Shown here one piece after another: positions 1 to 64,000 of a stretch of 64,000 bases of DNA. The stretch's first letter is position 1, and the number at the start of each line of letters is the position of its first letter. The position numbers were made by a program, and so were the translations under genes. Location of the stretch: contig SUVP01000011.1 of assembly GCA_015061945.1 (NCBI GenBank), forward strand, positions 6,572 to 70,571, written 5' to 3'. Under the pieces are notes generated by a model. It was not told the origin of the DNA, made no database searches, and worked only from the letters and a program-made list of their open reading frames with translations. The stretch is from Opitutales bacterium (GTDB lineage: Bacteria; Verrucomicrobiota; Verrucomicrobiia; Opitutales; Intestinicryptomonadaceae).

Positions 1-2324
1 ATATGTTTTCCACGCAAAACCATTGCAGGCTTGCCGTTTGGATAATGTCCCAAGACGATATCGCCTTCTTTTAATTTTGGCGAAAGCATTGGTTTTGTTA
101 TTTTATTTGTACCCCACACCCTATCAAAGCCAAATGATTTTGCTAATTTAGTTGGGAAAATTTGAGCATACATATTGTCGCCAGCATACTCAACTTCAAA
201 GCCAGTGGCTTCTTTGACGTAATCGAGGTTGATGTCGTTTTTATCGGGATCGAGCAAACCAGTGGTCCACATAAATATTGCACCAGTGTTGCGAGTTTTT
301 TCGTACAACGCCTTACGTTGTTTTTTATCGAGAGCACAGCTAACTGTGAAAACTGCAAGCTTTGGCGACATCGGTTTGCCGAAAAGATAATCGTCTAAAA
401 GATAAACTCCGTATGGTGCGGCTAAATCGGTAATATCTGTACGACCTTTAACTGAACACATCATTGTACGCAAGTTCGTTCCTTTTGAACCTCCATAGCA
501 AACAGAACGTTCATCCATAATCAAGGCGACTTCGGGAGCGTATGGAATCGGATTTTTTATCATATCGTTATCCACTTTTTCAAAATCTTTCATAAGTTGC
601 CAGAAGGCAGGGTCGTCGTACCAGCCTATTCCGCCTAAGTCCATATACCAATTTCCGCAATCTCTAATTGCTTCTTGAGCCAAGTCGCGACGAAGGACAT
701 TCAAGGTTGCTTCTTGGGTTCTAAGCTCATTGCCCAGCGGAGTTATTTTTTGTTGAGTTGGAGGGACTCGATAAGTTCTAATATCGTCTTCGACAATCCA
801 AATTTTGCCTGCTCTAATCATCGATTCAGTCGTTCCAGGGTGCATACCGCCATAGCCTAAATCTCGTTTTGTGTAAGAGAGAGGTCCGCACAATAAGTCG
901 ACATCGGGAGAGTTCAAAACTCTTTTTAAGCCGAAGTGACCAGGGTTTGCAGAACCTTTCTGTTCGGTAATTGTCGTGTATCCATAGAACAATGCCGAGA
1001 GTTTGTTGGGAACTTTTCGACGTATAATTTTTGAAAGATGAAGCATTGTATCGACCATTGCATCTTGGCGAAATGCGTTGCAATCAAATAGCCTCATTTG
1101 CGTCTTGGGGTCGATTAAACAGAAAGCTTGTTCTCGTTCTTCAGGGAGTGGGACAGTTGCAGTTGCGAGAGTTGCGGTTGGGTCGTTCCACGATTTTTGG
1201 AGAGCAGAATCTGTCTTATATTTTTCGGTCAACCATTTTCTCCACGACACTTGGGCAGATTGCTCATAACCAATCCAATCTCGATTTCTTGTGTCGGGAT
1301 AAAACCATTCGCAAGAATTTGCTCCACCTGGATGATAGCCGACAATATTTTTAGGATAATTTTTTTCGCAAAAATCGATAATCGCTTCGAGAGCTTTTCC
1401 ACAATCGTTGCGGAATCGTTGCGAGAACGTACTCCCTGCTCCTTTATAAGTTGAAAATAATTCGCCTTTAGTATTTCTAAAAGTATCTTCGGGATATTTC
1501 TTCATCCACCATTCAGGCGGATAACATCTCACACGAACGAGAATTTTAGCATCGGGATTTGCTTGTACGATTTCGTCAAGTGCACCTTTGAGATTTTCGG
1601 TGTTGTACGATTTCCCGTCTTCCACCATAAAATCTGCCGCTTGAATTGGGAATGTAATAAAATCTACATCATAGTCGCCAGCGAGTTTTGTTTGCAAGCC
1701 GACAAACGAGCGTCTTTGTGGCTCAAAAAGTTGGTCGTTTACGCTCGCAAACATTGCGAACATATAATCTTTATCACCGTTTATTTTGATATTGATATGA
1801 TAGATTTTTCCAGCCTCAAAATCTACGCCATCGAAAAATATACGTCCCCCGCCTTTGAGATTTTTCACCGCTAAATAATCTCGACCATTTTCAGACTTAA
1901 ATTCGGTTTGTGCTTTTTTTGTACGCACACGTTTGTCGCCTTTTGTATCGAGAGAATATATCACTTTTTTCGTATCTCGTTCGACAACTTCCAAAGAGTA
2001 TATCTTACAATTAAAATTTCCATGTTTATGGATTTGTATTGATGCGTTTTTTACGGGCTTTTCGAGCTTTGGTATTTCTACAAACGTTTCGACATCCATA
2101 TCGGGAAATGTGAAACGTACAGTCAACGAACCTTGTGGAAAGTAAAGAGGCGAAACATAAAGCATACGAGCCCGGACAGGTTTACCATTGAGAACTATGC
2201 GGGGGATTCCGCCGACATCTTCAACTCTACAAGTCAATTCATCTCCAGATGTAAAAACTGAGAAAAACGCAATAGCCGTGAGTCCTAATACAGAAAATAT
2301 AGATAGGATTGTTTTAATATTCAT
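1..2324 (-). CDS. Secreted GH42-like (clan GH-A) glycoside hydrolase, 3'-truncated by the window edge; paralogue of 42636..45155
   Basis: Absent from the ORF track, consistent with no stop before the window edge. Manual translation from ATG at 2324: MNIKTILSIFSVLGLTAIAFFSVF...GIPRIVLNGKPVRARMLYVSPLYF...DAKILVRVRCYPPEWWMKKYP...VGYHPGGANSCEWF...SWRKWLTEKY...GKIWIVEDDIRT...MDLGGIGWY...GKPAMVLRGKH. It is collinear with the 42636..45155 protein. Confidence 0.85.
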   Translation of the reverse strand, partial: MNIKTILSIFSVLGLTAIAFFSVFTSGDELTCRVEDVGGIPRIVLNGKPVRARMLYVSPLYFPQGSLTVRFTFPDMDVETFVEIPKLEKPVKNASIQIHKHGNFNCKIYSLEVVERDTKKVIYSLDTKGDKRVRTKKAQTEFKSENGRDYLAVKNLKGGGRIFFDGVDFEAGKIYHINIKINGDKDYMFAMFASVNDQLFEPQRRSFVGLQTKLAGDYDVDFITFPIQAADFMVEDGKSYNTENLKGALDEIVQANPDAKILVRVRCYPPEWWMKKYPEDTFRNTKGELFSTYKGAGSTFSQRFRNDCGKALEAIIDFCEKNYPKNIVGYHPGGANSCEWFYPDTRNRDWIGYEQSAQVSWRKWLTEKYKTDSALQKSWNDPTATLATATVPLPEEREQAFCLIDPKTQMRLFDCNAFRQDAMVDTMLHLSKIIRRKVPNKLSALFYGYTTITEQKGSANPGHFGLKRVLNSPDVDLLCGPLSYTKRDLGYGGMHPGTTESMIRAGKIWIVEDDIRTYRVPPTQQKITPLGNELRTQEATLNVLRRDLAQEAIRDCGNWYMDLGGIGWYDDPAFWQLMKDFEKVDNDMIKNPIPYAPEVALIMDERSVCYGGSKGTNLRTMMCSVKGRTDITDLAAPYGVYLLDDYLFGKPMSPKLAVFTVSCALDKKQRKALYEKTRNTGAIFMWTTGLLDPDKNDINLDYVKEATGFEVEYAGDNMYAQIFPTKLAKSFGFDRVWGTNKITKPMLSPKLKEGDIVLGHYPNGKPAMVLRGKH

Positions 2325-2440
2325 ATTGAAAAATTTTAGGTTTTATTTTTTCACGGTCAAGTCAGCAACCTCGATAATTTATTAAACTGTCAACCGATAT
2401 AGGAATCTTCAACTGACGTTAAAAAAGATTAAAAGCAAAA

Positions 2441-2467
2441 AAGCCGACGTTTTGAAAACATCGGCTT
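2441..2467 (-). terminator. Intrinsic terminator of the small basic-protein gene
   Basis: Hairpin aagccga-tgtttt-c-aaaacg-tcggctt followed by a T-rich tract on the minus strand. Confidence 0.7.
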
Positions 2468-2497
2468 GAAAAAAAGACTAAACAGTAGGGTCGCCAA

Positions 2498-2599
2498 TTA
2501 GCACGACCATGTGCGCTTCTTATGACGATTTGCTTTTGAACGCTTTGAGCGTTTGTGTTTATTCATCTTGAGTCTGCGTTTTTTCTTGAGATTCGCCAT
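2498..2599 (-). CDS. 33-aa highly basic peptide, AURKAIP1/COX24 (mS38/bS22-like) family
   Basis: Manual translation [33 protein letters not shown]. The KKRRxKMNKHK pattern is typical of this family. It is below the ORF-track size cut-off and has its own terminator. Confidence 0.8.
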
Positions 2600-2790
2600 T
2601 TTTATTTACCTTTACTGTTTTTGTATAAATTTTTGATTTTTTAAAGTCTCAATATGCTCTCTATTTTTTGCATTTTGTAAAGCTTTTTTTTACAAAATAA
2701 AAATTTTAATAAAAAATTATGTTTACCTGTGCTAATCTTTTTGGTACTTTTATTTGCATTATCACGAACATAACATACTAATTATATATT

Positions 2791-4488
2791 ATGAAACTCA
2801 AAAAAATTATTGGTTTAGCATTGATTGCGATTACATCACTTTTAATCGTCGCATGTGCATCAGTAAACAAAACAGGCAACGTGTATGAAGCCGACATCAT
2901 CGTGTATGGTGGAACTTCAGGTGCGGTAACAAGTGCGATTCAATCGGCTCGCGAAGGAAAATCGGTTATATTAGTATCGCCCGACAAACACTTGGGTGCA
3001 ATGAGCAGTGCTGGGTTAACATTCACAGACTCTGGCAGAGCTTACACTATCGGCGGTATTTCAAGAGAATTTTATCGTCGTATATACGAAGAATACCAAA
3101 ACCCAAAAGCATGGAATTGGTTGAAGCTTGAAGACGACAATTTGAAAGGTCAAAATGTAAAAGCAATCAAGCACGATGACAAAACTATGTGGATTTTTGA
3201 ACCGAAAGTCGCAGAACGTGTTTTCGACAACTGGATTGCTGAAGAAAAAAATATCACACTTTTTAGAGAGAAACTGCTCGATAGAGAAAGTGGTGTCAAA
3301 AAGGATGGGACAAAAATCGTATCAATCCGTACACTCGACGGCGATGTTTTCAAAGGTAAAATGTTTATCGACGCAACCTTTGAAGGCGATTTGATGGCAG
3401 CTTCGGGTTGCTCGTATCACGTCGGGCGTGAAGCAAATTCGGTTTATAATGAAAATTGGAACGGAGCCCAACCAGGAGTTCTCCACCACGACCACTATTT
3501 CTATAAAGATACAGATCCATATAAAATCAAGGGCGATAAATCGAGTGGCTTGATGAAATATATCAGCGACAAACACCCTGGCGAAAAAGGTCAAGGCGAT
3601 GAAAAAGTACAAGCATATTGCTTCCGTTTGTGTATGTCTATCGTCCCTGAAAATATGCGTCCTTTCCCAAAACCAGATAACTACAATGCCGACGACTACC
3701 TTCTCGTTCTTCGCACTTGGGATATGGAAAAACGTCGCGACACAATGAAACCTGATAGAATCCCGAACGGTAAGACCGACACAAATAATAAATCGGCATT
3801 CGGTTTTGACTTTATCGGACAAAACTATGCCTACCCTGACGCATCATACGAAGAACGTGCAAAAATCATCAAAGCACACAAAGATTATCAACAAGGCTTA
3901 CTCTACTTTATTATGAACGACCCTCGTGTTGATCCAGATTTGCGTTCATTCTACGCTCCGTACGGCTTGGCAAAAGACGAATTTGTCGATAACGACAACT
4001 GGCCATACAATCTCTATATTAGAGAAGCTCGCCGTATGATTGGCGAATACGTTATGACCGAACACGATTGCCGATGCACAAAAGAAACACCAAAATCAAT
4101 TGGTATGGGGTCATACACACTCGACTCGCACAACTGCCAACGATACATCACTCCACAAGGTTTTGTACAGAACGAAGGCGATATCGGTGTTCACCTCAAA
4201 AAACCTTACAAGATTTCATACGGTGCATTGACCCCAAAACGCAACGAAGTATCTAACTTGCTCGTTCCAGTTGCATGCTCGGCTTCGCACATTGCGTATG
4301 GCTCAATCAGAATGGAACCTGTATTTATGCTCTTGGGACACTCTTCTGCAACAGCTGCAACAATGGCGATTGACGCAAACTGTGCTGTTCAAGATGTCAA
4401 TTATCCAAAGCTCCGTGAAAAACTCTTGCAAGATAATCAAATTCTTGAATGGAATAAGCCTGTTCCAAGCAAGAAGAAACGCAAGTAA
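2791..4488 (+). CDS. FAD-dependent oxidoreductase (FAD_oxidored / PF12831-like), predicted lipoprotein
   Basis: Lipobox LIVAC, Rossmann motif DIIVYGGTSGAV, FIDATFEGDLMA, YIREARRMIG, SIRMEPVFM. Confidence 0.85.
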   Translation: MKLKKIIGLALIAITSLLIVACASVNKTGNVYEADIIVYGGTSGAVTSAIQSAREGKSVILVSPDKHLGAMSSAGLTFTDSGRAYTIGGISREFYRRIYEEYQNPKAWNWLKLEDDNLKGQNVKAIKHDDKTMWIFEPKVAERVFDNWIAEEKNITLFREKLLDRESGVKKDGTKIVSIRTLDGDVFKGKMFIDATFEGDLMAASGCSYHVGREANSVYNENWNGAQPGVLHHDHYFYKDTDPYKIKGDKSSGLMKYISDKHPGEKGQGDEKVQAYCFRLCMSIVPENMRPFPKPDNYNADDYLLVLRTWDMEKRRDTMKPDRIPNGKTDTNNKSAFGFDFIGQNYAYPDASYEERAKIIKAHKDYQQGLLYFIMNDPRVDPDLRSFYAPYGLAKDEFVDNDNWPYNLYIREARRMIGEYVMTEHDCRCTKETPKSIGMGSYTLDSHNCQRYITPQGFVQNEGDIGVHLKKPYKISYGALTPKRNEVSNLLVPVACSASHIAYGSIRMEPVFMLLGHSSATAATMAIDANCAVQDVNYPKLREKLLQDNQILEWNKPVPSKKKRK

Positions 4489-4505
4489 TACAATCTATTT
4501 CTCGG

Positions 4506-4535
4506 AAAAACGCGGACAAATGTTCGCGTTTTTTT
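4506..4535 (+). terminator. Intrinsic terminator
   Basis: aaaaacgcg-gacaaatgtt-cgcgttttttt directly after the oxidoreductase stop. Confidence 0.7.
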
Positions 4536-4582
4536 ATTTCAATCTTGCAAAAAATTTTTCTTTAATTAGCTTTTCGGAGATT

Positions 4583-7039
4583 ATGAAGAAAATCAACACA
4601 CTAATTTTAATGATATTATCAACTGGCGTTTTATTTGCAGAATCGCCACGCAAAGTAGAAACACTCGAAACTGGCTGGAAATTCTACAATGCCGACGAAA
4701 CAACAGCTCAAAATATTACTTTTGACGACTCAAAATGGGAATCAGTAAGAGTACCACACGACTGGGCAATCGGTAAAAATTTTGATATGAACATTGATTT
4801 CCAAATGGTACAAGTTTGGCAAGATGGAGATCGAAAAAAAACTATCCGTACTGGCAGAACAGGAGCGTTGCCATGCTTCGGAATTGGGTGGTACAGAATA
4901 CAGCTCGATATTCCTGCTGAAATGAAAGGCAAAAAAGTATTTGTCGAATTTGATGGTGCAATGAGCAACGCAAAAGTTTTTTTCAATGGCGAGTACGCTG
5001 GCGAATGGCCATTTGGTTATGCTTCGTTTGAAGTAGATGTAAGCAAGTTTGTAAAGTTTGGCGAAAAAAATGTAATGGCTGTTCGTATCGATAACAAGCC
5101 ACTTTCATCGCGTTGGTACTCTGGCGCGGGACTTTATCGCAATGTGCATTTGACTTACAAAAACCCTCTGCATATTGTCCGCAATGGGATTTATATCACA
5201 ACTCCGAACATCGCAAAAAACAAAGCATCGGTTGCAGTAAAAGCAACACTTTCGCACCCAGAACAAGCTTCAAAAATTGCGTATAAAATCATTTCGCCCG
5301 ATAACAAAATTGTCGCATCGGCTGAAAATACAGACGTTTCAAAAGAAATTTTTATCGATGTGGAAAATCCACAACTTTGGGGAATTAAATCGCCTAACCT
5401 CTATAAGCTCGACGCAACTGTTTTCGATAAAAATGGCAATAAAATCGACAACACACAAGTTCGCTTCGGCATTCGCTCGATTAAGTTCAGCCGTAAAAAT
5501 GGATTTGTTCTCAACGAAAAGAAAACAATAATAAATGGGGTCTGTATGCATCACGACATGGGACCAATTGGTGCTGCAACAAATGTACGTGCATTGCGTC
5601 GACAGCTTGAAATCCTCAAAGAAATGGGATGCAACGCAATCAGAACATCGCACAATCCGCCTTCGCCTGAATTGCTAAACCTTTGCGACGAAATGGGCTT
5701 CTTGGTACAGCTTGAAATTCTCGATGAATGGCAAATTGCAAAGATGGAAAACGGTTACAACAAACTTTGGGATAAATGGGTAGAAAAAGATATTAAATCT
5801 GCAGTTCACCGAGACCGCAATCACCCATCTATCATTATGTGGAGTATCGGTAATGAAATTGAAGAACAAAAAGTAAAAACCGGCAAAGAAACCGCAAGAT
5901 TTCTTGTTGATATTATCCATAGAGAAGATCCAACTCGCCCTGCAACAGCAGGTCTTAACTCTTTGAAAAAATGTTTTAAGTTAAGCAAAATCCCATATGA
6001 GCTTGATCTTTCCGGCATTAACTATGGTATAAGTGTATACTCGACCCTCGCAAAAGAAAATCCAAAAATGATTTTCTACGGAAGCGAAACAGCATCGACT
6101 GTAAGCTCTCGTGGAGTCTACCACTTCCCTGTTGAACGCAACAAAAATCCGTTCAACGAAGATTATCACGTTTCGGCTTATGACTTGGATACTCCACCTT
6201 GGGGACAAACGCCTGATGAAGAGTTTATGGCACTCGATGATAATCCAGAATACTTTGGAGAGTTCGTCTGGACTGGCTTTGATTACCTTGGCGAGCCGAC
6301 ACCATACAACCCTGGGACGCCGTCAAAAAGCTCGTACTTTGGTATTGTCGACCTTGCTGGACTCAAGAAAGATAGATTTTATTCATACCAAGCACGCTGG
6401 AATAATGATGTAAAAGTTTTACACGTTTTCCCACACTGGAATTGGGAAGAAGATAGACTCGGCAGAAACGTTCCTATCCACTGCTACACAAATTACGATA
6501 AAGTAGAGTTGTTTGTAAACGGCAAAAGTATGGGCGTAAAGACGAAAATAGCAAAGTCGGAAAACCCACTCGAACGCAATCGTATAATGTGGAATGATGT
6601 CGTATACCAACCTGGTGAACTCAAAGTTGTAGCATACGACAAGGACGGCAAAAAAGCTGAAGAAAAAATAATCAAAACTGCAGGCGAAGCGTTCACTACA
6701 AAAATCACGCCCGACCGCACCGATATTATCGCATGCCCAAAAGATTTGGTATTTTTGGAAATTGATGTCGTCGATAAAGACGGAAACCTTTGCCCGCGTG
6801 CATCGAGATTTATGTTCGTAAAAGTCAAAGGTGCTGGAAAACTCCGTGCGTTGTGCAATGGCGACCCGACCGACCACACGCCATTTTCGGCAGACTATAT
6901 GAAATCGTTCAGCGGTAAGCTCGTTGCGACAATCGAGCCAAGCGACGAAGCCGGAGAAATTCAAGTCGACGTTTACGGGATGAAGCTAAAATCAAACACA
7001 ATAAAACTTAAAACAAGAAAACCTATTTCGATAAAATAA
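4583..7039 (+). CDS. Secreted GH2 beta-galactosidase-like glycoside hydrolase
   Basis: Start reassigned to MKKINTLILM (ggag 5 nt upstream, signal peptide). Motifs VPHDW, FDGAMS, GVCMHHDMG, NAIRTSHNPP, WSIGNEIE (acid/base), YGSETAS (nucleophile), WTGFDYLGEPTP. Confidence 0.92.
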   Translation: MKKINTLILMILSTGVLFAESPRKVETLETGWKFYNADETTAQNITFDDSKWESVRVPHDWAIGKNFDMNIDFQMVQVWQDGDRKKTIRTGRTGALPCFGIGWYRIQLDIPAEMKGKKVFVEFDGAMSNAKVFFNGEYAGEWPFGYASFEVDVSKFVKFGEKNVMAVRIDNKPLSSRWYSGAGLYRNVHLTYKNPLHIVRNGIYITTPNIAKNKASVAVKATLSHPEQASKIAYKIISPDNKIVASAENTDVSKEIFIDVENPQLWGIKSPNLYKLDATVFDKNGNKIDNTQVRFGIRSIKFSRKNGFVLNEKKTIINGVCMHHDMGPIGAATNVRALRRQLEILKEMGCNAIRTSHNPPSPELLNLCDEMGFLVQLEILDEWQIAKMENGYNKLWDKWVEKDIKSAVHRDRNHPSIIMWSIGNEIEEQKVKTGKETARFLVDIIHREDPTRPATAGLNSLKKCFKLSKIPYELDLSGINYGISVYSTLAKENPKMIFYGSETASTVSSRGVYHFPVERNKNPFNEDYHVSAYDLDTPPWGQTPDEEFMALDDNPEYFGEFVWTGFDYLGEPTPYNPGTPSKSSYFGIVDLAGLKKDRFYSYQARWNNDVKVLHVFPHWNWEEDRLGRNVPIHCYTNYDKVELFVNGKSMGVKTKIAKSENPLERNRIMWNDVVYQPGELKVVAYDKDGKKAEEKIIKTAGEAFTTKITPDRTDIIACPKDLVFLEIDVVDKDGNLCPRASRFMFVKVKGAGKLRALCNGDPTDHTPFSADYMKSFSGKLVATIEPSDEAGEIQVDVYGMKLKSNTIKLKTRKPISIK

Positions 7040-7041
7040 AC

Positions 7042-7074
7042 AAAAACGGGAGCAACTAATTGCTCCCGTTTTTT
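7042..7074 (+). terminator. Intrinsic terminator
   Basis: aaaaacgggagcaa-loop-ttgctcccgtttttt. Confidence 0.85.
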
Positions 7075-7122
7075 ATTTGAAAACATCTCTTTTTCGCTAA
7101 TACTGATTCCTAAAAGTTTTCA

Positions 7123-8466
7123 ATGCCAATAAATAAAATAAAAAATTTAACATCCGAAAAACTTGTCAATATGTTGCAACAAGGCACTGCCGATATTGCC
7201 GAATTTGACAAGTACAATTTTTGGAAATTTATCCATAGAAACGATTGGAAAAAAGTTCTACCAGAATTCCCTCAATACGCCGATAAATACGAAAAAGGTT
7301 TTACTTTAGGTGTCGTCTGGTGGGATAAACTGCTGGCTATACAACCTAAACTTTTGGAAGGTGCAAAAAAATATAAAGTCGGGTGGTCGGCAATAATAAT
7401 GCACTACCCTGAATTAGAAGAAGAATGTCCATATTGGGATGAATTTACTCCGCACGAATGGAGTATGATTATTTCTGCACAACCACAATATTTTTATAAG
7501 TGCCCTTGTACCGATAAATTCACTCCAAAGAACTGGGCTGTGATATTATCAAAACAACCACAATTCAGAAATAAATGTATAGAATATTTCATGGATACCA
7601 ACTGGCAAAAAAAGGTTGAATCACTTTTAAAACCTACCCCCCAAAAATCATACTCATCTTATATCATAGAACAAATCGAAAATCCTAAAACAGATTTAGA
7701 CTCTTTCGACTGGGAAAAAATAAATTCGGAAAAGTGGATAGACATACTAAAAGAATGTCCACAATTTGCCAACAGATTTCACGGCTGGGACAAAATCGCA
7801 ATGACAGATTGGTATAAGTTAATTAAGGCTCAACCACAATTTATTGAATCAGCACTAAAATATACTACTGGACGTTCCGCAATTTTGAAAATATCTCCAA
7901 ATATTCTGCCAGATTTTAATGATTGGGAAAATATACCTCCGCAAGATTGGAGGGGGATTTTACTAAAACAACCTCAATTAATAGAACATTGCAATAACAC
8001 AAATGCGTTGCGTACAAAAGATTGGCTTCATATATTAAAAATATATCCGCAGAGCGAAACTATATTTCACTACTGGCAAATCTTTGATTCGTCCGATTTT
8101 AGAGAACTTATAAAATATCAACCACAATTTTGGATATATAGTCCAACTCACGCTGTCGCAAAAATTATTGATGACACTAACAACTCAAGCGAATGTAAAT
8201 GTTGGTCTTGGTTTAAAAATTTAAACTGGGTTGAGCTGTTATCTGAAAAACCAGAATTTGCAGATAAGCTTAAGAACTGGAGCTTCTCATCTAAGCACTG
8301 GTTATCTCTCTTGCTAAAACAACCTCAACTTGCAAATAAATGTTCAGATTCTATTTATGATACTTTTTCTCTCGAGAATTGGAACGAGCTTGAAAGAGTT
8401 AACCCGAACGTTTTTGAAAGACAACATATGCTTTCAACGTTGCGTAAAATTTCTCGTGATGACTAA
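7123..8466 (+). CDS. Hypothetical Trp-rich tandem-repeat protein (about 13-14 W-xx-LL-xx-QPQ repeats)
   Basis: 447-aa ORF with no signal peptide and visibly AT-rich sequence. Repeats include DWKKVLPEFPQY, EWSMIISAQPQY, NWAVILSKQPQF, DWYKLIKAQPQF, DWRGILLKQPQL, HWLSLLLKQPQL. Confidence 0.8.
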   Translation: MPINKIKNLTSEKLVNMLQQGTADIAEFDKYNFWKFIHRNDWKKVLPEFPQYADKYEKGFTLGVVWWDKLLAIQPKLLEGAKKYKVGWSAIIMHYPELEEECPYWDEFTPHEWSMIISAQPQYFYKCPCTDKFTPKNWAVILSKQPQFRNKCIEYFMDTNWQKKVESLLKPTPQKSYSSYIIEQIENPKTDLDSFDWEKINSEKWIDILKECPQFANRFHGWDKIAMTDWYKLIKAQPQFIESALKYTTGRSAILKISPNILPDFNDWENIPPQDWRGILLKQPQLIEHCNNTNALRTKDWLHILKIYPQSETIFHYWQIFDSSDFRELIKYQPQFWIYSPTHAVAKIIDDTNNSSECKCWSWFKNLNWVELLSEKPEFADKLKNWSFSSKHWLSLLLKQPQLANKCSDSIYDTFSLENWNELERVNPNVFERQHMLSTLRKISRDD

Positions 8467-9416
8467 ATTTTCATATTTGAACGTGGATGCTTTTGGGCGT
8501 GTTGTGTACGGATTTCTTCGTTGAGAAGTGTCGTGTAAATTTGTGTTGTAGCAAGGTCGCTATGCCCCAACATCTCACGTATCGACATTAAATTTGCTCC
8601 GTTTTGCAAAAGGTGTGTCGCAAATGAATGTCGCAAAATATGCGGTTTTACATTCTTTTGAATGCCCACTGCAAGTGCGTATTTTTTGATATTATACCAA
8701 AAAGTTTTGCGTGACATTTTTGCACCACGTCGAGTTATAAAAAGCTCGCTGACGATGCGTTTGCCGAGCATTTCTTGTCTCGCAACTTTGTATGCTTTTA
8801 TTGCTTGAATTGCATAATCGCCAACCGGCACAAGGCGAGTTTTTGAGCCTTTACCTCGCACACGCATTATACTTTCTGTAAAATCAATATCGCTTTCCGA
8901 CAGCGAACAAATCTCTGACACACGCAAACCACTACTATACATAAGCTCGAGCATCGCATAATCACGCAAGCCTTCGGCGGTATCTTTTTGCGGTGCTTCG
9001 AGCAACTGTGCCACCTCATTTGCCGTTAAAACTTCAGGCACATTGCGACGATATTTAGGACGTGCAACTATATCGCAATAATTTTTCGACCACACTTTTT
9101 CATCGACAAGATACCCTGCAAGAGATTTCATTGCACTCAATTTGCGAGACTGCGTTGTCGCCTTTGTTATCTTCGAGATTGAGCCAATCCACTCAACAAG
9201 TAAATCGGCATCGACACTTTCAAATGTCGATATTTTCTTTGATGCCAAGAACTCTGCGAACTGCCAAACGTCAGACAAATATGAGGCGACAGTATTTTTA
9301 CTTCGCCCCAATTCCATTTTCAAAAAACCTTCAAATTCAAAAATCGTATTTTTCAAAGCGAGTGGTAATCCACTGCTTTCATCGGATATTTTTGAAGTTT
9401 TTGAAGAAGTTGACAT
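8463..9416 (-). CDS. xerD: Tyrosine recombinase XerD
   Basis: LELMYSSGLRVSE (catalytic R), VRGKGSKTRLVP, KPHILRHSFATHLLQNGANL, LGHSDLATTQIY (catalytic Y), N-terminal SAM-like domain. XerD versus XerC is assigned by resemblance only. Confidence 0.85.
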   Translation of the reverse strand: MSTSSKTSKISDESSGLPLALKNTIFEFEGFLKMELGRSKNTVASYLSDVWQFAEFLASKKISTFESVDADLLVEWIGSISKITKATTQSRKLSAMKSLAGYLVDEKVWSKNYCDIVARPKYRRNVPEVLTANEVAQLLEAPQKDTAEGLRDYAMLELMYSSGLRVSEICSLSESDIDFTESIMRVRGKGSKTRLVPVGDYAIQAIKAYKVARQEMLGKRIVSELFITRRGAKMSRKTFWYNIKKYALAVGIQKNVKPHILRHSFATHLLQNGANLMSIREMLGHSDLATTQIYTTLLNEEIRTQHAQKHPRSNMKI

Positions 9417-9419
9417 CTA

Positions 9420-10544
9420 CTATTTTTCTGATGCTGACATAAGGTTTTTAACTGCCGATGCCGCCGTTATTTCAGAATTAGCAATTAATTTTTTATAATG
9501 CTCCATCATACTTTCCATTCCATTTTGATTATAAAATTTTCTCAAAACTTCTTGTTCAAGCAATGATTGGAACCATTCTATTTTCTGCTCTCCACGACGT
9601 TTTTGGATATATCCAGTTGCAGTAAGTTTTTCACGAAATCCGTCGAGAAGTTTCCACGCTTCGCGGACGCCCATACCCGTGTGTGCCGAGCAAACCTCGC
9701 AGAAAGGTTTCCAATCGGGCGTAGGAGAATTCAAGAAATGCAAGACGCCCGAAAGCTCTGCTTTTTTCAGCATCGAACGCTCTACCATATTACCGTCGCA
9801 TTTATTTACAAGTATACCGTCGGCAAGCTCGATTACACCTTTTTTGATGCCTTGCAATTCGTCGCCTTGTGCAGCGAGTTGAACAAGCAAGAAAAAGTCG
9901 GTCATAGAGCGTACAGTTACTTCGCTTTGTCCGACACCGACTGTTTCAACGAGAATTACATCGTACCCAGCGGCTTCGCAAATTACCATAGTTTCACGAC
10001 TCTTGCGAGCCACACCACCGAGCATACCGCCCGACGGCGAAGGTCTGATAAATGCGTTTTCGTTGCGAGAAAGATTTTCCATTCTGGTCTTGTCGCCGAG
10101 GATACTTCCGCCAGTAATTGGGCTTGACGGGTCGACCGCAAGCACCGCAACTTTCTTGCCAAACTCGTCGCAAAGTAGCGAGCCAAATGTTTCGATAAAT
10201 GACGACTTTCCTGCTCCTGGAACTCCCGTAATCCCGATTCTATAAGCCTTACCCGAGTATGGCAAAAGTTCCGCAATGAGTTGTTGAGCCAAATCGAAAT
10301 GTGCTTCAGAATTACTTTCAATCAAAGTAATCGCACGAGCGATAATTGTTTTATTGCCCGACAACACGCCGTCTTTGTAATCTTGCAACGAAAGCTGGCG
10401 ACGCTTTGGACGTGGAGCTGTCGAGATTGTGTCATCAACAACATCATCTTTGCGAAGGTTAATCCCAGGCATTACCGATGTTGTAAAGAAATTTTTGTCG
10501 GCGTTTTCAGGCACCCATTCTGGACGTTTATTTTGGTTATTCAT
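9420..10544 (-). CDS. meaB: Methylmalonyl-CoA mutase-associated GTPase MeaB/ArgK
   Basis: IGITGVPGAGKSS P-loop, AVDPSSPITGGSILGDKTRM, VETVGVGQSE, GDELQGIKKG, VNKCD. Start taken at MNNQNK, overlapping the rmuC stop. Confidence 0.92.
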   Translation of the reverse strand: MNNQNKRPEWVPENADKNFFTTSVMPGINLRKDDVVDDTISTAPRPKRRQLSLQDYKDGVLSGNKTIIARAITLIESNSEAHFDLAQQLIAELLPYSGKAYRIGITGVPGAGKSSFIETFGSLLCDEFGKKVAVLAVDPSSPITGGSILGDKTRMENLSRNENAFIRPSPSGGMLGGVARKSRETMVICEAAGYDVILVETVGVGQSEVTVRSMTDFFLLVQLAAQGDELQGIKKGVIELADGILVNKCDGNMVERSMLKKAELSGVLHFLNSPTPDWKPFCEVCSAHTGMGVREAWKLLDGFREKLTATGYIQKRRGEQKIEWFQSLLEQEVLRKFYNQNGMESMMEHYKKLIANSEITAASAVKNLMSASEK

Positions 10545-10548
10545 CGTC
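10536..10548. repeat. 13-bp direct repeat, copy 1 (GACGATGAATAAC on the minus strand)
   Basis: Identical to 11860..11872; contains the rmuC stop and the meaB start. Confidence 0.85.
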
Positions 10549-11868
10549 TTTTTCCTCTTCAAAATCTATGTTAGCATTTTTTGATTTTTCTATAAATCTG
10601 TTTGCGGTTTCAAGAACGCTTTTCGAACCTTGCGAAAGTGTCTTTTTGGTATCGTCAAAATCTTTTTGCAAGCCCACGATTTTATTGCCGAGCTTTTCAA
10701 ATCGCTCCGAAAACAACTCGACTCTTTGGTGCAACAATCTTCCTGTATTGTACAATTCTTTAAGATTTTTTACGAACGCTTCGTTGCGATATGCAATCTC
10801 TGCAAACTTCAAAATACTCAAAACATTTGTTGGTGAAACAATCAAAACATTTGCCTGATATGCGTCTGACAAAAGCTTTTCATCTTCGGAAATTGCGAGT
10901 TCATACGCACCTTCTATTGGCATAAACATCATTTTGAAACTGCATGTGATATCCGGCAAATCGTTATATTTCCCCGCAAACTCGTTCAAATGTTCACGTA
11001 CAGAACGTTTAAATTTTGTGATTGCCGTGCGTTTTGCTGTTTGGTCATCAGCCGAACAATAGTCGGTATAATCTACAAGCGACAACTTGGAATCGACCAC
11101 GATTGAACGTTCGTTGGGCAAGTATACCACAAAGTCGGGCATAAGGCGTTTTTGCGAGCCTTCCTTGTCGATATAATTTTTTTGCGATTGATAATGTATA
11201 CCTTCTACAAATCCGCAATTTTCAAAGATTCTTTCAAGTATAGTTTCGCCCCAATTTCCAGCGACTTTATTTTTTGAACGCAATGCGTTTGACAAATTTT
11301 TTGCTTCTTCGCCAAGTTGTGCATTCATCTTCACCAGCGATTCAATATGTGCCGACATCGACGCATTGTTGCGAGCCCCAACCTCGCCCAACGCTTCCAT
11401 TCTTTGACGGAATTCGCTCAAACTATTTTTCAGCGGAGCGAGTACAAGCCCCATTTGTTCTATGTTTGAGCTCGACAACTTTTCTCGTGCCGACTCCAAC
11501 ATCTTGTTTGAAAGATTTTCAAAATCGCTCGCAAATTTTTCTCTAACCGCACGTTCTTCTTCTGCTCGATTTTCGAGACGTTCTGTCAGATGTGCTATTT
11601 TTTCTTCCGAAGTAGCGAGTTTTATTTGAGCGTCGGTTTTTGATTGCTCCAACGTTTTGCGTTCTTCTTCCGATTTTTTCAAATCTTCGGCAACGGCATC
11701 GGCACGAGTTTTTTCAGTTGCCAACGCTTTTGCATACTCCATTTCGAGCGTCGACGCATTCGCAAGTTGCGATTTCATTTTGTTGCGTTCAAGAATAAAC
11801 ATCACAACAGCGACAAATTCAAAAACCGATAAAATAATAAAAATTGTCAATAATACATCGTTATTCAT
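10537..11868 (-). CDS. rmuC: DNA recombination protein RmuC
   Basis: N-terminal TM helix, long coiled coil, GNWGETILERI, PDFVVYLPNERSIVVDSKLSL (PD-(D/E)xK-like), MFMPIEG. Start taken at MNNDVLL. Confidence 0.92.
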   Translation of the reverse strand: MNNDVLLTIFIILSVFEFVAVVMFILERNKMKSQLANASTLEMEYAKALATEKTRADAVAEDLKKSEEERKTLEQSKTDAQIKLATSEEKIAHLTERLENRAEEERAVREKFASDFENLSNKMLESAREKLSSSNIEQMGLVLAPLKNSLSEFRQRMEALGEVGARNNASMSAHIESLVKMNAQLGEEAKNLSNALRSKNKVAGNWGETILERIFENCGFVEGIHYQSQKNYIDKEGSQKRLMPDFVVYLPNERSIVVDSKLSLVDYTDYCSADDQTAKRTAITKFKRSVREHLNEFAGKYNDLPDITCSFKMMFMPIEGAYELAISEDEKLLSDAYQANVLIVSPTNVLSILKFAEIAYRNEAFVKNLKELYNTGRLLHQRVELFSERFEKLGNKIVGLQKDFDDTKKTLSQGSKSVLETANRFIEKSKNANIDFEEEKDDE

Positions 11869-11872
11869 CGTC
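11860..11872. repeat. 13-bp direct repeat, copy 2 (GACGATGAATAAC on the minus strand)
   Basis: Identical to 10536..10548; contains the stop of the dnaX-downstream frame and the rmuC start. Confidence 0.85.
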
Positions 11873-12235
11873 ATCATCCTCCAACGATTCCACAAGAGAA
11901 TCGTCCGTCAACATTGAATCGTCTGACAGTTCTTTTTGTTCTTCCTGTGTTTCTTCGACAATTCCGCCAGCGACCAATGTTTGTGGTTTACTTCCGAACT
12001 GTGAGTACAAAACATCTAACAAGCCTTGCGAGATTTTCTGCATAGCGTCTTCAAACTGAGCAGTACCCTCCTCGTAAATCTCAATTTTAGAAGTGTCCTG
12101 TTGAGCTTCGACAATCTTCTTTTTCTTTGGCGAACGGTCTATTTCAGCAGTGAACGCTTGGGCAAATTCTCGAGATTCTGCCAAAACTTGTCGAAGTAGT
12201 TCAGCTATTTTTTTTTTGAACTTCTGCGGGAGCAC
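11861..12235 (-). CDS. Acidic reading frame overlapping the dnaX 3' end; candidate +1-frame C-terminal extension of DnaX (tau-like tail)
   Basis: The only start is a GTG inside dnaX with no evident RBS. The frame opens across the A10 run, and its stop overlaps the rmuC ATG, which suggests it is translated. Confidence 0.65.
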
Positions 12236-13334
12236 CCGAGAGTTTATCGAGCTCTTTAATCAATGTATTTATCGCACGAGCTCTGCTCTGTTCTACAGCT
12301 TTCAAAAGTGCTACTTCAAAATTCGCCTTTTCGGAAAGCCCGTTCTTTAGACCTTTTTCGGCGTTTTGCAAAACATCGAGCATACGCATCATTTGTTCGC
12401 TCGAGAGTTTTTTGTCGCCGAATTCTTTATAGCCTGTTGAGAACGATTCAATCATTGAAGTTCTCACAAAATTTTGCATATCGCACAATGCTCGATATAG
12501 GTCGCAACCATTTTCGACTAAATCATCGACTGCTTGGACAACTGCGGTGTAATCGCCCTTTGCCATTTTTTCGACAAGCCCAGAAATTTGAGATTCTGAT
12601 GCCAAGCCGTAAACGCCGATAACATCTGACACATCGAGCTTTTTGCCACAGAATGATATCATTTGGTCGAGAATACTTTGGGCATCACGCATACCGCCAT
12701 TTGCGAGACGTGATATTGCACGCAATGCTTCGTCAGTTGCTTCTATTTCTTCTTTTTTAGTAATCTCACGCAGATGTTCTGTTATCAATTTTTCAGAAAT
12801 TGGGCGAAATTCAAAGCGTTGACAACGCGATGTTATAGTTCCCAAAACCTTGTGAGCTTCGGTTGTAGCAAAGATAAATTTGACGTGTTTAGGTGGTTCC
12901 TCGAGAGTTTTCAAGAGAGCGTTAAATGCGTCAGTAGTCAAAGAGTGAACTTCGTCGATGATATAAATTTTGTATGTGCATTGAGCTGGTGCGTATTGAC
13001 ACTCATCTCGCAAGCTTCTTATTTCGTCAATTGAACGATTCGACGCACCATCGATTTCGACAACGTCCATACACGAGCCATTCATAATTGCCTGAGAAAT
13101 ATCGTCATCTTCAGGATGAATGCTTGGACCACCTTTTGCATTCAACGCCTTTGCGAAAAGGCGTGCAGTTGTGGTTTTGCCCGTTCCTCTTGGACCAACA
13201 AACAAGTATGCGTGTCCGATTCTGCCCGACTCAATAGCATTTGAAAGAGTTTTGACAATATGTTCTTGCCCGACCAATTCTGAAAATTGTTTTGGACGGT
13301 ATCTACGCGCGATTACTTGATATGTTTCACTCAT
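12201..13334 (-). CDS. dnaX: DNA polymerase III subunit gamma/tau (gamma-sized, 377 aa in frame 0)
   Basis: [76 protein letters not shown]. Confidence 0.95.
12208..12217 (-). other. A10 homopolymer at the dnaX frame junction (candidate slippage/frameshift site)
   Basis: Minus strand GTT CAA AAA AAA AAT AGC TGA. Removing one A gives GTT CAA AAA AAA ATA GCT GAA, in frame with 11861..12235. Confidence 0.7.
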
Positions 13335-13402
13335 TATCCAACCACTTTATTCTACCCATTTTTTAAGACAAGTTTTTTCTTCAAAAATAATGATATATCG
13401 AC

Positions 13403-13433
13403 AAAAAAAAGCGAGTGGCGGTTTGCCACTCGC
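13403..13433 (-). terminator. Intrinsic terminator
   Basis: gcgagtggc/gccactcgc 9-bp stem followed by T8 on the minus strand. Confidence 0.85.
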
Positions 13434-13454
13434 GAGCTTTAGTTTGATATAAAA

Positions 13455-16298
13455 TTATTGTTTTACAATTTCGTAATAGAGTGCTGGTTCGGCGAGTTTT
13501 CCTGTGTCGATATCGAGTTTCATTTTGTTATCCTCGATTTTAAATGGCACTTCTTCAAATCTTTCACCGTTCATTTTCAATGCGTAAATTGTGTATTTCG
13601 GATCGCCTATAAGCTTTGCAAAGAAACCACGTTTTGGCAACTCGATTTCAACAGAGAATTTACCTGTCTTGACGAGAATTGGCAATCTTCCACGAGTTTT
13701 AAGTGTCGACTTATCTGGCGAAAGCTCAACACCAGTTGAAGTGTTGTCGGTATTATATACCAAAACCATTCGCTTCGATTTTCCCAGTGGCTTGTTATCA
13801 ACACTTGTCAAAGCGATTGCCGCTGGTTCGCTCGACGAAATAACATTGAGCTTTCCAAGCTTTGTCGACTTCATACCGACTTTCCAAACTACTGCTTCAG
13901 TTTTTGGTGTTGATACTTTCACCCAACCTTCTTTGAAGTTTGTTGTAATTTCACCAGTGTCTGTTTGGTAGATACATTCTGCCGGATTCGAGATATTTTC
14001 TTGTGGCAAAATCCCTTTTTCTTTGAGGAGTTTTGCTGTCGCATTGATATCAAACTGTTCCTTTTCGTGAGCTGCTGGCCCTGTGCTATTGCCATACACT
14101 TCACGAGCACTTCCGATTGGCTCCATTTGCATATCGGCTGGCTTTACTTTTACATTTTTCAAATCTGAAATTTTGCGAGCCGACGGGAAGTCGATACCAA
14201 AGCCTGTCATAAACGCAATCTTTGCTTGTTCGTGATTCATCCCTTTTGTCATATTGTGCGATGTTTCAACATATCTCTTGCTATACACAACATCGACACG
14301 CTTTTTAGCTGGCGATACGTCGCCACGATAGAAAAGCATACAACTAAGGAATTCGTTTGCACGATACACGGGCGAGTCGGCTACTTCAAAGCATGAGACT
14401 GGTCCAGGTCCGTACACTGAAACTGCTTGGTCGTGAATTGTCAAATTATCGAAGTTTTGGAAAGCCGAGTATGCTGGGAAGAATACCCCAGCTTCGTGCT
14501 TCCATGGGTTCCAGTGCGAGTGTTGGTATTCCGTTACGCAATATGGGCGGTCGTACATTCTCTTGTTTGCTGCGTGCAACCAATATGTAGCTTGATTACC
14601 CGGAAGCAACGACGACATCTGTGGAACTCTTGAACCTGGCGACATAAATGCACTTGGGTGGACAAAGTATACATTGTTTGCCATATATGTTCCAGCTTCG
14701 GCACTGAGAAGATATACGTCGGTACGGATTGCACAGTTATGTTGGTGAAGTGGTGCTGTAAAACCGATTTCTTCACGGATAACTTTTTCACAGAATCTCT
14801 GCATATCACGTGAATAGTGAATGCAGAATTGTGCGACATCTGCAGAATTGCGATGTTCTCTTTTATCAAATGGTGCGAGATCATTAAAGCTTTTGATTGG
14901 CTTTTTAAGTTTCCATTTTGCGTTAAGCTCGGCGACGTTTTTGTAGCGAGTTGCAATCCACTCACGGAATACTTTATTACCAAAATCTTTACCTTCTCGA
15001 CTCAAACAGCTGTGGAAAGGATAGAGTGTGTCGAGCTCGTTAAAGTATTCGGTTGTCGCAATCGACATATCGTCTTTCCACGCTTTACCCGTGTATGGGT
15101 TGACGTGATTCAACTGATAGTGCATAAGTTTACGCCAGTCTTCTCGAGTTTTCTTATCACCAAAGATAAATTTGCACTTTACATCGATACGGTCAGACCA
15201 TTTAAAATCGGGATCTCCCAAGTCGTGCGACGACAAATTCCAGTGCGAGTACACACCTTCACGAGCGAGTGCAAAAATAAAATAGTCGTACAAATCGCGA
15301 ACTGCCGGTTTCATTTTGTAAGGTTCTTCAAACTCGAAACCCTTGTTGCCTTGATTCATATAAAGACGCCAGCGGAGCATATTGTAGCCTTGTTTTCTGT
15401 ACTTCTTTACAACTCTATCAATATCTGCGTGAGTCTTGATTGTGCGTGTAAATGCTGCTGATGGACGGTCGTTTGTGCCTTTGAATTTTACGCGAACTCC
15501 AGGGCGTTTTTCAAATTCAAACTGACCTTTTTCGTTGACAATTAAGCGACCATATTTACCTGCTGGTGCTTCTGTCATAAGATTCGTCATATCGAGTGCT
15601 GAACCTTCGAGAACTTCGTGTTTCGACTCAACAGGTTTCCATTCATTTGGATCAAACTTGAAAGACTTTCCCACCGATTCTAATTTGTCTGAAAATGTGA
15701 TTGCATAAATATCCCAATCGACAATTCCGTATGAGTTAATTTCGATAACTTCAAATGGGTCGTACATTGAATTTATCGGGAATACCGATATGTACAAATT
15801 ACCTTTTTTTGCGTTTTTGTCGTCAGAGAAAATGCGTTTTGCATTGCCGAGAAAATCGTCTTTGAAGAATGAACCTGCGATATCAAAATTTTTTGGATAG
15901 TAAACTTGAACCGACTTACCGCCTCTTATTTGCATCGTCGCAACATTGCCATTGCCGATATTGCCATAGGTCTTATCGCCCGAGGTTGTATGTATGATAT
16001 ACATATTGCGATATTTGATTTTTTCGTTTGGCAATTTGATAAGAACCTTTTGATTCTTACCGCCTTTAAATCGGATAATATTTTTACCACCATTTTTTGA
16101 TGGGTCGATAACATTGAACTTAACTGGTCCCAAATAAACTGGCTTGTCGGAGAACTTAAAGTTTTTAATCGACATATCACCTTCCTGCGATGACGCATTC
16201 GCTACCGCTGAAATATCGACGTGTTTATACAATGGTTTTGCTTGCAAGCAAACGCTCGAGGCAAGCAACACCCCCATGAGAGTTATAATCTTCTTCAT
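13455..16298 (-). CDS. Large secreted putative clan GH-A glycoside hydrolase, family unassigned
   Basis: Signal peptide, YFNELD (putative acid/base), WIATRYKNVAELNAKW (GH42-like segment), RPYCVTEY (putative nucleophile), accessory N- and C-terminal domains. Confidence 0.65.
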   Translation of the reverse strand: MKKIITLMGVLLASSVCLQAKPLYKHVDISAVANASSQEGDMSIKNFKFSDKPVYLGPVKFNVIDPSKNGGKNIIRFKGGKNQKVLIKLPNEKIKYRNMYIIHTTSGDKTYGNIGNGNVATMQIRGGKSVQVYYPKNFDIAGSFFKDDFLGNAKRIFSDDKNAKKGNLYISVFPINSMYDPFEVIEINSYGIVDWDIYAITFSDKLESVGKSFKFDPNEWKPVESKHEVLEGSALDMTNLMTEAPAGKYGRLIVNEKGQFEFEKRPGVRVKFKGTNDRPSAAFTRTIKTHADIDRVVKKYRKQGYNMLRWRLYMNQGNKGFEFEEPYKMKPAVRDLYDYFIFALAREGVYSHWNLSSHDLGDPDFKWSDRIDVKCKFIFGDKKTREDWRKLMHYQLNHVNPYTGKAWKDDMSIATTEYFNELDTLYPFHSCLSREGKDFGNKVFREWIATRYKNVAELNAKWKLKKPIKSFNDLAPFDKREHRNSADVAQFCIHYSRDMQRFCEKVIREEIGFTAPLHQHNCAIRTDVYLLSAEAGTYMANNVYFVHPSAFMSPGSRVPQMSSLLPGNQATYWLHAANKRMYDRPYCVTEYQHSHWNPWKHEAGVFFPAYSAFQNFDNLTIHDQAVSVYGPGPVSCFEVADSPVYRANEFLSCMLFYRGDVSPAKKRVDVVYSKRYVETSHNMTKGMNHEQAKIAFMTGFGIDFPSARKISDLKNVKVKPADMQMEPIGSAREVYGNSTGPAAHEKEQFDINATAKLLKEKGILPQENISNPAECIYQTDTGEITTNFKEGWVKVSTPKTEAVVWKVGMKSTKLGKLNVISSSEPAAIALTSVDNKPLGKSKRMVLVYNTDNTSTGVELSPDKSTLKTRGRLPILVKTGKFSVEIELPKRGFFAKLIGDPKYTIYALKMNGERFEEVPFKIEDNKMKLDIDTGKLAEPALYYEIVKQ

Positions 16299-16369
16299 AA
16301 TTAGATAAGTGTTAATTTTGAATATTAGACAAAAGATAGCAGTTAGTTTTTTTCAATCAAGCAACAAAA

Positions 16370-18334
16370 CTATTTTTTCATATTTGCACGGATATGTTTT
16401 ATTTGGTCACGAAGCAATGCGGCACGTTCAAAGTCGTACATATCGGCGGCAGAAAGCATTTCTTGTTGGAGTTCGTCGATAATTCTATCGACTTGGCTCT
16501 TCGATTTTTTCGATATATTTGCGAGTTTGTTTTCACGTTTCACAAGAGAATCTTGAACCGGACGGCTCACTGTTTTGGGAACAATTCCGTGTTCTTTGTT
16601 GTATGCCATTTGCGTTTCACGACGCTTTGTGCATACATCGATTGCCTTTTTGAGAGAATCGGTCATATTATCGGCGTAAAGGATAACCCGACCACGTTCG
16701 TGTCGGGCTGCACGCCCTGCCGTTTGAATTAAGCTTGTCGCACTACGCAAGAATCCTTCTTTGTCGGCATCGAGAATGCAAACAAGCGAAACTTCGGGAA
16801 CATCCAAACCTTCACGCAAAAGGTTTACCCCAACGAGTGCGTCGATTTCCCCCAATCTCAAGCGACGCAAAATTTCAACACGTTCGATTGCGTCAATATC
16901 GCTGTGCAAATACTCGACACGCACGCCTGACTCACGTAAGAAGTCGGAAATATCTTCGCTCATTCGCTTGGTTAGAGTTGTTACAAAAACTCTATCGCCA
17001 CGCTCAGCCGACTCTTTAATTTCTGCGATACAATCTTCAACTTGTCCTTTAATCGGACGCACAATCATCTCTGGATCGAGAAGCCCTGTCGGGCGGAGAA
17101 CTTGCTCTGCGATTGTGTCGCTAACAGACAATTCAAACGGTGCTGGCGTTGCAGAAATAAAGATAGTTTGCCCTGTCAAAGAATCAAATTCGTCTGGACG
17201 AAGTGGACGGTTATCCAACGCACTGGGCAAACGGAATCCGTATTCAATCAGACGTTCTTTGCGAGCTCTATCGCCATTGTACATCGCACGCACTTGCGAG
17301 TATGTCACATGGCTTTCGTCGATAAACAAGATTGTTTCTTTTGGAAAAAAGTCGAGCAAACACCACGGACGTGAACCTTCGGGACGCCCTGCCAAGTGGC
17401 GAGAATAATTTTCAATACCTGTGCAAAATCCGGTTTCGGCAAGCATATCCAAATCTTGATCGGTACGCATTTTTATGCGTTGTGCTTCCAAAAGTTTATT
17501 TTCTTTTTCGAGCTGTGCGACTCGCATTTCAAGCTCTTCACGGATATGTGGAATTGCTCTTTCTATACTTTCTTTGGGAGTTACAAAACCTGTTGCTGGA
17601 TACAAATCAAATCTATCTAATTTACCCAAACTTTCGCCTGTAAGTGGATCGATTTTTTTGAGCGAGTCGATTTCATCGCCGAAAAATTCGACTCTCAACG
17701 CTGTATCGAGATACGCTGGGAAAATATCAATCACATCGCCACGCACACGGAAAACACCTCGTTCAAAAGAAATATCGTTGCGTGTATATTGTATATCAAT
17801 CATCTTTTCGGTAAGGCTTTCACGAGAAATTTGCATGCCCTTGCGAAGTGGAACCATCATCTTGCGGAAATCATCTGGCGAACCCAAGCCGTAAATACAC
17901 GACACTGTCGCAATCACGATAACATCTTTGCGAGAAACGAGCGAACTTGCTGTCGAGATTCTCAACTTTTCGATATCGTCGTTTATCGATGAATCTTTTT
18001 CGATATAAGTGTCGGTTTGTGGAATGTATGCTTCGGGCTGGTAATAGTCGTAATAACTTACAAAATACTCGACAGCATTTTCTGGAAAAAATTCTTTAAA
18101 CTCTGAATACAACTGGGCTGACAACGTTTTGTTGTGCGAGATTATCAACGCTGGACGATTCATTTTTGCGATGATATTTGCCATCGTAAAAGTCTTGCCC
18201 GATCCAGTTACGCCAACGAGCGTTGAATATTTTGAACCACGCTCAAGCGACGCACACAACGCTTCAATAGCTTGTGGCTGGTCGCCCGATGGTTTAAATT
18301 TTGATGATAATTTAAATAATGGTTGTTCCGACAT
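16370..18334 (-). CDS. uvrB: Excinuclease ABC subunit B
   Basis: PSGDQPQAI, LVGVTGSGKT, FVSYYDYYQPEAY, FIDESH, GFRLPSALDNRP, VNLLREGLD, C-terminal UVR coiled coil. Start taken at MSEQ. Confidence 0.97.
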   Translation of the reverse strand: MSEQPLFKLSSKFKPSGDQPQAIEALCASLERGSKYSTLVGVTGSGKTFTMANIIAKMNRPALIISHNKTLSAQLYSEFKEFFPENAVEYFVSYYDYYQPEAYIPQTDTYIEKDSSINDDIEKLRISTASSLVSRKDVIVIATVSCIYGLGSPDDFRKMMVPLRKGMQISRESLTEKMIDIQYTRNDISFERGVFRVRGDVIDIFPAYLDTALRVEFFGDEIDSLKKIDPLTGESLGKLDRFDLYPATGFVTPKESIERAIPHIREELEMRVAQLEKENKLLEAQRIKMRTDQDLDMLAETGFCTGIENYSRHLAGRPEGSRPWCLLDFFPKETILFIDESHVTYSQVRAMYNGDRARKERLIEYGFRLPSALDNRPLRPDEFDSLTGQTIFISATPAPFELSVSDTIAEQVLRPTGLLDPEMIVRPIKGQVEDCIAEIKESAERGDRVFVTTLTKRMSEDISDFLRESGVRVEYLHSDIDAIERVEILRRLRLGEIDALVGVNLLREGLDVPEVSLVCILDADKEGFLRSATSLIQTAGRAARHERGRVILYADNMTDSLKKAIDVCTKRRETQMAYNKEHGIVPKTVSRPVQDSLVKRENKLANISKKSKSQVDRIIDELQQEMLSAADMYDFERAALLRDQIKHIRANMKK

Positions 18335-18339
18335 ATTTA

Positions 18340-19014
18340 TTATTTCTTTTTCCAAATCCCTTCTATAATAGATGCGTCCATCGGAATAAAATCTTCAATA
18401 ATAATATCTGGAAAACCTTTTATTCGTGATTCCCAAAAGTCTGACGGAAATGTTGTCGACACTGCTACTGTTTTCATTTTTGCAGAAATACCAGCGTCTA
18501 TACCAGCTTCTGAATCTTCAAACACTATGCAACGGCGTGGCTGAACGCCGATTTTTTCGGACGCACACAAGAATACATCAGGTGCGGGTTTACCACGGGA
18601 TACGTCTTCCATAGTCGCCGATGCAACAAAATATTTGCCAAAGTCAAGTTTATCGAGTGCTTGTTCGAGATTCTTGCGTGGCGTTGACGACCCAATCGCA
18701 CAAGGTATTCCAGCCGATTGCAAGCTTTGCAAAAACTTTTCTATTCCGTCGACAAGTGGCAATCCTTCATCGGCAACTATTTTGCGATAGTATTCTTCTT
18801 TTTCGTCCGACATTTCTGCGACAAGCTTCATATCGTCAGTCCACTTGAGGATATTCGGGATAATTTCGAGATTACGCTTACCGAAAGTATCAGCCATAAA
18901 GTTCGCTGGAATTGTATGCCCGTGTGCTTCGGCGAGCATTTCCCAACTTTTAAGATGTGCTTTTTCAGAGTTTACAACAACTCCGTCCCAATCAAAAATT
19001 GCTCCAATGTTCAT
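18340..19014 (-). CDS. HAD-family phosphatase (beta-phosphoglucomutase-like)
   Basis: IFDWDGVV motif I, IGSST motif II, GKPAPDVFL, VFEDSEAG motif IV. Confidence 0.9.
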   Translation of the reverse strand: MNIGAIFDWDGVVVNSEKAHLKSWEMLAEAHGHTIPANFMADTFGKRNLEIIPNILKWTDDMKLVAEMSDEKEEYYRKIVADEGLPLVDGIEKFLQSLQSAGIPCAIGSSTPRKNLEQALDKLDFGKYFVASATMEDVSRGKPAPDVFLCASEKIGVQPRRCIVFEDSEAGIDAGISAKMKTVAVSTTFPSDFWESRIKGFPDIIIEDFIPMDASIIEGIWKKK

Positions 19015-19100
19015 ATAAGAATATTATTTCAATTTTATAGAAAATTTTAAAGACTTTTTTTGTTGAAACCAGTTTTATTTAGTTTAAAACTTTTTAATCA

Positions 19101-20114
19101 ATGAATGGTGAATCTGAAAATAGAAAAGTAGTTTTAACTTGTGCTCAGCCAACTGGCAAATTGCATTTAGGTAATTATCTCGGTGCAGTCAAGAATTGGG
19201 TTGAAATGTCCGAAAAATATGAGTGCTATTTCGGCGTTGTAGATATGCACGCAATAACAATCCCATATGTACCTGCCGACCTCAAAAAAAATGTCTATGA
19301 GTGCACAGCTCAATATATGGCTTGCGGTCTCGATCCTGAAAAATGCAACCTTTTCCTCCAAAGCTCAATCGTCGGACACGCTGAACTTGCGTGGATTCTC
19401 GGCTGTATTTGTCCACTCGGTCAGCTCGAACGTATGACACAATACAAAGACAAAGCTTCAAAACATAAAGAAAATCTCAACAGTGGATTGCTCTACTACC
19501 CCGTTTTGATGGCTTCCGATATTCTCATTTATAATGCCGATGTTGTGCCTGTTGGTGAAGACCAAAAACAACATATCGAATTGACACGAGACCTCGCACA
19601 AAAATTCAATTCCAGATACTCCGATACTTTCAAAATTCCTGAACCATACATTCCACAAGCTGGTGCAAGAATTATGTCGTTGCAGACTCCAACATCAAAG
19701 ATGTCGAAGTCGGACCCTAACCAAAACGGCACGTTATATATTACTGATGACCCCGCTGTGCTTCGCAAAAAAATTATGTCGGCAGTTACAGACTCCGATA
19801 GCGAAGTTCGCTACGATATCGAAAATAAAGCTGGGGTATCAAATTTGATGAGCATTATGTCGGCTCTCTCTGGAAAGAGTTTTGACGATATTGAAACAGA
19901 ATTTAAAGGTAAAGGTTATGGCGATTTCAAGAAAGCTGTCGCCGATGTCGTAGTAGATGCTCTCGCACCTGTTCGCGAAAAATTCCTCGAAATTTCAGCC
20001 GATAAAAAACGCATTGAATCTGCCCTCGCAAAAGGTAATCAAGCTGCACAACGTCGAGTAAATCGCTTGATGTCGAAAGTGTATCGCAAGGTCGGCTTTA
20101 TGAGATTTGAATAA
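19101..20114 (+). CDS. trpS: Tryptophan--tRNA ligase
   Basis: QPTGKLHLGNYLG (HIGH-like), YPVLMASDIL, VPVGEDQKQH, KMSKS. Confidence 0.97.
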   Translation: MNGESENRKVVLTCAQPTGKLHLGNYLGAVKNWVEMSEKYECYFGVVDMHAITIPYVPADLKKNVYECTAQYMACGLDPEKCNLFLQSSIVGHAELAWILGCICPLGQLERMTQYKDKASKHKENLNSGLLYYPVLMASDILIYNADVVPVGEDQKQHIELTRDLAQKFNSRYSDTFKIPEPYIPQAGARIMSLQTPTSKMSKSDPNQNGTLYITDDPAVLRKKIMSAVTDSDSEVRYDIENKAGVSNLMSIMSALSGKSFDDIETEFKGKGYGDFKKAVADVVVDALAPVREKFLEISADKKRIESALAKGNQAAQRRVNRLMSKVYRKVGFMRFE

Positions 20115-20126
20115 TAAATAACAACT

Positions 20127-21608
20127 ATGAAAAACTCGAAAATACCGCTACTACCACTCTATATTGCCGATGCTGTTGTGATAGTCCTTGTACTCGCAAT
20201 CGCTCTTCCATCCGCATTTAGAGGAGAATCAATAAGCACAGCTCAAACAATTTTCTGTTGCTTGGCGGTATTGCTTTCGATGTTTGCGTTGCTCGTGCCA
20301 TACTTCTTGGAGTATAAAAAAGATATAGCAACAAAGTTTGAACATTCCGACGAAGCCCAAAAGAATTTTGAAATAATTTTTGACGATTTGTCGGCATTGA
20401 GAGACGCTCTTGCAGACCTCGTTGTAAGAGTCGAAAATGATGAAGAAAATTTTTCGGGTATAACTCAATTTGAAAAAAATCTTATCAATTTAAAAGACTC
20501 GGCAAAAAATAAATTTGTTGAATATAATGAGTCTATCGCAAGCTTGTCGGACTCTGTTTCAAAACTCGAAAGTGCCGTAAAAAACGCAAAAAACTCTCTT
20601 GAAGAAATCGGTGCAGACCTTGTTGTAATTAAAGAAATCGAACAGGCAAATAATGAATCTGTAAGCGAGCAAATCCAAAATCTACAAAACGAAATTGCGA
20701 ACTTGCAAAATAGCAAAGTCGATGATGCAAATGTCGATGTCGATGGTGAAATCGAAGAAGAAAAGTCAGCTCCACGTGCAAAAGTCGAAGTAGGACATTT
20801 GCTAAAACGTGCTTTGCAAAATGCCGATGACACAAAACAATCGGTAGAAAAATTTATATCGCGTAATACACCTGCTCAACAACAAGACGAAACTATTGTT
20901 GAAGAATCAACAGATGAAGTAAGCGAAGAAAAATCAGACGAAAGCCAAGAATTAGAAAATTCAGAACAACCACTTGAAAATATCGTCGAGTACGATGTTG
21001 TCGAAGAAGACAAAGATATTTCCGAAGATGAAATCGTAAACGATGTCGATGACGAAGCTGATTTTTTTGAATCAGCGGATTCGCCTAAAGACGATGTCGA
21101 ATCCGCAGACGATGAACATATAAACGCAAGCTCTCTCTTGGTGGCTGAACCACCCGATACAAACGCACTTTTAAAACGTTTCGATTCAGAATTTGAAATT
21201 AAACAAGCCGAAAAAAAACTGTCGAAACAAGAACACAAGAAAGAGAAAAAAAGTGATGTCGAAAAAGTAGAAACCGAAATGCTTTTCGACGACCTCCCTA
21301 TATCGCGAGGAAAAATTAAGCCCAAAAAAGGCGATACAGTAATAACCGTAAACGCACTTATCGGAATCGGCAATACTCCGTATTTGCGTGGCGATGGTGC
21401 CGGTCTCTCGCAAGATAAAGGTATTGCAATGCACTATGTTGAAATCGGCAAGTGGCAATACGTTATTACAGACCTCGACGAAACTCTGAATTTTTCTGTC
21501 CTGAAAAACGATATAACTTCACCTCAAGGCGAATCAAACTTCACAATCAACGCTGGCGAAAGAAAAGAATTAAACCTTTTCTTCCCGATGGAACAGGAAC
21601 TTTTTTAA
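20127..21608 (+). CDS. Hypothetical membrane protein: two TM helices, coiled coil, long acidic linker, small C-terminal beta-rich (CBM20-like) domain
   Basis: Hydrophobic stretches at about aa 7-30 and 40-62, heptad-like aa 70-200, D/E-rich aa 250-370, C-terminal [42 protein letters not shown]. Confidence 0.75.
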
Positions 21609-21609
21609 T

Positions 21610-22371
21610 ATGTTAAGTGTAAGAATAATCCCATGTTTAGACGTCTGCAAAGGACGTGTAGTTAAAGGTGTTAACTTCGTCAATCTCATTGATGCTGGCG
21701 ACCCAGTCGAACAGGCAAAAGCCTACGAAGCACAAGGTGCCGACGAACTCGTGTTCCTCGATATCAACGCATCAAGCGAAAATCGTGGAATTATGCACGA
21801 AGTTGTCGAGCGTACTGCATCGCAATGCTTTATGCCATTGACTGTCGGTGGTGGCTTGAGAACTGTCGAAGACATCAGAAAAATGCTCAACGCTGGTGCC
21901 GACAAAGTATCGCTGAATACATCGGCTATCACAAACCCCGACCTCATTTCAGAAGCGTCTGCAAAGTTCGGCAACCAATGTATTGTTGTTGCAATCGACG
22001 CAAAACGTGATGGCGAAAACGGCTGGGCTGTTTATACTCACGGCGGTAGAAATAAGACCGACCTCGATGTAGTCGAGTGGGCAAAAGAAGTAGAACGTCG
22101 TGGAGCTGGCGAAATCTTGCTAACATCAATGGATTGCGACGGCACAAAAGACGGCTATGATATCGAGCTTACAAAAGCTGTCGCCGACGCTGTGCAAATT
22201 CCTGTAATCGCATCTGGCGGTGCTGGTACTTTGCAACATATGGTTGATGTCGTAAAAGACGCTGGTGCAAATGCAGTTCTTGCGGCATCGGTATTCCACT
22301 TCGGCACTTTCACTATCAAGCAAGTGAAAGACGCTCTCAACGAAGCTGGTATCCCAACTCGTAGCAAGTAA
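21610..22371 (+). CDS. hisF: Imidazole glycerol phosphate synthase subunit HisF
   Basis: [54 protein letters not shown]. Confidence 0.97.
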
Positions 22372-22395
22372 GATATTTTTACTTCAATAAAATTT

Positions 22396-22425
22396 AAGAC
22401 TCGGGGTTCTCCGAGTCTTTTTTTT
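22396..22425 (+). terminator. Intrinsic terminator after hisF
   Basis: aagactcgg-ggttct-ccgagtctt followed by a T run. Confidence 0.85.
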
Positions 22426-22441
22426 GCAACGCATAAATGGC

Positions 22442-22470
22442 TTGAAAAAAATCAAAAAATATCCGATAAA
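22442..22470 (+). promoter_or_regulatory. Possible sigma70-type promoter for the 6S RNA
   Basis: TTGAAA-N17-GATAAA ending about 8 nt before the predicted 5' end; the -10 match is weak. Confidence 0.35.
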
Positions 22471-22478
22471 AAACAATA

Positions 22479-22668
22479 GGAAATCCCTGCAGTGCTCGAT
22501 ACTGCCAACTCGGTTCCCATCCTTAATGACAATATTCAGGGAGCTTACCGCATTCGGTGGCTGTCAAGCCGTCTCGAATGGAAGGCAAAAGTCGAATCGG
22601 ACGCACCCACCTCGTTAAACGGAGGTTGTGTAACCAAACAGGTAAGGCGACACAGGTGGGGCTTTCCC
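22479..22668 (+). ncRNA. ssrS: 6S RNA
   Basis: About 190 nt with pairing ends (ggaaatccctg...caggtggggctttcc). Contains GGGAGC (22539-22544) and GCACCCACCT (22603-22612) followed by a small hairpin closing with GAGGTT, motifs I recall from Firmicute-type 6S RNAs. A T tract follows. Confidence 0.8.
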
Positions 22669-22712
22669 CTTTTTTTTATGCGTTTCGATAAATTTCTCGA
22701 AACGTATTTTGT

Positions 22713-23903
22713 TTAGAATATATCGGCTGGATTTGCGTTGCGGAGTTTACGGGTTGCCAAAAGCCCTGCAATAACACACATAGACAGAGAAAGTCCAAAA
22801 ACAACAAGCAGACTATTTATCGACATATATGTCGGCATTCCAGCAATCTCACGAGTCATCACATAGAGAATTTCTGCGAGCAATGCTCCGGGGATAAATC
22901 CCAAAAGCGAAAGGATAAACGACTCTTGAATTATTATCCCCACAAAAAATGAATCACCAAAACCGATTGCTTTCAAGGTCGCATATTCTGGAATATGGTC
23001 GGAAACATCGGTATACAAAATTTGGTAAACAATCACTGCCCCAACAAAAATCGCAACAGCCATTGATGCTCCGATAACAAAGCCAATCGGCGTACGTTCG
23101 CCCCAGTATGCTTTTTCAGATTTCACGAACTCGTCTTTCGTAAAAACTTTCATACTTTGGGGAAGTACTTTTTTTAGACGATTTGCTACGTCTTTCGGAT
23201 CTGCTCCTTTGCGTAATTTGAGAACGCCAACATCGGTTATCCCTGCTGGAGTGTGGCTCCAAAAACGTTCGAGCGTTGAAAGGCTCATAAGCACGTTGCC
23301 GTCGGCGGCAAAGGTAGGGCCTATCTTTATCAAGCCAGCTACGTCTGATTTTTGACCAGCAATTTCTGTGCGTACTTTTCCGTTTTTCTTAAATGCCCCC
23401 ACGACATCGCCATATTGCGAACGCGACAAACTATCAAACAAAACATCGCCATCTTTTTTTAATAGATTTTGTTGCAATTTGATATCATCCGATAGAAATA
23501 CATTTCGGGTTGGATCAAAAGCGATAAGAAAAATATCACGTTCAATACCGTCTTGAACATTTTTAAATGAACCACAGCCCAAGCGAACAGAATTAGCCTG
23601 TTCAACTTCGGGGATAGCTTTGCATTGGTGTAGAGTTACGTTTGCAAAACCTCGCCCTACCCCAAAATATTCGTAGTGAGGCGACACAACCATAACTTCG
23701 CCATCGAGCAATAGAATGGGTCCGACAACCTGTTTATAGAGTGCAGTTTGAAGTCCCATTTGAAAAAGCATCATAGCAACTGCAAATGTTATTCCAGCCA
23801 ATGCGACTGCAAAACGCTTACTTTCGGATGCGAGTTGAAGCCACGCAAGAGGAATTCCCAGTGGAATGATTTTTTCAAACAGACTTTTTTTACGCTGTTG
23901 CAC
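22713..23903 (-). CDS. DevC-like ABC transporter permease (MacB/FtsX family)
   Basis: PLAWLQLASESKRFAVALAGITFAV, FVGAVIVYQILYTDVSDHIPEYATLKAIG, ATRKLRNANPADIF. Confidence 0.9.
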   Translation of the reverse strand: MQQRKKSLFEKIIPLGIPLAWLQLASESKRFAVALAGITFAVAMMLFQMGLQTALYKQVVGPILLLDGEVMVVSPHYEYFGVGRGFANVTLHQCKAIPEVEQANSVRLGCGSFKNVQDGIERDIFLIAFDPTRNVFLSDDIKLQQNLLKKDGDVLFDSLSRSQYGDVVGAFKKNGKVRTEIAGQKSDVAGLIKIGPTFAADGNVLMSLSTLERFWSHTPAGITDVGVLKLRKGADPKDVANRLKKVLPQSMKVFTKDEFVKSEKAYWGERTPIGFVIGASMAVAIFVGAVIVYQILYTDVSDHIPEYATLKAIGFGDSFFVGIIIQESFILSLLGFIPGALLAEILYVMTREIAGMPTYMSINSLLVVFGLSLSMCVIAGLLATRKLRNANPADIF

Positions 23904-23904
23904 T

Positions 23905-24828
23905 TTACTTATTCAAAAGGATTCTTACCCCGACTTGTGAACCGATGAGATTTTGGAATTCGGCAGAATCGTTAAGCTTTATTTTTGCGATAACAACACG
24001 AGTGTTTGAATAATCGCTTGGGTCAGAGCTGAAAAGTTTGTTCGATTTCACATAGCCTGAAATCTGCACGACTGTTCCTGCAAAAGTTTTACCCTTGAGT
24101 GCGTCAGAAGTAATTTCAGCTTTATCGCCCTCTTTGATTTTTGCGATATCGGCAATGTAAACTTCGGCATCGACAAACATATTGCGAGTATTTGCAATTT
24201 CGCAAACGCCTTCCATACCGACTGCTTCGCCACGTTCAGTGTGCAGTTCAATTATTTCGCCAGAAATCGGAGAATAGAGAGTATATTCTGCATAATGTTT
24301 TTTCGACTCTTCGACAACTGCACGAGCCTCTGCCACAACATTTGCTTCGTTTGCTTCGACGAGTTTTAACATACCTTCAGCCTGTGAGATTTTTCGTGCG
24401 AGCGATTCTTGTTCGTATTCTAACTCTTCACGCTCACGACGTGGCGGATCCTTTTCATCCAAAATTCTTTTATTTTGGTTGAACGAACCTTTCATATCTT
24501 CAACAAGATTTTTCTGTTGCTGAATGCGAATTGCCGACGCTGTTTTTACAGCCGAAAGCACTGCTTCGGCACGTTCGAGCGATGCCTTTGCTTTATCGAT
24601 TCCGCAGAGGATTGCAATTGGTGCACCCGCTTCAACGAAGTCGCCCTTCTTAACAAAAATTTGTTTTATCACAACTTGCGAGCCAGCTGGAGAATTTGCT
24701 GTGAGCTTTGCGATTCTATCGCCAGGCACAACTTTCCCCATGCAAGCAACCGCATCAGAAGCGACCGCCTGAACTGCAAAAAACACCGATGCCAAAATCG
24801 GCAAGACCATTGAAGATATTTTTTTCAT
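23905..24828 (-). CDS. DevB-like periplasmic adaptor (HlyD family membrane fusion protein)
   Basis: Start reassigned to MKKISSMV. Lipoyl-like halves (QIFVKKGDFVEAG; SPISGEIIELHTERGEAV), helical hairpin, AEVYIADIAKIKEGDKAEI. Confidence 0.85.
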   Translation of the reverse strand: MKKISSMVLPILASVFFAVQAVASDAVACMGKVVPGDRIAKLTANSPAGSQVVIKQIFVKKGDFVEAGAPIAILCGIDKAKASLERAEAVLSAVKTASAIRIQQQKNLVEDMKGSFNQNKRILDEKDPPRREREELEYEQESLARKISQAEGMLKLVEANEANVVAEARAVVEESKKHYAEYTLYSPISGEIIELHTERGEAVGMEGVCEIANTRNMFVDAEVYIADIAKIKEGDKAEITSDALKGKTFAGTVVQISGYVKSNKLFSSDPSDYSNTRVVIAKIKLNDSAEFQNLIGSQVGVRILLNK

Positions 24829-24841
24829 ACTAAACACAATT

Positions 24842-27800
24842 TTATTTAAAGTACTTAACACCTGCCGAGAACAATGGCTGAATTTTATTTCCAGTGATGT
24901 TCTTGCCGACGTTATCGCCGAAGCGTTCGGTATGACCCATCTTGCCGAGTACAAGTCCGTCTGGGCTTGTGATACCTTCGATAGCGTGCAACGATCCGTT
25001 CGGATTAAATGGAATTGATGCACTCGGATTTCCGGAAGCGTCAACATATTGCGTTGCAATTTGTCCATTTGTAGCAAGCGTATCAATCACCGATTGTGGA
25101 GCGATAAATTTTCCTTCGCCGTGTGAAACTGGGATAACGTGTTCATCGCCAACTTGACAATCTGCCAACCATGGCGAGAGTGTACTTGCAACACGAGTGC
25201 GAACATAGCAACTGACGTGGCGAGCAATATTGTTATATGTAAGAGTTGGACTGTCTTCTTTCAGCTCACGAATTTCACCAAATGGAACAAGACCGAGTTT
25301 TATCAATGCTTGGAATCCGTTGCAAATACCCAAGATAAGCCCCTTGCGATCTTTCAACAAGCTCATTACAGCGTCAGTCAATGCTGGATTACGGAACACT
25401 GCCGCAATGAATTTGCCCGAACCTGCTGGTTCATCGCCAGCACTGAATCCGCCTGGAATCATCAAGATTTGCGACTGGTCGATAAGCTTTTTCATTTCTG
25501 CAATCGAGTATGCAACGTCTGCATCATTCATATTGCGGAACACAAAAGTTTTTGCAACCGCACCAGCTTTCTCAAATGCTTTTGCAGAATCGTATTCGCA
25601 ATTTGTTCCAGGGAAAACTGGAATGAACACTTGTGGCTTTGCAACCTTTGACGGAGCCACTGCAATATTTTTATTCACAAATGACGGCTTGAGAATTTCT
25701 CCATTCTGCGAGTCCTTTGCGAGTGTCGGGAAGATATTTTCGAGTGTACCATTCCATGCCTTGCGAAGTTCGTCGAGAGAAATTGTCGAACCTGCTGTCT
25801 TAATTTCTGCGTTTTCAATTGTCTTACCGAGTTTCTTTGCACCTGCGATTTCAGCACCACCTGCCAACTCGAGAACTATTGCACCATTATTGAGAGCAAA
25901 TACATCGCCATCAAAAGATGAATCAAATTCAAAGCCAATCGAGTTGCCGAACGCCATTTTTGCGACTGCTTCGGCGATACCACCAAAGCGAACAACACGA
26001 GCCGACAACACCTTACCCGATTTTATCGCCTCAAATATAGCACCATATTTTTGCATTGCATCGCTCCAATTTGGAACGAGTGTATCCGATGTTTCCACTT
26101 CGACAACCACGACATTCGAGCCAACTTTCTTAAATTCTGGCGAAGTTGCATAACGGACATCGCACGGACACATCGCAAAACTTACCAACGTTGGTGGAAC
26201 ATCAATATCATTAAATGAACCCGACATCGAGTCTTTACCACCAATTGACGCACAACCTGTTTGCATTTGAGCATCGAACGCACCGAGCAATGCTGAAAGA
26301 GGCTTGCCCCAACGGCTTGGATTATCACGCAACTTTTCAAAATATTCTTGGAATGTGAAACGGATTCTCGATACATCGCCACCTGATGATGCTATCTTTG
26401 CAACGCTTTCAAGCACTGCGTATTGAGCACCATGATATGGACTCCACTTTGAAATATTCGGATTAAAACCGAACGAGAACAATGTACCTGTGTTTGTTTC
26501 TCCCTTTACCAATGGGATTTTTGAGCACATTGCATCTGGTTGAGTTTCGAGATTTTTTCCACCGAATGGGTGAAGAACTGCACTCGCACCGATTGACGAG
26601 TCGAAGCGTTCAATCAAGCCACGTTGCGAGCAACAATTCAGCGATGAAAGCATATCTGTCCAAGCCGATTTATCGTCAGCCGATTTTCCAGATTTTTCAA
26701 ATGGTGTTGTTTCAGACGGAGCAACGATATTTGCACGTGATACTGCTGTCGTACCATTTGTGTCGAGGAAGTCGCGACGCAAGTTTACAATCGCATCGCC
26801 ATTCCATTTCATAACGAGTCTGCCAGTATCGGTTACGTTTGCAACGAGTGTGCATTCCAAATTTTCTTCTTCAGCAAACTTCTTGAATTTTTCGACATCA
26901 GCTGGTGAAACGACAACTGCCATTCTTTCTTGCGATTCAGAAATAGCCAACTCCGTGCCGTCAAGACCATTGTATTTCTTTGGCACTGCGTCGAGATTAA
27001 TTTCAAGCGAAGGTGCGAGTTCACCGATTGCAACCGACACACCACCTGCACCAAAGTCATTACAACGTTTGATAAGAATGCTCGCTTCTTTGTTTCTGAA
27101 TAGACGTTGAAGTTTGCGTTCCATTGGAGCATCGCCCTTTTGGACTTCGGCTGAATTTTCGAGTGCCTTTTCTGTGTGGTCTTTTGACGAACCTGTTGCA
27201 CCACCGATACCGTCGCGACCAGTACGACCACCTACAAGAAGGATTACATCGCCATTCGACGGAGTTCCACGATACACCATATTGCGTGGAGCTGCCGCTA
27301 CAACTGCACCAATTTCCATACGTTTTGCGACATACCCTTCGTCGTAAATTTCTGTAACTTGACCTGTCGCAAGACCGATTTGATTTCCGTAAGAGCTATA
27401 TCCATTTGCTGCTCCTGTTACGATTTTCTTTTGTGGAAGTTTTCCAGCCAACGTTTGCTCAAATGGAGTTCTGGGGTCTGCCGCACCTGTTACACGCATT
27501 GCTTGGTAAACATAGCTTCTGCCTGAAAGTGGATCACGGATTGCACCGCCAAGGCATGTTGCCGCACCGCCAAATGGTTCGATTTCAGTTGGGTGGTTGT
27601 GTGTTTCGTTCTTGAACATCACAAGCCATTCTTGGTCTTCGCCGTCGACATCAACATTTACAACAATACTTGCTGCGTTGATTTCTTCGCTTTCTTCGAG
27701 GTCATCAAGCTTGCCAGCTTTGCGAAGTGCACGCATACCGATAAGTGCGACGTCCATAAGACAAATTTGTTTGCCACGTTCGTCGAGCTTTAATTCAGTA

Positions 27801-28576
27801 CGAGTTTGCAAATATTTATTCCATGATTCTTCGATTGGTGCAGAGAATTTTCCCGACTGGATTTTTACATCTTCGAGATGAGTGAGGAATGTTGTGTGTC
27901 GGCAGTGGTCGCTCCAGTAAGTATCGAGCACTTTAATTTCGGTAATAGATGGGTCGCGTTTTTCTGTGTTTACGAAGTAATCACGACAGAACGCAAGGTC
28001 TTTCACTGACATTGCAAGCGACATCTTTTTATGGAGTTTGGCAACTTCATCGTCCGACATATTTATAAAGCCTTCGATTCTCGCAACTGGTGGCGGAGTC
28101 TTCGCTTCACGTGCGAGTGTTTCAGGCTTTTCGAGAGATGCTTCTCTGCTATCGACTGCGTTAATCAAATATTTCTTAATCTTGTCAACATTTTCAGGCG
28201 ACACACCAGCACCGAGAACATACACTCTTGCACATGCGACATTCGGGCGTGTCTTTGCGACAATTTGAACGCACTGCTCTGCCGAGTCTGCACGTTGGTC
28301 AAATTGTCCTGGGAGATATTCGACGGCAAAAACGATGTCTCCGTCTGATGTTGGGAAAGACTCCTCGTAAATATTTTCTACGGGAGCTTCACAAAAAATT
28401 AAATTCTTCACTGCGTCAAATTGAGCATCGTCGATACCTTCTATATCATATCTTTGCAAGATGCGAACCGAAGGAATTTCGATATTTAAGTTGCCTCTCA
28501 AATCATTGAGAAGCGATGTTGACGAGTGGCTATTTTTATCTTCTACAAATACTCTGCGAATCATTCTTTCAAGCAT
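24842..28576 (-). CDS. purL: Phosphoribosylformylglycinamidine synthase, single-chain large form
   Basis: YWSDHCRHTTF, KNETHNHPTEIEPFGGAATC, DFGAGG, ESQERM, IGGKDSMSG, C-terminal glutaminase domain FPGTNCEYD...PGGFSAGD...GICNGFQ...GKMGHTER. Confidence 0.96.
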   Translation of the reverse strand: MLERMIRRVFVEDKNSHSSTSLLNDLRGNLNIEIPSVRILQRYDIEGIDDAQFDAVKNLIFCEAPVENIYEESFPTSDGDIVFAVEYLPGQFDQRADSAEQCVQIVAKTRPNVACARVYVLGAGVSPENVDKIKKYLINAVDSREASLEKPETLAREAKTPPPVARIEGFINMSDDEVAKLHKKMSLAMSVKDLAFCRDYFVNTEKRDPSITEIKVLDTYWSDHCRHTTFLTHLEDVKIQSGKFSAPIEESWNKYLQTRTELKLDERGKQICLMDVALIGMRALRKAGKLDDLEESEEINAASIVVNVDVDGEDQEWLVMFKNETHNHPTEIEPFGGAATCLGGAIRDPLSGRSYVYQAMRVTGAADPRTPFEQTLAGKLPQKKIVTGAANGYSSYGNQIGLATGQVTEIYDEGYVAKRMEIGAVVAAAPRNMVYRGTPSNGDVILLVGGRTGRDGIGGATGSSKDHTEKALENSAEVQKGDAPMERKLQRLFRNKEASILIKRCNDFGAGGVSVAIGELAPSLEINLDAVPKKYNGLDGTELAISESQERMAVVVSPADVEKFKKFAEEENLECTLVANVTDTGRLVMKWNGDAIVNLRRDFLDTNGTTAVSRANIVAPSETTPFEKSGKSADDKSAWTDMLSSLNCCSQRGLIERFDSSIGASAVLHPFGGKNLETQPDAMCSKIPLVKGETNTGTLFSFGFNPNISKWSPYHGAQYAVLESVAKIASSGGDVSRIRFTFQEYFEKLRDNPSRWGKPLSALLGAFDAQMQTGCASIGGKDSMSGSFNDIDVPPTLVSFAMCPCDVRYATSPEFKKVGSNVVVVEVETSDTLVPNWSDAMQKYGAIFEAIKSGKVLSARVVRFGGIAEAVAKMAFGNSIGFEFDSSFDGDVFALNNGAIVLELAGGAEIAGAKKLGKTIENAEIKTAGSTISLDELRKAWNGTLENIFPTLAKDSQNGEILKPSFVNKNIAVAPSKVAKPQVFIPVFPGTNCEYDSAKAFEKAGAVAKTFVFRNMNDADVAYSIAEMKKLIDQSQILMIPGGFSAGDEPAGSGKFIAAVFRNPALTDAVMSLLKDRKGLILGICNGFQALIKLGLVPFGEIRELKEDSPTLTYNNIARHVSCYVRTRVASTLSPWLADCQVGDEHVIPVSHGEGKFIAPQSVIDTLATNGQIATQYVDASGNPSASIPFNPNGSLHAIEGITSPDGLVLGKMGHTERFGDNVGKNITGNKIQPLFSAGVKYFK

Positions 28577-28678
28577 TTCAGAATCTCAATTTTTCGCAAT
28601 TCTTTTCTTCAAAAAAAAACATATTATTTTTTATAGAAAAATCTTTCTTTAAATCTGCAAATCTGTTAGAGAAAGAGT

Positions 28679-29599
28679 ATGTTAAAAAATTATTCACTCG
28701 CACTCATATCAATATTAATTTTTGCGACAATTTCGCAAGCACGCATAACCTCTTTAGGCGAACCTGCTAAATTCGGTATTGCTCCCGATCCACAAGCTTG
28801 GGATGAAATAAATCCACACACTTGGGATGTCTTTACGACTTTCGATTCCGAAGAAATTTTCGGAGTAAATCAAGATAGAGAAACAATTATCACAACAGAA
28901 TTTTATTCGACTGGCGTTATGGAAGGTCGCAAGGTTGGCGATATTACCGCAGTTGCATCGTTGACAGATAGAGGTGCATTCTTCGGGGGCGACGGGTATC
29001 TCGATCTCTATTATTTTGCACCTGTTGATGCCAGCAAATACGCTCAACAAATTGTGATGTTTGGCGGTTGGAAATATAACCTCACAAAACATCTGCATAT
29101 TGATCTCGGCGGAAATCTCGTTTATTCGACAAAACGTACGGTTGGTCCAGGTATGGTTGTCGAAGGTATGGGAGGCGAAACTTTCCGAGGCGATGTTTAT
29201 GTGTCGCTTTCAACTAACAAATTTTATGCCGATCCATTTGTGCTCATCGCATACGACCCAACTTTCGACGCATCTAAATTCATCGCCGGTTTTAATCCGA
29301 TAATGGACTTATCGCCTTGGATTAAAATCGACGGATTCACTCTTGAAATGCAATGTATTGCCGGCTATGTAAGAGCTCAACGCTTCTCTGGTCGCGAGAT
29401 TTCAACTGGCGGATATTGGCGAAACTCTTACGCATTCATCCAAACAGAAGCAAACCTTGTTTATAGATTTAAACATTTGCGTACATTTATCGGAATCGGT
29501 TGGGCTATTCACAACGACGGCGAAGTTGCACCAAATGGAGAATCGATGGGCAACGATAATAATGTTTGGGTCGGCGGTGGAATCGGTTGGGTATTTTAA
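28679..29599 (+). CDS. Putative outer-membrane beta-barrel protein
   Basis: Signal peptide, alternating aromatic/Gly-rich strands, C-terminal VWVGGGIGWVF ending in Phe. Confidence 0.65.
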   Translation: MLKNYSLALISILIFATISQARITSLGEPAKFGIAPDPQAWDEINPHTWDVFTTFDSEEIFGVNQDRETIITTEFYSTGVMEGRKVGDITAVASLTDRGAFFGGDGYLDLYYFAPVDASKYAQQIVMFGGWKYNLTKHLHIDLGGNLVYSTKRTVGPGMVVEGMGGETFRGDVYVSLSTNKFYADPFVLIAYDPTFDASKFIAGFNPIMDLSPWIKIDGFTLEMQCIAGYVRAQRFSGREISTGGYWRNSYAFIQTEANLVYRFKHLRTFIGIGWAIHNDGEVAPNGESMGNDNNVWVGGGIGWVF

Positions 29600-29632
29600 T
29601 TCACAATCACCATTGACGATAATTTACTACAC

Positions 29633-29665
29633 AAAAATCCCTCCAAATTTGGAGGGATTTTTTTT
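29633..29665. terminator. Bidirectional intrinsic terminator
   Basis: aaaaatccctcc-aaattt-ggagggattttt between convergent genes. Confidence 0.85.
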
Positions 29666-29695
29666 ACCTTTTTAAAGCTGTTTCAAAAATCAATT

Positions 29696-30922
29696 TTAGA
29701 AATGTGCTTCGACATCTTTTGCTGTTATCTTTACTTTTTTGCACGACTTTTTGTCGGGGAGTGCGTACATAATATCCAACATTATGTTTTCCATAATCGA
29801 ACGCAATGCACGAGCACCTGTGCCAAAATCAATCGCCTTTTGTGCAATAGCTTCAACGGCATCTTTAGTAAATTCAAGGTCGACACCATCGAGCGACAAC
29901 AACTTTGAATACTGGCGGATTAACGAGTTTTTCGTTTCCATAAGTATTCGCACTAAATCGTCTTTCGTCAACTGATTCAATGAACAGACAACTGGCAAAC
30001 GTCCGATAAATTCAGGGATAAAACCGAACGACACCAAATCTTCTGGCTGAATTTTTGAGCTATACGAAGTCTTTGCTTTATCCGTATCGCCCCCATATCC
30101 CAATAGTTTTGAATCGGAACGACGCTCAATAATTTTATCCAAACCTACAAACGCACCACCGCAAATAAATAGAATGTTGCGAGTATTTATTCTGATGTAT
30201 TCTTGGTCGGGATGTTTGCGTCCACCTTTTGGTGGAATATTGCAAACTGTACCTTCGAGAATTTTCAAAAGTGCCTGCTGAACGCCTTCACCACCGACAT
30301 CACGAGTGATTGAAACGTTCTCCATTTTGCGACAAATTTTGTCGATTTCGTCGATATAGATAATACCACATTCTGCTTTTGCGACATCAAAATCTGCCGC
30401 ACGCAAAAGATTTAAGACAATGTTTTCAACGTCTTCACCGACATATCCAGCTTCAGTAACATTTGTAGCATCGCCGATTGCAAACGGCACGTTGAGCATC
30501 TTTGCGAGAGTTCGAGCCAAATATGTTTTACCGCTACCTGTTGGACCTGCCAAAAGAATGTTGCTCTTTTCTATTTCCACATCCGAAAAATCGTTTTCGC
30601 CACCGTCTTGCTCATGGTCATTACCCAAAAGTTCTGCACGGATACGTTTGTAGTGGTTGTAAACTGCAACACTCAAAACTTTTTTTGCGTCGTCTTGCCC
30701 GACTACATATTTATCGAGTTCCGCCTTCATTTCAGAAGGCTTGCGAACGTTAAAATCTAAAGCACTTGCAAGATTATTGCGTTTGATTTTTGCGTTTCGC
30801 AACTCCATATAATTGTGGATTGCATCAACGCACAACGGACATATCGACGATCCGTCAGACGCTGGGATTAGTTCGCCAACCTCTTTTATCGATTTTCCGC
30901 AAAAGCTACATTTATCTTTCAT
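29696..30922 (-). CDS. clpX: ATP-dependent Clp protease ATP-binding subunit ClpX
   Basis: CSFCGK...CPLC zinc-binding domain, [47 protein letters not shown]. Confidence 0.97.
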
Positions 30923-30928
30923 TGGCGA

Positions 30929-31525
30929 TTAAGCGTCTCGCTTGCTTTCGATTACCTTGTCGACAATGCCATATTCGAGTGCTTCTTGAGCAGTCATAAA
31001 GAAGTCTCTATCTGAATCTTTTTCGATTTGCTCAACGCTCTTGCCAGTGTCTTTCGACAAAATTTCGTTTATCTTTTTACGCCAACGCAAAATTTCGTTC
31101 GCAGCGATTGTGATATCACGTGCTTGCCCTGTCGCACCACCATACGGTTGATGAATCATAACACGTGAGTTCGGCAACGAGTAGCGTTTACCTTTTGTAC
31201 CAGCTGCCAAAAGAATTGTCGCTGCACTCGCAGCTTGACCAATACAATATGTGACAACATCGCAATGCAAAAATTTCATTGTGTCGTAAATCGCCATCGC
31301 CGCTGTGAGTGAACCGCCAGGGCTGTTTATATAAATATGAACATCCTTCTTTGCGTCTTCCATTTGAAGAAACAAAAGCTGTGCGATAACCGCATTAGCG
31401 ACACCATCTGTAATCGGAGTGCCAATAAACACGATTCTATCTTTGAGCAAGCGTGAGTAAACGTCCCACGAACGTTCTGTGCGTCCGTCGCGTTCAAAAA
31501 CTGTAGGTATATAGTATTCTCCCAT
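30929..31525 (-). CDS. clpP: Clp protease proteolytic subunit
   Basis: [25 protein letters not shown] (Ser), MIHQP (His), DSDRD (Asp). Confidence 0.97.
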
Positions 31526-31556
31526 TGTGATTTTCTTTCTTAAATCTTTAAAATCG

Positions 31557-31595
31557 GCAAACGCGACTTTTTCATAAGAAAAAAATCGCGTTTGC
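31557..31595. terminator. Stem-loop between tig and clpP (terminator or mRNA-stabilising hairpin)
   Basis: gcaaacgcga...tcgcgtttgc 10-bp stem; no strong T tail on the minus strand. Confidence 0.45.
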
Positions 31596-31658
31596 TAAAT
31601 TTTTTTTCAAAACGAAAACGCTATTATATAAAACTGCGTTTTCATTTGTCTATTTCAA

Positions 31659-32966
31659 CTATGCTTTCTTTTCTACAACTTCGACCTTTTCAGCGATGAA
31701 GTTGATAGACTTTTGCAAGAGTGCATCCGAACGCAAGCGGTTTGCACGAGCACGATCCTTACGGATTTGCTTTACCAAGTCTTCTGGCTTTGTGCGTGTA
31801 CGCATTGCTTCTTGCCAGAGCATACGGCTCATATCTTCGTTATCGATTTTCAAGTCGTTAGCTTTAGCAACTCTATTCAAGAAAATACGCATTTTTGCTC
31901 TACCTTCAGCTTCTTTACCTGCACTGTCAAAGAGAGCTTCTTTGTTCTTTTCGATGTCTTCGCGTGATGCACCTTGCGACATAAAACGCATCATCATTTC
32001 TTCGAGAATTGATTGGCGTTCGTCTTCAACTGCACTTTCAGGGAGAGCAAAGTCGCATTTTTCCATAAGTTGTTCTACTGCGAATTGACGCTTGAGAACT
32101 TCGTTGTTCGACTTCTTTTCGCCTTCGATATTTGCCTTAACTTTTTCACGGAGCTTTTCGAGCGAGTCAACTTCAAAACTCTTGAAGAATTCTTCGTTGA
32201 GTTCTGGGAGTTCTTTTTCACGGATGTCGAAAATTTCTACTTCGTATTGAGCTGTTTTACCTGCGATTTTATCGTTCTTAACGTCCTTCGGGAACTCGTG
32301 CGAAACTATTTTCTTTTCGCCTTTCTTCATACCGATGATGCCTTGAACTACGCCTTGGATTCCTGGAGCTTCTTTATTGCCTGCTTCTTCCCAAGTTGAT
32401 TTTTGATCAGCATAAAGTGGCATTTCAGGTGCGAGTGCTTGTACCGATTCGCCATCGATTGTACCAGTGTATGCAAGACGGATAAAGTCGCCAGCTTTGA
32501 TTTCACGGTCTACTTCGTTATATTTTGCACGTTGGTTGCGGTAGAATTCGATTGCGTTATCGATTTCTTCTTCCTTAACGTCTGTTGCTTCGAGTTCTAC
32601 TTTTGTTGCAAGGCTCTTTGGAAGTTTTACTTCTGGATAAATATCAGCAGTGAAAACAAGGTTCATTTCGCCGTCTTTATCTTCTTTATTGAGGTCGACA
32701 ACTGCGTACACGTCGAACTCTTTGATGTTATTGAGTTCGTCGATAGCTTTGCTTGTGAGTGAGCGTTCAACTTGTTCTTTGATTGAATCAGCATAGAGCT
32801 TTGTCACCATATTTACAGGAGCTTTTCCAGGGCGGAAGCCTGCAATCTTTGCATTGCGGACAAAGTCTTTTACTACTTTTTCGTTTTCTTCTGCGATTTG
32901 TTTAGCGTCGAACGAAAATGTGATTTTCTTTCTTGTATCGTTGATATTTTCTATATTTGTCTTCAT
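31659..32966 (-). CDS. tig: Trigger factor
   Basis: Start reassigned to MKTNIENIN. Signature GFRPGKAP, FKBP-like middle domain, position upstream of clpP-clpX. Confidence 0.95.
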   Translation of the reverse strand: MKTNIENINDTRKKITFSFDAKQIAEENEKVVKDFVRNAKIAGFRPGKAPVNMVTKLYADSIKEQVERSLTSKAIDELNNIKEFDVYAVVDLNKEDKDGEMNLVFTADIYPEVKLPKSLATKVELEATDVKEEEIDNAIEFYRNQRAKYNEVDREIKAGDFIRLAYTGTIDGESVQALAPEMPLYADQKSTWEEAGNKEAPGIQGVVQGIIGMKKGEKKIVSHEFPKDVKNDKIAGKTAQYEVEIFDIREKELPELNEEFFKSFEVDSLEKLREKVKANIEGEKKSNNEVLKRQFAVEQLMEKCDFALPESAVEDERQSILEEMMMRFMSQGASREDIEKNKEALFDSAGKEAEGRAKMRIFLNRVAKANDLKIDNEDMSRMLWQEAMRTRTKPEDLVKQIRKDRARANRLRSDALLQKSINFIAEKVEVVEKKA

Positions 32967-33183
32967 AATTAAATTCTCTCTTTTCTCTGAAGTTTTAGTA
33001 CTTCGATTTTGAAAAAGTAAAACACATATGATGAAGTATAATATAAAAGCGTCAAGCAACAAAACTAACTCAACTAAAAAAAACCTAAATTTTTTGCAAA
33101 ATATAATTGAATGTTGACTCTTTTTTTTACCAATTTAGCTTAAATAGTTTATTTTTTTCAACAAAATCAGCAAATTTTTCACG

Positions 33184-34626
33184 ATGCAAACACAAGACAA
33201 ATTACCACCAGTATGGCTTTCTCTCATCCCTCTGACTATCTTAATAGCGTTGCTGGGATGCGTGATTGCCTCGTTTGGTTCCGACGCACTCTCGGGAGCA
33301 AGCCAAATTGCCCTACTCTTGTCGGCGTCGATAGCTGTTTGTATCGGGATAATCTTCGGCTACACAACTTGGGATGAATTTGAAAAAGCTGTCGTACAAA
33401 AAATTAGCGACGTCACCCAAGCTATCCTCATTTTGCTTTTGATTGGTGCAATCAGCGGAGCATGGATGGTCAGCGGAATTGTCCCTGCTTTGATTTATTA
33501 CGGAATGCAAATTCTCACTCCCGAAGCCTTCCTACCTTGTGCGTGTATAATCAGTGCGATTGTCTCGCTTATGACAGGTAGTTCATGGACAACCGTTGCA
33601 ACTATCGGTATTGCATTACTCGGGATTGGTCGAGCACTCGGATTTTCAGATTGTTGGATTGCCGGTGCAATTATATCTGGAGCATACTTTGGCGATAAGC
33701 TCTCACCCTTGAGCGACACTACCGTTTTGGCTTCATCGACAATCGGCACACCATTATTTACGCACATCAAATATATGCTGATTACGACCATTCCGACAAT
33801 GCTAATTACCCTCGCAATTTACGCGATTTACGGAATGACGTGCGATACAGCGACAGCACAAGATGTCGATTTATTTTCAAAAGGTTTAAAATCAACTTTT
33901 GATATTTCGCCATACTTAATGATAATCCCTATTGCGACAGCAATTATGATTGCAAAGAAGATGCCACCGCTAATGGTCTTGTTTTTGTCGACATTCGGAG
34001 CATCGATTTTCGCAGTAATTTTCCAACCTGAATTGCTCGATAAAATTGCTGGAGAATCAAATTGTGCATTTATGTCGAGATTCAAAGGAGCGATGATTTT
34101 AGTTTACGGAAGTACAAGTATAGAAACTGGCGTTGAAGCCCTCAATAAACTTGTTTCGACAAAAGGTATGGCTGGAATGATGAGTACAATTTGGCTGATT
34201 ATCTGTGCGATGATTTTCGGAGCGTCAATGGAAGCGACAAAGATGATAAAAAGTATCACCAACATCTTTTTGCGATTGGCACGTTCGACAGTATCGACAG
34301 TTGCGTCAACAGTCTGCGTTGGCTCATTTTTAAATACCGTATGCGGAGACCAATATTTGACAATTATTCTGACTGGTAATATCTTTAAAAATGTGTACCA
34401 AAAACAAGGGTTTGAGACTCGATTATTGAGTCGAACTGTAGAGGACTCGGCGACAGTAACATCAGTACTTGTCCCTTGGAACACTTGTGCAATGGCACAA
34501 TCAAGCGTATTAGGCGTTGCGACAATCGCATATATACCATATTGTTTTTTCAATTTGATAAGCCCCTTAATGTCAATTTTCATAGCATCAATCGGATTCA
34601 AAATATACCGAACAATAAAGAAATAA
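33184..34626 (+). CDS. nhaC: NhaC-family Na+/H+ antiporter / transporter
   Basis: Polytopic membrane protein with TGSSWTT, GAYFGDKLSPLSDTT, LSRTVEDSATV, PWNTC. Confidence 0.9.
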   Translation: MQTQDKLPPVWLSLIPLTILIALLGCVIASFGSDALSGASQIALLLSASIAVCIGIIFGYTTWDEFEKAVVQKISDVTQAILILLLIGAISGAWMVSGIVPALIYYGMQILTPEAFLPCACIISAIVSLMTGSSWTTVATIGIALLGIGRALGFSDCWIAGAIISGAYFGDKLSPLSDTTVLASSTIGTPLFTHIKYMLITTIPTMLITLAIYAIYGMTCDTATAQDVDLFSKGLKSTFDISPYLMIIPIATAIMIAKKMPPLMVLFLSTFGASIFAVIFQPELLDKIAGESNCAFMSRFKGAMILVYGSTSIETGVEALNKLVSTKGMAGMMSTIWLIICAMIFGASMEATKMIKSITNIFLRLARSTVSTVASTVCVGSFLNTVCGDQYLTIILTGNIFKNVYQKQGFETRLLSRTVEDSATVTSVLVPWNTCAMAQSSVLGVATIAYIPYCFFNLISPLMSIFIASIGFKIYRTIKK

Positions 34627-34632
34627 TTGCAC

Positions 34633-34664
34633 AAAAAAAACGTCCGATTTTCGGACGTTTTTTT
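34633..34664. terminator. Bidirectional intrinsic terminator
   Basis: aaaaaaaacgtccga-ttt-tcggacgttttttt. Confidence 0.85.
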
Positions 34665-34679
34665 GTCGTAAAACATTGC

Positions 34680-35933
34680 TTATTTTCTTCTGCGATAAAC
34701 AGCAAATCCTAAAGCGATACAACCAAAAATCATCGCCCACTCTGCTGGTTCTGGAACAGCAACAAGAACAGATGAGGCAATATTATTAACATCTGTTAAT
34801 GTAGCAGAAATAAGATTACCGTCTTCGTCTTGATATTTAATCAAACCCGACAATGTTTCCAATGCATTATCGCTTTCTACTCCCGACAAAACAACCGATG
34901 CATTTTCACCGAAACCAAAAATTTCAGAAATGTCAACGTTTGCACTATCAACGATAATGTCGATATCTTGAGAAATTGAAAGCGTTGTGTTATCAGCAAT
35001 ATTCATTTTTGCACCATTGAGCAAAACAAGAGAACCATCTTTTAAATCAGAAGATATATCAAGTATTGCTTCGCCACCATTGATAGTGAGAATATCGCCT
35101 TCTTCTTCAAGCATCAAGCCCTTATTGACATCTTCAACAGCAAAACTTGGTTCAACGCTACTCCATGTCATAGTACCTGCACTATAAATAGTGCCGTCTG
35201 CCAACAACATATTCTTTGCAACACTCTTTACACCGCCATTGCCAGTGTTTACAGTAAGGTGTTTTCCTGGGTCAAAATCAACACCATTAATTTTCATACC
35301 ACGGCAGTCAATATCCATTACATTTGCTTCATAGGTATTATCGCCCGAAAGAACAACTAAATATGGATTAGCAGATTTTGCAGTAATGTTGGCATTACGC
35401 ATATCTACACTTGTCATTTTCGTGCCAGAAATCCAAAAGATAGACGACCAACTTTTAGTAGAATTAGATGCAATATTTGCATTCTTAAAACTTACATTAT
35501 TCCATGTTGCACCATATGTAATAGATAACATCTGATTAGAACTTGTGATAGAAGCTCCACTAAAATCTACATTATTTAAGTGAACAAAATCATACGATAT
35601 AGCATAATTCTTGCTGGTACCAGCCCACAACCAAAAATTTGCACCCGAATTTATTTTTGCACCAGCAAAAGATACATCTTTTAATGTATTGTATTTTGAA
35701 CCAGTATTCGGATCTTCATTAGAAATAGTGATTATTCCATTTATTGTAGCACCAGAAAAATCTGCCCCTACAACTTTACTACCACCTTTAACCTCAAATG
35801 CAGACAAAGTCGCATCTTTGTATGTAGAAGATAAGTTATCATATGTTTTGCCATCGGTAAACGACAATGATTGTGCCGTTGCCGAAATAGCAAATATTGT
35901 TAATAATGATGATGTCGTTATTATTTTTTTCAT
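34680..35933 (-). CDS. PEP-CTERM surface protein with pentapeptide-like repeats
   Basis: Signal peptide. Repeats ADFSGATI, VSFAGAKI, VDFSGASI, VSFKNANI, VDMRNANI. C-terminal VPEPAEWAMIFGCIALGFAVYRRRK. Confidence 0.9.
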   Translation of the reverse strand: MKKIITTSSLLTIFAISATAQSLSFTDGKTYDNLSSTYKDATLSAFEVKGGSKVVGADFSGATINGIITISNEDPNTGSKYNTLKDVSFAGAKINSGANFWLWAGTSKNYAISYDFVHLNNVDFSGASITSSNQMLSITYGATWNNVSFKNANIASNSTKSWSSIFWISGTKMTSVDMRNANITAKSANPYLVVLSGDNTYEANVMDIDCRGMKINGVDFDPGKHLTVNTGNGGVKSVAKNMLLADGTIYSAGTMTWSSVEPSFAVEDVNKGLMLEEEGDILTINGGEAILDISSDLKDGSLVLLNGAKMNIADNTTLSISQDIDIIVDSANVDISEIFGFGENASVVLSGVESDNALETLSGLIKYQDEDGNLISATLTDVNNIASSVLVAVPEPAEWAMIFGCIALGFAVYRRRK

Positions 35934-36009
35934 TTATATACGTTCTTAAAAAATTAAAGCCATATATAAATGAAGCGATTCCTGCATTTGTCAAATAAAT
36001 AAACTACAA

Positions 36010-37068
36010 TTATCCAAGATTGATAATCTGTTTATCGAACGAGAAAATTACAGGTTTACCCCATACCGCATCAGCCCTGACCTTCTCAAATTCAGGATTT
36101 GTTAAGATTTCAATTCCGTGGTGGACGAACATAATATCGTCAACAGCGTTTGGATATTTTTGTTTAATTCTTTGGCAAAGGAGTTCTGCTTTATGATGCC
36201 CTGTTTCAATCATTAGAATATCAATGTTGCCGTCTTTGAAGAATGGTGCGAGATCGTCTTCATTTTTGATATCGCCCGAGAATACTATCGTTTTGTTTAT
36301 CGACGGAATTTTTATTCTGTATGAGAACGATTGGCACTTACCAGCTTTTGTAGGCTTCATGTGGCGATTTTCGATTGCGTCGACTATGATATCATCATCA
36401 CGGAAAACTTCGCCTTGTTTGACGAGGTTTGTGGTCAAGCCTGTTGGATTACTTTCTCGCCATATCATTTTTGTGGCAGAATCAGCCAACAATTTTGTCG
36501 GGGTATGCAGAGTGAGTTTAAATTGTTTTTTGTTTTTAAGTTTATACACCCAGTAGTATTTTTTGATTGCTGAAAATAACGCTGGAAGCCCGCAACAGTG
36601 GTCTCCGTGTGGGTGCGATATAAATATATTTGTCGATTTTGTAATATCCAAATCCATCAAGCCGGCAGTCCACGAGCAATACTCACCAGCGTCGAACCAA
36701 ATCAATTCGCCAGTTGGTTTTTCGAGAATCCACGATGTATGATTGTGGTCGTGCCAAGGTTCAGTTCCTGCAGCAGTGCCGAGCATACGGATTTTCCATT
36801 TGCCGTCGCCTTGTTGGCTTATTTTGCGAGATTCAATCGCACGATTTTCGTTGAGATATTGTTTCCAAATTTCATCACGCAATGCAGTTGCTTGTTCGAT
36901 TGACATTGCGAGAGCGTCGGCTTTTGTGCCGTGAAAATTTGGTTTAAGGATAAATTTTTGGACGTGCTTTTTAGGAGCATTATCTGCCGAACATCCAGCC
37001 GAGCAAACGCTGATTGTAAAGAGTGCTCCAACGTTTTTTATAAATTTTCTTCTGCTTGAATTTTTCAT
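36010..37068 (-). CDS. Tat-exported MBL-fold metallo-hydrolase (RNase Z / AtsA-like)
   Basis: SRRKFIK twin-Arg signal, LGTAAG, FDAGE, HPHGDH, FSGDIK, ETGHH, FVHHG. Confidence 0.85.
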   Translation of the reverse strand: MKNSSRRKFIKNVGALFTISVCSAGCSADNAPKKHVQKFILKPNFHGTKADALAMSIEQATALRDEIWKQYLNENRAIESRKISQQGDGKWKIRMLGTAAGTEPWHDHNHTSWILEKPTGELIWFDAGEYCSWTAGLMDLDITKSTNIFISHPHGDHCCGLPALFSAIKKYYWVYKLKNKKQFKLTLHTPTKLLADSATKMIWRESNPTGLTTNLVKQGEVFRDDDIIVDAIENRHMKPTKAGKCQSFSYRIKIPSINKTIVFSGDIKNEDDLAPFFKDGNIDILMIETGHHKAELLCQRIKQKYPNAVDDIMFVHHGIEILTNPEFEKVRADAVWGKPVIFSFDKQIINLG

Positions 37069-37073
37069 AATTT

Positions 37074-38117
37074 TTATAATTCTATTGTTTGTTTATCTTG
37101 TGCAAAAATTATCGGTTTACCCCATACTGCTTCGGCTCTGGCTCTTTCAAAATCCATATTTAAAGCTACACGTGCACCATGGTGCAAAAACAAAATATCT
37201 TTTACTGCATTTGGATATTTTTCTTTCAGTTTTATGCAGTGATTTTCTGGTAAGTGATGTCCAGTTTCGAGCATAATAAGATCGCAATTTCCGTCTTTTA
37301 GGAACGCATCCATATCTTCAAGACTTTTGATATCACCTGAAAATATAATCGTTTTGTGCGGAGCAGAAAGAAGTTTTATGCGGAACGAGTACGAAAGAAA
37401 TTTGCCTTGTGGAGTCGGCTTCATGTGATAATTTCCGAGTGCCTCAATAACGACATCGTCATCGCGATAAATCTCACCATTTTTTAATCCAACAAAGTTT
37501 ATACCCAAGTTAATTTTTCCGCCAAAATAAATTTCGCTAGCACGAATCATTCTATTATCGAAAGCATATACAGTGAAGCCGTCAGGCACAAACTTTCGTT
37601 TTTTTGAATCAGCTAATCGCAAGTGATTATAAAAAGAAACAATCAAACCAGTGAAACCACCGATATGGTCGAGGTGCGGATGCGATATAAAAAGATTTTT
37701 CGTTTGCGTGATATCCAGATTCATATTCGATGCAGTCCACGAACAATACTCGCCTGCATCAAACCAAAGGAGTTCTCCGCTCGGTTTTTCGAGAATCCAC
37801 GATGTATGATTATGGTTTGGATTCGGCTCAGAACCACACCATGTGCCGAGCATATGGATACGCCATTTACCACAACCTTGTTTACTTAACTGGCGTTTGT
37901 AATCGCTCATACGCTTTACTAATAAGTCGGCATATTGCTTACGTCTGACAAGTCGTGCCTCTTCATAAGTTAAAGCGACTGCTTCCTCCTGCTCTTTTGC
38001 CGATAATTTTGCGACCTTCCATGCTCCACGAAGTGAATTTGCCGATATTCCGACAGCAAGCATTGCCCCTGTACGCATTAAAAATTCACGTCTTGTTTGA
38101 GATATTCCCTTTTTCAT
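37074..38117 (-). CDS. Tat-exported MBL-fold metallo-hydrolase, tandem paralogue
   Basis: Start reassigned to MKKGISQTRREFL (twin-Arg). HPHLDH, FSGDIK, ETGHH, FLHHG; collinear with 36010..37068. Confidence 0.85.
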   Translation of the reverse strand: MKKGISQTRREFLMRTGAMLAVGISANSLRGAWKVAKLSAKEQEEAVALTYEEARLVRRKQYADLLVKRMSDYKRQLSKQGCGKWRIHMLGTWCGSEPNPNHNHTSWILEKPSGELLWFDAGEYCSWTASNMNLDITQTKNLFISHPHLDHIGGFTGLIVSFYNHLRLADSKKRKFVPDGFTVYAFDNRMIRASEIYFGGKINLGINFVGLKNGEIYRDDDVVIEALGNYHMKPTPQGKFLSYSFRIKLLSAPHKTIIFSGDIKSLEDMDAFLKDGNCDLIMLETGHHLPENHCIKLKEKYPNAVKDILFLHHGARVALNMDFERARAEAVWGKPIIFAQDKQTIEL

Positions 38118-38295
38118 ATAACTAAATATTTCTTTTAAGAGTAATAAAATTAGAAAAAAGAAAAAAGTCGAGAATATAAAAGAGTGTATCAATTAGAATA
38201 ATACGAAATGAAGAAAAAAAATTTAAAAAAAGTTAAAAAAAAGACTTGCCAAGTTGTAAAAAATAAACATCGTATTGGTCTTTATTAAAAAACTT

Positions 38296-38369
<74 letters not shown>

Positions 38370-38387
38370 TTTTTTATTTCCATTTTT

Positions 38388-38417
38388 AAGACAATCGCAA
38401 GCCGATTGTCTTTTTTT
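38388..38417 (+). terminator. Intrinsic terminator after the tRNA
   Basis: aagacaatcg-caagc-cgattgtctt followed by a T run. Confidence 0.85.
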
Positions 38418-38589
38418 GTGCGTACAGATTGCGATAAGAAGATGATTTTTTAAGGTAAGAGAAAATTTGGTTAAAGGGATAAGCAAAGAAAAGGCTATTT
38501 TTCCTTATTTTGGCAAATAAAAATGTTTTAATATTAGGGTCTTATTGCTCTTGACTTTTCTTTGTATTCTGACATTTATATTTATCATT

Positions 38590-40293
38590 ATGAAAAAGAA
38601 ATTATCGTTTTTAACAATTATATGCACGCTTGCGACAGCTTCTGCATTCGCTACGGCTACAGATTTAGTCGGTTCTCCTAGTGTTTCACCCAGAAAACCA
38701 TTCACTGATGCCGGAACAACAGGATTAGATTTGAATCTTGTTCCACCTGAAAATACTGCAACAGGTACAACTTTGTATTATATCGGTACGGCTGTAAATG
38801 TATCAAAAATTACAACAACCGAAGGCTATAAATACAATATCGCTAACGGCTTTACGCTCGATACAAACACCGCTGGTTCAGCAGTAGGTATTCAAGATAA
38901 TTCGACATCATTAACTTTCGCGAATCCAACAACCACTGCATCACCCACTGGTGCTCTTACTGTAAAGAATTCTGCTGGTAATTATGAAACGATAATAAAT
39001 TCTAATAAGTTAGTTATTGCTCAAACTAATCCAGTAGGTACCCGTACGAATGCAGTTCAAGTCCATACAGATCTCACTGTAAACGCAAAAGATTTTCAAG
39101 TAACATGCAATATTGACCCTCAAAAAGCTGTTACATTTGTAGAAGTTCAAGGCAGTAGAGTTCTAAAAATTAAAGGTGGAACTTTTACGTTAGGTGCTAA
39201 CGCTCTAATGAAAGGCTTTCTAGCTTCAACAATAGATTTACAATCGGTTTCGACAATAAGTGGCACAATCAATTTAAATGGTTATCTCAAAATAAATGAG
39301 AATACAACTGTTGAAAATGGTGGAACAGTGCTTTTCAGATCAGCATCAAATTCAAAAAACGAAACTGGTATTCTATTTGGCGAAGGAAAAACTATTACGT
39401 TTAACTCGGGTAGCTCACTTGTTTTAGGTGGAAATTCCAGTGCTGCGAACGATAAGTCTCATACACAAACATTCACAAACAAAAACGTTGTTTTTAATGG
39501 TGGTAATCTCCAGGTTCAAGGTGGTTGGGACCTCAATTACGATGCACCTGAAGGAACAGATGTATCAAAAACAAATATCAATTTGGGTTCGCTCACACTC
39601 GGTGGTTTGAATACATCTAGCGTGATGACATCAGGCGCAATGAAGGTTGGCAAATACAACAGAGTACAAGCAAAGAATGTTGTAATTAACCAAGACTCAT
39701 TCTACGAAGGCTATGGTGCTATCGACGTGAAAGACGGTGGTTCAATCACATTAGAAGAAGGATCTGGTATTCTCCTCCAAGACATCGATACAGGCGTCTC
39801 TAACCGTGGTCGCATCATCTTGCGTAGCAATAGCACAGTTAATATCAATGGCGTTTCAAGCCTCTCAAGAATCGATGCAAATGGAAATACAAAGAACGGC
39901 GTTTTGTTGGCAATCACTGGTGCTACAACATTCAATGTTAATGCTGATGTATCGTTTGGAACGATAGCAAACTCATCTGCATCGACAATGACAATCAACC
40001 TCCTCAACGATTTGGCTACGTTTAAAATCGCTGATATGGAAAGCACTTTAAACGAAAACGCACGCATTGTTGTGAACAACTTCCAAAACGATAGAGTCTA
40101 TTTTGGTGGTGATACGATACAAAACTACCTCGATAGATTTGTATTGCAAGACGCTAATGGCAACCTCTTGAATGGTGCAATATCAATCAACAATGGTTGG
40201 CTCACATTGACAGCAGTTCCAGAACCAGCTGAATGGGCAATGATATTCGGTGCAATCGCTCTCGGATTGGCAGTATATCGTCGCAGAAAGTAA
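38590..40293 (+). CDS. PEP-CTERM surface protein, Thr/Asn/Gly-rich, probably beta-helical
   Basis: Start reassigned to MKKKLSFL (signal peptide). C-terminal VPEPAEWAMIFGAIALGLAVYRRRK. Confidence 0.9.
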   Translation: MKKKLSFLTIICTLATASAFATATDLVGSPSVSPRKPFTDAGTTGLDLNLVPPENTATGTTLYYIGTAVNVSKITTTEGYKYNIANGFTLDTNTAGSAVGIQDNSTSLTFANPTTTASPTGALTVKNSAGNYETIINSNKLVIAQTNPVGTRTNAVQVHTDLTVNAKDFQVTCNIDPQKAVTFVEVQGSRVLKIKGGTFTLGANALMKGFLASTIDLQSVSTISGTINLNGYLKINENTTVENGGTVLFRSASNSKNETGILFGEGKTITFNSGSSLVLGGNSSAANDKSHTQTFTNKNVVFNGGNLQVQGGWDLNYDAPEGTDVSKTNINLGSLTLGGLNTSSVMTSGAMKVGKYNRVQAKNVVINQDSFYEGYGAIDVKDGGSITLEEGSGILLQDIDTGVSNRGRIILRSNSTVNINGVSSLSRIDANGNTKNGVLLAITGATTFNVNADVSFGTIANSSASTMTINLLNDLATFKIADMESTLNENARIVVNNFQNDRVYFGGDTIQNYLDRFVLQDANGNLLNGAISINNGWLTLTAVPEPAEWAMIFGAIALGLAVYRRRK

Positions 40294-40309
40294 TATTTAC
40301 TATTTATAT

Positions 40310-40346
40310 AAGACCTTCTTTTTACACAAGAGAAGGTCTTTTTTTT
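40310..40346 (+). terminator. Intrinsic terminator
   Basis: aagaccttct...agaaggtctt followed by a T run. Confidence 0.8.
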
Positions 40347-40371
40347 ATCAAATATAATGGGATATAAAAGG

Positions 40372-42618
40372 ATGAAAAACTTATTTATTTTTGTATTTAT
40401 AGCTTTGTTGAGCGTCTTTTCATACGCTGATGACATCGCACTTTTGCCTACCTCCGACAAAGATAAACCAGCAATTTCATACGACTATTTCCCAAGCCGA
40501 TTACATGCCTTTGTTTTCAGAAATTGGACAAGCATACCTGTCGAGACCCTCGCAAAAACAATCTCTGCAACACCTGCTCAAATAAATGAGATTGCCTCTG
40601 AAATGGGACTTCCACCCCAACGAAAAATTCAAGCTGAATGGATTTCCCCAAACGGCTATATTACCGTACTTCGCCGAAACTGGCACATTTTGAATTATCG
40701 CCAACTTTTGATATTGTTAGATGTCGATGCAAAAACATTGCGTTCAAGATTAGATTACGACGATTTCCTTTTTGGTAAACTTGGTAATTTTAAGCCAATT
40801 TGCGATGAGTTGCACTACAAAAAATCGACACAAGCAGTAAAAGAAAAAGCAAAGCATATCGCCAATTTGCTTAAAAAAAATCAGATAGAAAAAATAAACC
40901 AAGAGTGCGAAAAATTTGCCTTTTTTAAAAAATTTTCAAAAACAAAAGGTTTGCAAATTAAAAAAAATAATAACGAAAACATCAACATTGCATCGTCATA
41001 TTTTTCAGATTTTAGCGATCCACTTTTGACAGATGTCTCGTATCCAGAAGGCTTGCTTGAAGAACTCGCCTCTCGTGGAGTAAATGGTGTATGGCTTCAC
41101 GTTGTGTTGAATATGCTTGTTGAACCAGACGGGATATTTCCAGGCTCGAAAGACGCAAAAAGGAGAATTGCAAACCTCAATAAACTAATCGAACGTGCTG
41201 ACAAATTTGGCATAAAAGTGTGGTTATATTTCAACGAGCCACGAGGTATGGAAGGAAAATTCTACGAACAATCGCCAGCACACAAGGCAATTCGTGGAGC
41301 AAAACATCAGTCAAAAGATATCTACTGTATGTGTACATCAAATAAAGATGTTATGCAGTGGCTTTCTAAAAGCGTTGAAAAAGTGTCGAGCCAAACCCCT
41401 AAATTAGGTGGTGTATTCACAATCACTGCTTTTGAAAACCCTACAAACTGCCACTCGGGACGCAACCACAAAACGTGTCCACGATGCAAAGATAAAAAAG
41501 GCTACGATGTAATTTCAGAAGTAAATAACACAATTTTCAGAGCCTTGCGCAAAAGCAACCCATCGGCAAAACTTATTGCGTGGGACTGGGGCTGGATAAA
41601 TAAAGAAGTAGAAAAAACAATCGAACGCCTCGACAAAGATATAATTTATATGGCGTTGAGCGAAAGAGATATTCCCCTCAACTTTGGTGGTGTAAAAGCC
41701 AAGATAAATGAGTACGCACTTTCGGTTGTAGGTCCGAGCCAGAGAGCCTTGGAAAAATGGAAATACGCACAAGCAAACAAAATTGCACAAATGGCAAAAA
41801 TCCAAATAAATCTCACTTGGGAGTTTGCCTCAACCCCTGCTCTACCATTGTTAAAAACTGTTGCCCAGCACAGCAGAAATTTGAAAAACGCTGGAATAAA
41901 TAATTACTTTTTGTCGTGGAGCTTGGGTGGGTATCCGTCTGAAAATATGGAACTTTTTAATTCGTACGACATCACAAAAAGCGTCAAAGAAAATATGATG
42001 CGTATTGCTGAAAAATATTACGGCAAAAAATCGGCTGAAAAAATCTGCACAGCATGGGAGATATTTTCAGATAGCTTCAAAGAATATCCGTTCGATGTTT
42101 ACACAATTTACAAGGGTCCACACAACGTCGGCGTTGCAAACCCAATATACGCACGCAAGACAAATTTTAGTGCAACTATGGTCTGCTACCCTTTCGACGA
42201 TTTAAAAAGCTGGCGTTCCATTTATCCTGAAAATATTTATATCGACCAAATGCGTAAAGTTGCAACGGGTTTCAGCAAGGCACTTGAAGTCTTGGAAAGT
42301 GTCGACACAAATGATATGACAAATTCAGAAAAATCGCATTTCATACAAATGAAAAATTGGGCGACAACTGCATACATCCACTTTGCGTCGACGGTTAATC
42401 AGGCAGAATTTGTGAAATTGCGCGATGAACAAAAACAAGCAAACATTGGTAAAATACAAACAATTCTCGACTCCGAAGAAACGCTCACAAAACGTCAACT
42501 TGAAATAGCCTTAGTCGATACATACGTTGGCTTTGAATGTGCCAACCACTATTATTATACTGCAATAGATTTCTTTGAAAAGTTGATTAGTATAGACTTT
42601 GCACGCAAAAACTTTTAA
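40372..42618 (+). CDS. Secreted hypothetical protein with putative TIM-barrel and NEP motif; paralogue of 45225..47459
   Basis: Signal peptide MKNLFIF..., FPSRLHAFVFRNW, GVNGVWLH, WLYFNEPRG, CTS...ENPTNC...CPRC, SWSLGGYP. Confidence 0.8.
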   Translation: MKNLFIFVFIALLSVFSYADDIALLPTSDKDKPAISYDYFPSRLHAFVFRNWTSIPVETLAKTISATPAQINEIASEMGLPPQRKIQAEWISPNGYITVLRRNWHILNYRQLLILLDVDAKTLRSRLDYDDFLFGKLGNFKPICDELHYKKSTQAVKEKAKHIANLLKKNQIEKINQECEKFAFFKKFSKTKGLQIKKNNNENINIASSYFSDFSDPLLTDVSYPEGLLEELASRGVNGVWLHVVLNMLVEPDGIFPGSKDAKRRIANLNKLIERADKFGIKVWLYFNEPRGMEGKFYEQSPAHKAIRGAKHQSKDIYCMCTSNKDVMQWLSKSVEKVSSQTPKLGGVFTITAFENPTNCHSGRNHKTCPRCKDKKGYDVISEVNNTIFRALRKSNPSAKLIAWDWGWINKEVEKTIERLDKDIIYMALSERDIPLNFGGVKAKINEYALSVVGPSQRALEKWKYAQANKIAQMAKIQINLTWEFASTPALPLLKTVAQHSRNLKNAGINNYFLSWSLGGYPSENMELFNSYDITKSVKENMMRIAEKYYGKKSAEKICTAWEIFSDSFKEYPFDVYTIYKGPHNVGVANPIYARKTNFSATMVCYPFDDLKSWRSIYPENIYIDQMRKVATGFSKALEVLESVDTNDMTNSEKSHFIQMKNWATTAYIHFASTVNQAEFVKLRDEQKQANIGKIQTILDSEETLTKRQLEIALVDTYVGFECANHYYYTAIDFFEKLISIDFARKNF

Positions 42619-42635
42619 TTTAAAAATAGAAAAAT

Positions 42636-45155
42636 ATGAAGAAGATTATCACAACAACATTGGTATTGCTGACGATTTTTTCGGTCGGGTGCAAGAAACG
42701 TGATCCAGAAGTCAGCAAGGTTGAAATTATAAATGGCGTTCCACGTCTAATTGTGCAAGGCGAAGTTGTACGTCCACGCTCGCTGTATGTATCGCCAACC
42801 TATTTCATTTTAGGCTCGCCAACCGATAGAAATATTTATGCAAATACCGATGTTGAAACTTTCATCGAAATACCTGCAATGAACACTCCATTGAAAAATG
42901 CGTCGATTGAGATGAAGTCGGGTAAGCCTGCAGAATTCACGCTTTATAGCTTAAAAATCAAAGAAGAATTTGGCGAACAAAAAGAAGTTTTTAATCTCGA
43001 TATAAAAGAGCCGTTGCAACTTTCAACAAATAATGAAATCGAGTTCAAGAATGTAAATCTTCAAGCAAACAAGAGCTATCGTATCTATTATAAAGTTAGA
43101 GCAAAACAACAATTTTATCTGAAAACTTATTTGGCAAAAGATGGCAAATTGTTTGCACCTATATTGAAGTCGCACGTTGGTGCTCAAGTGAAAATCGCAA
43201 AAGACGCTGGAATAGACATCATAACATTCCCTGTTCAAGTGGCAGATTTTATGCAAGAAAATGGCAAGCCAAATATCGACAATTTAAAGAACACACTCGA
43301 CGAGATTATTTCGGCAAACCCAAACGCAAAAATTATTGTCCGTGTGCGTTGCTATCCTCCCAAATGGTGGAACAAAAAATATCCCGATGATATGACTTAC
43401 ACTGCTGACGGCAAACAAGGATTTTTCGCAAGCATAATCTCGCCAAGATTTCGCAAAGATGTCGGGAATGCGTTTACACAAATTATCAAATATTGCGAAG
43501 CAAATTATAACAAAAATGTAGTCGGATACCACGCTGGTGGAGGAAATTCTTGCGAGTGGTATATGACTGACACTTGGAGAAACCCACGTTTTAGACAAGG
43601 CTACGGAAAGTCGGAAACAAATTCGTGGAGAACATGGCTTGCAAAAAAATATCCAAATTCACAAGCCTTGCAAAAAGCGTGGAATAATAAAAACGTCAGC
43701 TTGGAAACTGCACCTGTACCGACTCCACAAGAACGTAAAATCGACTTTTTGTCTAATCCACAAACGCAACAAAATGTGATAGATTTTAACAGATTTCGCC
43801 AAGACGAAGTTTCGGCAACTGTCAACTTCTTCGCAAAAATTATACGCACAAATGCACCAAAGAAACTCGCCCTAACCTTCTACGGCTACACAGCACAATT
43901 CTCCAACCATATCAATGGTGCTGGCGTTACTGGACACTTTAATCTTTGGAATACTTTGAAGTCGGAAAATATCGATATTTTCTGTGCGCCAACCTCGTAT
44001 TTTTATCGTGCACTCGGTACACCGACAATCAATATGACAGCGTCTGAAACAATTACACGTGCTGGCAAAATTTGGCTCGACGAAGACGATATTCGCACTC
44101 ACAGATGCCCTCCGACAGAACAACAAGTGTCAGGCTTTGAAACGTGCTTGAAAAATGTCGACGAAACAAAAGAAATTCTCAAACGCCAAATGATTCACGA
44201 AGCAATCAAAAACAATGCGTCATGGTGGATGGATTTGACTGGTTTGGGCTGGTACGAAGAAGCAGAAATTTGGGAAGTTCAAAAGATGTTTGATAAAATC
44301 GAAAAAGACATTATCGAAAACGGAAAATTGTACGAACCTGAATTTGCATTATATGCCGACGAACGCTCAATCTTGCACTCGAGCCTCACAAGTAAATCAA
44401 AATGCACAACGGGACTTTTCAATTTGTACGAAAAAAATTTCACAAAATTCGCAACCCCATATGGCAAGTATCTCTTTGCTGATTTTGCGTACGGCAAGCC
44501 AATCAACGCAAAACTCCACCTCTTTGCGTCAACCTACGCACTCACTGCGAACGAGCGAAAAATTATGCGAGAAAAAACACGCAACACATGTGCAATTTTT
44601 GCGTGGATTCCAGCGTACATAGATGCCGACAAAAATGTTTTCTCTGAAAATGCAGTCGAAGAAGCAACTGGTTTCAAAGTTAAGCTCGCAAAGAATTTGA
44701 CATCGGCAAAACTCAATCCAACTTCATACGGGAAGAAAATTGGCATAACAGAAACATTCGGCTTTGATGAAAATGTTGAACCATTACTTATCCCCGAAAC
44801 AAAGTCTGGCGATATCGTATTTGCGACATATCAAGACGGCTCGCCTGCTGTTGTCTTGCGTGGCAAACATCTTTTCTGTGGCGTTGCAAATATCCCTGAC
44901 GCACTCACAACATATATGTTAAAGCTCGCAAAAGTTCATCGCTACTCACAACAAAATGTGCTTGTTACGGCAAACGATAAATACGTTGGTGCTACTTGTA
45001 TCGACGGAATAATCGAACCACACGATGTGAAGTTCAACTTCAAAAACAAATGCAAAATCTTTGACGCTTTCACAAATGAAAAGCTCGGGAATAATGGTAC
45101 TGCGACTATAAAAATGAAACGTGGCGACACTCGCGTGTTCCGTCTCGAAAAATAA
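42636..45155 (+). CDS. GH42-like (clan GH-A) glycoside hydrolase, predicted lipoprotein
   Basis: Lipobox FSVGC, PPKWWNKKYP, GGGNSCEWY, WRTWLAKKYPNSQALQKAWN, WLDEDDIRT, WMDLTGLGW. Confidence 0.75.
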   Translation: MKKIITTTLVLLTIFSVGCKKRDPEVSKVEIINGVPRLIVQGEVVRPRSLYVSPTYFILGSPTDRNIYANTDVETFIEIPAMNTPLKNASIEMKSGKPAEFTLYSLKIKEEFGEQKEVFNLDIKEPLQLSTNNEIEFKNVNLQANKSYRIYYKVRAKQQFYLKTYLAKDGKLFAPILKSHVGAQVKIAKDAGIDIITFPVQVADFMQENGKPNIDNLKNTLDEIISANPNAKIIVRVRCYPPKWWNKKYPDDMTYTADGKQGFFASIISPRFRKDVGNAFTQIIKYCEANYNKNVVGYHAGGGNSCEWYMTDTWRNPRFRQGYGKSETNSWRTWLAKKYPNSQALQKAWNNKNVSLETAPVPTPQERKIDFLSNPQTQQNVIDFNRFRQDEVSATVNFFAKIIRTNAPKKLALTFYGYTAQFSNHINGAGVTGHFNLWNTLKSENIDIFCAPTSYFYRALGTPTINMTASETITRAGKIWLDEDDIRTHRCPPTEQQVSGFETCLKNVDETKEILKRQMIHEAIKNNASWWMDLTGLGWYEEAEIWEVQKMFDKIEKDIIENGKLYEPEFALYADERSILHSSLTSKSKCTTGLFNLYEKNFTKFATPYGKYLFADFAYGKPINAKLHLFASTYALTANERKIMREKTRNTCAIFAWIPAYIDADKNVFSENAVEEATGFKVKLAKNLTSAKLNPTSYGKKIGITETFGFDENVEPLLIPETKSGDIVFATYQDGSPAVVLRGKHLFCGVANIPDALTTYMLKLAKVHRYSQQNVLVTANDKYVGATCIDGIIEPHDVKFNFKNKCKIFDAFTNEKLGNNGTATIKMKRGDTRVFRLEK

Positions 45156-45172
45156 TGTAGGCAGAAATAACC

Positions 45173-45216
45173 AAACAAAAAACTGCATCATGGAAATCCG
45201 ATGCAGTTTTGTTTTT
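45173..45216. terminator. Bidirectional intrinsic terminator
   Basis: aaaactgcatc-atggaaatcc-gatgcagtttt between convergent genes. Confidence 0.75.
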
Positions 45217-45224
45217 GTTAGTTT

Positions 45225-47459
45225 TTAGCGAGCGTAATCTATGCTCAAAAGTTTTTCGTAAACATCTATTGCAGTAAAGAAATAGTGGTTTGACGATTCA
45301 TACCCAATGTGCGCGTCTTTCTTTAAATTACTAATCATTTCCTTTGCGAGCAATTCTTCGGAATCGAGAATTTTTGCGAGACGCTTCGGGGAAAATGGTA
45401 CAGATTTATCGCGAAGTTGCAAATACTCTGCTTGGTTGACAGTCGATACAAAATGAATTCGGGCAACATCAGACCATATAAACATTTTCTCAAATTCTGC
45501 CTTTTGCGTCGGAGTCATTTTTGATGTATCCACACTTCTGAAAATTTCCATTCCCTTGACAAATCCATCGGCAACTTTGCGCATTTGAGAGATGTAACCC
45601 TCCTCGGAGAATATCGAACGCCAACCCTTTAAATCGTCGTATGGATACCCTACCATTGTTGCGCCGTAGTTAGTTTTTTCTGTATAAATGGGGTTCGCAA
45701 CGCCAACATTATGTGGAGCACGATACAGCCCTCTTATATAAAACGGATACTCCTCAAAGGCAGATGAAAATATCTCCCATGCTTTTAAAATTTTTTCTGT
45801 TTGCGAAGTGCCGTAATATTTTTCTGCAATAAAACGCAAATTTTCTTCGAGAGATTTATTGATGTCGTATCGGTTAAAAAGCTCCAAGTTTGGAGTTGGG
45901 TAGCCACCCAAACTCCACGACAAAAAGAAATCGTGTATGCCATTTTCGCGAAGTGCTTTTGAGTGTCGCCCTGCGATATTCATAACTGGTAATGCTGGTG
46001 TTGATGCGAACTCCCACGATATATTCACTTGAACTTTAGCCATTGTGCGTATGCCTAAATCTTTTGCAAACTTTGCACACTCGATAGAATCGGCACTTGG
46101 TCCAACAACAGACAATGAGTATTCAAAAATCTTTGCATTTGCACCACCTCGTTTCATCTCGCAACCAATTTCGCTGACGAGCATAACGATTATCCCTTTA
46201 TCGAGTTTCGGCAAAATTTCTTTAAATGTTTTCTTACCCCAACGCCAATCCCACGCAATCAATTCTGACGCTGGCGATACTCGTTTTATTGCACGATAAA
46301 TTGTGTTATTGACTTCCGCAATAACATCGGCACGCCCACGAGCCTCGCATACATTGCACGCTTTATCATAACCTGTGCGAGCCAAACAGTTTGTCGGGTT
46401 TTCCGACGCTGTAATTGTAAATACCCCACCTAAATTTGGCACTTGAGTAAAAATGCGTTCTGTTGCTTGCGAAAGCCACTGTAAAACTTCTGGTTTTGAT
46501 GTACACAATGTTCGCACATTAAAGTATGGATAATGTGCACCAGCCAACGCCATTCGCTCGGGCGACGACTCAAAGAAAGAATCGTGCAATCCGCGTGGCT
46601 CGTTGAAATAAAGCCAAATTTTTATACCATATTTTTCGGCACGTTTAATTAGGTTGTTGAGATTTTTTATACGCGTTGGTGCGTCTTTAGAACCTTTAAA
46701 AACTCCCATTGGTTCTACAAGCGAGTTCAACACAACGTGCAACCAAACGCCATTGACACCTTTTTTTGCGAGTTCTTCAAGCAATCCGTCGGGATAAGAT
46801 TTATCCGACATCAACGGGTCTGCATATTCGGAAAAATACGAAAACGCAATTCTGATATCGTTATCTTTTTGCACTATAAAATCGCCTTTAGCATTTGCAA
46901 AATTTTTGATAAATGTAAATTTTTCGGCTTCGTCAAAAAGCGTTTCGATTTTTGCAGAACGCAAAATCTTTGCAACGCGTTTCGATTTTTCTTTGATTTC
47001 AGAAGTAGGCTTTTCGTATTTCAGCTCGTTGCAAATCGGTTTAAAGTTGCCGAGCTTTTGCAAAAGGAAGTCCTCATCTATCAGGCGATGGTTTAGCGTC
47101 TTTGCGTCGAGCCCTGTTAAAATCAGTAATTGACGATAATTGAGCAAGTGCCAATTTCTGCGAACAACCGTAATATACCCCTTGGGAGATTCCCATAGTG
47201 GCGAAATTTTCTTTTGTGGAGGAAGCCCCATATCTGACGCTATTTCTTCAATCTGCGTTGGTGTAGCATCAACAACTTTTGCGAGGCGTTCAACACTCAC
47301 ACTTGTCCAATTTCTAAAGACAAATGCGTGCAAGCGACTCGGAAAATATTTATATTCGATTGAAGGTTTTTGTGCACTTGAATGAGGCAAAATAGTTATG
47401 TCGTTAGCAAATAAAAAGTTTGCGACAAAACACGACAACATAATAAAAATCGTTCTCAT
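45225..47459 (-). CDS. Secreted hypothetical protein, paralogue of 40372..42618
   Basis: Signal peptide, FPSRLHAFVFRNW, GVNGVWLH, WLYFNEPRG, CTS...ENPTNC...CNVC, SWSLGGYP. Confidence 0.8.
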   Translation of the reverse strand: MRTIFIMLSCFVANFLFANDITILPHSSAQKPSIEYKYFPSRLHAFVFRNWTSVSVERLAKVVDATPTQIEEIASDMGLPPQKKISPLWESPKGYITVVRRNWHLLNYRQLLILTGLDAKTLNHRLIDEDFLLQKLGNFKPICNELKYEKPTSEIKEKSKRVAKILRSAKIETLFDEAEKFTFIKNFANAKGDFIVQKDNDIRIAFSYFSEYADPLMSDKSYPDGLLEELAKKGVNGVWLHVVLNSLVEPMGVFKGSKDAPTRIKNLNNLIKRAEKYGIKIWLYFNEPRGLHDSFFESSPERMALAGAHYPYFNVRTLCTSKPEVLQWLSQATERIFTQVPNLGGVFTITASENPTNCLARTGYDKACNVCEARGRADVIAEVNNTIYRAIKRVSPASELIAWDWRWGKKTFKEILPKLDKGIIVMLVSEIGCEMKRGGANAKIFEYSLSVVGPSADSIECAKFAKDLGIRTMAKVQVNISWEFASTPALPVMNIAGRHSKALRENGIHDFFLSWSLGGYPTPNLELFNRYDINKSLEENLRFIAEKYYGTSQTEKILKAWEIFSSAFEEYPFYIRGLYRAPHNVGVANPIYTEKTNYGATMVGYPYDDLKGWRSIFSEEGYISQMRKVADGFVKGMEIFRSVDTSKMTPTQKAEFEKMFIWSDVARIHFVSTVNQAEYLQLRDKSVPFSPKRLAKILDSEELLAKEMISNLKKDAHIGYESSNHYFFTAIDVYEKLLSIDYAR

Positions 47460-47502
47460 AATTTTACTCTGCTATAGCGTAAAAAATATGTCAACAAAGA
47501 AC

Positions 47503-47530
47503 AAAAAAGCGAACTCATTTGAGCTCGCTT
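47503..47530 (-). terminator. Intrinsic terminator
   Basis: Minus strand aagcgagctc-aaat-gagttcgctttttt. Confidence 0.7.
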
Positions 47531-47546
47531 AAATTTGATTTTAAAT

Positions 47547-49442
47547 TTATTTTTGCTTAAACCACGTTTTAATTTCAGAGACGCTGTCGAATGTTTTTCC
47601 AGCCGAGCCGTAATTTATAAAACGTCGCCACTTGCCATTTTCGAGAAGTACATCAACTGCGATATGTACATTTTTTAAGCAAACAGGCTTCCAAACGGGC
47701 TTGCCATTTTCAAGTTTAATCGGAGCTGGCTCGCCAAAATCTGCCGTGTAAAGTTGATCTTGAACGAGCGTATATCGACCTTTTGAAAGGCTGATTAAAT
47801 CGCTCCCAGCTGGGTCTTTTACAATCTTGATATCGGAATTAAATGTTAGCGATATTTCGTCGCCATTTTTCCAGTTGCGAACAATTTTACAATACGATGC
47901 TGGCGTTGCGTTGAATGTTTCTTTGCCGTTTACAACAACGCTTGGCGAGTCGCACCAACGTGGAATTCGGAAAGCAATTTCAAATTTTGCAGTGTCGTCT
48001 TTGATTCCCGACAATTTCACTTTTGCAGTGTCGTTAAAGATAAAATCGACATCGCTCATAATTAAATCGACATTACCATTGCCGTACGACAATGTCGCAT
48101 TGCTCTTTTCGTAAAAATTCACAACTACACCATTTTTGCTCGTCATATATGCGAACTTTGGTGCAAGGAACAAACTGCGTATACCATTTGTCGAACAGCA
48201 AGTTTTCTTTGTTGCTCTTTCTTTGAATCTACGGCCTCTCGCTCCGTCCATTGGGGTTGAACCAATCCACGATTCGCCCAAAGAATCGAGGTGTGCAATC
48301 AAGCCATTATACATCGAAAGCTCGATATGGTCGGCGTACTGGACATCGCCAGTCAGACGCAAAAGTTGTCCGCAAAGTTTAATCCAAGTGGCAGTTACGC
48401 AAACTTCGTTCCAGCAAAGGTGTCCATTTGTTTGAATAAACTTGCCTTTCACCCACTGCTCGTGGATAGCACCCGAACCTACGACATTTATCTCTGTATC
48501 TCTAATACTGCGTGCATGGTTGAGAACTGCTTTCAAATATTTTTCATCGCCTGTTGTACGATAAAGTTCTGCGAGACCCTCAAAACACGAAGCCATTTCA
48601 TACGCTTTTGAAAGCCCGCACTTGAGATATTGATTTAAATTGAGAGGCTCTTTGCCGTCATAAAACATATCGAGAACATCAGTATTTTTCAGTGCTTTGT
48701 TGAGCAAATCAGGCTTAATTGGCGATTTCTCCCAGCGTCCGACAATCCAATTTGCGTAATCGAGATACTTTTGTTCTCCCGTTGCACGATACAAAAGAAC
48801 AATCGGTTCGAGAATACTTGTCGACGCACAACCAAACCAACAACCAATTTGCACAATATCTTTCTTACCTTCGCCGACGTGTTGCATTATGTAATCGGTA
48901 TGGCGTCTTGCGGAATCGAGCACCTTTTTATCGCCAGTGCGTGTGTAATAATCGAGAAGTCCGAGCAAGGTATATTTTCTTCCCCACAAGTCCCACGAGA
49001 TTTTATCTTTGTAGCCAAAACCACCTGTTTCATTTAATTTAAATTCGTGTGCTTTTTGATATGTTGTGATTGACCCATACTCGTCTTGTGTCGACATCAA
49101 GTCGGCTATTGATTTATCCAAGCGAGCTTTAAAATAATACGATGGTTTATAATCGTAAGCAAGCAATGCCCCAGTGAACCACTTTCCCCAAAATTCGCAA
49201 TCCCAACGACGTGTTTCTGGACGCGTGCGAAATGGTGTTACCAAACTATCAATCTCGCAAACTAAAACATCGCCACGCAACGACAATTCGAGAGTATCGC
49301 CCAAAACGCCTTGCAATTCAACCTTTGTAGGTTCGGAATATTTAAAAGCGTCATCAACCTTAGGTTTTACGACATCGCCAGCAAACAGCAAATTTACATT
49401 TGTAAATGCCCCTATCAAAACAGATAAATAAAAACGTTTCAT
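47547..49442 (-). CDS. GH127/GH146-like beta-L-arabinofuranosidase family protein (DUF1680)
   Basis: WDCEFWGKW, KAYEM, NEVCVTATW (ETC-like), DHIELSMYN, CCSTNG, FRIPRWC. Start taken at MKRFYLS. Confidence 0.85.
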   Translation of the reverse strand: MKRFYLSVLIGAFTNVNLLFAGDVVKPKVDDAFKYSEPTKVELQGVLGDTLELSLRGDVLVCEIDSLVTPFRTRPETRRWDCEFWGKWFTGALLAYDYKPSYYFKARLDKSIADLMSTQDEYGSITTYQKAHEFKLNETGGFGYKDKISWDLWGRKYTLLGLLDYYTRTGDKKVLDSARRHTDYIMQHVGEGKKDIVQIGCWFGCASTSILEPIVLLYRATGEQKYLDYANWIVGRWEKSPIKPDLLNKALKNTDVLDMFYDGKEPLNLNQYLKCGLSKAYEMASCFEGLAELYRTTGDEKYLKAVLNHARSIRDTEINVVGSGAIHEQWVKGKFIQTNGHLCWNEVCVTATWIKLCGQLLRLTGDVQYADHIELSMYNGLIAHLDSLGESWIGSTPMDGARGRRFKERATKKTCCSTNGIRSLFLAPKFAYMTSKNGVVVNFYEKSNATLSYGNGNVDLIMSDVDFIFNDTAKVKLSGIKDDTAKFEIAFRIPRWCDSPSVVVNGKETFNATPASYCKIVRNWKNGDEISLTFNSDIKIVKDPAGSDLISLSKGRYTLVQDQLYTADFGEPAPIKLENGKPVWKPVCLKNVHIAVDVLLENGKWRRFINYGSAGKTFDSVSEIKTWFKQK

Positions 49443-49663
49443 TAAAGATAGAAATATTTTAAGCAATTATTTGCGTCAAGGTTTTTCGGATAAATTCCAC
49501 ATAAAACCAACTATATTAAACATTGTAATTATGGATAAAAAACGAACACGATAAAAAATCTGCAAAAAAACGCAAAAAGTGAAAAAAATAGCTTGCAAAG
49601 TAAATTTTTAACGGCACTATTCTGTAAATCAATTTTTATTTAAACATATAAATTATTCAAAAA

Positions 49664-49849
49664 ATGGCAGAAGAATCAAAGAAAAAGAACGCAGCAGAAC
49701 TTACCTTCACTGACACTGAAGCTCTCAACCGCTATGTCACAGAAACGGGCAAAATCCTTCCCCGTAAATTCACTGGCTTGACAGCAAAAGAACAACGTCA
49801 CGTTAAGAAGACTGTTAAGCACGCTCGCAATATGCTTCTTATGAAGTAA
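49664..49849 (+). CDS. rpsR: 30S ribosomal protein S18 (short, Cys-free)
   Basis: LNRYVTETGKILPRKFTGLTAKEQRHVKKTVKHARNMLLM. Confidence 0.93.
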   Translation: MAEESKKKNAAELTFTDTEALNRYVTETGKILPRKFTGLTAKEQRHVKKTVKHARNMLLMK

Positions 49850-49910
49850 GCTGAGGCGTTGTTTCTCCGTCCATGTCGGTCGGAAGAAATATTGCACTCA
49901 TTGTCTTCGT

Positions 49911-50882
49911 ATGAAAGATTTTAAACAGCAACGGCCGTTCTGCGATATTAACGTAGCGGCCGATTTTATTTTGTCGGGAGGTATCGGTGGTGTCCCTACC
50001 GAAACCGTTTACGGCTTGGCTTGCGATGCCACAAACGAATCAGCCGTACGAAAAATCTTTTCCGCAAAAGGTCGCCCATTTATCGACCCACTAATCGTAC
50101 ACGTTTGCGATATGGAAATGGCAGAATCGGTTGCCCATTTTTCAGACGACGCAAAAAAACTTGCCGAAAAATTTTGGGCTGGACCATTGACGATGATTCT
50201 CCCGAAAAAAGATTGTATCGGCGATATTGTTACGGCAGGCTTCGATACTGTCGCTGTGAGAATGCCGTCGCACCCGATGATGTTAGAGCTTATCAGAAAA
50301 TCGGGAAAACCAATTTCGGCACCCAGTGCAAATCCATTCGGGTATGTCAGTCCGACAACGGCAGAACACGTTCGCGAGCAACTCGGCGATAAGATTGATT
50401 TTATTGTCGACGGCGGTGAATGCAAATGTGGCGTAGAATCGACAATAGTAATGATGACATCTACCCCAAAGAAACTACTCCGCCCCGGTCCTATATCAGC
50501 CCAAGAAATAGAATCTGTACTTGGCGAAGAACTCGACAAAACGCCAAAGAAAAATGAAGCTCACCCACAAGCACCTGGGATGCTCAAAAGCCATTACAGC
50601 CCAAAATCGAGACTGACGCTTTTTGAAAATCCAGAAGAAATACCCTCCTCTTTCAGTGGCGAAATTATATTTTTTAAGCGTCCAGAAAATCCACAAAGCA
50701 ACCATTATTGGCTTTCGGAAAATGGGAATCCGCAAGAATCGGCACGAAATCTTTTTGCACTACTTCGCAAGCTGGATAAAATCTCGCAAAACGGCTTCTA
50801 CTGCCAAAAAGCACCAAATACAGACATCGGCGTGGCGATAAACGATAGACTCGCACGAGCTGAAACAAAGTTTGACAAATAA
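49911..50882 (+). CDS. tsaC: L-threonylcarbamoyladenylate synthase, Sua5 type
   Basis: PTETVYGLA, KGRPFIDPLIVH, AVRMPSHP, SAPSANPFG, GVESTIV, APGMLKSHYSP (Sua5 linker), AINDRL. Confidence 0.93.
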   Translation: MKDFKQQRPFCDINVAADFILSGGIGGVPTETVYGLACDATNESAVRKIFSAKGRPFIDPLIVHVCDMEMAESVAHFSDDAKKLAEKFWAGPLTMILPKKDCIGDIVTAGFDTVAVRMPSHPMMLELIRKSGKPISAPSANPFGYVSPTTAEHVREQLGDKIDFIVDGGECKCGVESTIVMMTSTPKKLLRPGPISAQEIESVLGEELDKTPKKNEAHPQAPGMLKSHYSPKSRLTLFENPEEIPSSFSGEIIFFKRPENPQSNHYWLSENGNPQESARNLFALLRKLDKISQNGFYCQKAPNTDIGVAINDRLARAETKFDK

Positions 50883-50894
50883 TACGCTTTGTTG

Positions 50895-50923
50895 AAAATC
50901 TCCTTAATTTAGGAGATTTTTTT
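50895..50923 (+). terminator. Terminator-like hairpin overlapping the next gene's AGGAG
   Basis: aaaatctcct-taattt-aggagatttt-ttt directly before the ATG at 50924. Confidence 0.7.
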
Positions 50924-52987
50924 ATGCACAAAACTTTTCTATTTTTTGCAATATCTTTTGCGATAACATTGGCAAATGCACAAATTTTTGTTTCGACAAA
51001 AGGGTCAGATAAAACTGGCAATGGCTCGCAAAATGCTCCATTTGCTACGCTCGCCCGTGCGATAAAATCGCTTTCGGCAAACCAAAATAAAATCATCATT
51101 GAAAGTGGTGTTTACGAAATAAATACCCCATTAATAATAAATAAACTCGGATTCGATAAAAAATGTATCGAGATTGAAGGCAACGGGAAGGTCGAATTTA
51201 TCGGAGCAAAAAGAGTGTCGGCAAAATTGCTCGAGAAAGTAGATGACAAACAATTTCTATCAAAATTCAGGAATCCCGAAATAACAACTTTGTACAAGCT
51301 TGATTTGAAAAAGCTCGGGATTACTGAATATGGAAAACTTAAGAAACGTGGTTTTGCATCGAACACTTTTCCGATGCAAATGGAAGTATTTTATAGCGTG
51401 TCGAGAGAAATGCACTTGGCAAAATATCCAAACTTTGGCAAGTTGCATATCGGTAAGTTAATCGACGCTGGATATGCACCAAGCGAACAAAAAAATGCTA
51501 CTCCCGCAGAAAAAAAACGTCGGGCAAAATTCATTTCCGCACACGATATTGCTCCATATTGGTATGATGATGACGACTTGTGGCTGTCGGGAATATTCTC
51601 GTATGGTTGGTGCGACGACCACCAGAAAGTCAAAAAAATCGATCGCCAAACAAATGAGATTGAGCTGTCCTACCCACACTGCTATGGAGTGATGAGCTCG
51701 CACCCTGACTTTGCAAAAAATAAACAAGATATATCCGTTCGTGGATACCATATTTACAATTCCCTCCAAGAAATTGACGCACCATACGAGTATTATATCG
51801 ACCGGAAAAATGGTATATTCTATGTGTCCTTGCCAATCACACCAAAAGATGACGATTACTTCGATTTCTCGATAACAGAAAAACCACTAATCTACATTTT
51901 AGATTCAAAAGATATCTTGATTAAAAATATCATTTTTTCGTCGGGACGTGGAAATGGTCTCGAAGTTTACGACTCGCAAAGAATAGAAGTTAATAGTTGC
52001 ACATTCAAAAATTTTGGACTTATGGGTGCTATCGCAACTCTATCAGAAAAAAAGCCTGCGACAACTTTAACAAAATATAAATTTGCAAAATGTACTTTCT
52101 TCGACAATGGCAGTGGCGGTATACAAATAGGCGGTGGCGACAGAAAGAAACTTACCCCCGCACGCAATCGCATTGAGGATTGCCTTTTCTACAACAACTG
52201 CAGAGTCAAAAAAAACTACGCTGCAGGCGTACATATCAGTGGCGTTGCAACAACTGTTGACCACTGCGAGTTCCGTGATACAGAACATCAACATCTAACT
52301 TTTGCTGGCAATGACCACACTATCGAAAACTCGATTTTTGCCGATGGTTGCAAAAATGCAAGCGATATGGGTGCTATCTACACTGGACGCAATCCAAGCC
52401 ACAAAGGTAATCAAATTAGAAATAATTTCTTCACAAATATCCAAGCAAAAGACAAAGATTCTAAAGTCTGTTCTATTTATATCGACGACGGCTCTGGCGG
52501 AATGAAAATCTACAAAAACATTTTCTGCAAAGCAAATACACCTGGTGCGTCGGATATGTTTGGTGCAATTTTCTTACACGGCGGACACGATAATGTTATG
52601 GATAAAAATGTCTTTATCGACTGCGAAGCGTCTATCGGACATACCCGTTGGGATAATAAAAAGTGGAAGAAATTTATCAACGAAGATTTCAAATATCGCC
52701 TCAAAGATGAAGTTGATATTGAGTCGGAACCATACAAAAAATATCCCGAGCTAAAAGACTTTTTCACAACTGAACGTGAACGTTTCAACCACGTTTTAAA
52801 CTCTCTTTTCTACAAGACTCGCCCGCCATATTGGGGAGACTTTAGGCTGGAAAATAAACTTTCAAAACTCGTTCCAAGTTCAAAGCCAAAAGTAAAAAAA
52901 TGGACACTCAAAGATGTCGAAAAATTCTTTGGCGAAAATCCGCTCATTGCTGATATTCTCAAAAAGAAAATCGGCATAAGAAAATAA
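50924..52987 (+). CDS. Secreted right-handed parallel beta-helix protein (pectin-lyase fold, putative glycan-active)
   Basis: Signal peptide, IFVSTKGSDKTGNGSQNAPFATLARA, beta-helix repeats (IEDCLFYNN, IENSIFAD, IRNNFF), DMGAIYTG, IYIDDGSGG. Confidence 0.8.
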   Translation: MHKTFLFFAISFAITLANAQIFVSTKGSDKTGNGSQNAPFATLARAIKSLSANQNKIIIESGVYEINTPLIINKLGFDKKCIEIEGNGKVEFIGAKRVSAKLLEKVDDKQFLSKFRNPEITTLYKLDLKKLGITEYGKLKKRGFASNTFPMQMEVFYSVSREMHLAKYPNFGKLHIGKLIDAGYAPSEQKNATPAEKKRRAKFISAHDIAPYWYDDDDLWLSGIFSYGWCDDHQKVKKIDRQTNEIELSYPHCYGVMSSHPDFAKNKQDISVRGYHIYNSLQEIDAPYEYYIDRKNGIFYVSLPITPKDDDYFDFSITEKPLIYILDSKDILIKNIIFSSGRGNGLEVYDSQRIEVNSCTFKNFGLMGAIATLSEKKPATTLTKYKFAKCTFFDNGSGGIQIGGGDRKKLTPARNRIEDCLFYNNCRVKKNYAAGVHISGVATTVDHCEFRDTEHQHLTFAGNDHTIENSIFADGCKNASDMGAIYTGRNPSHKGNQIRNNFFTNIQAKDKDSKVCSIYIDDGSGGMKIYKNIFCKANTPGASDMFGAIFLHGGHDNVMDKNVFIDCEASIGHTRWDNKKWKKFINEDFKYRLKDEVDIESEPYKKYPELKDFFTTERERFNHVLNSLFYKTRPPYWGDFRLENKLSKLVPSSKPKVKKWTLKDVEKFFGENPLIADILKKKIGIRK

Positions 52988-53011
52988 TAAATATTTGATA
53001 GAAGTAAGCAC

Positions 53012-53046
53012 AAAAAAATGCAGTCCCATTCGGGACTGCATTTTTT
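53012..53046. terminator. Bidirectional intrinsic terminator
   Basis: aaaaaaatgcagtccc-att-cgggactgcatttttt. Confidence 0.85.
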
Positions 53047-53060
53047 AGAGCAAATTGCAA

Positions 53061-53828
53061 TTATGCAAGCTTTGCAGCACTCTTTACGAGAGCTACGAAT
53101 GAGTCAGCCTTGAGAGCTGCACCGCCGATAAGACCACCGTCGATATCTTTTTCTTTGAGGAGGTCGTCAGCGTTTTCTGGCTTCATCGAACCACCATAGA
53201 GAATTTGGATATTTTCAGATGCTTCAGCACCGAACAAGCCAGCCAAAACCTTGCGGATTTCAGCGTGTACTTCTTGAGCCATTGCTGGAGTTGCTGTTTT
53301 ACCTGTACCGATAGCCCATACTGGTTCGTATGCGATAACAACTTTTTGTGCGTCTTCAGCTGAAAGACCTGCCATACCTTCGCTTGTTTGTTTTGATACA
53401 ACAGCGATTGTATTGCCTGCTTCACGTTCTTCGAGCTTTTCGCCAACGCAAAGAATTGGCTTCATTCCGTTTTCGAGAACAACCTTAACTTTTTCGTTAA
53501 TGAAAGCGTCTGTTTCCTTGAAGTATTCGCGACGTTCGCTATGACCGAGGATAACGTATGTGCAGTTGAATTCCTTGAGCATTTCTGCCGAGATTTCACC
53601 AGTGTAAGCACCGCTTGCCTTTGTGTACATATTTTGTGCACCGAGCTTTACGTTCGAACCAGCCAAAGCTTTGCTTGATGCGTCGAGAGCTGTGAATGTT
53701 GGGCAAACTGCTACGTCAACCGAAGTTTCGCCAGCAATTTGTGCATTGATACCATTGATGAGTTCAACAGCTTTTGATGCTGTGTTATTCATCTTCCAGT
53801 TGCCTGCGATAAAATATCTGCGTGCCAT
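53061..53828 (-). CDS. tpiA: Triose-phosphate isomerase
   Basis: AGNWKMN, LGHSERR, AYEPVWAIGTG, LYGGS, GLIGGA. Confidence 0.98.
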   Translation of the reverse strand: MARRYFIAGNWKMNNTASKAVELINGINAQIAGETSVDVAVCPTFTALDASSKALAGSNVKLGAQNMYTKASGAYTGEISAEMLKEFNCTYVILGHSERREYFKETDAFINEKVKVVLENGMKPILCVGEKLEEREAGNTIAVVSKQTSEGMAGLSAEDAQKVVIAYEPVWAIGTGKTATPAMAQEVHAEIRKVLAGLFGAEASENIQILYGGSMKPENADDLLKEKDIDGGLIGGAALKADSFVALVKSAAKLA

Positions 53829-53855
53829 TTTTATTACTTTCTTTTGATGATTAAA

Positions 53856-55061
53856 TTATTCTTTGTCGAGAACTGCAACGCCTGGGAGTTCTTTACCTTC
53901 GAGGAATTCGAGCGATGCACCACCGCCTGTCGAGATAAAGCTTACGTCCTTTGCATAGCCACTCTTTTTGATTGCTTTAACAGAGTCGCCACCGCCAATG
54001 ATGCTGATTGCATCAGACTTTGCAACTGCTTCAGCAACTGCGAAAGTACCCTTTGCACAATCCTTAATTTCAAAGATACCCATAGGTCCGTTCCAAAGGA
54101 TTGTCTTACTTTCTGCAACTTGATTCTTATAAAGCTCGATTGTTTTAGGACCGATATCAACGCCTGCCCAACCATCTTCAATATCGCTTTCCATAATCTT
54201 GATTTCAGAAACTGAACCGCCAGCGAAGTCGATATTTTGTGTTGTTGCGTTGTCGATAGGCAAGAGGAACTTTACGCCCTTCTTTTCAGCCTTTTCAAGA
54301 GCTGCTTTTGCGAGGTCAACCTTATCAGGCTCTACCAAGCTATTGCCAACCTTACGACCTTGTGCGAGTGCAAATGTGTAAGCCATAGCACCACCGATAA
54401 GCATAGCGTCGCACTTATCGAGGAGAGCGTCGATAACAGTGATTTTATCAGAAACCTTAGAACCACCGAGGATAACTGTGAATGGACGAACTGGTGTTTC
54501 TGTTTTTGAACCGAGGAATTCGAGCTCACGTTCGATGAGCAAACCAGCAACTTTAATTGGCAAGTATGCTGCTACGCCAGCTGTTGTAGCGTGTGCACGG
54601 TGTGCTGTACCAAATGCGTCGTTAACGTATGCTTCGGCACCAGTGTCTTCAACGAGTTGCTTTGCAAATGCTGGGTCGTTCTTCTTTTCTTCTGAATAGA
54701 AGCGTGAGTTTTCCAAGAGAACAACATCGCCTTCAACCATCTTCGAGCAAGCGTCCTTAACTTTTTCACCGATGCAATCGTCAACAAAAACAACGTCTTT
54801 GCCGAGTTTTTCAGCGAGAGCTTTTGCTACTGGAGCGAGCGAGAATTGAACATCTGCCTTGCTCTTCGGTCTGCCGAGGTGGCTTGTAAGAACAACTTTT
54901 GCACCTTGTTCTACGAGATGTTTGATTGTTGGGAGAGCCGCAACAATGCGTGTGTCGTCGCTAATATTGCCCTGTGCGTCAAAGGGCACGTTGAAATCGA
55001 CACGAACGAAAACTTTTTTTCCTTTCAAGTCGACGTCTTTGATGGTCTTAATCTTTGCCAT
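53856..55061 (-). CDS. pgk: Phosphoglycerate kinase
   Basis: RVDFNVP, SHLGRPK, VNDAFGTAHRAH, GGSKVSDK, WNGPMG, STGGGASLEFLEGK. Confidence 0.98.
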   Translation of the reverse strand: MAKIKTIKDVDLKGKKVFVRVDFNVPFDAQGNISDDTRIVAALPTIKHLVEQGAKVVLTSHLGRPKSKADVQFSLAPVAKALAEKLGKDVVFVDDCIGEKVKDACSKMVEGDVVLLENSRFYSEEKKNDPAFAKQLVEDTGAEAYVNDAFGTAHRAHATTAGVAAYLPIKVAGLLIERELEFLGSKTETPVRPFTVILGGSKVSDKITVIDALLDKCDAMLIGGAMAYTFALAQGRKVGNSLVEPDKVDLAKAALEKAEKKGVKFLLPIDNATTQNIDFAGGSVSEIKIMESDIEDGWAGVDIGPKTIELYKNQVAESKTILWNGPMGIFEIKDCAKGTFAVAEAVAKSDAISIIGGGDSVKAIKKSGYAKDVSFISTGGGASLEFLEGKELPGVAVLDKE

Positions 55062-55235
55062 AGTTATATAATTTTAGTTTTGGATTTTTGTTAAAAAAAT
55101 ATTTCTCACATTTTTACTTAAACTTCTAAAATTGCAAGCCGTTTTGAGTAATTTTGCTCAATTTTTACAAATAAATTCACAAAAACATCTTTTCAACTTT
55201 ACTAAATCTACAAATTTTATAGAAATTTTTACGTT

Positions 55236-56114
55236 ATGAAAAAGTTTTTAGTTTTATTATCATCTGTAATTATCTTGTCGGCTTGTGCGACCAAACCAAG
55301 CTTGCCAGTATGCGATTGCTCGCAAACATTGCGTATTGGCAGTTTCAATGTTTTGGGAAATAAATCTATTGCACGTGGAAAAATCGGTTCTGATATTGTC
55401 CGCATTTACGATTGGGACATTTATGGAACTCAAGAAATGAATGAATGGGCAAAGCCTGTCTACTTGGCAAAAGATAACATCTACGGGATTGTCGGCAGAC
55501 CTTGTTCAAAGAAAGAAGAAGACGAAAAAGCGTGGGAAAGATGGGGTAATTATATCATCTACAAAAAAGCAAGGTTTGATGTTCTTAAGTCGGGATATTT
55601 TTGGCTTTCTGACACGCCTGACAAGCTCTCACGTGGTTGGGACGAAAAACAATATCGCATTTGCAACTGGGCAAAATTCCACGATAAGCTCGCAAACAAA
55701 GATTTCTATTTCTTCAATCTTCATCAAGGTTTGACACCAACAGCACGCCAAAATTCTGCAAAACTTATCGCTAAAAAACTCGAAGAAATAGCTGGCAAAG
55801 ATTCAATCATTTTTATGACTGGCGACTTCAACGCAAGAAATGATATGACTTCTGTACAAACTATTTTGAAGTCGGGTCTTGTCAAAGATTCGTGGATGTC
55901 GCAAGCCCCTCACTATGGACCAAAGGGAACGTTTATTCCGGCAAATCACAACAAGGCGACTTGCAATAAATCGACAATCACAGGTAAAAGCAAAATCGAT
56001 TACGTTTTCACTTCGCCAAACATTTCGATAAAAAAGTGCGTTGTAATTACAACAAATCTCGATGGACACTTCCCGTCCGACCACTTGCCAATTATGGCTG
56101 AAGTTAAATACTAA
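55236..56114 (+). CDS. Endonuclease/exonuclease/phosphatase (EEP) family lipoprotein
   Basis: Lipobox LSAC, SFNV, GTQE, MTGDFN, IDYVF, PSDHLP. Confidence 0.9.
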   Translation: MKKFLVLLSSVIILSACATKPSLPVCDCSQTLRIGSFNVLGNKSIARGKIGSDIVRIYDWDIYGTQEMNEWAKPVYLAKDNIYGIVGRPCSKKEEDEKAWERWGNYIIYKKARFDVLKSGYFWLSDTPDKLSRGWDEKQYRICNWAKFHDKLANKDFYFFNLHQGLTPTARQNSAKLIAKKLEEIAGKDSIIFMTGDFNARNDMTSVQTILKSGLVKDSWMSQAPHYGPKGTFIPANHNKATCNKSTITGKSKIDYVFTSPNISIKKCVVITTNLDGHFPSDHLPIMAEVKY

Positions 56115-56132
56115 TTTACCCACAAAAAAACG

Positions 56133-56165
56133 AAAGGATTGAATGAAACATTCAATCCTTTTTTT
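56133..56165. terminator. Intrinsic terminator, possibly bidirectional
   Basis: aaaggattgaatg-aaa-cattcaatccttt followed by a T run. Confidence 0.85.
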
Positions 56166-56191
56166 ATTTTTAGTTGAGTTTTAATTGAGAA

Positions 56192-58348
56192 TTATTTTTC
56201 CATAAGCAAGCCTGCGTATCCGCCTGGCAAGAGGAGTTTTCCCTTCCAGAAAGTCGGCACGTTTGCTGGCGATTTCATATCGTATTTATTGAGCAACTTT
56301 GGATTGTTCGCATCCGAGAAATCGTATGTTCGACAGATATAAAACATTCTGTTGAGAACTGCGAGTTTCTTAGATGTTTCATCATAATAAACAAGTCCTT
56401 CAAAATCGCTTTTTGGGAACATCGCTCTTGAAATCATCGAGCCGTCTTCTACATCATCAAAATACGATTTCTGCGACGGGAAAAGATGACGTTTTAATTC
56501 TTTTGTAGGGGTAGGATTTTCTGGGTCGATTAACGCATAGTGTCCTGCACGCATAGCCAAGAATTTGTCGCCAAACTTAGTTACAGAACCAGTCTGCGAA
56601 CACATTGGGAAATCATCTCTATGCGAAAGTTTTGCCGAGTTATTTGCGAGGTCGAAAATCATATGTCCGCCACAGTGTCTATTCAAAGCCCAGTAGCGAT
56701 TTTTCACCAACTGTTGCGAGCCATAATTACCATACATCAGTTGCGAGGTCATCTGTTGGAAAATAATTTTTGGCTCTTTCGGATTCGATACATCCACAAA
56801 CATAATTCGTGCTTGTGCGTTTGTCAAAGCGACAATATTAACGCCTTCAAATGCCCAAACATATTGAACAAAATTTACGGTTTCATTGATAGACGTCAGA
56901 CGTCCGATTTCCTTAATTTCGTTATCTGATACAATCTCGTAAATTCCCAAGCCATTTAGTCCTTCAGCCATATATAGCTTGCGACCTGCTCGCTTTACAT
57001 CGGCTACATACGGGATTTTTTCGATACGCTTGAGTTCCATTTTTCCGTCTGAAAGTTTGAAGACTTTTAGACCGCCCCAAATATTCGCAGCGTATGCAAT
57101 ATCGCCATCGAGAGCAACTGCTCTGATTGGGTTTGTTAGTTCTGCACCAGAAGATATAAATCCTTTTTCCGACGCATCAAATGGCGATTTGGGGAGATTT
57201 GGAATTTCGCCAACATCTCGTGCTTCGGGCTTTAATCCGTCGATTTCAGCGATGTAAATACCAGTGTAAGTACCAGCTATATAAAGTACGCCATCGCCGA
57301 TTGCGATTGATGAGACAGGGTCGCCTTGTGGAATATTTGTACCCCAAATTTTACGGAATGGCGGATGTATTTTTCTATTTTCAGGGTCGCGTTTTGGGAG
57401 AATCAAATTGCCCAAAATTTTTGGTTGAGCTGGATTTTTAATATCAACCATAAACACACCATTGAGAGTGTCCGACGCAAAGCAATAGTCGCCACTAACA
57501 CGTGGAGTCCAGTAATCGCAAGGTCCGAAATAGATATCGGGAAAATGCGTTTTTGAAAGCTTCTTTGGGTTTGCTGGATCTGAAATATCAAAAATATCCA
57601 AACCACGCCCTGCACCATGACGTTTTTCTACTGGTCCACTCTTTTTGTGCTGACCAGTTGAAGCATACAAAATATTGCCTCTGATAACGAAGCCGTCGCC
57701 ATAGCCGTCGAGTTTTATTTTCGAGATTGGCTTTAAATTTTTAATATCTTTTGCATCGATAACAGTGATTTCTCCGCCAGCCCAGTCTCCGCTAAAAATG
57801 AGCCCATTGCGGTAGAGAACCGACTGCGACTCGTCTGTGCGTATCGACGACAAATGTTTCATCTGTGCTGGATTTGAAACATCGATGCACTGCACTCCGT
57901 ACACTCGATTACCAATCACTGCGAGATTACCGACAACATCAAGCCCTGTCGCCATCTCGATTGTATCGAAGTTTGAAATGATTTTTGGATTTTTATCATC
58001 CGAAACATCAACTGCCCAAAGCCCACATTGGCGAGATGACAAAAATGCTGTTTTTCCACATATTCGAAGTTGACGGACATTACCCATACCCCCGACGAAC
58101 CCAACCTTCTTTGGCATTTTCGGGTTATCTATATTATATATAGACAGACCGTCCTTTTCGAGTGCATACAATTTGCCATTTTCAAGGACAAGCGACATCG
58201 CCGCCGATGACTTTGGTACTTTATAAAATTCAATCGGCTTTCCGTATTCTGCTTCTCTGTGTGCGTTAATAATTTTTTTCACTTGCGAAAATGCCGTCAA
58301 TGACGATAAGAACGCAAGTAAAGCTAAGATAAACTTAATCTTCTTCAT
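56192..58348 (-). CDS. Secreted LVIVD-repeat (beta-propeller) protein
   Basis: Start taken at MKKIKFIL. Repeats LSIYNIDNPKMP, LWAVDVSDDKNP, VQCIDVSNPAQ, LDIFDISDPANP, VFMVDIKNPAQP, IMFVDVSNPKEP, YDFSDANNP. Confidence 0.85.
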   Translation of the reverse strand: MKKIKFILALLAFLSSLTAFSQVKKIINAHREAEYGKPIEFYKVPKSSAAMSLVLENGKLYALEKDGLSIYNIDNPKMPKKVGFVGGMGNVRQLRICGKTAFLSSRQCGLWAVDVSDDKNPKIISNFDTIEMATGLDVVGNLAVIGNRVYGVQCIDVSNPAQMKHLSSIRTDESQSVLYRNGLIFSGDWAGGEITVIDAKDIKNLKPISKIKLDGYGDGFVIRGNILYASTGQHKKSGPVEKRHGAGRGLDIFDISDPANPKKLSKTHFPDIYFGPCDYWTPRVSGDYCFASDTLNGVFMVDIKNPAQPKILGNLILPKRDPENRKIHPPFRKIWGTNIPQGDPVSSIAIGDGVLYIAGTYTGIYIAEIDGLKPEARDVGEIPNLPKSPFDASEKGFISSGAELTNPIRAVALDGDIAYAANIWGGLKVFKLSDGKMELKRIEKIPYVADVKRAGRKLYMAEGLNGLGIYEIVSDNEIKEIGRLTSINETVNFVQYVWAFEGVNIVALTNAQARIMFVDVSNPKEPKIIFQQMTSQLMYGNYGSQQLVKNRYWALNRHCGGHMIFDLANNSAKLSHRDDFPMCSQTGSVTKFGDKFLAMRAGHYALIDPENPTPTKELKRHLFPSQKSYFDDVEDGSMISRAMFPKSDFEGLVYYDETSKKLAVLNRMFYICRTYDFSDANNPKLLNKYDMKSPANVPTFWKGKLLLPGGYAGLLMEK

Positions 58349-58452
58349 AAGCAGACAAAACATACATATCGCTTAAAATATTGCAAGATTATTGAAGTGC
58401 AAAAAAAGCTTTTTATTCAGTAAAAGTCTGTTAAAGTGGTAAGAATAAAATT

Positions 58453-59805
58453 ATGAAAATAATAGTAGTAGGTGCAGGCGATGTCGGACATTATCTCTGT
58501 CAGGTGTTGAGCGACGAAGGTCATTCTATCACCTTGATTGAATCAGACGCTCAACGTGCTGACGAAATTGAAGAGAATATCGACGCAAGAATTATTCGTG
58601 GAAATGGTGCATCGGCAAAATTTCTGTCTATGGCAGGAGTCGCCGATTGCGACTATCTGCTGGCAATGACCGCATTCGACCAACTCAATATTGTAGCTTG
58701 TGCAATCGGCAAACAGCTCGGTGCAAAAACTACAATCGCACGTGTACACGACCAAGTTTACGGCGACAATTCTTTGTTCAATTATCAAAAGAATTTTGGT
58801 ATAGATATTTTGATAAATCCAGAAGCACTCACTGCGGTTGAACTCGCAAAACATGTGAGAAACCCCGAAAGAATGGCAATCGAAGAATTCGCAAGAGGTC
58901 AAATAGAACTTCAAGAAATAGAAATCACAGAAGGTGCCAGATACGCCGGAATCCCCTTGCGAGATATCAAGCTCGACTCATCTATCAGAATTGGATACGT
59001 TCAACGCAACGACGTTATGTATGTGCCAACTGCCGATACTGTCTTAAAACCAAACGACAAAATCACTGTGATTGGTGCCCCTGAACAGCTTTTAAAATAT
59101 CGTGGATATTTTTCTGCTGATAAATCTGCCGAAAGCGTGCGAGTTGTACTCAATGGTGCGACAGAAACGGCAATATCGGTTATTCGCCGACTTTCAAATT
59201 ATCGCTTCAAAATTAGAGTGATTGACCCAGATTTAAACAAGTGCAAAGAAATTGCCGAACAATTCCCTAACGTTACAGTTATCAACGGTAGTGCAACTTC
59301 ACTTCGCCTAATGGAAGAAGAACAAATTGGCAGTGCCGATTATTTTATCGCTTGCACAAAAGATGACGAAGAAAATGTTATGACCTGCCTACAAGCAAAA
59401 AAACTCGGTGTTAAATATATCGAGCTTGTCATAAATAAAACAGACTACGAACAAGTTTTGCAAAACATAAGTGGATTCTTAAATATCACTGCCGATGCGT
59501 CTCCACGTCGTGTTACAGCGAGCGAAATCAAAAAATATATAACCGACAAAAACTTTACAATCGTCGGGGCATTAAAAGGTGGAATCATCGAGTTTGTCGA
59601 ACTGAAAGTATCGGCAGATTCACAAGCGTGCGGAAAAACTCTGCGTGATATAAATCTGCCAACAGGTTGCATAATCGCAGCAATCGTTAGCGAAAACAGT
59701 GCGAAAGTCCCAGGAGCAACCGATGTAATCAATGCAGACGACCGCCTTATTATTATTCTCGAAAAAGAGAAAATTAAAGAAGTGGCAAAACTTTTTGTCC
59801 GTTAA
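58453..59805 (+). CDS. trkA: Trk potassium uptake protein TrkA
   Basis: IIVVGAGDVG, two RCK-N/RCK-C pairs, directly upstream of trkH. Confidence 0.93.
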   Translation: MKIIVVGAGDVGHYLCQVLSDEGHSITLIESDAQRADEIEENIDARIIRGNGASAKFLSMAGVADCDYLLAMTAFDQLNIVACAIGKQLGAKTTIARVHDQVYGDNSLFNYQKNFGIDILINPEALTAVELAKHVRNPERMAIEEFARGQIELQEIEITEGARYAGIPLRDIKLDSSIRIGYVQRNDVMYVPTADTVLKPNDKITVIGAPEQLLKYRGYFSADKSAESVRVVLNGATETAISVIRRLSNYRFKIRVIDPDLNKCKEIAEQFPNVTVINGSATSLRLMEEEQIGSADYFIACTKDDEENVMTCLQAKKLGVKYIELVINKTDYEQVLQNISGFLNITADASPRRVTASEIKKYITDKNFTIVGALKGGIIEFVELKVSADSQACGKTLRDINLPTGCIIAAIVSENSAKVPGATDVINADDRLIIILEKEKIKEVAKLFVR

Positions 59806-59823
59806 TAGCATACGCAAATAATC

Positions 59824-61290
59824 GTGAATTACTCTATAATATTTAAAATTCTTTCGATGATTTTGTGGACAATGGCGTTCGCATTTTCAGCGTGTGCAGG
59901 AGTATCATTTTTATACTCCTCGTCGACAAAAGAAAACGAAGCTATGCCATCGTGGATTTGTCTTATCGCATTTGCAATTTTGATGGCTTTCGCATTCTAT
60001 TTGCCAAGTCGCAACTCGCCGAAAAAACTTTTCAAAAAAGAAGCGTTGTGCGTTGTTGGACTCGGTTGGATTATGGCATCGCTGGTCGGCTCACTGCCCT
60101 ACATACTTATTCTCGATTGCGATTTTGCGACTGCATTTTTTGAATCGACAAGTGGAATCACAACAACAGGCTCGAGCGTATTTGGCTCTTTTGCCGACTT
60201 CCCACACAGCCTTATGTTTTGGAGATGCCTCTCGCACTGGATTGGTGGTATGGGAGTTCTGGTTTTCTTTGTCGCAGTGTTGTCGTTTCTCGGCACAAGC
60301 GGACGCATTCTTTATGCGAGCGAAACAAGTGTAAGCTCGGGCGGTGGAATCGAGACAGAAAGAATACAAAGTGGTGCGTTCAAAATTCTATTTTTGTATC
60401 TGACAATATCGGCTCTATGCCTTGCGACATTTAAACTTTGCGGAATGGGTTGGTTTGATGGAATCTGCCATATGTTCTCGGTTGTCGCAACAGGCGGATT
60501 TAGTATTTACGAAAATAGTTTTGCACACTACCAAAGCAATCTTATCTACTGGGCGACAACTTTGTTTATGTTCATAGGTGGCATAAGCTTTGTACTGATG
60601 CTCGCAATACTTTCGGGCAACTTCAAAAAACTTTGGCAAAATACAGAGTTTTGGACTTACTGCATAATCATCATATTTTTCTCAATCGCAATTTCATTTT
60701 ACACAAATACGACAACTGGCTGGTTTGATGCAATCACACAATCGGCGTTCCAAACAGTTTCGCTGATGACAACTACTGGCTTTGCAACTTGCAACTACGA
60801 TGAATGGCTCCCCCCCGCAATCACAATGCTTTTTGTATTGATGTTGATTGGCGGTTGTGCCGGTTCAACATCGGGCGGGATAAAAGTTGCACGTGTCGTA
60901 TCGGGCTTTAAAATTGCTTGGAATGCGTTGGAAAAATCGTTTCGTCCACGAGTCGTACGCAATATTTCAATCAATGGAAAAGTATTAGATAACGACAATA
61001 TCGCAAATGTTGGTTCATACCTTTTAATATTCTTAATCACCATCGCTTGCGGAATCATTGTTATATCTATGCTTGAACCGACAATGTCGTTCACTGGTAC
61101 ATTCACAGCAGTGTGTGCGTCTATTTCAAACACTGGTCCGGGGTTCGCCGAAGTTGGTGCTACAAAAAATTTTGGCTTTATGACTGCCCCAGCAAAGACG
61201 ATACTTTCTATTATGATGATTGCCGGACGTCTCGAATTTTACGCATTATTCGCACTGTTAATGCCTTCACTTTGGAAAAAATTTGAATAA
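59824..61290 (+). CDS. trkH: Trk potassium uptake membrane protein TrkH
   Basis: FFESTSGITTTGS, WIGGMG, ATGGFS, TTTGF, GGCAGSTSGGIK, SNTGPG, GRLE. Confidence 0.95.
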   Translation: MNYSIIFKILSMILWTMAFAFSACAGVSFLYSSSTKENEAMPSWICLIAFAILMAFAFYLPSRNSPKKLFKKEALCVVGLGWIMASLVGSLPYILILDCDFATAFFESTSGITTTGSSVFGSFADFPHSLMFWRCLSHWIGGMGVLVFFVAVLSFLGTSGRILYASETSVSSGGGIETERIQSGAFKILFLYLTISALCLATFKLCGMGWFDGICHMFSVVATGGFSIYENSFAHYQSNLIYWATTLFMFIGGISFVLMLAILSGNFKKLWQNTEFWTYCIIIIFFSIAISFYTNTTTGWFDAITQSAFQTVSLMTTTGFATCNYDEWLPPAITMLFVLMLIGGCAGSTSGGIKVARVVSGFKIAWNALEKSFRPRVVRNISINGKVLDNDNIANVGSYLLIFLITIACGIIVISMLEPTMSFTGTFTAVCASISNTGPGFAEVGATKNFGFMTAPAKTILSIMMIAGRLEFYALFALLMPSLWKKFE

Positions 61291-61296
61291 AAAATT

Positions 61297-62040
61297 ATGG
61301 TAAAACTTGGAGTTAATATAGACCACAGTGCAACTTTGCGACAAGCTCGCTATCGCGGAGTTGCTCCCGACTCGACTATTATTGTCGAACCAAATCCTAT
61401 TGAAATTGCACTTTTAGCCGAACGTGGTGGTGCCGATTCTATAACTGCACACTTGCGTGAAGACAGACGCCATATCGTCGACGACGACATCAGAAATTTA
61501 CGCAAAAAAATCGCAACGAAATTGAATCTCGAAATGGCGTGTTCTGACGATGTGCTGAAAGTTGCACTTGAAATAGTCCCCGACTACGCATGCCTTGTGC
61601 CAGAAAACCGCGAAGAAATCACAACCGAAGGCGGACTCGATTTAATCCAAAACAAAGATAAAACTGCTCGAGTTGTCGAAGCACTCTCGGCAAAAGGTGT
61701 AATCTGCTCGATTTTCATCGACCCTAATCCACAACAAATCGAGATAGCAAAAGAAATCGGAGCACCTACAATCGAGCTTCATACAGGGGCATACGCAAAT
61801 GCGTGGGGCAACGATGTTCAGAAAAAAATCGAACTTGAACGCCTCGCAAAAGCGTCTGAATTTGCAAAATCTATTGGCTTAACAGTCAATTCTGGACACG
61901 GTATAAATTACCAAAATGTCGGCGAGCTTTTGCAAGTGGCAGATTTTAACGAGCTGAATATCGGGCATACAATTATCTCTCGAGCACTTTATGTCGGCAT
62001 AGAAAAAGCCGTCGCAGAAATGAAATCGCTTTTAAAATGA
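61297..62040 (+). CDS. pdxJ: Pyridoxine 5'-phosphate synthase
   Basis: LGVNIDHSATLRQAR, HLREDRRHI, TTEGGLD, IELHTG, GHGINY, LNIGHTI. Confidence 0.97.
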   Translation: MVKLGVNIDHSATLRQARYRGVAPDSTIIVEPNPIEIALLAERGGADSITAHLREDRRHIVDDDIRNLRKKIATKLNLEMACSDDVLKVALEIVPDYACLVPENREEITTEGGLDLIQNKDKTARVVEALSAKGVICSIFIDPNPQQIEIAKEIGAPTIELHTGAYANAWGNDVQKKIELERLAKASEFAKSIGLTVNSGHGINYQNVGELLQVADFNELNIGHTIISRALYVGIEKAVAEMKSLLK

Positions 62041-62438
62041 GTTCCGAAAAAGACATTTCTGCAGTCGTTGGAATCGGCACTGATATTACCGACGTTAAAA
62101 GAATCGAGTCGCTAATAAATGAGTATGGCGACGCATTCTTGTCGAAAACTTTTACCGAAAGAGAAATTCAAGACTGCAAAAAATGTGCGAACTCGGCACA
62201 AAAGTTTGCCGCACGCTTTGCCGCAAAAGAAGCGATGTCGAAAGCCCTATCAACTGGGATACGTGGAAAAATCACGCTTAAAAGCTTGTCGGTTATCAAT
62301 GGCGAGCTTGGCGAACCAATAGCTGTTCTCGACGAACACGCTCAAGCACAACTCGAAAAAATCGGTGCAAAAAAAATGTTAATTAGCTTGTCGCACTTAA
62401 AAGAATACGCCCAAGCATTTGCGATAGCGACTCGATAA
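62037..62438 (+). CDS. acpS: Holo-[acyl-carrier-protein] synthase
   Basis: GIGTDITDV, AARFAAKEAMSKAL, ISLSH. Confidence 0.95.
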   Translation: MSSEKDISAVVGIGTDITDVKRIESLINEYGDAFLSKTFTEREIQDCKKCANSAQKFAARFAAKEAMSKALSTGIRGKITLKSLSVINGELGEPIAVLDEHAQAQLEKIGAKKMLISLSHLKEYAQAFAIATR

Positions 62439-62439
62439 A

Positions 62440-63978
62440 ATGGAAAACATCCACCCAATTCTTTCGTGCAAAAAAGCACAGGATTTTGAAAAAATCTTGT
62501 TGCAAAATGACGTCGAAAAATCGTACCAAGCAATGACAGATGTTGGCGAAAACATCGCAAAAATGCTGTGGCAAGAATTTGCTTTAACGATTGGTGATTC
62601 ACCGAAAATCCTTATTTTATCAGGCACTGGACACAATGGTGGCGATGCAATTCTTACTGTCAAATACCTTTGTGCAAAATTAAATAATCCACAAATTACA
62701 CTTGCAATTTCTTCCGAAAACAAACTCAAAGAAAATACAAAACGTGCAATTTTGGAACTGAAAAATTCTGCAAAAATATTTGAACTTTTACCAAATGAAA
62801 TTGAAAAAATCCTAAATCAAAAATTCGATTTAATTTTAGATGGAATTTTGGGAATGAGTTATACCCCTCCGTTGCGAGAAGAAACTGCAATACTTATCGA
62901 AAAAGCAAATTCAATTTCAGCCAAACTGCGAGTAGCTATTGATATTCCGTCGGGAGCAAGCACAACGCCAAGCAATGTGATTTTCAAAGCCGATGCGACA
63001 TACGCAACGGGTATTTGTAAAGATGTACTTTTTGAAGATTTCAATCGTGAATTTGTCGGGCGTATTAGATATGTCGATATTGGCTTTTTTGACTCAAAAA
63101 ATGATTTTTCAGAAGAAAAAAATTTCATAGTTTCGCCAAAAATTTTTAATAAATTAAAAACACTACGTCCCGCAATATCCGACAAGCGAACATTCGGACA
63201 CTTGTTTGTTATCGCTGGTTCGCAAACATACCCAGGGGCTGTGTTGCTCACAGTGAAATCGGCTTTGCGTTCGGGTGTCGGGCTGGTGTCGGCTTTTGTA
63301 CCAGAATCGCTCGCACCAATGTTTGCGTCGGCAGAACCATCTGCGATATGGACTGGTTGTCCTGAAGATGAGAACGGAGCAATCGCACTTGAATCGCTCG
63401 GAATGATTCGTGCAAGATTAAATTCGGCAACTGCAATTCTCGCTGGTTGCGGTATGACTCAATCTGCCGAAACAAAAGTTCTGCTTGCAGAAGTTTTAAA
63501 ACTCGCACCCGATGTCCCTATCGTACTCGATGCCGACGCTATTACTCAAGATTTGGCAAAGACAATTTCCACTCGCAACGCCCCAGTTTTACTCACTCCA
63601 CACGAAGGTGAAATTTTGCGACTTGCACCAGATGCGTCAGATGAATCGCTAATCGAAGTATGCAAAAAGTACAACTGCACTATTACACTGAAATCGTCAG
63701 CAACACGCATTTGCAATGGTCAAATAATTGTTCGGCAAACTCGTGGATGCCCTGCTCTTGCAAGGGCTGGCAGTGGCGATATTCTCGCTGGGCTTTGTGG
63801 TGGACTTATGGCAAATAAATCTTTGCAATTTGAAAATCGGGCTTTGCAATGTGGTGTAATAGCGTCTCAATGGCTCGGTATTGCGTCGGAACTCATCGCT
63901 TCGGAAAGAGGCGAAGTTGCACTTGCGACGAGCGATATTATCAATTATCTGTACCGCATTTTTCAATTAGACTTTTAA
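62440..63978 (+). CDS. nnr: Bifunctional NAD(P)H-hydrate epimerase/dehydratase
   Basis: GTGHNGGDA, ILDGILG, AIDIPSG (YjeF_N), then GSQTYPGA, GVGLV, VLDADA, LTPHEGE, LARAGSGDILAG (YjeF_C). Confidence 0.92.
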   Translation: MENIHPILSCKKAQDFEKILLQNDVEKSYQAMTDVGENIAKMLWQEFALTIGDSPKILILSGTGHNGGDAILTVKYLCAKLNNPQITLAISSENKLKENTKRAILELKNSAKIFELLPNEIEKILNQKFDLILDGILGMSYTPPLREETAILIEKANSISAKLRVAIDIPSGASTTPSNVIFKADATYATGICKDVLFEDFNREFVGRIRYVDIGFFDSKNDFSEEKNFIVSPKIFNKLKTLRPAISDKRTFGHLFVIAGSQTYPGAVLLTVKSALRSGVGLVSAFVPESLAPMFASAEPSAIWTGCPEDENGAIALESLGMIRARLNSATAILAGCGMTQSAETKVLLAEVLKLAPDVPIVLDADAITQDLAKTISTRNAPVLLTPHEGEILRLAPDASDESLIEVCKKYNCTITLKSSATRICNGQIIVRQTRGCPALARAGSGDILAGLCGGLMANKSLQFENRALQCGVIASQWLGIASELIASERGEVALATSDIINYLYRIFQLDF

Positions 63979-64000
63979 GAAAATATTTTTGCGATACAAA

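Follow-up and report, generated by a model that had tools for sequence, protein, structure and literature searches.

Two convergent genes in a 64,000-nucleotide window (the whole stretch of Opitutales DNA analysed) encode paralogous proteins that, along with a third paralogue elsewhere in the 2.5-Mb genome, are best explained as Sec-exported glycosidases of a large uncharacterised family that would have branched from the GH20/GH67/GH138 group of barrel-plus-helical-bundle enzymes, a reading to which we give a probability of roughly 55%. Judged against Pfam, NCBIfam and the PDB, the two window copies are members of a candidate new glycoside hydrolase family in the GH20 superfamily. The catalytic Asp of GH20 is missing from them, and they therefore probably remove another plant-glycan sugar by a different chemistry.

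The paralogue pair and its family

The original prediction had described a collinear pair of secreted paralogues, and this description holds: both ORFs are present, and they align end to end over about 746 residues with 56% identity, 74% positives and 3 gaps (E=0). The motifs it had quoted occur in both copies, namely FPSRLHAFVFRNW, RRNWHxLNYRQLL, GVNGVWLH, WLYFNEPRG, CTS...ENPTNC-x8/9-CxxC, SWSLGGYP and PHNVGVANPIY. The features of the locus are as follows.

40310..40340, + strand: terminator-like hairpin between copy A and the PEP-CTERM-type gene upstream of it (38545..40293)
40372..42618, + strand: copy A, 748 aa from the Met at 40372, member of the GH20-related uncharacterised family
40372..40428, + strand: Sec-type signal peptide of copy A, MKNLFIFVFIALLSVFSYA followed by DD, read from the sequence
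42636..45155, + strand: GH42-like lipoprotein, 839 aa, lipobox FSVGC (Pfam GH42 5.4e-12, above cut-off)
45179..45210, - strand: terminator-like hairpin following copy B, in the 70 nt between the convergent genes
45225..47459, - strand: copy B, 744 aa
47507..47530, - strand: terminator-like hairpin that separates copy B from the GH127-like gene
47547..49466, - strand: GH127-like gene, 639 aa (GH127 catalytic domain 8e-36, middle domain 1e-15)
50924..52987, + strand: right-handed beta-helix protein, 687 aa

The database gene call for copy A (P0001, 748 aa) starts at 40372, as in the original prediction; the longest ORF starts at 40357 and has 753 codons, and residue numbers follow that 753-aa ORF. 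Each copy carries a Sec-type signal peptide (SYA/DD and LFA/ND), and a Sec-like hydrophobic run is found at the N-terminus of 173 of 194 family members, only 7 being TAT-like. Pfam searches matched the predicted neighbourhood, in which the pair flanks the GH42-like lipoprotein gene and adjoins the GH127-like gene. A gap of 17 nt separates copy A from the lipoprotein gene that follows it, and the two are probably co-transcribed; this adjacency is weak evidence, however, because the lipoprotein's own family has at least 12 copies in the genome.

Grouped at 50% identity, the family forms about 2,700 clusters, and it is present in no fewer than 600 species among the Bacteroidota and PVC bacteria. 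That no known family could be assigned, as first supposed, was borne out by Pfam, NCBIfam and PDB sequences, none of which gave a match to either paralogue. A real if minor possibility is that CAZy has already given the family a number, by way of a characterised member outside Pfam, NCBIfam, the PDB and the searchable literature, and that only a new member has been found here, as CAZy families are often founded without a Pfam model or structure. Against this, named homologues are all labelled "hypothetical protein", NCBIfam release 20.0 (June 2026) has no model for the family, PDB chains up to April 2026 include none closer than TM 0.47 and 13% identity, and the literature searched yielded nothing on a characterised member. 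GH139, the one existing family considered as a home, has a GH95-like fold.

Fold and relationship to known glycosidases

Sequence and model together give a layout of signal peptide, N-terminal helical domain, (beta/alpha)8 barrel and C-terminal helical bundle, with the following boundaries in copy A.

40474..40956, + strand: N-terminal all-helical domain, residues ~40-200, with FPSRxHAFVxRNW and RRNWHxLxYxQL repeats
40975..41946, + strand: (beta/alpha)8 barrel, residues ~207-530, from DSSP on the model
41974..42612, + strand: C-terminal helical bundle, residues ~540-752, from the model

The glycosidase-like TIM barrel that had been proposed is thus predicted with high confidence by the AlphaFold model (pLDDT 92.7, pTM 0.91), in which DSSP places the eight strands at 210-212, 244-248, 287-291, 352-356, 405-409, 430-434, 478-482 and 516-519. 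The best Foldseek matches in the PDB are GH138 (4.9e-10) and GH20C (5.4e-10), and matches at probability 1.0 comprise GH138, GH20C, GcnA, GH67, GH89, GH115 and GH84; identity to GH138, GH20C/GcnA, GH67 and GH89 is about 10%. For the N-terminal helical domain, Foldseek found no structural relative in the PDB (best E 1.7).

At the profile level, hhalign with query A1 gave 91.5% (E 8.7e-7) for GH20 and 81% (E 1.2e-5) for GH67, while seven control families all stayed below 1%. This homology spans strands 2-5; strands 5-8 could not be aligned to either family by hhalign (0.1-8%), which is why E489, discussed below, lacks an aligned GH20 or GH67 counterpart. PF00728, the Pfam model of GH20, finds no match in the family even at E<=1. 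Nevertheless, a sister subgroup with the same barrel and the same SEN, NEPR, Cys4 and WE motifs retains Pfam GH20b (29.9 bits, cut-off 26.1) between its helical domain and the barrel.

Among known systems, GH20 enzymes (the BT0459-type 6q63; GcnA and GH20C, 2epo and 5a6b) likewise consist of a barrel followed by a helical C-terminal domain, and these motifs align: H248 with HxH, strand 3 with EID-PGH, E360 with the Glu of GGDE, and W409-D410 with WDE. The family differs from GH20 in its extra N-terminal helical domain, in the absence of GH20b from the window copies, in the replacement of the catalytic Asp by Ser or Phe, and in its added invariant carboxylates E294, E436, E452 and E489. GH138 alpha-galacturonidase (BT0997/BPA0997; 6hzg, 6hze, 6hzf), which acts on rhamnogalacturonan-II chain A, shares the barrel and helical domains (TM 0.44/0.47 over 647 columns) and fits the pectin-related contexts of the family (GH28, GH127, GH106 and rhamnose genes), yet HMMER detects no sequence similarity and the RMSD is 8 A. 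Its catalytic residues would be two Glu separated by about 67 residues, much as E294 and E360 are in this family.

GH67 (AguA 1k9d, GlcA67A 1gqi) also has a C-terminal helical domain and aligns over strands 2-4, where E360 falls on the catalytic acid E285 of AguA (KADSE against TITASE), and GH67M is matched below threshold in 20 of 56 members. Unlike GH67, the family lacks the N- and C-terminal GH67 Pfam domains and has a Cys4 site, and the GH67 bases D364 and E392 have no alignable equivalents in it. A precedent for divergence is offered by GH163 and GH185 (Pfam DUF4838), which are remotely derived from GH20 but now stand as families of their own, their catalytic residues changed. Weak DUF4838 matches occur in 9 of the 56 members, and the third paralogue has a DUF4838 gene 2 kb away, but hhalign to the genome's own DUF4838 protein gives only 0.06-0.1%, and GH185 has kept substrate-assisted catalysis on GlcNAc derivatives.

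A candidate active site

The residues that bear on catalysis are as follows.

41233..41244, + strand: N293-E294-P295-R296, the NEP motif, after strand 3
41332..41487, + strand: four Cys (C326, C365, C374, C377) around strand 4, a probable structural Zn(Cys)4 site
41434..41436, + strand: E360, in TITA[S/F]EN where strand 4 ends, a candidate for the general acid or acid/base
41821..41823, + strand: E489, after strand 7 in K-I-Q-x3-[ST]-[WH]-E, candidate nucleophile or base
Copy B, - strand: the equivalents E287, E353 (46401-46403), C319/C358/C368/C371 and E483 (46011-46013)

One conserved Glu, E360, closes strand 4 and another, E489, comes just after strand 7. Across 194 non-identical homologues no substitution occurs at the four Cys or at E294, E360, E436 and E452, and E489 is kept in 193, the exception having Gly. 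Six distant barrel-only relatives keep E360, E489, E/D452, C326, C365 and C377 but not E294, D410 and H248, so that across the wider superfamily only E360, E489 and E/D452 are universally kept carboxylates. Position 359, which corresponds to the catalytic Asp of GH20, is Ser in at least 97% of members and Phe in copy A. E360 could serve as general acid (or acid/base) and E489 as nucleophile or base, an arrangement of Glu on strands 4 and 7 that would replace the oxazoline route of GH20, with E294, D410 and E436 shaping a family-specific -1 subsite. Topology and conservation suggest that E360 and E489 lie close together, and likewise that the four Cys cluster.

The original prediction had also proposed a Zn or Fe-S site. 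The cysteine site stands, but an Fe-S centre is unlikely because the proteins leave by Sec-type signals. C326, C374 and C377 align with Cys of GH20, and the arrangement C...E...C...CxxC is collinear with that of BT0459-type enzymes, in which it probably has the same bracing role; here the Cys may coordinate a structural Zn, bracing the loops of strands 3 and 4.

It is conceivable, albeit unlikely, that these are true hexosaminidases using GH20-like substrate-assisted catalysis on a 2-acetamido sugar, with E294 or N361 in place of the Asp. In GH85, Asn takes the role of Asp in substrate-assisted catalysis. GH185 shows that a relative of GH20 can work with other catalytic residues (PMC10570127). 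GH20 is the closest profile relative, its catalytic Glu is retained and its GH20b domain is kept in the sister subgroup; GH20 genes moreover lie within 10 kb in 6 loci, with deacetylases and NagB nearby. The loss of the Asp and of any PF00728 match speaks against such an enzyme, as do the universal strand-7 Glu, a hallmark of enzyme-nucleophile or base mechanisms, and the fusions of the family proper, which are to CE15, CE2 and GH95-like domains rather than to HexNAc-related ones.

Improbable, too, is a GH42-like retaining glycosidase of clan GH-A, in which the strand-4 NEP Glu (E294) would be acid/base and a strand-7 Glu the nucleophile, as first proposed. The invariance of NEPR, the conserved E489 and the GH42-like neighbour would suit it, and GH42 beta-galactosidases (Thermus A4, 1kwg) share a barrel with strand-4 and strand-7 Glu and a Cys cluster around the former, presumably a Zn site in 1kwg. 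The model, however, puts NEP after the third strand, where profile alignments match it to the non-catalytic motifs EID-PGH of GH20 and SINYASP of GH67, and four of the six distant relatives that retain E360 and E489 have P, V, P or G in place of E294. The family clusters with GH20 and GH67, hhalign finds no link to the adjacent GH42-like protein (0.6%), and neither paralogues nor family have Pfam GH42 or GH-A matches. That the barrel has been reused in a glycan-binding or scaffold protein, a lyase, a phospho-glycan phosphodiesterase or a transglycosylase is equally doubtful, since, despite the lost Asp, the phosphoesterases that are the commonest immediate downstream neighbours (Metallophos, 4/71), the Exo_endo_phos, PLC-like and purple acid phosphatase genes beside some members, one alkaline-phosphatase fusion and the housekeeping surroundings of most family genes, five barrel-end carboxylates with Trp/His are invariant over the clusters, pointing to catalysis on sugar, every significant fold relative is a glycosidase, and some members are the only candidate glycosidase in their SusC/SusD PULs.

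Gene contexts and likely substrate

Neighbourhoods of family genes are mostly unconserved: among 144 immediate neighbours, many of them housekeeping genes, the commonest families reach only 4 matches. In six independent contexts (the window and loci L009, L015, L060, L069 and L077) GH127-like genes nonetheless stand no more than 10 kb away; GH28 is near members in four contexts, and GH42 or GH42-like genes are adjacent in three (the window, L110 and L113). The best PDB relative of the window's GH127-like gene is 5mqo, deposited as a GH127 non-reducing-end beta-L-arabinofuranosidase, which we take to be the aceric acid hydrolase BT1003 of B. thetaiotaomicron, and a homologue of the window's beta-helix protein occurs in a Sedimentisphaerales cluster with a family member and a GH127-like gene. 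A module of unk950, family gene, M24, CE4 and RhaT is found at three loci in three lineages (Membranihabitans, a Lentisphaeraceae MAG and a JGI metagenome contig, the last placed among Kiritimatiellia-type sequences in the tree), two of which also have rhaM and DUF6786. Members are fused to CE15 glucuronoyl esterase (one member), to GDSL/CE2 esterase and to a GH95-like domain; contrary hints come from AAC(3)-type N-acetyltransferase fusions, deacetylases (YdjC, PIG-L, CE4), GH20 neighbours and phosphoesterases.

These contexts point to the side chains of plant pectin or glycoproteins. The enzymes may act on a sugar at the non-reducing end of a plant cell-wall glycan or glycoconjugate, of pectic RG-I/RG-II or arabinogalactan-protein/extensin type; candidates for that sugar are rhamnose, uronic acids and hexosamines that carry no acetyl group. 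We infer that duplication within Opitutales gave rise to all three copies, and their divergence at positions otherwise conserved in the family suggests that their specificities have split.

The paralogous pair and its family

Copies A and B, the two secreted paralogues of the window, can be aligned end to end by BLASTP with 420 identities in 746 positions (56%), 74% positives and three gaps (E = 0), and every motif that the original prediction cited is found in both. Their genes are indeed convergent, with a GH42-like lipoprotein gene (lipobox LTIFSVGC) between them, and the GH127-like gene said to adjoin the pair lies upstream of copy B. Residue numbers below are those of the 753-aa ORF of copy A.

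Genes, hairpins and codons of the pair in the window
40310-40340, plus strand: terminator-like hairpin
40357..42618, plus strand: copy A ORF, 753 aa (public gene call from M6 at 40372, 748 aa)
41431-41433, in copy A: residue 359, Phe (Ser in at least 97% of the family)
41683-41685, in copy A: residue 443, Phe (Arg in at least 97% of the family)
42636..45155, plus strand: GH42-like lipoprotein gene
45210-45179, minus strand: terminator-like hairpin
45225..47459, minus strand: copy B ORF, 744 aa
47530-47507, minus strand: terminator-like hairpin
47547..49466, minus strand: GH127-like gene

The positions of the hairpins and the gap of 17 nt between copy A and the GH42-like gene suggest that these two genes may form one transcription unit, with copy B transcribed on its own. 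The GH42-like product matches Pfam GH42 (5.4e-12, 46 bits against a cut-off of 21) and has weak PDB relatives (6y2k, 8.5e-5; 1kwg, 5.6e-4). The GH127-like product contains the GH127 catalytic (8e-36) and middle (1e-15) domains, and its top PDB relative is 5mqo (1.6e-25), deposited as a non-reducing-end beta-L-arabinofuranosidase, which we take to be BT1003, the aceric-acid hydrolase of an RG-II locus; against the NCBIfam aceric-acid-hydrolase model it scores 137 bits, far under the cut-off of 950. Two further genes, 34680-35933 (minus strand) and 38545-40293 (plus strand, directly upstream of copy A), encode large secreted proteins with a common PEP-CTERM-like tail (VPEPAEWAMIFG.IALG.AVYRRRK); neither has a Pfam domain above the curated cut-off, the former giving faint pentapeptide-repeat matches only. 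Between them are tandem paralogues of metallo-beta-lactamase fold (36010-37068 and 37074-38192, both on the minus strand) that carry the twin-arginine signal motifs SRRKFIK and TRREFLM.

Copies A and B, and the 56-sequence profile of their family (A1), are without matches in Pfam-A (E<=0.01 for A and B), NCBIfam 20.0 and PDB chain sequences, in keeping with the original view that the pair could not be assigned to a known family. Relatives are numerous. In a 5.8-billion-protein index, 1,341 were recognised among 8,000 candidates scored, the best 120 of which are all without Pfam domains and, where source names are given, called ‘hypothetical protein’; when 1.84 billion cluster representatives were searched exhaustively with the profile, 2,705 proteins passed E<=1e-3, of which 989 passed E<=1e-30. 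Clustered at 50% identity, the family comprises about 2,700 groups. At least 600 loci, in at least 600 species, were found when each species was represented by a single genome. Among the carriers are Alistipes and other Rikenellaceae, other Bacteroidales, Chitinophagaceae, Saprospiraceae, Kiritimatiellia, Verrucomicrobiota (23 of 151 sampled genomes), Lentisphaerota and Planctomycetota. Nothing on any characterised member was found in the searchable literature, and that the family has already been numbered in CAZy, which is a separate point, seems to us somewhat unlikely.

The 2.5-Mb genome contains three family copies, the third (copy C, 57% identical to A) being located at 7216-9459 of contig C4. 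All three fall within one Opitutales-only clade of a maximum-likelihood tree, so that the duplications are lineage-specific, and the nearest homologues of the window's copies come from Opitutales MAGs. Family-wide conservation of at least 95% holds at 142 positions; A deviates at 13 of them, B at 12 and C at only 6. The departures of A include S359F, beside the putative catalytic Glu, and R443F, a pattern which suggests altered specificity or relaxed constraint in this copy. Copy C (locus L093 of G000, minus strand), the most conservative of the three paralogues, lies 2 kb from a gene for a 745-aa DUF4838 (GH163/GH185-type) protein (11742-13979, minus strand), in a neighbourhood with methylmalonyl-CoA mutase and acyl-CoA genes.

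Predicted fold and kinship with GH20

An AlphaFold2 model of copy A, built with a 56-row alignment (mean pLDDT 92.7, pTM 0.91), consists of a signal peptide, an all-helical N-terminal domain (about 40-200), a (beta/alpha)8 barrel and a C-terminal helical bundle (540-752). The TIM barrel that had been anticipated is therefore present in the model, with the eight strands at these positions:

Barrel strands 1 to 8 (copy A residues): 210-212, 244-248, 287-291, 352-356, 405-409, 430-434, 478-482, 516-519

Foldseek gave 189 PDB matches at E<=1e-3, the top one being the GH138 enzyme BP0997 (6hzg, 4.9e-10, TM 0.44/0.47), and the other leading matches being GH20C (5a6b) and GcnA (2epo), both of GH20 type with E of about 5e-10 to 1e-9, GH67 (the 1k9d, 1gqi family), GH89 (2vca), GH115 and GH84. 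Identity is 9-13% throughout, and the predicted likeness is one of superfamily and not of family membership. The N-terminal domain modelled alone (pLDDT 87.5) has no PDB relative (best Foldseek E 1.7, probability <=0.12), and a viral structure library was uninformative.

Comparison of A1 with known families, represented by small alignments assembled from genomes and loci (hhalign)
GH20: 91.5%, E 8.7e-7
GH67: 81%, E 1.2e-5
GH89: 24%
GH127, S9, the GH42-like neighbour, GH106, GH31 and DUF4838: all <=0.6%

Profile comparison thus identified a remote homology of the barrel to GH20 at superfamily level (91.5% against less than 1% for controls). The stretch aligned with GH20 and GH67 comprises barrel strands 2-5, in which GVNGVWLH is set opposite the GH20 N..HwH motif, KVWLYFNEPRG opposite ‘I.VvPEIDlPGH’ of GH20 and ‘FLSINYASP’ of GH67, and the strand-4 motif GVFTITA[S/F]EN opposite ‘IHIGGDE’ and ‘VVKADSE’, respectively. 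It follows from the last of these that E360, and not E294 of the NEP motif, occupies the catalytic-Glu position of GH20 and GH67. GH20 has an adjacent catalytic Asp-Glu pair where strand 4 ends; the family retains the Glu (E360) and lacks the Asp, whose position is taken by Ser in at least 97% of members and by Phe in copy A. A GH20-like, substrate-assisted mechanism would fit this kinship and the retained Glu; it would also call for some surrogate for the lost Asp, and we consider it unlikely.

No match to the GH20 catalytic domain (PF00728) was obtained for A or B at E<=0.01, nor does it figure among the 25 families listed when the 56 members were scanned at E<=1 (each of 29 families matched one member or more), and A, B and C are without a GH20b domain before the barrel. 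The connection is sealed by a sister subgroup, many 800-900-aa representatives of which match the profile in two pieces (33-197 and 203-764) separated by an insert of some 60-135 aa (about 110-135 in most). In one such homologue (P0138) the insert, which sits between the helical domain and the barrel, is recognised as Glyco_hydro_20b (29.9 bits against the Pfam cut-off of 26.1), and the barrels of this subgroup have the NEPR, SEN, Cys4, SE, E/D-Y and WE motifs of the family. The ancestral architecture was therefore helical domain, GH20b, barrel and bundle, from which the window's subgroup has lost GH20b. By sequence profile, architecture and Cys pattern GH20 is the closest family; GH138 is so by fold score, and GH67 by profile and acid position.

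For GH67, Pfam gave sub-threshold hits to the middle domain GH67M in 20 of 56 members (best E 0.0031) and none to the N- and C-terminal domains. E360 aligns with the acid E285 of AguA; the stretch holding the bases D364 and E392 (numbering of all three residues checked on the PDB chain sequence) is unaligned (0.1%). A by-eye match of the strand-7 motif KIQINLTWEF with EVQITQEY of GH67 (E392) was rejected, as hhalign trimmed to the C-terminal half of the barrel yields no significant alignment (GH67 0.1%, GH20 8%). The likeness to GH138 is one of fold only (TM 0.44-0.47), and phmmer and hmmsearch found no GH138 chain (BT0997/BPA0997) among PDB sequences at E<=10. GH89 as nearest relative is disfavoured by its 24% and by inconsistent placement of the catalytic Glu. 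Membership in DUF4838 is rejected by hhalign (<=0.1%); PF16126 matches neither A nor B and is weak in 9 of 56 members (best E 5.7e-4). DUF4838 is the domain of GH163 and GH185 (PMC10570127), and these two set a precedent for families that split from GH20 and changed their catalytic residues. Gene order drew attention to GH139, in that the family, GH42-like and GH127-like genes of the window mirror the steps 2-O-Me-Fuc, Gal and AceA of RG-II chain B. GH95 enzymes have an (alpha/alpha)6 fold, and none of the 50 listed of the 189 Foldseek matches is described as GH139 or GH95. PMC12282258 reports a GH95-like tertiary structure for GH139 on the basis of BT0984 crystal structures; GH139 is thus a GH95-like fold with solved structures, the model of copy A a (beta/alpha)8 barrel, and the assignment was abandoned.

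Conserved carboxylates and the four-cysteine site

Among 194 non-identical members, E294, E360, E436, E452, C326, C365, C374 and C377 are invariant, as are H248, K481, W488, W521 and D614, and E489, which lies seven residues past strand 7 in the model, is kept in 193. A second tier of relatives from a phylum survey (E 1e-88 to 1e-48), without Pfam or PDB matches, corresponds to the barrel and bundle only. Six of these keep E360, E489, E/D452-Y453, K481, Q483, C326, C365, C377, W246, W409 and W521, and have lost N293, R296, D410 and H248; the residue at E294 is P, V, P, G, E and E, and E436 stands opposite a gap in three. Across both tiers, therefore, the universally conserved carboxylates are one that closes strand 4 and one that lies a little beyond strand 7. 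Distant relatives of this barrel-plus-bundle type (590-950 aa, without the N-terminal helical domain) occur at loci L107-L112 in Verrucomicrobiota genomes (G011, G034, G055, G097, G127), one directly after an M24 prolidase-like gene and another after a GH42-like gene; they make up most of the family-profile matches, of which there are up to seven per Verrucomicrobiota genome.

The original prediction envisaged clan GH-A glycosidases with the acid/base in the NEP motif and a second Glu on strand 7. Glutamates at strands 4 and 7 are in fact found, in the persons of E360 and E489 and not of E294: N293-E294 comes after strand 3, it is S/F-E360-N that closes strand 4 where clan GH-A would have its Asn-Glu, and kinship with the GH42-like neighbour was rejected (hhalign 0.6%). 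In spite of the barrel and the invariance of E294 in the family proper, the GH-A model is thus improbable. A role other than hydrolysis is likewise quite improbable.

Four invariant cysteines, including a CxxC, frame the strand-4 loop in the pattern C326-x33-E360-x4-C365-x8-C374-x2-C377, which is collinear with VLC-x31-E-C-x7-CPKC of the GH20 protein BT0459 (6q63); C326, C374 and C377 align with Cys of the GH20 set. Most of the 194 members (173) have a hydrophobic run of Sec type, 7 are TAT-like and 17 lipobox-like. The Fe-S cluster once entertained for this site is disfavoured by Sec-type export, as such a cluster needs export in the folded state, which leaves Zn(Cys)4 or two disulfides as the probable alternatives. 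Zn in BT0459 or GH20 yielded nothing in the searchable literature. Analogy with the homologous GH20 Cys set and with the GH42 Cys cluster would favour a structural Zn.

Neighbourhoods, proposed function and significance

For the most part the gene neighbourhoods are not conserved, and many are made up of housekeeping genes. The idea of a conserved operon was dropped: when 907 ORFs around 80 loci were clustered all against all, no partner was shared by more than 6 of 77 loci, and among 144 immediate neighbours scanned with Pfam no family was matched more than four times. GH127-like genes are found no farther than 10 kb from the family member in the window and at L009, L015, L060, L069 and L077; L069 (Sedimentisphaerales) also has GH51, an S9 DPP-IV and a homologue (7.5e-42) of the window's beta-helix protein, for which a PDB sequence search found nothing. 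GH28 genes adjoin the two closest homologues and occur in two more loci. A GH42 or GH42-like gene is the immediate neighbour in the window, at L113 and at L110, where the protein beside a distant relative is 26% identical to the window's over 432 aa (E 3e-27). This adjacency is weak evidence in the window, as the genome has at least 12 full-length GH42-like paralogues (34-45% identity).

GH42-like paralogues in the genome
Window 1-2243, minus strand, cut by the window start
Contigs C3, C12, C10, C8 (three in tandem), C4, C1 and C7

Contig C10 brings together three genes, one GH42-like, one GH127-like (48% identity to its counterpart in the window) and one canonical GH42.

A co-directional module of unk950, family member, M24, CE4 and RhaT recurs in three loci of three lineages, namely Membranihabitans (Saprospiraceae), a Lentisphaeraceae MAG and a JGI metagenome contig whose family member falls among Kiritimatiellia-type sequences in the tree; rhaM and DUF6786 are present in two of the three.

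Genes for unk950 in the module loci
L001: 2676-5549
L064: 4990-7824
L113: 5178-7976

The high cross-phylum similarity indicates that the module was transferred as a unit. The protein unk950 (about 950 aa), another dark family without Pfam or PDB match, accompanies the family member in all three loci and may be a partner enzyme. The window's own genome is without unk950, M24, CE4, rhaM, DUF6786 and RhaT. In Agriterribacter the family gene is the sole candidate glycosidase in an ECF-sigma/anti-sigma/SusC/SusD locus. Members of the family proper are fused to a CE15 glucuronoyl esterase, a GDSL/CE2 esterase, a GH95-like domain or an alkaline phosphatase, and those of the GH20b-bearing subgroup to AAC(3)-type N-acetyltransferases; phosphoesterases and deacetylases (YdjC, PIG-L, CE4) are seen in family contexts as well. 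All four Phycisphaerae loci (L046, L060, L067, L069) combine a family member, a 527-aa protein without Pfam match and an S9 dipeptidyl-peptidase IV, and L060 and L069 have a GH127-like gene between the latter two and a GH51 alpha-L-arabinofuranosidase that carries a 3-keto-disaccharide-hydrolase domain; such a cluster would suit the breakdown of hydroxyproline-rich glycoproteins. The weight of these neighbourhood and fusion hints favours plant cell-wall side chains as substrate, be they of pectin (RG-I/RG-II) or of AGP/extensin, with uronic acid, rhamnose and non-acetylated hexosamine as candidates for the sugar removed.

The mechanism proposed here builds on a barrel of the GH20 superfamily that has kept the catalytic-Glu position, lost the Asp and has a universal strand-7 Glu. 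E360 would be the general acid (or acid/base) and E489 the nucleophile of a retaining enzyme or, as in GH67, the base of an inverting one; E294, D410, E436 and E452 would serve as subsite ligands, the Cys4 site would bind Zn and brace the catalytic loops, and the N-terminal helical domain would have an accessory role. For this package as a whole (barrel, E360/E489 catalysis, subsite ligands and Zn-Cys4) we estimate a probability of roughly 0.55.

As to its origin, a GH20-type ancestor made of GH20b, barrel and helical bundle could have given rise to a new GH family in which both mechanism and specificity were switched, a scenario that we advance tentatively, at somewhat less than even odds. 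Such a lineage would have gained the N-terminal helical domain and recruited the strand-7 Glu, retaining the strand-4 Glu and the metal site of the four Cys but giving up the acetamido-polarising Asp, and so have passed from substrate-assisted to enzyme-carboxylate catalysis with a new, non-HexNAc specificity, for example that of an alpha-uronidase or rhamnosidase on pectin or AGP side chains, or of a glucosaminidase. The proteins are candidates for a new GH family within a superfamily already known, for which the lost Asp, the 4/7 Glu pair and the novel N-terminal domain of the model are the distinctive features.

The family is large and ecologically widespread, and new GH families are regularly found. 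If confirmed, this one would add a GH family that is frequent among Bacteroidales of the herbivore and human gut (Alistipes and other Rikenellaceae) and also in Kiritimatiellia, Verrucomicrobiota, Planctomycetota and soil Chitinophagaceae; it would represent a mechanistic switch within the GH20 superfamily, marked by loss of the Asp and a conserved strand-4/strand-7 Glu pair, and offer a handle on the recurring unk950 module. Once its substrate is assigned, a missing piece of the route by which some complex plant glycan is degraded would fall into place, and the annotation of CAZymes in metagenomes would improve.
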